From positions 23,289,881 through 23,337,380 of the forward strand of contig NC_068989.1 of assembly GCF_001194135.2 (NCBI RefSeq): 47,500 nucleotides of DNA, written 5' to 3'. The position numbers and the translations under genes are program-made. Source of the stretch: Octopus bimaculoides. Taxonomy: Eukaryota. This document shows, one piece after another, positions 1-47,500 of the stretch (within the stretch, counting starts at the first letter, position 1; every line of letters begins with the position of its first letter). The notes below the pieces were generated by a model. It saw nothing but the letters and a program-made list of their open reading frames with translations, did not search any database and was not told the DNA's origin.

Positions 1-10
1 TATACATATA

Positions 11-165
11 TACGACGGGCTTCTTTCAGTTTCCATCTACCAAATCCACTCACAAGGCTTTGGTCAGCCTGAGGCTATAGTAGAAGACACTTGCCCAAGG
101 TGCCACACAGTGGGAATGAACCCGGAACCATGTGGTTGGTAAGCAAGCTACTTACCACACAGCCA
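11..165 (-). mobile_element. tRNA-derived SINE (family A), 5' half
   Basis: Reverse complement ggctgtgtggtaag...gggttcattcccactg...ggaaactgaaagaagcccgtcgt; recurs throughout the window. Confidence 0.85.
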
Positions 166-216
166 ACCATTAAGACCATTGAAGATTCAGTGTTGGTTAA
201 AAAAAAAGTCTTTACA

Positions 217-381
217 GGAATGGCTGTGTTGTAAGAAGCTTGCTACCTAATCACATGGTTCTGGGTTCAGTCCCCCCATCCGGCACTGTGGGCAAGTGTT
301 TTCTGCTATAGTGTCAGGTCAGCCAAAGCCTTGTGGGTGGATTTGGTAGATGAAAACTGAAAGAAGCCTGTTTTATATATA
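217..381 (+). mobile_element. SINE A 5' half; its 3' half resumes at about 3400-3730 after the Tigger insertion
   Basis: Head with A/B-box-like motifs ends in a (TA)n tract. The family tail (cttgacaacc...gactgaaaca) continues right after the far TIR. Confidence 0.8.
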
Positions 382-1682
382 CAGTGGTGCCTTGACTTAC
401 GAGTTTAATTTGTTCCATGACAGAGCTTATAACTCAAATTACTCACATGTCAAATCAATTTTCCCCATTGAAATGAATTGAAATGCTATTAATCCATTCT
501 GAGCCCCTACCAAAAACCTCAGTTGCATGTTTTTAAATAAAAAAAATGTACTTATATATAATGAATATTGTATAAAAAAAACAACAACACAATAGAATGT
601 ACTGCAATAAACTAGTTTTATTAAGTATAATGTACAGCATTTACCTTGGAGATCAGACAATTTAAGGATACTGGTGGAGGTGGAGGAGAAAAGCTGAATT
701 GAATAACTGAATCTTATTCACTGATTTTTGCCCTTTTCGCCATGCTTTCCTCACTTTCATTTGCAGGAGTTTTTATAAAACCCTGTCCAATGAGATCTGT
801 TTCATCTTCCCTTTCAGAATGTTCCTGAAATGAGTTAGGCTAGTGTCATTAAATAGCATTGTCGCACGTCTAGTTGCAACTTTTCCTGAGTGTTTCTTTT
901 GAATAAAGTCTGAAAGTTTCTCCCACATTCCCAACATTTACTTTATTGCATTTGCAAAGACAACCTCTTCCACATCATCTGTTTCCTGCAAAACCTCTGT
1001 GTGCTACTGCATCAGTTGCTCCTTTAGCTCTTCCGTTTCAGTTCCTCAGAGTGCTCCTCAATAAGCTTATTAATGTCCCCTTCATCCATGTTCAGGCCCA
1101 TGGACTTGCTGAGGAATACAATTTCCTCCACCATTACCACTTCAGGTTCGAGTCTTTCAAAGTCCATTTCAGACACAACCTCAGGCCACAGCTTCTTCCT
1201 CACAGAGGTCAAGGCCCTCCTTGTAACACCCTGCCAGGCCGTATTGATAATTCTGAGACATATAAGTGCAGGAGTGGCTGTGTGGTAAGTAGCTTGCTTA
1301 CCAGCCACATGGTTCTGGGTTCAGTCTCACTGCATGGAACCTTGGGCGAGTGTCTTCTACTTTTGTGTGTGTGTGTATGTGTGTGTGCATGCGCGTGTTT
1401 ACTTGTCTTACCATCGTATAATATGTTTAAGCAAGGTGACTGTTATACAAACTATGGCATGCATTTCCAATATTCTACAAAAAAACATGTTTGGCTACAA
1501 GCAAATATTACCTGGCGTGGTTGTGTGGTAAGAAGCTTGTTTCTCAACTACATGGCTCCAGGTTCAGTCCCACTCCATGGTACCTTGGGCAAATGTCTTT
1601 TACTATAGCCTCAGGCCGACCAAAGCCTTGTGAGTGGATTTGGTAGACGGAAACTGAAAAAGCCCATCGTATATGTGTATAC

Positions 1683-1718
<36 letters not shown>

Positions 1719-3399
1719 GTATGTGCATATGTTTGTGTGTCTGTGTTTGTCCCTCAACATCGCTTGACAACCGATGCTGGTGTGTTTACATCCCCATAAC
1801 TTAGCAGTTCGGCAAAAGAGACCTATGGAATAAGCACTAGGCTTACAACGAATAGGTCCTGGGGTAGATTTCTTTGACTAAAGGTGTTGCTCCAGCATGG
1901 CCACAGTCAAATGACTGAAACAAGCAAAAGAGTAAAAGAGTGTCAGAGGGTGAGGTTTGTGTTCTCTGTCACCTCAAGGCAGCAGTAGAACAGGTGCTTG
2001 GTGGAAAGCTTCTTGAAATTAGAAATCACCTACTGGTCCATGGGCTGTAGGATAGGGGTGATGTTGGGTGGAAGATAGTGAACTTTTATAAACTTGAACT
2101 CTTCGAGGATGTCATCTTTGAGGTTGAGAAGGGCTTGCAGGGGAAGGTTATTTTCCTGGAGATATTTCTTAATGTCAGAACCAAAGACCAAATTCACCCA
2201 CTCCACAAAGAATTGCCTGATGACCCATGCCCTCAGGTTTGCTCTCCACATAACCTGTAGCTTTTCTTTCAGAATCTTGTGACTTAAAGGTTCTGCAGTT
2301 TTCCGAATGATAAATGAGCAGCGGCTTAATCTTGCAGTTGCTGCTCACATTGGCACACAGCGTGAGGGTTAGCCTCTTCTTCATGGGTTTGTGGCCTGAC
2401 ATCCTCTTCTCTGCCGTTATGTAAGTCCAGCTTGACATCTTCTTCCAGAAAAGTCCTGTGTCGTCACAGTTAAAGACTTGCTGGGTGGATGTATCCTTTA
2501 GCTGCTATAATTCCGGCAAAAGTTGTGAGGTAATCCTCTGCTGCCTTCATATCCATGCTCGCTGCCTCACCATGCCTAACAAGGGAGTGAATGCTGGCCC
2601 TCTTTTTAAAATTCTCCAAGCAGCCCCAACTGGCTTTAAACGGCTCACCCAATGCCTCATCCGTACAAGTGCCTGGGGTCTTCTGTGACAAATCAGCATA
2701 AATAGCTCATGCCTTCTCACAGATTATAGTCTCCATCACAGTATCTTCTGTGAGTTGCTTCTCCATCAACCACACCATCAGCAGCTTCTCCATATTTTCA
2801 AGCATAGATGCTGGCTGTTTAGAAATTATTTTAACGCCCTTGGCTGGTGTTATAGCTTTTATTGACTCCTTCTGCTTCAGTATAGTGCAGATTGTACAAG
2901 TGCTATGCTTGTACTGCTTCGCCAAGTCAACTACACGCACACCTTCATCGTGTTTTCTGATAATTTCTTTCTTTAATTCAATGCACATCATCTGCTTCTT
3001 CTTCTCAGCACTGTCCTACACACTCACTTTCTTCAGAACCATGGTTGGAAAAACAAAGTTTTGCAAAACAACTGCAAGTACAATTATGAGCACAACATTA
3101 ATGTTTCTGTAGCCTGCAATGACTAAGTAAGCATTTCACCACCCATCTAGCTAATGATCTACTAACGATCTTCACACTCGCTAAAGTACATGCCTCTCTA
3201 GCTATTGAGTGAGACACAGGATTCTGAGCAGATGTTACGGCATTCACAGTGGCATTCACTATGCCAACTAGCAGCGTGGTATCTGAGGTTGGCTCGTAAC
3301 CTGAATTTCAGCTCACAACTCAAAGCAAAGAATTGACTGAGTTAGCTCGTATCTCGAAAAACTTGTTAGTTGGGATGCTCATAAGTCAAGGTACCACTG
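382..3399 (-). mobile_element. Tigger/pogo DNA transposon, decayed, with SINE insertions
   Basis: 22-bp TIRs cagtggtgccttgacttacgag and ctcataagtcaaggtaccactg (20/22) in a TA context. Broken ORFs give CENP-B HTH (LKKEIIRKHDEGVRVVDLAKQY), FKASWG..NFKKR and DDE_1 motifs (KKRLTLTLCANVS, YLPPNITPILQPMDQ). Confidence 0.9.
1268..1940 (+). mobile_element. Partial SINE A head (1268-1362) plus a full SINE A (1514-1940) inserted in the Tigger
   Basis: Family head, internal (TA/CA)n and tail ending gactgaaacaagcaaaagag. Confidence 0.85.
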
Positions 3400-3730
3400 C
3401 ATATATTTGCATGTGTGTGTCCTTGTGTCTGTATTTGTCCCCCATGACCACTTGACAACCAGTGTTGGTTTGTTTACATCTCCATAACCTAGCAGTTCAC
3501 CAATAAGAGACTGATGGTATAAGTACCAGGTCGATATGATCGACTTAATCCGTTCGTCTGTTCTTGTTTGTTCCCTCTATGCTTAGCCCCTTGTGGGCAA
3601 TAACGAAATAGGTATAAGTACCAGGCTTAAAAAACAATAAGTACTGGCATTGATTCATTCGACTAAAAAGTTCTTCATGGCAATGCTCCAGCATGGTCGC
3701 AGTCTAATGACTGAAACAGATAAAAAATGA
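3400..3730 (+). mobile_element. SINE A 3' half containing an 80-bp insert (3531-3610) with a 15-bp target-site duplication
   Basis: ggtataagtaccagg occurs at 3516-3530 and 3611-3625. Confidence 0.75.
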
Positions 3731-4068
3731 GAGATAAAAGACATCCTAATAAATGTTTTGTTAAGTGGTTAATTTGGTTTTGATATATCCCAGAATACAC
3801 TATAATTCCCCCCACCCATCTTCTTCAATTCCACAGGTTGTCCTTTGGAACTCTAGTTATAGTAGTAATGTATATTTTAGTAGTTAATGGCATAAATGAA
3901 GTCTTGTCTTATGGAGGTCACAGTACCAAAAATAGAAAGAGGAGTGGGAATGTTATCTTATACAGACATTCTCTTAACTCTAGTGTTGAGAGTTCTTCAG
4001 CAGAATAGTAACGGACTAGTTGAATAGTCTTATATATTAGCCAGCCACAGGCTGTTGTATTTGTTTAA

Positions 4069-4277
4069 CCCTTTGATATCAACCTGCCTGAAACCAACCC
4101 TGGTTCTATGACAAACTTTTGGTGAAAGTATTCAAAGTGAAAACCTTCCATCAAAATTTCATGTTTCCAAACATCAGCTTAATTATAATCAAAGTTATTT
4201 AACTAAATTCTTAATTATTTTAACTATTAATTGAAACAAAGGCAGTGTATTTCAACAAAAATATGGTTACAAAAGGG
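4069..4277. mobile_element. piggyBac-type MITE
   Basis: TTAA|ccctttgatatc...ggttacaaaaggg|TTAA; TTAA on both sides; non-coding. Confidence 0.7.
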
Positions 4278-4315
4278 TTAATCCCAGGTCAACTCCTAAT
4301 CTGTATGGCAAATAT

Positions 4316-4705
4316 ATGGCATGGCTTTGTGGTAAGAAGCTTTCTTTCCAATCACATACTTCCATATTCAGTCCCACTGCATGGTACTTCTGATAAAGTC
4401 TCAGGCTAACTAAAGCCTTGTGAGTAGATCTGGTAGACGGAAACTGAAAGAAGCCCATTGTTTATATACATGTATATATACTATGTGTCTGTGTTTGTAC
4501 CCTCACTACCGCTTGACAACCAGTGTTAGTGTGCTTGCATCCCTGTAACTTAGTGGTTTGGCAAAGGAGACCAACAGAATAAATACTAGGCTTAAAAAAT
4601 AAAGTACTGGGATTGATTCATTTGACTAAAAATTCAAGGTAGTGCTCCAGCATGACTGCAGTCTAATGGCTAAAACAAGTAAGAAGATGAAAGGATAAAA
4701 AGATA
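4316..4705 (+). mobile_element. SINE A, near full length
   Basis: Head, internal microsatellite and tail all present. Confidence 0.85.
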
Positions 4706-4984
4706 CCGATGGAGGGATTTAGCTGTTCCATTAAAGCAATAGAGTCACACTGTTGACAAGTCCCAGTTACAGGACAAAACCGTAGCTCAGTGTTCTAGCT
4801 TTGCTCATGGGGCAGTTATCTACCCTGTCAGTGTATATAAATGTCCTTTTTATACAGCTATAAGAGTTTTACTCTTATTTCAAGCAATAACTGTGCTTTT
4901 AGCACCCCCAGTCACAATTAGTCAACTAAATTTTTGTCTATATGGGTTTGTATTGCGGCTAGCTGTTTCAATTAATTTTTAGTA

Positions 4985-5260
4985 TATATGTGTTTGTGTG
5001 TATAGATACACAAACAGACATACACATGCATGCACACACGCATGCACACACATACACATGCATGCACGCACGCACGCATACACATACACACACCCATTCA
5101 AAAATCGATATTCACAAAATAATCATACTTTCTGATTTTTTAATGCTAAAAACTTTCCTGATGACCGTCTTTGTAATCCCGAAAAGTATCATAACCATTG
5201 GTCCAGCCATCTGGACAGATGGACAGACAGATAGACATAAAGCCCGTTATAGTAAGATAG
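4985..5260. repeat. (CA/TG)-rich microsatellite plus a GACA-repeat element, possibly a non-autonomous Helitron-type repeat
   Basis: cacacacgcatgcacac tract, then ggacagatggacagacagatagac...ttatagtaagatag. The family call is weak. Confidence 0.35.
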
Positions 5261-5919
5261 CAAATCTGCCCATCTACAATGGGAAATAAAGGGATAGTAT
5301 CGCAAACCTAAACCCTCTAAATTCGTAAACTATATGGGCGGGGGTAGAATCCAGAGTTAATCCTCATCACCAGAATTTTAGCAAAAAAAAAAAAAATCAA
5401 AGGTGATTTATTAATACAAAACTCAATATCCACTAAATCATCACTGTTGTTGTTACTGGTGTTGTTGTTGCTTAGCCCATGACATCCCTTATCCAAAACA
5501 TTTATAATCAAATGTGCTCCAGCCATAACTATCTCATCTTTTCTCTTCAAACTGGTATATCTAGTATTATATTATCCAGTGTGTCCTTTCCTTTCTATTT
5601 CAGATGGTAAGGGAAGAGAGAGTTCCTGAAAGAGTTGGCTGTTCTTTCTAGCAATAATGGGATATCACTTGCCCAAGGTGAAAGGTTTATATGCATTCAA
5701 ATTTGAAACTCCTTGTGACTGAAGTGTTCTAAAACCTCATCAAAAATGTTGAAGACAAATATGATATTTTAAAATAAGTTTAAGCCGTTAGCATTTAAAC
5801 TGACCACATCCAGTCACTAACATACCTGGTGGTGGTGGTTGTGGTTGTTGCCAGTGCCATGTAATTCGCACCTGTGAATCGTAGTCATAGTCGTTGCTGG
5901 TGTCATGTAAATCGCACCT

Positions 5920-6135
5920 GTGCCTGTGGCACATGAAAGCACCCATTACACTCTTAGAGTGGTTGGCATTAGGAAGGGCATCCAGCTGTAGAAACCGCAC
6001 CAAATCAGACTGAAACTTGGTGCAGCTCTCTGACTTATCAGCTCCAGTCAAACCATCTAACCCATGCCAGCACGGAGAGTGGATGTTAAATGATGATGAT
6101 GATGATGATGATGATATATATCATTATCATCATTA
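5920..6135 (+). mobile_element. RTE-tail repeat (family C) ending in (GAT)n
   Basis: aaagcaccc...gtggttggcattaggaagggcatccagctgtagaaac...aacccatgccagca...(gat)n. Confidence 0.85.
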
Positions 6136-6179
6136 CCATCATGATTGGTTTAACATTAATTTTCCAATGCTCACATGGG

Positions 6180-6520
6180 CTGGACTAAATTTTTCTTGTG
6201 GTAGATTCTCTACAGCCAGATATCTTTCCTGTCACATGGTACCAGCATGAGTGCTTTTTATGTGGCACAAGCACCAGTGTTTTTGTATGTGGCACCAGCA
6301 TCAGTATCAAGCCTGCTGTGGCAGATGGGTCTTCTTGCGTACAACAAGGTGCCACATATCTCAGTCTTTTGTCATCTCCTTCGTAAGGTCCAATGTCTTG
6401 AGATCTGTCTTCAGTACTTTGTCCCATGTCTTCCTGGGTCTCCCTCTTCCAGAAGTTCCATCCACTTTAAGTGACTGGCATTTCTGTATGCAACTGTCTA
6501 CATCCATATGCAGTGAACAT
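6180..6520 (-). mobile_element. RTE LINE 3' end fragment
   Basis: Minus strand carries VDGTSGRGRPRKTWDKV..DL, the RTE C-terminal motif, followed by the 3' UTR. Confidence 0.7.
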
Positions 6521-6754
6521 TAATGGAGAATATATCTTTTGCTCATTTTTGAAGACTAATTTGAAATAGTAATGTCATCTTTTTGCACAGGCACAAGTTT
6601 GAAAAAGGGAGATTAATGGTAAGTTTAACTTATCAATCTAAACTTATCCATATAGTGGCCATTCACATTTTGGGAGCACCTTATAGCAGTTAGCTCGATC
6701 ATCTTTTCTACATAATCTGGATACATTGTATGTTTATTAATATTGTCGAGGATA

Positions 6755-6980
6755 AAGACAGTGAGCTGGAAGAATCATTAGTATGCTGGGCAAAATGTTC
6801 AGTGGCATTTCATCCATCCTTATGTTCTAAGTTCAAATTCCGCCAACGTCAACTTTTCCTTTCATCTTTTTATTCTTTCAGGTTTGATCAAATAAGTACC
6901 AGTTGAGCACTGGGGTCAATGTAATTGACTTATTCCTTCCCAGAATTGCTGGCCTTGTGCCAAAATTTGAAATTAATATT
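6755..6980 (+). mobile_element. tRNA-derived SINE (family B)
   Basis: gtgagctggaagaatc...gttcaaattccgcc...aataagtaccagttgagcactggggtc; other copies at 15633-15845 and 26795-26965. Confidence 0.8.
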
Positions 6981-6984
6981 GGTG

Positions 6985-8540
6985 AGGATGAAGAGCCTAA
7001 CTTGTTCCAATTATTATAGCTGGGTTCCAACCTGGGCCACAACAACGAAGTCTACCTGCCACACTCCTCTGTCCATCATCACTGCCTTGCTATCCTGGAT
7101 ACATTTCAGGGCAGTGTCTGCAATTGGGTTGTTGATGTGTCACAACATTTTCCTCACCATGAAGTGGGCTCCACAAGACTAATTTGGATACTTCCAGTTC
7201 ATGGTGGCATGTGCAGTAACTAGATACTTGCAGCTGTCTTTGGCTGATCTCCTTGCTAACTATCAGCCGGTCTTCATAAAGGTATTCATTTGTCATATGT
7301 TGCTGCAATTTCACATTTAGAGCCATTTGTAGCATCCTTGTGTAGCATCCATTTAGCCTGTTTGGTAATTTCTTTGTCAATGTCAATGTTTCACTATCAT
7401 ATTGGACTGATTTCACAGTTGCAATGAACAGCTTGATCTTGATTTGCCTGGGCAATTTGGAGTGCCAGGCTTTCTTTAGTTTGTGACAGGCTGTCCATGC
7501 TTGTGCCTTCCTGATCTTAATATCTGCTTCCAAACTGTTCACCTAACCACCTAAGTACTTGAAGTCTTCAGCAACATTCAGTTTGATACTGCCCAAAGCA
7601 AACAGTTCAGTCTCATTTGATTGGTTGAAAGACATATATTCCATTTTCTTGACATTTGTGTGCAGTCTATTTTAGCAGCTGATGTTTCTACTCTGCTGAA
7701 CAGCTGTTGAACTCGATCTGTTTCATTAGATATGAGTACTGTATTATCCATGAAGTTCAGGTCTGTGATGGTTATGGCTTGTACTCTCCATGGTCTTTAT
7801 CATTCTATGATGAAACCAAGGTCTTTGTCACCGTTGTCTATAGACTGCCACATTGCATAATCCAATACAATTGCAGCAGGTAAGATGCAAATGTATCTCC
7901 TTGTAGTACCCCAGCTAGTATTTTGAAATAATTCTGATTCTCTATCAGACGAAAACATATGATCTCTGGTCTTCTTGTAGGTTTATGCAATGGCAAGATC
8001 TAATTCTTCTGGAATGCCATATACTTGAGAGTTCTTCAACATTCTGCAATGATGGATACTGTCAAATGCCTTTCTGAAGTCCACAAAGGTTTTAATGGTA
8101 GGTAGCTGTCTTGATTTAACTCCTTCTATGATATGCCTCAGGCCTATGATCTGAGATGTTGTGGATCTCCCTGGTCTTAATCTATTTTGATTTAGTCTCA
8201 GGTGGCTATCAAGCACCTGTTGAATCCTGTTGAGGATCATTCGGTTGATGACTTTCAATAAGATATTGGACAGTGCAATTCCTTTGTAGTTAGTTTCATT
8301 GCAGAAGTTTCCTGACTTTGGGATTGGCATCAAGTCAATATTGGATCACTGATCTGAACTTTTCTGGTTCTGCAAGAGCCTATTCACAAAATCCAGGCAA
8401 TAACAGGAATTTAAATTAGGCTGCTCCTGGAAGCTCCTCTATGTTGATGACCTTGTTCTTGCAGCTGAATCACTACCAGAACTGGAGAAAAAATGTCCAA
8501 GTGTGGAAGCAAGGTCTGAAATCAATGTCTTAGAGTTCAT
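6985..8540 (-). mobile_element. RTE-clade LINE, decayed reverse transcriptase and C-terminal region
   Basis: IPKSG...NYKGIAL, RPGRSTTSQIIGLRHIIEG, FVDFRKAFDSIH and IRKAQAWTACHKLKKAW motifs, with stops and frameshifts. Confidence 0.88.
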
Positions 8541-8599
8541 TTAACAAAAACCAAAGTCTTAGTAGGAAAGCTGATAAATCACAAATCCCTTGAGGTAGA

Positions 8600-9490
8600 T
8601 GGTGCTGCTTGATATGAAGAAAAGGCACAGGTAGAAACTCAATAAGGTGCAGCAATATCAGAGGAAGGTTAACAGGGAAAATAGTTTTTGTGTGTGGCAG
8701 ATGTACAGGTACAATAAATGCAAGAAATGTACAGAAAATAGACTCCATCAAATGCCAGGTGGGACACCTAGAAGTAGTTAATAGCTTGCAATATCGAGGT
8801 GACAAAGTCAGCAGTGGAGGTGGATGCTCTGAGAGCTTAGCTACTACAATAAGAATAGGCTGGGTAAAGTTCAGGGATATTTTACCTTTGTTGGTAACAA
8901 AGGGCCTCTCCCTCAGAGAGAAAGGCAGAATGTATGATGCCTGTGTCTGCAGAGGTCATGCATAGGCTTGAAAGAAACGACACTAGTATGCTTCAATGGA
9001 TGTGCAAAGTCAGTGTGTATATACAACAGAGTGTAAGCTTCTTAAGAGAAAAATTAGGCATAAGAAGCATCAGATGTAGTGTGCAAGAGAGATGACTGTG
9101 CTGGTCATGTGATGCATATGACAATCTCTAACTGTGGAAGAGGTAGATCAAGGAAGACATGAGACGAGGTGGTGAAGCATGATCTTTGAATGTTGGGTTT
9201 CATGGAGGCAATGACAAGTGATCGAGATCTTTAGTGATTTACTGTGCTTGAGAAGACTCATCAAGTCAAGTGAATTTGTAGTTGTGGCCAGTGTCGGTGA
9301 CATATAAAAGCACCCTTGTTGCTAACATGAGCAAGGCACCCTCTACACTCTTGGAGTGGTTGGCATTAGGAAGGACATCCAGCTGTAGAAACTATGTAAA
9401 AACTCTCTGGCTAACCAGTTCCAATCAAACTGTCTAACCCATGCCAGCATGGAAAGCATATGCTAAATGATGATGATGATGATGATGATG
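8600..9490 (+). mobile_element. RTE LINE 3' portion running into the family C tail and (GAT)n
   Basis: LEVVNSLQYRGDKVSSGGGCSESL..RIGWVKFRDILPLL..KGLSLR.KGRMYDACV, then a 3' UTR matching repeat C. Confidence 0.85.
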
Positions 9491-9635
9491 TTGAAAAAGA
9501 CTGGGATTGATTCGTTTGATTAAAACCATTCAAGGGTTGTTTCAGCATGGTTGCAGTCCAATGACTGAAACAAGTAAAATTTAAAAACTAAAAGATAAAA
9601 AAAAGATAGATTATAATTATAAATCATTATAATTA

Positions 9636-9845
9636 TTATTTACATTATTTACATTATTTACATTTGACGGATATTTGTCCTCATCTTGTTTGTTGTTAAC
9701 ACAATATTTTGGCTGATAAACCCTCCAGCTTTCATCAGGTGTCTTGGGGAAATTTCGAACCTGGATTCTCATTCCTAAGGTATTTTTCGATGTTGTTGTT
9801 GTTGTTGTTGTCATCATCATCATCATCATCATCATTATTATTATT
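9636..9845 (-). mobile_element. Penelope-like terminal repeat with a decayed hammerhead, plus (AAC)n/(GAT)n/(AAT)n
   Basis: Inverted homologue of 10230-10420; the ribozyme GAAAC is changed to AAAAT. Confidence 0.65.
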
Positions 9846-10154
9846 GTTTTTTTTTGGACTTCTTTCTTTAAATTTTCTCCCATTTCTCACCGAGTGTTTT
9901 CCGTACACCTAATGCAGAGAAGCTCATTGTATGCATTTCCAGTTTACACACGCAAATTCACAGGTAAAATATGTATTTAAAAATTAATAAATAAATAAAT
10001 TCATGAATGGATGTTGCTTTCACAGCAATAATGCTCTTCTCTGTACATGAGTCGTTCCAGTTAACACAATTTTTTGCACTTCCTGTAGGGATGGTAAGCT
10101 TGGCATCATTTTCAAATAGGTTTCAGTACCTTTTTTTCATCATTCCTAGAGATT

Positions 10155-10177
10155 TATTATTATTATTATTATTATTA

Positions 10178-10212
<35 letters not shown>

Positions 10213-10231
10213 TGATTCAGGCAGTAACCTG

Positions 10232-10265
<34 letters not shown>

Positions 10266-10420
10266 TCGAAAAATACCTTAGGAATGAGAACCCAGGTTCG
10301 AAATTTCTCCAGGACACCTGAAGAAGGCTGGAGGGTATATCAGCCGAAACGTTGTGTTAACAACAAACAAGATGAGGACAAATATCCGTCAAATGTAAAC
10401 AATGTAAATAATTCTTCATC
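10155..10420 (+). mobile_element. (ATT)n/(AAC)n microsatellites and a Penelope-like terminal repeat
   Basis: cctgaagaagg...ccgaaacg signature followed by an AT-rich tail. Confidence 0.65.
10313..10358 (+). ncRNA. Minimal type I hammerhead ribozyme in a Penelope-like terminal repeat
   Basis: GACAC-CTGAAGA-A-GGCTG(gagggtatat)CAGCC-GAA-ACGT-T-GTGTT. Stem I GACAC/GTGTT, stem II 5 bp, palindromic stem III ACGT. Confidence 0.75.
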
Positions 10421-10956
10421 TCTTAAATATAGAACTGTATTATAATTATTATTTAATTAACTGCTTATTGCTTCCAAGAGTTTGTACGACTCGTGTTCCA
10501 TTTGGTAGAACAAGTAGATATTTATCAAAAAGTGCTAAGCAAATGATCTCAAATATAATCTCTAACAAAATCACAAAGTCTGAATTTTAGTCGCTATAAT
10601 CGATTCCAATACTTGATCGATACTTTTATTTTATCAACTGTAGAAAAATGAAAGCAAAACTGGGTTTGGCGGAATTTGAACTCGGAGAAAGTAAAGAGCT
10701 GTCCAGATCAATAGATATAAACATTTATTAATGGATATCACTATACTCATCAGAGATATTTACAAGAGATTCTGATGAAATATTGTAGACAGAACAAGTA
10801 ATGAAGAGTTATAATATATTGGCTAAGGATAAATGTTTATGTTTACAAATGGGATAGAAAAGAGGAAAATTGCATTCATCCCAAAGCAAAATAAAGCTCT
10901 GAATGGAATAGGGTAAGATATATATCATAAGTCAGGAAAATTATACCTTTGAATAT

Positions 10957-11029
10957 CGACCCTGATGGGACTTGAACCCACAATCTTCGGCTCCGGAGGC
11001 CGACGCCTTATCCATTAGGCCACAGGGCC
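10957..11029 (-). tRNA. tRNA-Arg, anticodon CCG
   Basis: Reverse complement GGCCCTGTGGCCTAATGGATAAGGCGTCGGCCTCCGGAGCCGAAGATTGTGGGTTCAAGTCCCATCAGGGTCG is 73 nt, has A and B boxes and folds as a cloverleaf. A TTTT terminator lies about 17 nt downstream. Confidence 0.95.
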
Positions 11030-11554
11030 ACGGTAAAATTTGTTTGAATAATAATTATATATACTCAACTATATTTCAAACACGCTTGATGATCGAATTT
11101 AGAATCTTTTTGAAGAAAATATTTTTTGTTCTTATAAAATCGTAGTCAAAATGTCCAGAATTCAAAATTTCTGACACCGATCTTAATTTCTATTCGAGAA
11201 ACATTTGCTATATATGAGCATACTATATGTTAAAAATGAACAATTTGAGTTTACAATAATTTAACAGAGTTTATTTTTAAAATTTATTAAAAATATTTGC
11301 TATCAAAACACGATAATCATTTACGATTTACAACATAAATATATTTAAAAAATAAAACAACAAAATATCATTCATTGGTAGAGTCGGCCTGTTTATTCGG
11401 CAATGTGACGGAATAACAATTTCGATAAAGAATATATTTTTAATATTTATATAAATTATTTATTTTATTTACTTAATAAAGTTCATAAATCAGGTTTTAT
11501 TTAAAAAAAGTAATTGTAACGAAGTTGACGTTATTTTGTGTTATAAGTGACAGA

Positions 11555-11563
11555 GGCGGGAAA
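11555..11563 (+). promoter_or_regulatory. Candidate E2F site (GGCGGGAAA; TTTCCCGC on the minus strand) in the HUS1 promoter or 5' UTR
   Basis: Exact TTTSSCGC consensus about 30 bp upstream of the ATG in otherwise AT-rich DNA. Motif match only. Confidence 0.4.
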
Positions 11564-11594
11564 TATACTGTATATCCTGTCCGTCCATGTTGAC

Positions 11595-11646
11595 ATGAGG
11601 TTCAGAGCGAAGTTGGTCGATATTGGCTCAATACAGCACTTTACGC
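11595..11646 (+). CDS. HUS1: HUS1 coding exon 1 ([18 protein letters not shown])
   Basis: ATG at 11595; donor GC|gtatgt; matches the HUS1 N-terminus MKFRAKIVD. Confidence 0.93.
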
Positions 11647-12158
11647 GTATGTACCACTATATGCAGAATTTTTGAGACAAGAAATATGTTTTTCAGTCCG
11701 ATACGATTTTTGACACTTGAACCCTATTCCTCACAGCTACATAAACACATATATAAGAATAGCAAACATATTTGGTACTACTTAAATACAGAAGTCCCTA
11801 AAAACTAACCCTAACCCATGGGACCTCTGTATTTAAGTAGTGCCACATTTTTAACTACGCACAATATAGGAAAGAAGCTTTTAATTTTCTATTTCTTAAT
11901 GCTTGACTTCGTATTTTTAATATTTTGATAAAATGGACATACACATTGAAACTGGTAATATTTTATAAAAGTCACTTAATGGGAACACATATAAAAATAC
12001 TTGTATAATTGAAGGACAAAAACTAAAACTGTCTTTAAACATATTCCCATGTTGTCCTTTCTATGACCTGTAATAGTCACAATTTTGGCTAGGAAACAAA
12101 TAGGTCACAATATATGCGATCTGGACAAAACCCCTGTGACTTTTATTTTATCTGGATT

Positions 12159-12198
<40 letters not shown>

Positions 12199-15100
12199 CA
12201 ATAGGACATTTTTTATCGTTCATTGTATTGCATTCTTTATATATGTATGTCGGCAGTCGTTTCTACCATGCCTTTTCTCTTTATTTGACCTTTACCTGCC
12301 TGTAGATATATTTTCTATCTATTTTATCGGTATGTCTTTCTATATATTTATTCATTTTATCTCTGTTCTTTCTATTTGTATATTTTGTATTTCAAACCTG
12401 AAAGTATATTAGTAGAGACTGTAAAATATCAGCCGGTATGATTTCCGTTGGGACCCCTTTGATCATAGCACTCACCCCGAGTCTTAAAAACTATTAACTT
12501 GGTAGTGTGAAATATAAGGTATTCATGTGGTTGGGAGGCAAACTTCTTTACACAGCCTCTATGGGTGTCTGAAGAAAATTTGACATGTTTGTTTCTATGA
12601 GTTGAGAAAATCTTCCACATGTACCTCTTAGAGTGTTTGAAAAAAAAATCTGCCACATATCCCTTTGTGGGTGTCTGAAGAATATCGGTCACATCTTCCC
12701 CAGCAAAGGGTCAAATGAACAGAAGTACTGTATAACTTGTTGCCATAATGTAGTCATTGAAATACGTCTGCAACTGAACTGGTTCATGATACTAAAGGTA
12801 ACAAACCTTAAGATAGGTAGCATCTATAAAATTCAATTTTGGATGTCCAAAATAACACCTGTTGAACACAGGTTGAAGCTGAAATATATTTTACATGGAA
12901 CGAGGCACAGACTTACTTCAGACTCATTTCAATGGCATTGAATCTTTGCAGTCTTATTTACTGACTGAAATGAGAATGTGGGCAAAAAAGGCTTACATGA
13001 AAAAAAAAATTTTTTTTAGTATAATGAAACCTATTAACAGTAGCACCAACACTAGTAGTGAACTGACAACTGCTGGTGTTCCTTAAAAGTACCTAGTATA
13101 CCCTGTAAAGTTGTTGGTGTTAAGGGTATCCAGTAGTAGAAATCATGTCAAAGCTGATGCAGCCCTCTTGCTTGATGGATCTTGTTGAATCATCCATCTC
13201 ATGCTAGAACAGATAAAATTTAAATAATGATAACAACTGCATGTATAGATACCTAGTAAAATAAGCAATATTTGAATAGTCTTCCCCTATTTAAATATGG
13301 CTAAAACTGGCAGCCTTTTATAGTTTTCTCTCCAAAACTTCAAACTGTCCCCCAAACTAGGAAATGCTGAAAACTTTTAAAAATGTGAAGTTTACAAATG
13401 CCTTGAAAAGGTCATTCCAAGTGGTTCTTTAACCCATAAACTGCGATAAGCCACCTCAGTGGCCAACGCGACAGGCCACGGAAGTAGGGCATGATCTGAT
13501 CTAATCTTGACGTATAATGCATGCACACGATACCCTCTCACCCCAGAAACAGTGTAGCTAATCACAGAAGGTGTTAAGAAACACTGAGTATTTTTTTTCG
13601 AGTGATAGATCGATGTTGATCTTTACCCAAAATAGGCTCGGCAGTTCATGTTACATACAGCAAAATCCCAGCAGTGTATGGGTTAAAGCAACAATTCACA
13701 ACCTATACAAAGAATCTATTGTAAAAATGGGTAAGTTGTTGCTACAAACTTCATCATCATCATCATCGTCGTTTATCGTCTGCTTGATGATGATGATGAT
13801 GAAGTTTGTAGCAACAACTTGCCCATTGTCATAACCCGTCTTCATTTGGGGTCAAGTCTGGTTATATCTTCTTCACCCCTTATCCACCATTCACTGCATC
13901 CACCTTTGAACCCTATCTAATTTTTACAGGTGTCTCTGATCTACCCTCCCTTCACCCATTTCCCATCTCTTGTACTCTTGATATCCCTACCCTGTCCTGG
14001 TTCCTCTTCTCACTCCTGTTCATCTTGTTCCTTGCAGGTTCGTCACCATTATTTTTATTTCTTTCCAGCTCCACCTGATAATTTCCCAAATTCCCCAAAA
14101 CAGCTCCACCTGATAATTTCTACCTTTTAAAATGCAAGTTGTCTTCGCCATGTAGACCCCTGTACAGCAAGAAACCTGTTCTGATCTAGTCCCTTCTCCT
14201 GTATTTTAAATTCTCATCTCCTTACATATAAGGCCACCCCTGTTGGCTCATGGTCTTGCAAGCTACATTGGAACTTCACTAGTGGCCTGAAAATTGCACC
14301 CAGTGCATACTAAGTTGTTGGCATTGGGAAGGGCATCCAGCCATAGAAACCATGCCAAAGTAGCACAATGCAGTCCTTGAACCTGTCAAATTTTTCAACC
14401 CATACAAGCATGGAACAGGGACATTAAATAATGAAATCTTGACTAGAGAGTTGCAGTTTTCCATCAGATCAATCCCAACTGAACAGACCATGGATCAAAG
14501 ACATTCCAGCTATAACCATCCTCCCCTCCTTTATTTTTTGCTATCACTGGACCACATGCAATGGTCTTTTTGAAGATGAAAGATTTAACTGTTATTTCTA
14601 ACATGTTGAATGACTTGTTGGCTTGAGTGGAGCAAAGTCTACTTCTAATAACTTAACATCAGATGTTATTGACAACCTTATGTATAAGGTTTGGTAGTGT
14701 GAAGAAGCCTACTTTGCAGCCATGTGGTTTGGGGTTCATTGCTACTGCACAGCACTTTGGAGGGGTCTTCTATAGCCCTGTGCTGACCAAAGTCTTGTGA
14801 GTGGAATTGGTAGATGAAAACTGAAAGAATTCCAGTGTGTGTTTGTATATTTGTGGCTCCTTGACATTGCAGGATGGTTGTAAATGGGTGTCACTGTCAT
14901 ACAAGCAGTGTCATGGACAGAAACATGCCTGGCTATGGAGGAATATGACCTTGCTTATAAACAAGTGAAGGTTGACAACAGGAAAGGCATCTGACCATAG
15001 AAAAATCTGCCTCAATTAACTCTATCTTGACTTGGGCAATCATGGAAAAGTGCATGTTAAAACTGAAATTTTTCCTAAAATATTAAAGTATCAACAGAGC

Positions 15101-18100
15101 TTGGAATTAAATACAGTTTAAATTGGCTACTTTTGGACCTAGTATTTTTTTTATACAACCCATTAACTCGAATAACAGTCTTGTAAAAACTGTTTGTTGA
15201 GGGAAATAATCTTAATAAAACAATTATTCACCCCTCACTTTTTTCTTTACAGGTATAATTGCAACTATCACACGGCTCTGCAAAACTTGTGTATTACGGA
15301 TAACACTTGAGAAATTTTATTTCATTATCTTGGAGAAGGCTTTACATGGTGGTGCCAAAGTATGGTGTGAACTGTTTCAAGTAAATATTACTACAATTAT
15401 TACAATATACTTGAGAGAGAGAGGGTATTGCTGTAGTTGTGATGTGAATGAAGAATTTGTATGGATTGAAAAGACATTCATGGTTGAATCAGATGAGAAG
15501 AAACAGTAAAGCTTGGCTGACTTAATGACACTGATCTCTGTATCATGTGGAAGGTTGCTCTCATGCTAAACCATCAACGCCATGATAACATGGAGTAGCA
15601 GATATAAACAATCTTTATGATTATTATTATTTAGGTGGTGAGCTGGCAGAATTGTTAGCACCCAGGGCAAAATGCTTAGTGGCATTTAATCTCTCTTCGT
15701 GTTCTGAGTTCAAATTCGGTCAAGGTCAACTTTGCTTTCATCTCTTTGGTATCTATAAAACAGTACCTGTTGAACACTAGGATCAATGTAATCGACTTAA
15801 CTCTCCTTTGAAATTGGTGGCATAGTACCAAAATTTGAAACTATTATTTGAAACTATTATAAGATTGAATTTTCCGTTCACCAGACCTGTAAGCTTGCCA
15901 CTGCCATCAACACTGTTAATGCGAAAACAACAAAAATAAAGCTTGCAAATCTGCCGTTAGCAGTTTTGTTGACTGTGCATCAAATGAATGAGGAAATTTT
16001 TCTTGATTAAAAAGAAAAAGTGCAAAAATAATTACCCTGTGTGTGTTAGTGAAAGCAGAATGTTGTAGTCGCTCTTTGTCTGTGTTTGCAAAATTACTGG
16101 AAAACAGCTGAATGGATTTTCACCAAATTTGGCAGAAATCCTCACTGGATGAGTGGCCGAAACTCATTATTTTGGTTTGATTATCTTCAAAACTTGCAGG
16201 CGGGTGAATCAAAATGTTATTTTTTTTCTTTTGTTAGATATGCATAAACGATAAGCAGGGGAAATAACTCTTGATGTCATTTTGTTGAAATATGAAATCG
16301 TCTGAGAATATATTTACTAAATTAAATTTTATTTTATCCTTGTGTGCGTGCAGGGTATGCATCACCCCCTCCAATTCTTTTCTTCTCGTGTTAGAAATGT
16401 GACCGAACCGAATGAACCTGTCAAAATATATTCAGCAACAAACCAATCTGCCAACGGTTTTATACAGGTGTGCAGGGACTTAAAGCACAAAAATAGAACA
16501 GGTTACACACAAGCAGATCAAAAAATGCCTTAAACCAATTTGGAACACAAAAACGTACTTAGCTTGAAATGCTGCCCTGTAGAGGTGAATTTGCCACATA
16601 AGATGAGGCCAAAAAGCACTTGAAATCCACCTCTACGAATGATGAACTGATTCTCATCCCCATCTACTTTGGCCAAAGGAGTCTTTAAAATAAAAAACTA
16701 AACATGCCCCCAGAAATCGATATCTACTGCATGGTGGCAGTGGTCCTTTTTGATGTAGAAGACTAGTATTTTGTAGATACAAAGGCTGCAGAAATAAGTT
16801 GTTGGGCCAAGGAATGGAGTTGTTGATCCAGATGACTCAGCAAAAGCTCTGAAGCAATCCCTGACTTAATAAACCTTACAAGGAAGCACAAAGCTTTAAT
16901 GTGGCTGTTGGAGGCAGAAGGCCACAGTTTCACCTGACCAGTGACACAAAACATCTCAAAGCCTTTTGCCTGAAGCAAAGGAGAGAAGGGGAAACCAGCA
17001 CTTCCACTGACATGATCATCACCACAACAACAGCAGCAGCAAAAATGGTACCAACGGAGGCAGGTGGTCACAATATCACTTATAGCAGGAATCAAACTAA
17101 CAGCTCTAAAAACAGCAGCAACAATTACTGCAGTAGCACCAGCAACTACAACAACAGTGGAAGCTATTGCTGCTAATACCACAGAAAATACCAACATCAG
17201 AGGCTGTCACATCACAAACAGCAGCAATAACACCATCAGAAATTCCACAAACAACTATTTCAGCAAAACAACAAAAACTTCCCCAAGACATACCTCTCCC
17301 CTTTTCAGATCACTCAGACGTGTGTATTGAAGGGGATGGTAAGGAGCCTTAATGATAAATAGTTATCAAGGTCAAGAAAAGGAAAACCTATGAACAAATT
17401 AGAGAGATTCCTTTTAGCAACAATACTCAGGCTCAACTTCAAACTGCAGCTACATTGACATTGTCAACTTCATCCCCATCACAAATACCATCACTACAAG
17501 CATGACCTAACTCACCCAAGTCAGATCATATATTACTACACAAACAAAAATTAGACCTCAACTATACTGCAGTTAGTAAAGTTATTGCAACTGACATACT
17601 CATAAGATTGGCCCTTGACTAATTCTTCAATGCTAAGCATTCAGGCTATACTGTCAGAGCTAAGGTGCATGCTCTAAGACAGAGGCTTTCAAACTGATCC
17701 ACGGACCACAGGGGGTCCGTAGACAGCAAATACTTTTTATGGGCAATTTGATTCTATATATGTTTTTTAATTGAAATCTTTTAATTGACAATAAACCTAT
17801 TTGTTAAATAAATAAATGTAAAAATGTTATTTTAAGCAAATATTTATGTATAAATTTCATAAGCGAAAGCCTGAATTATAAAGGGGTCCACAAGTCAAAA
17901 AGTTTGAAAACCCCTGCTCTAAGACATGAAGGAACAAATGGGCCTGAGAGGCAGAGGTGCGGTGTGTCAATAAAGCTAGAATTTGGTTTGTGGTGGACCA
18001 AAATGTGCATATGGTACTTGAGTCTGAGCAAATGTGTCTGGCATTTCAGCAGCTCTTTGCTCGACTGTTTTGGATGAATGACCTACAACAGCTCTTGGTA

Positions 18101-21100
18101 GGTGAGGCACAGTGTTGTGAAAGGCCAATAACATCTGTGAAAATATGGGGTGCAATGATGGGTTGCATGGTAGGTAAATTGCTTGGTTTGGATGGTCTGC
18201 CCTATGAGCTTTACTTTTTTATATGCTAGACTTGTTCAGAGACCTCTCAGCAAATATCTACTGCAACTGGCAGCAGAATGGGAGAATTCTTAGTTCTGTG
18301 AGTTGATGAGTGGTAGCACTGCTAAGAAAGGACTCAAAAAGGGGGATCAGACAGAAAATTTTAGGCCCATAACTCTGCTAAATGCAGATTCTAAAATTTT
18401 GGCCAAAGCATTAGTGAAGTTGGTGTATGACATTGATGAACTGACTGCCAATTTGCAAATATGTGCAATCCCAAGCAGAACTATCCATGTCATCCTCCAC
18501 CTCATGCAATGTATCATAGAGAGGGTGACTAAAGAACTGATCAATGTGACTCAAATGAAAGCCTTCAGTAGAATCAATTACTGTCTTAAAATAATGCAAG
18601 TCAACAGTAATCGTGAAACATCTATCTGATTTTGCTCTCTCATTCAGTGAAAGCAGAGTGCCCCTTAAGACATTCAGAGACTCAATAAGAATAACTGCAT
18701 CATCAGCAAAATCTTAGTCTGTAATCCTACTTCCACCGGTGAGTGCACCACAAATTCAATCAAGCCACCATTTGGCCAAATATCCATTCCATGCATGCAT
18801 TGAAAAGAGTGGGAGCCAAGACCTGACCCTCAGTGAGGAAGTGGAACCGCTTGGCCTTACAGTCAAGACAAAGATGCAATCCTTTGTTAGTTTCTTGGAC
18901 CACAACACCTTGTCTGTCTCTGTTGCAGCTGAGAATGTCGAAGTTGTTGACCACTTCACTTATATCAGCTGCGAGATTCATAGCAGCATCAGCTGAGTCT
19001 GAAGTCTTAAAAAGACTTGGATGTGCTGGTGCAGTTGTGAACTCATTGGACAAGGGTATTTGGGTGCTGCCAATATTTGGGCAGGAGGATAAAGGTTTTT
19101 ATGTCTCTGGTCCTCCCTGTCATGTTTTATAGTTGTGAACTTGGACATTGTCTAGTGCCTTGAGAGGCTGCCTGAATTCCTTTGGTACCAGGATGCTTTG
19201 TAGGATTATGAATTACCTTTGGTTGGATTTTGTGTCCAACCAATGACTCTGCTCAAAAACTGGGATGCCCCCTGTTACTTGTATGATTCAGGCCATGTTG
19301 CTTGATTTTCCAAGTTAGACCCTGGTTACTGTGTTCTCTTCACTAAAGATCCAGCTGGGTTGACAGCTTGTGTTGGTCGGCCGCATGGTCATGACAGATA
19401 AAGTATCTTGTGACGATGGGGACTGACCTAACAAGTCAACTGGGAGGATCTAGGAATATAGCAACATGCTGCAATGATACATGCCTCCACACCTGACCTG
19501 ATATGTTATCTGATTAGCTTATGTTGGAATAACTTATTTGCTTAATATTTCTAATTTCAGGACCATTTCTTTGATGAATATATGTTGGATGGACTTTCTA
19601 AAGATAATGATGAGATATTCTTAGAAATAAATCCTGATAATCTTCTAAAAGCACTAAAAACTGGTCAAAATGCCAAATGGATCAAAATTAAATTGACCAA
19701 AAAACAAGTTCCTTGTTTAACACTTGAAGTTGATTTGGTAAGTATTTTATATTTGGTTTCTAGTAAACCATTATCAGTTGTCATCATTGTTTCCACTGTT
19801 GCATGTGTGGTTAGCTTGCAGCATTTTGGCCATTTCTTTTGGTGTTCCTTTGTTTTCTTTTTACTTGTTTCAGTCATTAGACTACAGCCATGTTGGGGCA
19901 TTGCCTTGAAGAATTTTTTTTAGTTGAATGAATTGACCCCAGTACTTTTTTTAATTTTTTTTTTAAGCTTAACACTTATTCACACGCACGCACGCGATGG
20001 GCTTTTCTCAGTTTCTGTCTACCAAATCCACTCACAAGACTGGTTGGCCCAAGGCTATAGTAGAAGACACTTGCTCAAGGTCCCATGCAATGGGACTAAA
20101 CCCAGAACCACGAGGTTGGGAAGCAAGCTTCTTACCATACACCCATCTCTGCACCTATTGAAGATAACTTCTTCCACTAGTCACAGAGGTTCTTAAGAAA
20201 CATCATAGCTGCTGCCTTTCTTCCTCTAAATCATTAAAAAAATGCATTATGTTTATAAATTTAAATAAAGCCAATAAACTGGATAAAAAGAATAACAAAG
20301 TATATTTTATTTCTTCATTTTAGCCTACAGTTACTGGTCTGAGTCGCACTGTAGTCCATGATATACCAGTCTCAGTGTTAGCATTACGTCATTGGGTAGA
20401 CTATGATGAGCCAGATGTACCTGACTTCGATGTAAGTCCTGTCTGAATACATTTTACAAATAATGCTAGTTGATTCAACTAATATTGTTTCATATCCTAT
20501 ATGTAAGCATATTTTCACATGATTGTTTTTTTTTTCTATTGTCTCTGTCACTGTACATCACTCTCTCCCCTTCCCCAACTTTCCTTTTTCACATATCATC
20601 TTCATATTTTCTTACCTATCTGCAGGTTATTATACTGCTCTTCTCCATCCTCTTTGTGCTGCTACTTATAACCGCCTCTTTCCTGAGCTGCACCTGTACT
20701 TTCACCTTCATCCTGCTATACTGATACTTATGTTCCATTTACTACATTCACCTCGACACCTATCTCTAACCATCCATCACTCTCCTTTCACTATCTTTTG
20801 AACTTATCCACCCATCCTTACATAATTCACAGTAGCCATGTATCTCTTTTATAATAAGACCCCTGTGCCTATCCCTCTGTCATACTTGAGCCTCATTACT
20901 TGGCATAAAGTGCCACATAAAAAGGACTTGTGTTGGTCCCATGTTAAAAGCACCCACTGTAAAGTGGTTGGCATTAGGAAGGGCATCAAGCCATAGAAAT
21001 CAAACCAAATTAGACTGGGACCTGGTGCAGCTCTCCTGCTTGCCAGCTATGATCAAACTGTCCAACCCATGGCAGCATGGAAAACTGATGTTAAGTGATA

Positions 21101-21139
<39 letters not shown>

Positions 21140-24100
21140 NNNNNNNNNNNNNNNNNNNNNNNNNNNNNNNNNNNNNNNNNNNNNNNNNNNNNNNNNNNNN
21201 NNNNNNNNNNNNNNNNNNNNNNNNNNNNNNNNNNNNNNNNNNNNNNNNNNNNNNNNNNNNNNNNNNNNNNNNNNNNNNNNNNNNNNNNNNNNNNNNNNNN
21301 NNNNNNNNNNNNNNNNNNNNNNNNNNNNNNNNNNNNNNNNNNNNNNNNNNNNNNNNNNNNNNNNNNNNNNNNNNNNNNNNNNNNNNNNNNNNNNNNNNNN
21401 NNNNNNNNNNNNNNNNNNNNNNNNNNNNNNNNNNNNNNNNNNNNNNNNNNNNNNNNNNNNNNNNNNNNNNACATCTTGTGTCTATTAAGACCTAAGTTGT
21501 TCTCAACATGAAATATAGCAGCATACCAAAAACGTGAGCGGGCAAGACATTTAAAATCACCTAAAAAAGCATTATTAAACAGGAACCGGTTTCGGATTTA
21601 ACAAATTCTTACCATTTGTCTATTCCTCATCAGCCTGATTTGTAATGTAACCGCAATCATCAGAATCGTATACAGAGTTGCCCACCGCCATGGGTGCGCG
21701 TGCATATGGTTCTGCTAATTACAGCTTAATGGTGAAATTCAAAAGTCTTCGCTTTGGCGCGCTAATTCCAAGAATATATCTGCAGAGAATATTTACTGCG
21801 TCGTATATATTCAGTATGAGAACATGGGTATAATATTATTATGACTAATTACCTGATTTTATAATAATATTTTACCCATTACCCATTACCCATTATCCTG
21901 TTGATTGAACAATATATGGGATTATGTGGTTCCTATTTTGATGGGTAATTTTGTTTTTATGTACAGGTGTGGCTGTGTGGTTAAGAAGTTTGCTTCTCAA
22001 CCACAGGGTTCAGTCCCACTGTTTGGCATCGTGGACAACTGTCTTCAATAACCCCAAAACCAAAAGAAGCCCCTCGTATCATCATCATCATCATCGTCGT
22101 TTAACGTCCGTATGTGTATATAATTTTGTCTAGGCATGAAGTTATGAATACATGTCATAGACAGAAATGCACCTGGCATTCTCACTAGCTGCTGTTGTCG
22201 GAATTTTTCATCTCCCTTCGATATGTTGTGCTTTTTAACTCTGCTTCTTGATGAGATTTTCTTTGACAAAAACTACAACATTTTACCTGTACAATGTATA
22301 TCTGTTTAGTATGATACATAAATGTGGAGGTGCATGGCTTAATGGTCAGCTTTAATTGTAACATTGTGGTTTTGATTCCTGGACTGAATGATGCATTATG
22401 TTCTTGAGCAAAACTTTTCATTTCATATTACTCCAGTCCACTCAGCTGGCAAAAATGAGTAATCCTCTGACAAATTGATGTCCCATTCACCGGGGAATTT
22501 ATACACTGCACAATCCAGGAAAATGACGTTATGAGTCTATGGCTCTTAGGGTCTTTGATCCTTTTTTGACGATCTGTAAATGTTTATTTTACTTTAATAA
22601 TTGTTTTTTTTTTTTCTACATTCTATAGGTGAGTATAAATATGCCTGCATTGAAGCTTCTTCGCAATGTTGTTGACAAAATGAAGAGTCTTAGTAATTTT
22701 GTGGTGAGTATTGTTAAGCTTGATTGTATACCCCTTTTACAAAAGTTTCATGGCGTAACCAAACTTGGCAAAACATTTATCCATCATCATTTGATATCCG
22801 TTTTCTATGCTGGCATGGGTTGGATGGTTTGACTGAAAACTGGTAAGCTGGGGAGCTGCACCAGGTTCCAGATCTGATTTGGCATGGTTTCTACAGCTGG
22901 ATGCTCTTTCTGATGCCAACCACTCCAAGTGTGTAGGGGGTGGTTTTTATGTGCCAGTTGGGAAACATTGGTATTGGCCATGACTAAATCTTACTCAGCT
23001 TGACAGGTCTTCTCAAGCATGGTATCATCATACACAATAGATGATATTATGGTGTTGGACTACAGACTGTTGTCTATTCACCAGTTGCAATCTTGAACTC
23101 CTGAGCAGAGCACATCCGTCTGTATGTCCCAGTTTGTATGTAGACAATAAAGTAAAAAATTCACTTCTGTTTACTGATTAAATGGTTAGCTGCAGCAAAG
23201 GTATCCAGCTGTAAAAATACTTGCTCCAGCAAAATCCATTCAACTAGTGCAAGGCTGCAAAAGTGCAAACAGTTAAGAACTGTTTGCAGTCTGCTATTTC
23301 CGGTGCTAGTAAAATGAAACTCTATGAATTTAGCATTTCATGAGAGCAGGCATAGCCATGTGATTGAGGAGTTTGCTGCCCAACCATGTGATCTCAGGTT
23401 GTTTCACTGTGTGGTTCTTTGGGTAAGTGTCTTCTGTTATAGCCTGTACCAGCCAAAGGTTTGTGAGTGGATTTGGTAAGTGGAAGCTGAAAGAAGCCTA
23501 TTATTGTGTGTGTGTGTAGACATACATGTGGTCATGTCTTTTATGTGTACCCTTTTGATGTAATGATTGTAAACAAACAGCACAAGAAAAATGTCTGGCT
23601 ATGAGGAAATATTACCTTACTTGGAAGCAGGTATGAGTTGGCTGCGAGTAGAGTATCAAGCTGTAGATTTGCTTCAGTGTATTCTGTGACGAGGCAAGTG
23701 TGGAAAAGTAGACATTTAATGATGATGAAAGATGCTCCTCAGTAATTTTGTTATTGTAAGATTAATGATTGTTTTGTGAAGCTTAACCCTTTCGTTACCA
23801 AACTGCCCAAAGCCGCCCGAAAAAAATTTTGGTTCATGTGACCAAGCCGCCCAAAACCGCCCGTAATCACCTATTCATATTTAAATGAGAATATCTGAGC
23901 AAATCTCGTTAGTACATTCGTGAAAACACGTGATTATTTGTGTAAACAGTTCAGCTATAGTTTTGTACGACGATCAACGTGTTTTTTTAATTTTGTGAAT
24001 TTTGGGAGATTTTTTTCCAAATTTGTTCCTGTTGTGTTTTCAAAATTTGNNNNNNNNNNNNNNNNNNNNNNNNNNNNNNNNNNNNNNNNNNNNNNNNNNN

Positions 24101-26011
24101 NNNNNNNNNNNNNNNNNNNNNNNNNNNNNNNNNNNNNNNNNNNNNNNNNNNNNNNNNNNNNNNNNNNNNNNNNNNNNNNNNNNNNNNNNNNNNNNNNNNN
24201 NNNNNNNNNNNNNNNNNNNNNNNNNNNNNNNNNNNNNNNNNNNNNNNNNNNNNNNNNNNNNNNNNNNNNNNNNNNNNNNNNNNNNNNNNNNNNNNNNNNN
24301 NNNNNNNNNNNNNNNNNNNNNNNNNNNNNNNNNNNNNNNNNNNNNNNNNNNNNNNNNNNNNNNNNNNNNNNNNNNNNNNNNNNNNNNNNNNNNNNNNNNN
24401 NNNNNNNNNNNNNNNNNNNNNNNNNNNNNNNNNNNNNNNNNNNNNNNNNNNNNNNNNNNNNNNNNNNNNNNNNNNNNNNNNNNNNNNNNNNNNNNNNNNN
24501 NNNNNNNNNNNNNNNNNNNNNNNNNNNNNNNNNNNNNNNNNNNNNNNNNNNNNNNNNNNNNNNNNNNNNNNNNNNNNNNNNNNNNNNNNNNNNNNNNNNN
24601 NNNNNNNNNNNNNNNNNNNNNNNNNNNNNNNNNNNNNNNNNNNNNNNNNNNNNNNNNNNNNNNNNNNNNNNNNNNNNNNNNNNNNNNNNNNNNNNNNNNN
24701 NNNNNNNNNNNNNNNNNNNNNNNNNNNNNNNNNNNNNNNNNNNNNNNNNNNNNNNNNNNNNNNNNNNNNNNNNNNNNNNNNNNNNNNNNNNNNNNNNNNN
24801 NNNNNNNNNNNNNNNNNNNNNNNNNNNNNNNNNNNNNNNNNNNNNNNNNNNNNNNNNNNNNNNNNNNNNNNNNNNNNNNNNNNNNNNNNNNNNNNNNNNN
24901 NNNNNNNNNNNNNNNNNNNNNNNNNNNNNNNNNNNNNNNNNNNNNNATATTTTGTTGTATACCCAATTGAATATTAGCTAATAACCCATTTTCTATAGCG
25001 ATGTTTGAACAAAAATTTTAATAATTTTATATTTTGTTGAATTTACCTGTATTTACCTGTAATTAAAGTCACTTTGTGACAAAAATTTTGGTATAGAATT
25101 GGTTGAGAACCGTTCGTTAATTTATCTTCCAAAAATCACATTAATATGTTGATAAATAAAAAAGTTAGTTGTTTAACGAAACCAGCCTAAATTTATGATT
25201 ATGTTAGAAATTAATTGAAACACATAAGGGGTGTAATTTGGTTAGAAATATGGTAACGAAAGGGTTAAACTTAGAATGATGCAATGAATACACAAGTTAT
25301 TTGTCCATCCATATGATAACCCATTATATCTTGTGATATCAATATCCTAAAACCAAAGTGCCAGGTAAAAAGCATTGGTGTAACTGCTGGTACCTTGCAC
25401 ACACACTGGTGATGGTGCCATGTAATAAGTACTCTCTGTAAAGTGGTTGGCATTAGGAAGGGCATCCTAGAAACTAGAGACCAAACCAAAACAGAAACCA
25501 GCAAGGCCAGGAGCTGCACCAGTCTATCAAGCTGTCTGACCCTTACCAGTATGGAAAATGGATGTTGTGTGTTATTGACGATGATGTAATGACATGCATG
25601 TGAATTAGATTTAAATGAAAGAAAATTGTGCAATGTTAGCCTCACTCTTAGCCAGACATTCCTTGACCCAGAGACAACTTGCAGTTAAGATGGTTGGTGG
25701 TAGGTCTTCATGCAATGGCTGACCAGATTTTCTTAATTACAATGTTTTCTTCTTGCTGTATTCCATAACATTTATTCAAACTGCCATTTTGATCATTAGA
25801 CACAGCTGTGTTCATTTGTTCAATCAATCAGAATCTGACTTTATATATATATACATATATATATATATATCTATATCTTCTATAGCTATAGTATAGCTCG
25901 GTTTGTGTGTGTGTGTGTTGCATCTATAGAAATCTACACCTTACAAGATAGCAATCTGGGAATCGCACCAATGGATTCCTCATGGTCGAAAATGCCTGGA
26001 ATCAGCCATTT

Positions 26012-26055
<44 letters not shown>

Positions 26056-29000
26056 GTTGCTTCCTAACACGTGAATTAAAAATAATTTTAAACCATCAGT
26101 TCTAACAATTTTCAAATCGTCATTATTTGCAAACATGAGTTCAATCCCCTTCTACCTACGCTGTAAACAGATAGCGAGAGAGAAACATAACTGATTTTTT
26201 CAATATCGTCTTTTTACTGGATTATTTTGTAAACAATGTTACGAAACTTCATATTTTAGAATTATATATATATATTATATGCTCAGTTATTAGACTATTT
26301 TCGTTACTCATTGCACGGTGAACGGCGTAAGCTTTTATAAAAATACCGTGGATTTCTTACTCGGAAACTGAAAGAAGACTGTCGTATATATGTGTATATT
26401 TGTATATGTGTGTGCCTGTGTCTTGTGTTTGTACCCCCACCATTGCTTGACAACTGATGTTGCTGTGTTTACATTCCCGTAACTTAGCGGTTTGGTAAAA
26501 GACACTGACACAATGAGTACTACGCTTACAAAGAATAAATCCTGTGGTTGATTTCTTTGACCAACGGCGGTGCTCCACCATGGCCACAGTCACATGACTG
26601 AAACAAGTAAAGCAATAAAAACCTATGCCATTTTAATCCCGAGCAAGGCCAGGTATCTCTGCTAGCGCACACACACACGCACGCACGCACGCACCCCTAC
26701 CTACCTACCTGCCCTCTTCTGATTTAGTCCACTTATGAAAGGGAATTACTATGAAAATGTTTAGTAAAATATTAGTTTCAAATTTCGATACAAAGTCAGC
26801 AGTTTTGGAGGAGGGATAAGTCGATTGCATCAACCCCAATACCCAACTGGTACCTATTTTATTGACCTCGAAATGACGAAAGGCAAAGTTGACCTCAGCA
26901 GTATTCAAACTCAGAATGTGAAGATGGGTGAAATGCCACAAGACATTTTGCCATGTAATAAGCACCACTGGTGATAGTGCTTGTTACATGGCACCATCAC
27001 CGGGGCTTATTACCAGGTACCAGCAGTTACACCAATGATTTTTACAGGGTACCTTGATATTAGGATATCAATATCACAAGATATAATGGGTTATCATATG
27101 GATGGACAAATAACTTGTGTATTCATTGCATCATCCTAAGTTTAAGGTCCACAAAACAATCATTAGTCTTACAATAACAAAATTACTGAGAAGCATCTTT
27201 CATGCTAATGATTCTGTCAGCTTGCTGCCTTAATGTTAAGTAAAATACTGATTGCATATTTTTTAGTGTGTTTATATCCTGCATCATTTTAAATCAAGTT
27301 TTGACATATTCCCATTTCTTCTTCCTTTACATCTGAAATTGGTCTCATAAGAGGAATCTAATCTTTTGTTTATTCATAAATTGTACTGTGTACTCTTATA
27401 AGGACCTCTTCCTAAATACTGCTGTAGTTTTTATGTTCTTTATAACCGATTTGTTTTGGTTCTTAGTATGTTAACTTTGACCCTTTAGCATTCAGATTAT
27501 TTTGTCAAATGCAGTGCTTATATATTTGCATTATATTTAATTAATCGGGCATTATCGTGCAGTTTCAATATTTCAAGTATGTGATTATTTTTAGAATGAC
27601 ATTGTAGAATAGGTATGAGAAGCCAGATAGAAGGTAGAACAAGGGCCGGATATAACCAGTTTAAATGCTAAAGAGATAAGACAAGACGCTTATACTCTTG
27701 ACCATTCAACCAGATTTGGAACTTTTCTGCAACATTGTGCTAGATTTTACAAGGAGCAGTCATTGAATAAAAACTCTGAAAGACAGTTAGCTATCAACTC
27801 TTGTTTGAACTTCCACAAACTTAATTGACTAATTAGAGGTTAAGCTAAGAGTCATTATGAATGTCACCTCTGCACTAGATTCCTTAAAAAAAATCTCTGC
27901 CTACTCAAAACTTATAGCTTTCTTATACAATGCTTGAACCTATTCTTTTGAGCCATCACCTACATTCTTAGAACATACCAGATTAAAAAGTATGGAACCT
28001 TGTCAAAATCTTTTGTGTGCTAAGTACAAAATAGTGTTTATTATTCATTGTTTTAATAATGAGTATGTTAATGTCTTCATGCCATCTTACAAGAGGTGGC
28101 AGTTTTTGTCTAATAGGAATAATTGTTCTAAAGATCTATATCTAGTACAGGTTGACATAAAGAAATCTGGCAACCTCCAGACCTGAGGAATGCTGGATTT
28201 TAAAAAAGCCAGAGTTTTTATGGTTATATATGCTGTATATATTTAACAGAAAATTATTATCTGTACAGTCCTTTAAAGAGAGAAAATTGAACACTAAATA
28301 AAAAGCAAATAAAATTTTAATGTTCACTAATTAAATAAAATAGGTCTACAGAATTTTAATTCAACTAAATAAAATAGCTTCTCAGAATTTTAATTTAAAA
28401 AAATCCTCTGAATTTTAATTCAGCTAGATAAAATAGTTCCTTAGAATTTTAATCATTACTGTATCCTTGAAAGATGGGCTGTCAGGATCATTATCTTCAT
28501 CAGTGACACAGGAGGAAATGTTGATGGTGGTGACAGCACATCTGATTGACTTGAACTTGATGGCAGTGGATTATCAAGTGTGGACACTGCTGCAGCTTCT
28601 TCCTGCTTCCTGGTTATTTTCTTGAATATATTGTGCAGTGTCTATTGCTTTATATATTTGGGTCTTTCTCTAATAAGTCTACTTTGGAGCAAGTAAACAT
28701 TTATGATTTCTTGTTCACTTACAAAACTTCATTCTTCTAGTCCAGCCAGCAGTTCAGTTGTCAATGTAATTAACCTGTCAATAAAGATTCTTTCTCTCAC
28801 ATCTTCCTCATTTTCATCACTGCTTTCATCTTCATCACTACCTGTACAGGCATTTCTCTCTGGACTTTTAATCATATCTACAATTTCAGAATCTATAATG
28901 AACTGTAGGCACATTATCATCAATATCCATCCATTCTGTTAAAACATATTCATTTATCCTTGATGAAAGCTCTGGCATCAGGATTAGTTACATCTTTAAC

Positions 29001-32000
29001 ATTAGCAATAAATTCCTGTATAGGCTGCATTTCTTTGGAAACCCTAAACTCTCCAAAATTATTTTCAGTGCCTTCGTTACAATGAGAAGTAAACATTAAA
29101 CTTGGCCACAATTTATGCCATCCATCTTTCAGTGTTGATGTTTTCAGGGACAAAACATTTTTGAAACCAATCTAATGTAATATCAGTGGTAACCCACCCC
29201 TTCTTGTTGGCACAGTAATAGACAGGAAACTGTGTCATTCCCTTGAAAGCCCTTAGATGTAAACTTTTCCTGATAACAAGCAACTTATTCGTAACATTAG
29301 AGCAGCACATTACTATGATGCGATCCTTTGAAGCTTTAAACCCCGATGGTGATTCTATATTCTCAGTTGTCAGATATCATTTTGGCGTACAGCTCCAAAA
29401 CAAGGCAGTCTCGTCAGCATTGTACACTTGTTCAGGACTTAAATGTTCATCACTAACTGACTTTGCAAATTCATCTACATATTCATTAGCTGCATCTTTG
29501 TCTATTAAATGCTTTTTCACTACACAATGCACGAAACTGTAAGCCATGTAGCAACTGGAAACGATGCAGCCAACCTTCTGAATATTCACACTTGTGTTGC
29601 AACCCCAGCTCTTCATGAAAAACTTTGGCTTGTTCCTTTAACGACTCACCAGAAATTTTCACACCTTCACTTACACGAAGATTGAACCAGGTTATGAGAA
29701 CTTGGTCCAGTTCCAAACTTTTTCCCTCTGTCATTGATTTCTTCACAAACATTTGCTTTTTTTGATCCACTGTCAGAGAAGAGCTGGAACAGTTTTTCCT
29801 TTTGTTTTTTAATATCATACACTGTTGAATAGCCAATGTCGTATGTTTCACAAATGGTTCACACAGACGCGCTGCTATTAAGTTTCTTTAGCATTTCCAC
29901 TTACTCTACTATCGACAATGCATGATGTTTACGTTTTACGCCACCTCTTTCTTTACTGAATCCATTATGGAGCTATACAGCAGCAAATAAATGATAAAAT
30001 GAGAAGGAATGAGCATCAAAACCTAAATGGCGCCTCCAGAAAACCGTGGCTTGCCAATACAGTATAGAGGAACCAGATTTTCGAATGTCAACTGTAACAA
30101 ACAAGTTAAGGGAGATAACTTGTTTACTTGATTTCTTGGAAGTCTTGTAATTTAATTTCTTAATTAAGCTATCCGAAGGTAACAGGTATTACAATAATAA
30201 AGATTTGAAAGGTCAGATTTATTCAGAAAATATTACCGTTATTAGAAGTTAATTTGTTTTACTTCTGGGATGATTCCAGTGTGTCAGTAAATTTATCTGG
30301 TTTAATCACGTTTTTCAATCATTTCTTGGAAAGTGCTAGGAAATTTCAGTAAAAAACATTTTTCCTTACTAAATTGATTTGTTGTTTTTAGTAAATTCTA
30401 AAGTACCACTATACTGAAAACATACTGAAAACAGTACAACTAATGCAACTTACTTTGACTTACAATATTCATACCCTATGCAACCAACCATTGATTGAAA
30501 GTTTGGTCTAAAACCAGGCTTAAAGAATGGTAAACTAATATAACTAGTGAAGTAGGTTGTTCCCTGTTTAGTCAGCTGTCTTGTTGCATGTTTACTCAAA
30601 CCTAGTTAATTATGGCTATGCAACAATGTAATTAATGTTTTCCCTGTGCATATGAGGAGGTGCTGAAAAGTTCCTGGCTTTGGGTAAAAGAATATACAGG
30701 AAGATCAGTTAATTGTGATTTTATTCAACATGTTCCCCTCTCAGATTCACAAACTTATTGCAACTGTCCTTCAGTTTTTCTAAGCCCTGTAATAGAACTC
30801 CGAAGGTTGGGTCTCCAACCAGGCCTTTCATGATAGCTTTAAAGCCAGGAACTTTTCAGCACCTTAGTTCAATTTAGTATCATCAGTCATTATCTGTTTT
30901 CCATATGGGCTTTGGATGGATGGCTTGACAGGAACTGGCAAGGCCAGGGGCTGCACTAGGTTCCATAGTCCATTTTGGCTTGGTTTCTACAGTTGGATGC
31001 CCTTCTTAATACCAATCACTTTACAGGGTGTACTGGTTACTTTTTACATGGCACCGGCACCCAAACCAGTGCTTTTTATGTGGTATCTTGTCTTTAGGAT
31101 CTCAATTGTTGTAGTGGACATGTCTTCTTGAGTGCAGCAGTGTGCTACAGTTCTCTGTCATCCTCATTGTAATGTTTTGAGATTGGCCTTCAGTATTTCA
31201 TCCCAGGTTTTCCCGGGACCTCCCTCTTCCACAACTTCCCTCCACTTATACATACCGTTACAGTTTATCATGTTTGCCTTGGGGTTTCATGACTTAAAAT
31301 GGCTTCATCTAGAAGGTGCCAGGAATCTAAATCCTGATTTCACAATGTGATACTTTAGCTTCTCGTTTCCTGGTATTAAGCCATCTCCCCCAATACCACA
31401 CCCTCTCATTTGAGGGGGTCTTGTCTTGCTAGTTGGTGATCTCACTAGTGCCATTGATGCATAAAAAGCACCCAGTGCACTGTAAAGTGTACCGGTATTA
31501 GAAAGGGCATCCAGCCATAGAGACCATGCCAAAGCAGACTGGAGTTTGGTGCAGTTTGCTGGTTTATCATCTCTTGAGTCATCCAGCCCATGCCAGCATG
31601 CTAAATAATGATCATGAGAAAGACATCGAAATTTGCATTTTCCTTATTTTTTCGAATACCTTCTTTACGTGTTCTATATGTTCATGTGATTCATTTTTTA
31701 TTAGGATATTGTCTAAATAGGCGATAGGGAAGTCATGTATTCATGGCTAATAAGTGTGAGCATTCTTCTTCTATTTGGATTTGTAGATATGCCTCTGAGA
31801 AGTCTAATTTTGAGAAGAATTTCCCTCCATTCAATTTTGCAAACACTTCCTCAGGATTCAGCAGTGGGTAGTTACATGAGATTAACCAATCATTGAACCC
31901 TGTTGAAAAATCTGCACAAATTCTTATTTTTCCTTTTTACGTAGACCATAAGTGCTGCCCAATCTTAGTGGTCCATCTTCTTGATTATTCCTAGGCTTTC

Positions 32001-35000
32001 AAGACTTTCGAGTTCATTATTTACTTGTTCTAGTGCCATGAACAGTACTCTCTCTTTATTTGTTTCAGTCATTTGACTGCGGCCATGCTGGAGCATCGCC
32101 TTTAGTCAAGCAAATCGACTCCGGGACTTATTCTTTGTAAGCCTAGTACTTATTCTATCGGTCTCTTTTTGCCGAACCACTAAGTGACGGGGACATAAAC
32201 GCACCAGCATCGATTGTCAAGCAATGCTAAAGAGACAAACACACACACACACACACATGCATATATATATATATGTATGTGTATACACATATATATGACG
32301 GGCTTCTTTCAGTTTCCGTCTCCCAAATCCACTCACATAGCTTTGGTCAGTCCTAGGCTATAGTAGAAGACAGTTGCCCAAGGTGCCACGCAGTGGGAAT
32401 GAACCCGGAACCATGTGGTTGGTAAGCAAGCTACTAACCACACAGCCACCCCTGCACCTTCCGTTTTAGCTTAAATACAGGTGTTGCACTATATTTTACT
32501 ACAATTTTTGTCTTTGTTTTTTGTGTAGCAGCCCAGTTTATCTGAGAAAACATCTGGAAATAAATGTTTTATTTTTTGTTTCAATCCCTCAGCTGCATTC
32601 GAACCTTCGACTGAACTGACTATATTCCTGCACAAAACACTAATAGGTGTATTCCACAATTTGAATAGTTCCATCCACCTGTATTGAATAGATTAACGGA
32701 ATTTTTTAATACATATACCTTTGCTGTTTTCATTTGGTCGTGAAATGTCACATTACACACAAAGTTGCCTACAAAATACAATCTTTTACCCGTAACACTG
32801 TGTGATACTTTTGTAGATTTACTTAATTTCGGCTTACCGATATACTTCGTTTCTTCATTCACAATGGTAATATCACTTCCAGTAACTAACTGCATTTTAC
32901 CTCTTGTATTTTCAATTTTCACATTTACGAATTTCCTCTTTGTCATATTACCATTTTCTTTCCATGACATCTTGTTTATTTTTTTTCCTTTGTTCCAACG
33001 TTTTGTCATCTTGGTTTTATAGTGTGCTTTTATGTGTCCAGTTTTTCCACAACAGAAACAGTCTTAAACGGGCAGTTTTTTCTCAGGTGTAGACCTTCAC
33101 ATGCAAAACATGGGTTTGTTTCTTGATTCTTGTCCTGTTTGTACTGTACTTTAGTATATACTTGCTTTCTATTCTGCCTGTTTCACACTTGTTTCACTTG
33201 TTAAATTTTCTGTCGTATCTTAAATTTACTATTCTTTCACATTCTTCTGACACTTGTAAGGTTTATAGCATGGTTTTGCTCCAGCTTAGTGAGAATTCTT
33301 GTTCTAACCTCTGCATCTTTTTCTGCAGTTAGTCCAAGTAAATATCAGCCACTTGAACATATCTGTTGTTAATTTGTCCAGTTAGAACTTTTCACATTTT
33401 AAGTTAACTCTGCCAGCATGTGTGATGTAGCCCTCCTTGTTCTTTTCTAGGTTCAAACATTTCCAGTGTGTATTGAACAAGCTTTCCTTGCTAAAAATAT
33501 TACACAGTATGTCTATTGTATTTTTAAAGTTTGTCAGAAGGTTTTTCAGGAGTACGTAATTGCTGTAACATCTATGTTCTCCTGCTGTCAGTTTTCTTAA
33601 GATTAGACGCGTTTTCATATTGTCCCAATCTTTGCGCTCTTTATTGAAGATCTGTTCGTATCTTCTATAGTACGCCTCGAAGGTAACTCCTTCGTCTGGT
33701 TCATACTTAAATTCCGTCATTGAGTTTGCAATAAAATCTGGCAAGAACATCTTTGCAGCATTTGTTTGACGACTTGATATTCATTAATTGCAGCATTTGT
33801 TGTTGTAATAGTAATTGTTGTTGCTCTTTCAGTTGTTGTTGTTGCTGTTTTTGCAACTTGAGCAAACTGGCTAACAATTCTTCCATTATTTTATGATTTT
33901 GTATACTGTAAAATTCGCACAAAGAACTTTTGTGAGTTTCATAACTCCTTGTGAGTTTGTTAATTCCTTGTCACCATTGTTGTAATCCTCTGTTGGACTG
34001 TTACAATGTCCACTCCTGTATAACAGTATAGTTAGTTAGGCAAGTAAGTCATGACTATGTATGATCAACTACTCGACTGCTTGACATCACAATATTTGTA
34101 ATGACTAGCACATACCACTTGTCATATGAGAGGGGTGTTCCATTATAACTATTATCCCCATAACAGTAACATATGAAATATATATATCCCTTGAATTGTA
34201 TGATGCTGTAGAGTTCTGAGGTGAAATCTTTTCATAGATGTATTAAAAGCACAGTGTATAGCGAAGTGAGGCAAACATCATCTCAGTAGTGACTCTTGAG
34301 AAAGCCAGACATGTTTCTTGGGGTTTCATCAGTGATATGGACCTACTTGTCACAAGCCTAAACAAAATTTATCCCTGTGATATTTAGGAAATTGAATAAT
34401 ACATCCACTGGTATTGTGAAAATCTTGCTGGGTTGTAGAGAAACTTGATATACATAATTGAAACATCGAGCAGCCCCATTTTATCGCAAACTGCATCTGT
34501 CATTCTCGTGTCATTGATGTGATGTTTGCTTCAATATGTATTTGTTTTAACACAAGTCTATGGAGAGATTTTATCTCAGACAGTTCTACAATATCATGCC
34601 TGTCAACACTATATATACATTTAGGAAGATACACAATGGCAATTTTAATTTAATGCTGTTTCACTTGCATTCACTAAATATTTTTACATTCTGTTTATTT
34701 TATCACGACTAATATTATTCCTTTCTCATAATAATCTGTGACTCCTCACAGATTATTATGAGAGTTTACTGAGCTATTCTATATATGATAATTTTTTTTA
34801 AATAGCACTTCATTTTTTTTTTTTTTAAATTTCTAGATCGTTTCTGCAAACTATGATGGTAAAATGAAGTTAACAGTGGAAACAGATGTAGCATCTGTTT
34901 GTACTTATTTCAGGGATTTGACAAACCCTAAATGGAGTAAGTAACCTTTATATTTTAAACTTCTTTTCCCTACCCCCATATTTTTTTCTTCTTTTTTTTT

Positions 35001-35200
35001 CCAGTTATTAGACTACTGCTATGCTGAGGCACTACCTTGAAGGATTTTAGTCAAATGAATTGATTCCCTGTACTTTTTTTATTTTTTAAGCGTAGTGCTT
35101 GTTCTATCAGTCACTTTACTGAACCGCCAAGTTATGGGGACATAAACACACCAACACTGGTTGTCAAGTGGCAGTTGGGGCAGATACACATGCGCATGTG

Positions 35201-35237
<37 letters not shown>

Positions 35238-38200
35238 CGGGCTTCATTCAGTTATCACCTACCAAATCAACTCACAAGACTTTGGTAAGTCTGAGGCTGT
35301 AGTAGAAGACACTTGCTCAAAGTATCACGCAATGGGAGTGAACCCAGAACCATGTGATGGGAAAGCAAGCTTCTTACAAACCTTGCAATGTGAAAATAGT
35401 CAGTGTAAACTTGACAATGTAAAGAATGTGAAATGGTTACTGGACTAAGATGAATTCAGAAGTAACAACAGTCCAGTCAAAAAAAAAAATGATAAAAAAA
35501 GAAGAGGTAGAGAATAAATCATTAGGCTGGTGAATAAAAAAAGAGCTCACCAAAAGAAGTCTTCACATTTCAGAGGTAAATGAAAGAACTTTCTAAAAAC
35601 TCTCAAAAGAACTATTTATTCTCCTCTTAAAGTTCTTTTATTTTGGTTATTGTCAACTCCTCTGACTTCTGTAACCGCCTGCTCTAAGCAAGTTGGCTTG
35701 CTGAAGTCACGTGCAGTCTCCTGAGCCACGGACACGGACTGTTGGAGCCTGTTGGTGGTATCAGGAGGCCTGCATGGGGTGCCACAATTGGTGTCATTAA
35801 AAGATCTGTCTTCTGGTTCAAGTTTTTCCTATCCTGTTCCTGCAACCACTGTGTGTGTTTTACTTTGACTTCGTTTACCTCATTTCAGTGGTAAATGGAA
35901 GAACTCTCTGAAAACTCTCTAAAGCACTGTCTATTTATTCCATAAATGTTTGTTCACCTCTTAAAGTTCTTTTATTTTGGTTATTCTAAATGGTTTTGTT
36001 TGTTACCATCCCATTTCTGACGCCAATTGTTGCAACCTCCTGATACCTTAGCCATGCACCAACAGTCAGTGTCCATAGCTCAGAAGACCATTGGTGAGTT
36101 CAGCAGGCCAACTTGCTTAGAGCAGAAGTGGTGGTGGTTACAGAAGTCAAAAGAGTTGACAAAACCATTAAGTGTAACCAAAATAAAAGAACTTTAATTA
36201 AAGAGGTGAATAAACATTTATGAAATAAATAGACAGTTCTTTAGAGAGTTTTCAGTTCTTCCATTTACCTCTGAAATGTGTAGACTTCTTTTGGTGAGCT
36301 CTTCTTTTATTCACCAGTCTAATGATTTATTTTCTACCTCTTTTTTAATCTTTTTTTTTTTTTCGACTGGACTCTGTTGTTACTTCTGAATTCATCTTAG
36401 TCCAGTAACCATTTCACATTCTTTACATTGCCAAGTTCACACTGACCATTTTCGCAGCAAGTTCAAAACTGTCCACTGTTCACATTAACTGTCACATCCA
36501 CTGTTGCATCGAACTGGCTTATTTACTGATGCCAAACTTCCTTGACACCAAATACTGTGCCAACTGTTCCACATGACAAGAGTACTCACCATGAACTATC
36601 CATCTCTAACAATTTGTCATTCTTTTTTTTACACCCTCGTGAACTTATTTACTCACCCTTCCCAATCGTCTGTATTCTTATACTCACGTTATCTTGATGG
36701 TATGCTTTGATACTTTGTCATAACCATCTTTATCTTCTTTCCAGGCACCCATTCTAGATAATGTAGAGTAGCCATGAATTTCCTCTACTCCATGATGCCT
36801 GTGTCTGTCTCTCAGTCATACTTTAGCTTCTCACCACCTGGCATAAAACCACTTCCTTTTCTACTGCAACCTCACTCAGTTGAGGGTTTTTTTCTTACTT
36901 TGTCTTGCAATTTACTTGGCGGCCTCATTAGTGGCTGGTGTCACAAGAAAAGTACCCAGTACACTCTGTAAAGTGGTTCGGCATTAGTGAGGGCATTCAG
37001 CTGCAGAAATCATGCCAAAACAAACAGTGGCTCTTCATGCAATCCATTGGGTCCTTGGATCTTGTATATTAAATGACACTTTGGTCATTGTATAAAAAAT
37101 GATTGATAGAAACAAAAGAACTTCAACTAGATTATTCTCTGAAGCAGTAGTTCTTGACTATTTTTTATCTATGGACCCCTTTAATTACAGTTTTCCTCTG
37201 GTGGATCCCCCGTAGCTATTTGATGTTTAAAAAATAGTTTTATAGCTACTTCTTTCAAAATTTCTAGGACTATGTAAATTGTCAGAGAAAGAAACATAGC
37301 TGCTTCTTGTAATAAATACATCTAAACTAAAAATTTTTCATGGATCCATAAAATACTATTTGGACTCAATTTACTATTTTGCTTGTGTGGACCCCCATAA
37401 AATCCTCATAAAATCTTGTATGGACCCTGGTTGAGAACCACTGCTTTAAACAAAAGTTTATTTAAATGCTAATATTTTGCTTTTATTCTTTAATAAATGT
37501 TTCTCTCCTACATTTTGTATATTAAATTACACTTTTCTACAATAAATTTATTCTTTTCCAGAGGACAAAAATAGCGATCTGATCCAGTCCTCTTCCAAAG
37601 ATCCTTCTGAGTTCTCTGAAGTGAGAGTTGACCTCAAGAAATTTGCTCAATTTCTTAATGGTCTACAATTAAATCCGTCACGTGTTATATGTAGTAAGTA
37701 TATTCTTTCTTTTACATAGAGTAAGGTATTAACTTTGTTCATTATTAAGCATTTCATTGTAACCCAGTGCATACCTAGAATTGGAAGAAATAGATTACCA
37801 GACAAAATACCGACACACCAACATTCCAGTACCTCAGTTCAATCCTGCAATAATTCACCACTGCCCAACACTAACCTGTTCTCTTGGTTACCTAGATTAC
37901 GTTGCATATCCCAGTTTTGTTCTGTAAAGTTGTACATGTGTTTATATAGAATTCACTAATGCATGGCATAGGTTTGGCTGGGTGGTTAAGTTTACTTCCC
38001 AACTACATGGTTTTAGGTTCAGTTCCATTGCATGGCACATTGGGCAAGTGTTTTCTGCTGCACAGAACGGATAAATAAGGCATATTTCCGATGGTAGCAT
38101 CACAGTGGGAAGCAGTCTTTGGCAGGGTCATAGTGAAGTATTTTAAAAGACCACTGACTGACCAATGACTTTGATGTGCCCCTATGCAGAGTCTTCAAGT

Positions 38201-39982
38201 TTGCATTGGTTTGAAGTTGCATTGTCCTTTGTTCATCCATTTCTGAAGCCCTTGCAGTGGATATTAAAGCAGAATTCAAAACCTAATGATTTGTGTGCTG
38301 TGCTGGTGACCCTGCAGTCCGTGCAGCAGCAGTAGTTTTAGCATTACATGCCCTCCAAGCTGTGCATTGTTGTGACTGAAGCCCTTGCAGTAGCAATAGT
38401 TTCAGCATTACACTTCCTTCTGGCTGTGTGCTGTTGTTGAGAGTCTGCAGCTGAAGCATTTTTGGTATGACGGGCCAACTGGATAGCCTGTTGTCAAGGT
38501 GACTCTGTAACCCTTGCAGCTGAAGCGTTTTTGGCAAGACATGCCAATAGGATAGTCCATTGTTGAAATGACTCAGTAGCGCCCTGGTGGCAACAGTTGC
38601 AGCATGACAGGCTTGGCGGGCCACCAGCTCTTTAGATTTTGAAGCCTTAATGGTTGCAAAAATTGCAGGTGCATGTACTGCATGGGCAGTGGCATCAACC
38701 TGCTGGGACAGTCTGTGGGACCTCTGGTCTTGTTTCGTTATCCTGATATCATCTGACTTTGAGAGCAGCATGAGACAGTCTACCTATGTGAGCTCACTTT
38801 CTCCCTGGTGGCATTGCAAGGTTATCTGCAAAATGAAGGTAGAGAGGGGTTAAGTTGAATGCCTGAATGATGTTTGCTGAGTGGGTTCAGAAAATTGTCA
38901 CAATGGCCTTAGGAAGGGTTGAGACGTTTGAGCCTTAGGGCATCTTCCTCAAGGAAGTGCTAACGTGCAAATATTGGCAGTTTGCCGTGATTAGGCGTTG
39001 TAAAAACTGTACAAGTGTCACAACTTGGTATCAGTAACAGCAGAGAATATTTATAATATTGATTAATTTCTGAAGGCATTTGAAAGATAAATAGAAGTTG
39101 ATTTAAATTGCATAGGAAGTGCTAATGTGCAAATATCGGCAGTAAATGGGCATTGTAAAAACTTTAGTGGAAGACGAAATGAAAGTAGCATAACTATGTC
39201 ATCAAGAGTAATGTCCCTTGAAGCAATGATCATTGGTATTTGTTATTTACCTATGAGGTGCTTTTGTCCCCTCGGGGTGGCAGTACTCATTATGTGGAAA
39301 ATTTAAAGAGTCTATGACCATCTAGAACATAAGTGATGTATGTTCAAATTGGCCAGGTCTGACATCTCACACCTGCCCTAGAATATCATTTTGAACATAA
39401 ACAATCACGAAGTCTGCAAGATAAAGCAGGATGAATTCAAAACAATGTGAATAAATTAGCATTGCATTTGACTCTGAACGCCAAAGGGTTTAAAGTGATC
39501 TGTAATCAAAGCCTTCCTTCAAAATTTGAAGTTGATATACATTCCAGACACCAGCTTAAAAACAAAAAGGTTATTTCACTTCATTCCTTATTATTTAAAG
39601 AATTAATTGAAACAATGGCAGTGTATTTTGACAGAAATATGGTAAAAGTTTATTAGTGATCAAAATTAAATCTTTCATCAAAATTTAATGAGAATTTATG
39701 ATCCAAACACCAGCTTAATATAGTTATTTTACTAAACTCATTTTCAAATTACATGAAACCGACCAAAAAGAAAAAACAAACCAATGGGTTAATCATTCAT
39801 TGTACTGTATTATTTAATCTTTCGTTTTTGTTGAAACTTTTTGCTACTCTTGTTTGCCTGTTATTCATGTTTTTTTTCGTTTTTTTTCTGATGCAGATTT
39901 CAGTGAAGACCAAATGATACACATTTTACTTCTTCATGATGATGTAACTCTCCAGTATTTTATGCCAGCTGTATCAGTCTAA
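11595..39982 (+). CDS. HUS1: HUS1 checkpoint clamp component, 8 coding exons: join(11595-11646,15253-15380,19561-19737,20324-20431,22629-22703,34837-34936,37562-37693,39897-39982), 858 nt, 285 aa
   Basis: Spliced by hand. All introns are GT-AG and the frame is continuous. Protein begins [35 protein letters not shown], contains [40 protein letters not shown] and [10 protein letters not shown], and ends [17 protein letters not shown]. It aligns by eye along the full length of human HUS1 as recalled. Confidence 0.96.
11774..11844. repeat. 71-bp fold-back (mini-MITE) with a CTAACC loop
   Basis: 25-bp arms 23/25 complementary; loop taaaaactaaccctaacccat. Confidence 0.8.
13726..13827. repeat. Near-perfect 42-bp inverted repeat with an 18-nt loop
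   Basis: Arms 13726-13767 and 13786-13827 differ at one position. Confidence 0.92.
14290..14430 (+). mobile_element. RTE-tail repeat (family C)
   Basis: gttggcattgggaagggcatccagccatagaaac...aacccatacaagcatgg. Confidence 0.75.
14686..15062 (+). mobile_element. SINE with an A-type head and a different body; a related copy lies at 23345-23730
   Basis: Degenerate family A head to ctgaaagaa, then a distinct body ending in a C-like tail (aggaaaggcatctgaccatagaaa). Confidence 0.6.
15253..15380 (+). CDS. HUS1: HUS1 exon 2 ([17 protein letters not shown]...[11 protein letters not shown])
   Basis: Acceptor ttttctttacag; donor CAA|gtaaat; 128 nt. Confidence 0.95.
15633..15845 (+). mobile_element. SINE B
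   Basis: ggtggtgagctggcagaattgttagc...gttctgagttcaaattc. Confidence 0.8.
17680..17916. mobile_element. hAT (Charlie-type) MITE
   Basis: TIRs cagaggctttcaaact and agtttgaaaacccctg; perfect 8-bp TSD ctctaaga (17672-17679, 17917-17924). Confidence 0.9.
17940..18630 (+). mobile_element. L1/Tx1-clade LINE RT fragment; 16760-17350 may be its decayed ORF1
   Basis: [14 protein letters not shown] and [20 protein letters not shown] motifs. The ORF1 assignment is weak. Confidence 0.72.
18630..19460 (+). mobile_element. RTE LINE fragment with an inverted 5' segment (18630-18830 on the minus strand)
   Basis: Minus: [14 protein letters not shown]...DFADDAVIL. Plus: [13 protein letters not shown]...[14 protein letters not shown]...EVLKRLG...TWTL. 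Confidence 0.78.
19561..19737 (+). CDS. HUS1: HUS1 exon 3 ([11 protein letters not shown]...PCLTLEVDL)
   Basis: Acceptor taatttcag; donor TTG|gtaagt; 177 nt; overlaps ORF 19582..19923. Confidence 0.97.
19855..20150 (-). mobile_element. SINE A, internally deleted
   Basis: Reverse-complement tail at 19855-19960 and head at 19995-20150. Confidence 0.75.
20324..20431 (+). CDS. HUS1: HUS1 exon 4 ([16 protein letters not shown]...EPDVPDFD)
   Basis: Acceptor ttcattttag; donor GAT|gtaagt; 108 nt. Confidence 0.96.
20895..21139 (+). mobile_element. RTE-tail repeat C followed by (TA)n running into an assembly gap
   Basis: gtggttggcattaggaagggcatc...aacccatggcagcatggaaa. Confidence 0.8.
21140..21470. 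other. Assembly gap (N)
   Basis: Run of N. Confidence 1.
21580..21637 (-). ncRNA. Minimal type I hammerhead ribozyme (PLE or retrozyme type)
   Basis: Minus strand CAGG-CTGATGA-GGAATAGACAAAT(ggtaaga)ATTTGTTAAATCC-GAA-ACCGGT-T-CCTG. All core nucleotides present; stem I CAGG/CCTG; palindromic stem III ACCGGT. Confidence 0.82.
21960..22110 (+). mobile_element. Internally deleted SINE A head joined to a reversed C tail
   Basis: ggtgtggctgtgtggttaagaag...aaagaagccc followed by (cat)n cgtcgtttaacgtccg. Confidence 0.65.
22326..22520 (+). mobile_element. tRNA-derived SINE, third family
   Basis: ggaggtgcatggcttaatgg (A box), ggttttgattcc (B box), ttcttgagcaaaac central domain. Confidence 0.6.
22629..22703 (+). 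CDS. HUS1: HUS1 exon 5 ([25 protein letters not shown])
   Basis: Acceptor ttctatag; donor GTG|gtgagt; 75 nt. Confidence 0.96.
22765..22945 (-). mobile_element. RTE-tail repeat C, starting about 60 bp after exon 5
   Basis: Reverse complement of the family C sequence. Confidence 0.8.
23787..25264. mobile_element. piggyBac-family element spanning an assembly gap
   Basis: Perfect 14-bp TIRs ccctttcgttacca and tggtaacgaaaggg; TTAA on both sides; subterminal repeats accaa..gcccaaa.ccgccc. Confidence 0.85.
24050..24946. other. Assembly gap (N)
   Basis: Run of N. Confidence 1.
25405..25590 (+). mobile_element. RTE-tail repeat C
   Basis: gtggttggcattaggaagggcatcc...atggaaaatggatgt...gacgatgatg. 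Confidence 0.7.
26355..26615 (+). mobile_element. SINE A lacking its head
   Basis: ggaaactgaaagaagac...gactgaaacaagtaaag. Confidence 0.8.
26795..26965 (-). mobile_element. SINE B
   Basis: Reverse complement of family B. Confidence 0.75.
27481..27678. mobile_element. MITE with ccctttagcatt / aatgctaaag ends; an inverted relative lies at about 39330-39490
   Basis: Imperfect TIRs; internal similarity to 39330-39490. Confidence 0.55.
28330..28453. repeat. Imperfect AT-rich minisatellite (about 35-bp unit, 3-4 copies)
   Basis: Recurring agaattttaattca.cta.ataaaatag. Confidence 0.65.
28700..29960 (-). mobile_element. Tigger/pogo (Jerky/TIGD-like) transposase remnant
   Basis: [30 protein letters not shown]...[22 protein letters not shown] and [14 protein letters not shown] motifs; no clear TIRs. 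Confidence 0.85.
30653..30865. mobile_element. Tc1/mariner-type MITE
   Basis: TA|tgaggaggtgctgaaaagttcctggcttt ... aaagccaggaacttttcagcacc. Confidence 0.8.
30890..31260 (-). mobile_element. RTE LINE 3' end including the C tail
   Basis: Same C-terminal motif ([16 protein letters not shown]) and 3' UTR as 6180-6520. Confidence 0.7.
31450..31610 (+). mobile_element. RTE-tail repeat C
   Basis: aaaagcaccc...agggcatccagccatagagac...catgccagcatg. Confidence 0.75.
32070..32452 (-). mobile_element. SINE A, full length
   Basis: Reverse complement of the complete head-microsatellite-tail structure. Confidence 0.9.
32465..34165 (-). mobile_element. 5' part of a Gypsy LTR retrotransposon: LTR (33978-34165), PBS, gag, protease and start of RT; truncated
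   Basis: LTR TGTTATG...TACAACA. PBS TGGTGACAAGGA resembles the tRNA-Ser type TGGCGACGAGGA. gag [21 protein letters not shown], a Cys/His knuckle remnant, protease LVTGSDITI and [10 protein letters not shown]. Confidence 0.85.
34837..34936 (+). CDS. HUS1: HUS1 exon 6 ([33 protein letters not shown])
   Basis: Acceptor poly-T...ttctag; donor GGA|gtaagt; 100 nt. Confidence 0.96.
34990..35385 (-). mobile_element. SINE A
   Basis: Reverse-complement tail, (TA)n and head, starting about 55 bp after exon 6. Confidence 0.85.
35389..35796 (+). mobile_element. Gypsy-type LTR (35389-35786) plus a partial PBS
   Basis: TGTGAAAAT...GCCACA-AT-TGGTGTCA. Confidence 0.65.
36008..36456 (-). mobile_element. Gypsy-type LTR (36028-36456) plus a tRNA-Leu-type PBS
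   Basis: Minus strand TGCGAAAAT...GCAACA-AT-TGGCGTCAGAAATGGGAT; inverted homologue of 35389-35796. Confidence 0.7.
37145..37443. mobile_element. hAT-type MITE
   Basis: TIRs cagtagttcttgac and gttgagaaccactg; TSD degenerate (ctctgaag vs ctttaaac). Confidence 0.7.
37562..37693 (+). CDS. HUS1: HUS1 exon 7 (KDKNSD...[25 protein letters not shown])
   Basis: Acceptor ttcttttccag; donor TGTA|gtaagt; 132 nt. Confidence 0.95.
37965..38060 (+). mobile_element. SINE A head fragment
   Basis: ggctgggtggttaag...ggttcagttcc...ttgggcaagtgtttt. Confidence 0.65.
39495..39795. mobile_element. Two tandem partial copies of the 4069-4277 MITE family
   Basis: Shared ttccttcaaaattt..caccagcttaa..ttaattgaaacaatggcagtgtattttgacagaaatatggt. 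Confidence 0.55.
39897..39982 (+). CDS. HUS1: HUS1 exon 8, last coding exon ([28 protein letters not shown])
   Basis: Acceptor tttctgatgcag; TAA at 39980-39982; matches the HUS1 C-terminus LLHEDVSLQYFIPA. Confidence 0.96.
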
Positions 39983-40989
39983 CTTTTGACTTTTATGGAA
40001 ACTTACTTTATGGCGTATGTGAACAGAGAAAGATAAACAAAGTGGATGTATTTTGATTCATCCATTCAAAGTAAAACAATTTTTTTTATTATCACAATTT
40101 CACATTTGTTGGAAATGTATGGGTTTGTTTTTGCTTTTTATATAATTACCCATCTGTTATAATCAGTCACTATCATAAAACAGAAGGTATGATGCTGGAA
40201 AATACATATCTTTGACTTGGTTTTAACTTTAAGGTATGACTGTCTCATTTCATTTATATCATTAATGTGTTGGGATAAGCATGAACTGCAAAATTCCTAT
40301 TTTTCTTATCCTTAAAGATTTTACAGTTCATATCCTACCCAGGGAGAAGAATATGTAAACATTCCAGTTAATTTTCTCACAGATACGACAATCATGTTTG
40401 GACTATAATATCTTCACTGCAGTGTGTCAGTCACAACATGTCACTCATTTTTCAAGATGTGACAGCCATGTCAAATTATGGCCATACCTTCTCTGAAATG
40501 TGACAGTCATGATAAGTTATATCTGCAACTTCATTAAGATATAACAAAACCATGTGTTCTATCTCTCTCTCTCTGAGATATGACATTCACATCAAATTAA
40601 ATCTGTATTCTCATTGTTATATGACACATTCATTCCATGTCTGGTCTGAAACCTTTATTTTTGGTTAAGTACTTATAAAACCTTTTCATTTCAACTTTTT
40701 TCAGGGATGCTAATTCATGGGTAAAAAGTTGTGAAATATGTCAAATTTTATTTTGTCAATGCAAAAATTATATTTATAAAATTAAAATTTTTTTTTAAGA
40801 CATTTGTCAATAATTAGACTTGGCAATACATTCAGTTCAAACAGCACCCTATTAGGAGACGCATGAAAAATACAAAACAGATTCAAAGAAAAATTAGAAT
40901 ATATGTACTAGCCCTTTTATGAAGAGAGCATGTATCTCATTGTTCAGTGTTATGTGTTAGATGAGTATGAATGAATAAGAAAAGCAATC

Positions 40990-41550
40990 TTGAAATGTTG
41001 AGCATTTATTCCTTCATAATATTTGCATGGTAGTTCAGACACAATGAAAACTTTGAGTTCTGTAGGGTTGTTGTTTCTCCTTCATCTTGGTAGTTAAGCT
41101 TAGCCCATCATTGGTTATATGACTTTGTATGTTGATTCTTCTCTGAGGGGTCTTATTTTAAATAAGGGATTGAAGTTTGGTTCTCCATGTACTGTGGTAT
41201 TGCTTATGTCTTTCACAAAAAATCGTTTCAATGTTTTCATGTCCTTGTCATAACATTGGAAACGTACTGGTCTCTGAAAGGTTTATGATTACTCCAGTAA
41301 TTTGTAATTCTGGGTAATTTTCTTATACCCATAATAATATTTATGGCCAAAAATTCCCTTATTTCTTTTATGCTTGTGGTAAACTGCAAGCTATCTTTTT
41401 TTACAGTTTCACTTTATGTGTAACACTTGGTTTCCGCATTAATCGCTTCAAACAAGCTTACTGGAAAAATAAAAACTCATGGCTTTGACTCCTGGGAAAG
41501 TCTGTGAGTAGGTCCACTCTATTCAGAAAAATCCTTTACAAAAATAGTTT
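40990..41550 (-). mobile_element. piggyBac transposase fragment
   Basis: EIREFLAINIIMGIRKLPRITNYWS...SNVMTR and NFNPLFKIRPL motifs (DDE_Tnp_1_7 type), frameshifted. Confidence 0.8.
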
Positions 41551-41659
41551 TTAACTTCTTACTCCATTCAGGTATAGATTTGTTCTACCTGTTGCTATTG
41601 GAGTTCTCTTCAGAATTGCTGCTTTCTGTTTTGGATACAGAAATATTGGGTTCATTTTC

Positions 41660-41800
41660 ATACACCGCATGGAGAAAAGAAAGGTGTTTGTGTGGACTGA
41701 GGCATCATTGGGATCCACAAAGGTGACGCTGGTTGACAATGGAATGGTTTGGTAGGCTGTTATATGCTCTCCAGGAATCTGTGATAATCTTAGTGGTACC
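41660..41800 (-). mobile_element. Merlin / IS1595 (ISXO2-like) transposase fragment
   Basis: GTTKIITDSWRAYNSL..HSIVNH(frameshift)SVTFVDPNDASVHTNT. Confidence 0.75.
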
Positions 41801-42610
41801 TTGTATAGTAGAAACTTGTTTGAATAAGTCAGCAATTGAGTGAGCGATCATTGATTTCCCAGTGTTGGGTAATCCCTGCATAACCAAAAGATTTCTTTAG
41901 GGGGATTTCTTATTTAAGACATCCCATACAAATGTTACGAAAGTTGTTTCCAGAATAACTTGTGTCATCAGAATAGTTCTGAAAACCTTGAAAGAGTTGT
42001 TTTCATTCACGTATTGCTTATCATTATAAAAATCCCAGTCGATTTTTTTTTTTGAATTTCATTTTGAATGGTTCATTGAGTGTTTTCAGTTTTTCACACT
42101 CAAGAACTTTCTTCATCACGGTGTCGTGTTATGTCTGTTGAACCAGTAAGATTTCATGTCCTGCTCTGACCTAAATCTTTTTGAAGTGAAGATATATTGT
42201 AGGTAGTTAAATAGTGTGAGTGTAGTGCTGGCCTTCGATTTGAAGGTTGGTTCTTGATTTTCTTTATGTGGTGTTTCTTTGTTTTGTTCGTTATATGATT
42301 TCGGTAGGTAAGGTTGTTCGCACCAAGTTGAGAATTTTATAAGTAGTTGTCGAGGAGCCTGGCAAAAATAGTTTGCCATAGCTGAAGGAAATTTAACTCT
42401 CTGGCATTCAGTTATGTAACGGTGTTACTCGCCTTTTTATATAACGAGCGTATGTATTTCAATTGCTGATTTTAACCAGGTCTTGTGGAACTGTACCAAA
42501 TGATATGGAAATGGTTATATGTGTTCCACTCTTTCTTTGAGCAGTAGTGTGTTTCAGCCGGATGGTAGATGACAGTGGCCGTGTTTAATTCTATGAATAT
42601 TTTTAATTTT
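41800..42610 (-). pseudogene. Endogenous parvovirus NS1/Rep (HUH endonuclease plus SF3 helicase), disrupted
   Basis: HFHIIW at 42496-42513. DVLNKKSP*RNLLVMQGLPNTGKSMIAHSIA with Walker A at 41852-41875. A few stops and frameshifts. Confidence 0.78.
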
Positions 42611-42619
42611 TGATTACGA

Positions 42620-43146
42620 TTAAGTAAATATTTCGTTTTTGGAATTGGTTTGCAAGATCTTTTTTCAATTTCAGACAGGCAATCAATTTTTCTGACTTTT
42701 TTATATGTGGCGAATTTTGGTGGTAATTTTAAAGCATGCATCTCATTTGTATCTAATTGTACTGCACCATATATTCCAGAGGTGTTTTTGTTGTTGTTGT
42801 TGATGATGGTGGTATTGTCTTCCGGTGTCCTGGCGTCAAAGTCCTCTGGTAGTTTACATTCTGACATGACAATCCCGTTGATATTTTTTGGGTATTTGTA
42901 TTGATTCTTACCATTCTGGGCTCGTTGTTGCTGTTTCATCCACTTCAGTTTATTGTTGAAGTGTTTGTAACAGGCATGGTTAACCTGGTGGTATTCTTGT
43001 TGGATGGTTGTCATGAATTTGTCTCTTTCATATGGAGTAGTGATGGTTTTAAGTTCATGCAGTAGGACTCTCTTTCGTTTCTGATACTGGTTGATTTCTG
43101 TGTATATTTTCTTTTTGATGTGTAAGAAATATCTTTCTTTATTCAA
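42620..43146 (-). mobile_element. Penelope-like element, N-terminal ORF region (copy A)
   Basis: YGAVQLDTNEMHALKLPPKFATYKKV..DCLSEIEK resembles the PLE 'L.LGPKFA' motif upstream of RT. Confidence 0.6.
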
Positions 43147-43599
43147 CCTTTAGGTTAAATAATTAATTCCTCACATCAAACTTTAAGGAAAAATTTAAGA
43201 ATGGATAACGCAGTCTCTAAACCAGAAACATAACAATATTTATTTATGTAGTTATTCAAACAGCATGGATATTCGGCAGTTCTTGTCGGTCTATTCATAC
43301 AGCATTGGTTATTCGGCTGTTGGTCGTTTCATCACTTGTCCGCTGTCCCCATCACAAGTGTGTTGGGTCTCGAAGAGAGCGATACAAAACACGTCCTTCG
43401 CTCACAAAGTTGTCGACGCAAGAGGAAGATAAAACGCGGGAAAATGTTGAGAGAGTTGAACTACGCATGCGCATGGGACTCTTCCTGTGTTCCCTCGGAA
43501 CTATTCCCTGCGCATGCGTGGATGAAAACGCAGTAATGGCGACTGTATTTTGGCACCAAATGACGTCACTACAGATATTTTGTAACATCGTATGTTTTA

Positions 43600-43930
43600 G
43601 TTTTCTTTCTTGATGTTCTGTGAGTCCTAAATCGCTTGGCAGCTGAATTGATAGATTTTGTGTATAGTTTGGATGAGATGCATGTTTTAATGAAGTGGAG
43701 CTGTCTCAGCGTCTTGCTAGCTCGGCCAAAGCTGATTATATTTCGTTTTTGGAATTGGTTTGCAAGATTTTATTTCAATTTCAGACAGACAATATTTCTG
43801 ACCTTTTTATATGTGGCGAATTTTGGTGGTAATTTTAAAGCATGCATCTCACCTGTATCTAATTGTACTGCACCATATATTCCAGAGGTGTTGTTGATGG
43901 TGGTGGTATTGTCTTCCGGTGTCCTCTTCG
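43600..43930 (-). mobile_element. Penelope-like fragment (copy B)
   Basis: About 190-bp direct repeat of 42628-42831, followed by RASKTLRQLHFIKTCISSKLYTKSI. Confidence 0.55.
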
Positions 43931-44267
43931 AAGTTGCTACCGTGCCTGTTGACATACATGTCGTCGAAGAAAAGTGTTGCTTCGTCGTAGAGGAGACAGT
44001 CACAAGGAGGAGGGGGCTGTGTTGAGTCCGAAGGGAAAAGTTGTTCGTAAGGTGAAAATATAGCGCTGTTCCAGGTGGAGTCACGAGGGAGTGGATCCAT
44101 GGTGCAGAGCGATGCCAAAAACGGAGATGTTAGAGATCGCAAGGTGCCTATAACATTATCTTAAAATCGTTTTCTTGTATCCATGGATATATTAGCATAT
44201 ACAGTTTCTCATTTGCATTCTGAAATAAATGAAAAGAAATGGTTGTAGGTTTTTTAGTAATATTACT

Positions 44268-45086
44268 TTAACGCAGAGCTTGTCTGGTTTTACCAGTTCT
44301 GGTTGTTTCATAATTACTTATACCTTGCGGCCATTTACATAGATTTGTCTTAGCTGAATTACATATGACTGCCTTGTCTTTACCCCATGCCATCCATCCC
44401 ATGGTTAGAGGACTGCCTGACATGTATTGAAAATCTATTTCTGACTCATACGTTATTGTAATAACGAATGTTATTTGTGAGGGATTATTGGATGCAGCTG
44501 AAATAGGTAAAGCGTCTAGTGTGCAAATTGGACGAGGATTTGAAGGATTGATTCGAAATTGTGTTAAGTGTGGTCTGCCTGTATTTTCCTCCTGTGCGCC
44601 TTTGTCAACTGCCAAATCTGTACTCCAGCTGCCATCGTTAGTAGGAGCCCATATTGAATTTTTAGAGTATGTATTAACCTTGCATGGCAGGCCGTTATCT
44701 TGTTTTATTTTTGGTGGTTCATGTGTTGTTAAGAAAGCGTAATAACCCATAGCATTAAACCAACTTGGATTTCTATTGACTCATTTGTATGATGCTGTTT
44801 CTCCAGAGTATAGGTATTGCAATGCACCTGTATTGAAGTAAGATAGTAATTCTTCTGCATTTTGTTCTTTTTCCTCATTGCCTGGTAGTTCTCTTCCTTG
44901 CCAACCCCACCAGTCTTTCCTAAATAATCTGTTGCTGTGTATGTGTTGCAATTTACCTTCTCTAATTACTGGTACATTATGTGTCCAATTACTATTTAAG
45001 TGAGTGATATTGTAAGTTTGATTTGGATACCAAGCATATTTATTATCTACGTAATGTACTAACCATGGTCTGTCATTTTCTGATAG
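44268..45086 (-). pseudogene. Candidate parvoviral capsid (VP) gene fragment, about 272 codons with one in-frame TGA
   Basis: One frame is open from 45086 to 44268 except TGA at 44781-44783. The peptide is W/N/T/Y-rich with no TE motifs and lies near NS1 on the same strand. The family call comes from composition and context. Confidence 0.5.
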
Positions 45087-45189
45087 TCATGTAACTGTTG
45101 ATCCCTGCACAGATCCCAGTGTATCAGTTATCGGTATTATATTTGATATTTTGTAACCATGATTTAACTCTGAAATCTAGTACACTTAT

Positions 45190-45365
45190 ATCCTCATCCA
45201 GTATTGCTTTTTACATAGGAATACTTTGTCAGGTCCGAGGTGATATTCCCATTCGTGAACTGTTCTTCACTTGTGTGAACCATATCTCAGCCTGTTTTGA
45301 CCAGAATTGTGGTATTCTCGCTTGCCATGCTTGCATGTTTTCTATTTTGGGTCACCACTTGTAGC
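45190..45365 (-). mobile_element. Gypsy PBS plus gag N-terminus fragment
   Basis: ACA-ag-TGGTGACCC (tRNA-Trp-type PBS, 45349-45357), then RIPQFWSKQAEIWFTQV..QF..GNITSDLTKYSYV. Confidence 0.7.
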
Positions 45366-45408
45366 TTTTGTTAATAACCACACATGAGTATGTCGAAGTA
45401 TCATTTAT

Positions 45409-45472
45409 TCCACTTCATTCATCTACAATGTCAGGGAGAGTCCACTTCATTCATCTACAATGTCAGGGAGAG
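45409..45472. repeat. Perfect 32-bp tandem duplication
   Basis: tccacttcattcatctacaatgtcagggagag x2. Confidence 0.95.
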
Positions 45473-45569
45473 TATGATCGACCATTTTAGTCTGGGTCTT
45501 GCTTACTGCTTCACTGGAAATCCCTCCTCTGCAGAGCAGCTCAATAGCTAGGCTGCAGTAAAGGTCCTT

Positions 45570-45930
45570 GTCCAACCTATAAGGCAGACTCAAGTTTTAT
45601 GCAAAATTCTATTACTTGATGAGAAGTTTTATATTGCAAAGATTTTATATCATACAGAAAGCCAAAAATGGAATTTACTTGTTCCAGTTGTTCAAAGCAT
45701 TCTGAAACTGAGTTAATCGATGTAACTAGTATTGCAAAATAAAAATTTATTTTGTAACTTTGTTTACTATCCACAGAAGATGAACATGATCTTTCTTCAC
45801 TAGTAAATATTTTGTATAACTTATTCTACTTGTACATATCTGAGACCTCAAGTAAAAAGACATATCTCTGATATCTTCCTTTCCAGCCTTTTGAACGGAG
45901 CCGTTATTTAGGTAGTTCTGCCATGCTAGG
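45570..45930 (-). mobile_element. hAT transposase C-terminal fragment
   Basis: YKINFYFAILVTSINSVSECFEQLEQVNSIFGFLYDI..L...C.KLE.AL. Confidence 0.65.
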
Positions 45931-45964
45931 CCACAGCACATCTAAAATATTAGATGTGCTGTGA

Positions 45965-46480
45965 TGGTGGAGGTGGTGTCTGTGAGAGTGGAAGTGTTTG
46001 TGGTATGAGAGGTGTGTCTGCGAATAATATAAGTGTTTCAGAAAAAGCTTTTTTTGCTCTGTCAATAGAGATACTCTTTTTTACCGTTAATGTCTAATGT
46101 AAACAGTTTAGGTGTACTCTTAAGAACATGATGGGGACCTGAGTAAGGCAGTGTGAGTGGTCCTTTGATGGAATCATTCTGTATGAATACATAAGTCCAT
46201 GTAGAAATGTTCGGAGGGACTGCAGAAGACAAAGACTTGTTGCGTGGAAGCATTGGTGGTAGGTCAGCGAAGAATGACCTGAGTTGTGTAATGTATGATG
46301 CAAGATCAGTGTTTGGTATGTCGGCAAGTGTCAACATTTGGTCAGGTAGCGCCAAAGTGGTGCCATACAAAAGTTCAGCAGAGGAGTAGCCTAGATCCTC
46401 CTTTACAGCTGATTGGCAACCCAGCAGGACAATGGAAAGAAATTCAGACCAGTGTTGAGGGTTGGGAGCGGCACAAATTG
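45965..46480 (-). mobile_element. Gypsy integrase C-terminal fragment
   Basis: WSEFLSIVLLG..SAVKEDLGYSSAELLYGTTL.LP...YVFIQNDSIKGPLTLPYSGPHHVL...K.FTLDING. Confidence 0.85.
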
Positions 46481-46769
46481 TGGAGTTAAATTTTCGTTAC
46501 TGACTAACTTAGTAAATTGTCAAATTTCTCAACTGCATCCTTGTCAGCTGATCACTTTTATCACATGGCATGAAACTGTAACCCATGTGGATCCTTGAAA
46601 TTCCACAGCCTTCACTATGATTGCACTTATATTCCAGTCTGAGTTCTTTATGGGATGTTTTTGCTTGTTCTTCATAAAGGTATAATAAAAAACGAAGAAG
46701 AAAGAAAACCAAACTGTTTAGAAATGACATGAGTGTGTTTATGCAGCAAGTAGCGCTGACAAATTGTAG

Positions 46770-47384
46770 CTAATGGTTGGTGCAGTGACCCCGGGAATTT
46801 GAATTTCCACTTGAAATTAGTGCTGAAGGGTTTCCCGAGAATTCAAGGACTCTATCGGCCATTGTGGTCACTTGGTCCACAGTGTTGGACTCAAATGCCG
46901 TCGCTAGAATTGTTTGTACGTGCGACGGTAGGCGAGAAAAGAAAATCTTGCGGAGAAGTGGAGCATCTGTTGACTCTCTGCTCAGATCTCGCAAATGGCG
47001 CAGAAATTCTGTGGGGGTCCTGTTCCCGAGCTGCTCGTCTGCCATCAGCTCATTGAATCGGCTGGTGGCAGACCTGGTGGTCCTGCGTAGGATCTCGTAT
47101 TTCACCTCGTCATATGTGGCGTCGTCTTTTAGAGATGTGATTAGGTCTTTAGACACTTTTGCAAGCGATGGAGGTAGATTGCAATAAAGCAACTTTAATC
47201 TCTTGGACAACGAGATGTCGTAGACCTGGAAATACGCCTCCAATTGAGCGAAATAGACATCGGTATCACCGATGAATGTGGGTAAACCATGCGACATGTC
47301 TACTGGGATGACTCTGTCAAGGTAGGAAAAGGGAATGGAGAGAACCAATGAAAACGAAGTCGTATGAAATATGTGAGAGGCCAA
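46770..47384 (-). mobile_element. Gypsy gag ORF (204 aa, open); the element probably continues past the window end
   Basis: LPTFIGDTDVYFAQLEAYF...YDEVKYEILRRT...RFNELMADEQLGNRTPTEFLRHLRDL...LRKIFFSRLPSHVQTIL. Confidence 0.85.
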
Positions 47385-47500
47385 AAAGAAAATTCACCGC
47401 TTAAAGAAAAGACAATATTTTCCGTGTTCTTGTTTTGTGTTTTGTAAGTTACAGTGTGCACAAGAGAGAGAAAAAAGAATTTTGTAAAAACAATTTTGTT

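Follow-up and report, generated by a model that had tools for sequence, protein, structure and literature searches.

The question raised by this locus is whether a combination of motifs on the minus strand of a eukaryotic, transposon-rich stretch of 47,500 nucleotides (hereafter the window) marks the remains of a parvoviral replication initiator, and what has become of it. A first-pass annotation had read there an endogenous parvovirus NS1 of HUH plus SF3 architecture in a probable cephalopod genome. All the amino-acid strings which it quoted are present on that strand. HFHIIW (42496-42513, with HFH at 42513-42505) has the form of HUH nuclease motif II and sits at the end of a 224-aa ORF (42472-43146, minus strand). 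MANYFCQAP starts at 42379 and carries an A-N-Y (42368-42376, inside KFPSAMANYFCQAPR) with the candidate catalytic tyrosine of motif III; its frame differs from that of HFHIIW and is identical to that of GLPNTGKS (41852-41875), the candidate Walker A of an SF3 helicase. The distance of 213 codons from HUH to Walker A was also given correctly.

Taken by themselves, these motifs are weak evidence and prove little. Across its six frames the whole window has 12 occurrences of the pattern H-U-H-U-U-U, so that about 0.06-0.1 occurrences are expected 150-300 codons upstream of a P-loop on the same strand, and GxxxxGK[ST] was seen twice against about one expected. The numbers of HUH-like and Walker A patterns, considered alone, do not go beyond expectation, as would be the case if the motifs had met by chance in non-coding DNA. 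On sequence grounds the NS1 signal as a whole does exceed chance, judged by a profile match of about 100 residues and by homology to the NS1 proteins of the relatives described below.

At the level of profiles, the pieces were taken as they stand and the in-frame stop was written as X. About 100 residues up to Walker A matched the Pfam family PPV_E1_C with 26.5 bits (E 4e-6, exactly at the cut-off) and, over profile positions ~46-146 only, Parvo_NS1 (PF01057) with 24.4 bits against a cut-off of 20. The PPV_E1_C score falls to 25.0 and 22.0 bits when the fragment is placed in longer contexts. The 33-residue P-loop alone gave 16 bits to both families and equally to generic P-loop families, which leaves about 8-10 bits specific to this branch of SF3 helicases; the 53 residues upstream of the P-loop, alone, had no Pfam match. 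In PDB the sole matches of the fragment were papillomavirus E1 chains, and these were weak (E 0.08). The HUH piece matched no nuclease family in Pfam, PHROGs or PDB, giving there only noise such as antibody chains. Whole-frame translations were also compared with Pfam, at reduced sensitivity. No relatives came up when the helicase piece, the 224-aa ORF and the 302-aa VP (capsid) stretch were used in word-indexed protein searches, nor in scans of IMG/VR. The annotation had named PF01057 as the profile to look for, and the fragment does pass its cut-off, with PPV_E1_C scoring about equally. Its claim of a specifically parvoviral Walker A context finds no support in the fragment alone, since papillomavirus E1 scores as well.

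Such scores could also come from a helicase fragment of a non-parvoviral HUH/SF3 or E1-type replicon, for example a papillomavirus- or adomavirus-like E1 or the Rep of a CRESS-DNA virus. Papillomavirus E1 (PF00519) is likewise an SF3 helicase, and E1 chains can be aligned to the fragment around its P-loop (P-x-x-N-L-L ... G-x-P-N-T-G-K-S-M). The HUH-tyrosine spacing of about 47 residues is short and resembles that of CRESS Reps, in which this spacing is short. However, papillomavirus E1 is not known to have a catalytic HUH, and the fragment's score for it only equals the cut-off. The choice between these origins was decided by the second gene of the locus and by full-length relatives.

The second gene is a VP remnant. 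An intact 160-aa ORF (44268-44750, minus strand) lies about 1.7 kb upstream of the NS1 stretch and was the only suitable stop-free piece for an exhaustive protein search, which returned 15 matches. One of them, a protein of 579 aa (P0008), has at its N-terminus the PLA2 domain of parvoviral VP1 (PF08398, E 1e-11), and it is the C-terminus of P0008 that pairs with the window ORF. The closest VP relative (P0001, 57% identity) comes from SRR3401912, an octopus metatranscriptome (PMC11662614), and another relative (P0005) is the Octopus vulgaris hypothetical protein CAI9722211.1; the closest relatives derive from octopus data. Bacterial Big_12 matches of the same ORF (P0006, P0010, P0012) were treated as spurious repeats. 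The remnant, supported by tblastn with the VP of locus L001, occupies 44268-45170 on the minus strand, as the C-terminal ~300 codons of one broken gene. It corresponds to residues 264-565 of the 579-aa relative, and the natural stop is kept. With this stop included, the stretch has 3 stops in 301 codons, versus 17 expected. None of the Pfam capsid models matched the remnant, and the AF2 model of the relative P0008 has a pLDDT of 31.7. The PLA2 domain is seen in the relatives only, the window copy being without that part.

Related loci were found in several data sets: L001 in a 1.14-Mb contig of the ENA assembly ERZ21939214, L002 in the octopus metatranscriptome SRR3401912, L003 in Octopus vulgaris OX597817.1, L005 in the ENA assembly ERZ25073254, and L006-L009 in the Logan runs ERR4009593, ERR4009535, ERR4031017 and ERR4030425. 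Locus L001 is a tandem array with a period of ~3.87 kb and units 89% identical to each other. Each unit consists of VP, 128 bp, NS1 and a spacer with a near-perfect hairpin of ~100 nt (fold z -14). The reading frames of this array are unbroken, with 475-539 aa for NS1 and 579-580 aa for VP. The L006-L009 sequences are near-identical contigs of ~3.1 kb from the four runs, in which VP and NS1 each occupy two frames; they may represent an endogenous element that is expressed or present in many samples, or one host species that was sampled repeatedly.

Both window genes are homologous to these families, at 30-57% amino-acid identity. In tblastn, the L001 NS1 matches window positions 41792-42627 with E 3e-19, and the match reaches 42720 with the N-terminal ORF x323; the L001 VP matches 44295-45158 in a single frame with E 7e-38. 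Overall, the NS1 fragment matches several loci with E 1e-15 to 1e-22, its pieces are 40-50% identical to closer relatives than L001, namely L006-L009 and L002, and L007 is colinear with the window across VP and NS1. The reading as an endogenous NS1 of parvoviral type in a cephalopod-type genome is borne out. The NS1 remnant (41792-42831, minus strand), delimited by tblastn with the L001 NS1 and by Pfam, is one broken gene. It begins in the N-terminal region, takes in the HUH nuclease part and the linker, and breaks off shortly after the SF3 Walker A. It covers approximately residues 23/73-375 of a 539-aa relative.

Alignment to the relatives also settles the three motifs. The HUH motif is aligned as HFH or HYH, in the context W..Y.H.H, in all eight NS1 N-termini. 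Counted by lineage, these amount to about four independent cases, as L001 supplies three paralogues and L006-L008 hardly differ from one another. The NY tyrosine, within KFP..NY....PR, is kept in 7/7 relatives that cover the region and stands there 46-48 residues downstream of HUH. Walker A, on which the Pfam and PDB matches are centred, pairs with G[VL]P[ND][ST]GKS in all relatives that cover it. For example, NHFHIIWYSSTRPG of the window corresponds to EHFHLTFLSKCRPG, KFPSAMANYFCQAPR to KFPGSWANYLTQEPR, and GLPNTGKS to GVPNSGKS. Since these are conserved columns in the relatives, the annotation had assigned motif 2, motif 3 and Walker A correctly. With homology of this level, conserved motif columns and a colinear VP, chance co-occurrence is refuted and its probability is negligible.

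The full-length relatives answer the question on the helicase family as well. The L001 NS1 scores 46-56 bits with Parvo_NS1 (E 3e-12 to 4e-15) versus 30 bits with PPV_E1_C, a preference of 16-25 bits, and the Parvo_NS1 match in relatives spans the region from Walker A to motif C, reaching profile position 237. In PDB the L001 NS1 is matched best by AAV Rep40/Rep68 and by a parvoviral NS1 (E 1e-6), and the N-terminus of the L001 VP by the AAV capsid protein VP1. Papillomavirus E1 has L1/L2 as neighbours, whereas in the window a VP takes that place, with relatives that bear the parvoviral PLA2 and match AAV VP1. We therefore consider a non-parvoviral replicon very unlikely as the source. The preference for Parvo_NS1 over E1 derives from the scores of these relatives and not from the window fragment alone.

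The locus is then, with high probability, an endogenous viral element that is dead. Part of a parvovirus genome would have been integrated into the germ line of an octopod-like cephalopod, where it decayed by frame changes, stops and truncations. On the minus strand (41792-45170) it contains the 3' three-fifths of VP, a disturbed junction, and NS1 from near its start to past Walker A. The NS1 of Parvoviridae nicks the replication origin and unwinds DNA for rolling-hairpin replication. In the source virus, the HUH/tyrosine part would have made the nick and the SF3 helicase would have done the unwinding.

It is useful to compare the order of the genes in the window with that in the relatives. 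In monosense parvoviruses NS comes first and VP follows. Here, all related loci in which both genes are present have VP first and NS1 after it on the same strand, with 40-130 bp between them: L001 (region 1-9734), L002, L005 (8001-10055) and L006-L008. The window likewise has VP and then NS1. In L001 the only hairpin of each unit lies after NS1. This layout of the relatives suggests a capsid-first genome; otherwise, head-to-tail junctions would have been sampled in all cases. Literature searches on reversed parvoviral gene order returned nothing relevant. Terminal hairpins were not found in the window, and the only palindrome there is an imperfect one, whose arms of 30 nt are complementary at 73% (fold z -2.5). 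One can go further and propose an undescribed cephalopod or mollusc lineage with the native arrangement hairpin-VP-40-130 bp-NS1-hairpin, together with a 224-aa ORF that would be a host-captured chimeric gene. We regard this combined proposal as rather unlikely.

How much damage has accumulated in the window copy? Along the homology path, NS1 changes frame three times. Its in-frame stops number at least two in the parts that align, or five on a straight reading of the long frame. Between HUH and Walker A it has 213 codons versus 238-241 in the relatives, or about 25 fewer. Its 3' ~165 codons are missing, and the homology stops at residue 375 of the 539-aa relative, right after Walker A. Walker B, B' and motif C (arginine finger region) were found in no frame downstream or elsewhere in the window. 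Their absence is a truncation of the window copy and not a property of the lineage. With HUH and tyrosine in different frames, the frame changes and stops, and the loss of Walker B, motif C and the arginine finger, the window element should be unable to encode a working nuclease-helicase. The VP copy has two in-frame stops and no frame change, and lacks its 5' ~263 codons, the PLA2 region included. The distance from the VP stop to HUH is 1.3-1.45 kb longer in the window than in L001 or L007.

These breaks and truncations in both genes do not agree with the proposal of few lesions and a fairly recent integration, which is also countered by a disturbance of ~1.1 kb at the 5' end of NS1. The integration was probably not recent. 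The CpG observed/expected ratio is 0.75-1.27 over 42000-44200 versus 0.35 for the window, which would fit either a younger age than that of the surrounding repeats or an absence of germ-line methylation.

The disturbance includes a direct duplication. The 5' end of NS1 (42628-42831) is present a second time as an isolated copy at 43738-43925 on the minus strand, 1.1 kb apart, with ~93% identity plus two indels and sharp borders. No homology was found further upstream of this 204-bp duplicate. It may have arisen by an insertion with a long duplication of its flank or from two integrated fragments, and the divergence of ~7% between the copies indicates that time has passed since the rearrangement. 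The 'LKLPPKF' region, for which a retroelement origin had been considered, is the NS1 5' end present in both copies, and that idea was dropped.

Between the two copies lies a segment of 906 bp (42832-43737, minus strand) with no homology to any relative. It is promoter-like, with a CpG observed/expected ratio of 1.05-1.27, and contains TGACGTCA, two GCGCATGCGC in an imperfect palindrome (43456-43526), a CCAAT and a TATA-like box, the promoter motifs being called by eye. The open 224-aa ORF, the longest real ORF in the window, begins in this segment. Its first 105 codons have no homologue and are followed by the NS1 N-terminus to just past HUH.

This arrangement raises the question of whether part of the locus is an exapted or still expressed host gene, in which the promoter-like segment would drive the 224-aa ORF. 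The product would join a helical N-terminus of 105 residues to the first half of the NS1 nuclease, with HUH and no tyrosine, and could act by binding DNA or by interference. Just 3 of 5000 shuffles leave the first 105 codons open, CRE, NRF1-like, CCAAT and TATA-like motifs with a CpG ratio above 1 stand directly upstream, and related, equally broken copies occur in an octopus RNA data set. The open 5' extension and the length of the ORF beyond chance indicate that a part of the locus may be, or recently was, constrained. Against such a gene, no homologue of the ORF was found among 5.8 billion proteins, and the Pfam matches of its non-NS1 part are all below threshold, the best being Mt_ATP-synt_B with 18.6 bits (cut-off 21.7). 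Moreover, the ORF begins with TTG, its first ATG lies well inside, and it stops 10 residues past HUH, in the middle of the fold. Exaptation is therefore improbable, and a decayed viral fragment remains the preferred reading for the whole locus.

The flanks of the element are of host type. The virus-derived stretch is contiguous with host sequence, with TE fragments on both sides, a Hus1 exon and, throughout 1-39472, repeats of the O. vulgaris type with 80-93% identity. Thirty-one intervals within 1-39472 match, with 70-93% identity, short repeats that flank an Octopus vulgaris locus, and the locus L004 carries the same repeat family as the window. Together with the octopus data from which the closest relatives derive, this gives good support to an octopod source. 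Downstream of the NS1 truncation lies a fragment of a piggyBac-type transposase (41242-41464, minus strand; DDE_Tnp_1_7, profile positions 10-79). Upstream of the truncated VP there are remnants of an LTR retroelement (46100-47384, minus strand), gag-like (DUF7041) and integrase-C-terminus-like, the latter recognized by eye only and with no Pfam match. The alternative would be contamination or misassembly, by which reads of an exogenous virus were joined to host sequence, and the window does contain two runs of N and is thus a scaffold. Yet the nearest gap is more than 17 kb from the element, both genes are truncated and broken, a duplication, a stretch of non-viral DNA and TE fragments alternate with them, and relatives are embedded elsewhere in long host contigs (1.14 Mb and 176.7 Mb). 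An artefact of this kind is extremely unlikely.

Several smaller features of the surroundings were recorded. The N runs (scaffold gaps) are at 21140-21470 and 24050-24946, and a (TA)n-type microsatellite adjoins the first of them. Hus1 is a host checkpoint-clamp gene, and its exon-like match (19582-19750, plus strand; PF04005, E 1e-12, profile positions 67-117) is ~22 kb from the element. Other TE remnants on the minus strand are at 7090-8333, 29486-29851 and 33382-33750; the TE types of the window include LINE reverse transcriptase (RVT_1), a Tc5/pogo HTH domain, and gag-like DUF7083 and DUF7041. Just past the NS1 truncation, at 41465-41835 (minus strand), there are a 94-aa ORF and, in one frame, a low number of stops (2 in 111 codons); nothing matched this stretch. 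An exact 32-bp tandem duplication (45409-45472) is located between the VP remnant and the LTR-element remnants. In L001 a piggyBac-type fragment (12377-12583) also follows NS1. A link between the viral elements and piggyBac in the two loci is unsupported: the fragments belong to different parts of the profile and no homology of the flanks was detected, so coincidence is probable.

If the element is a parvoviral fossil, then we can ask how it relates to the systems already described. The NS1/Rep proteins of Parvoviridae, such as AAV Rep40/Rep68, share with it the N-terminal nuclease with HUH and tyrosine, followed by the SF3 helicase, but the window copy differs in being frame-broken and in ending just after Walker A. 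L001 has unbroken frames in a tandem array with a hairpin of ~100 nt per unit, while the window has one truncated, broken copy and no strong hairpin. EVEs derived from IHHNV in crustaceans (PMC12287923) and densovirus NS1 EVEs in flatworms (PMC13055364) also consist of fragmentary, rearranged NS1/VP sequences among host repeats, but their host phylum and viral lineage differ from those of the window. The subfamily affinity of the relatives is only hinted at by their best solved matches, AAV Rep and AAV VP1, and by the presence of PLA2, which shrimp hamaparvovirus-type viruses do not have (PMC11357303).

Parvovirus-related sequences in molluscs were reported by François et al. 2016 (PMC5013282). 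The supplement of that paper includes an Octopus bimaculoides WGS hit, and the protein KOF81493 is in its NS1 alignment. Over 40 residues around Walker A, the row of KOF81493, machine-read and trimmed, has 55% identity with the window. It is likewise an NS1-like sequence in a cephalopod genome, but its locus differs from that of the window, and the VP-NS1 arrangement is not described in that work. We found no paper specifically on parvoviral EVEs of cephalopods. The suggestion that the element may record an unsampled mollusc parvovirus cannot be kept in view of that 2016 sequence and of the relatives in an octopus metatranscriptome, the O. vulgaris genome and two ENA assemblies.

Parvoviral fossils are thus already known from animals, including an octopus, and the window adds another locus to a little-described cephalopod record. 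Such fossils date and map the associations of viruses with their hosts. Considered alone, the copy in the window is a dead EVE of the ordinary sort; what is notable is that VP always stands before NS1 in the relatives and that the NS1 remnant has an open, promoter-like extension at its 5' end. The relatives point to a lineage with both genes and the hairpin preserved in other assemblies.

One of the related loci shows a different composition. In L003 (7686-20441, at ~168.36 Mb in OX597817.1) there are at least six VP-like pieces and no NS1. This cluster contains two unbroken PLA2-bearing frames of 536 aa, located 2993 bp apart, which differ by 1 nt in 1611. So small a difference indicates either that a tandem duplication took place very recently or that the assembly contains the sequence twice by error.
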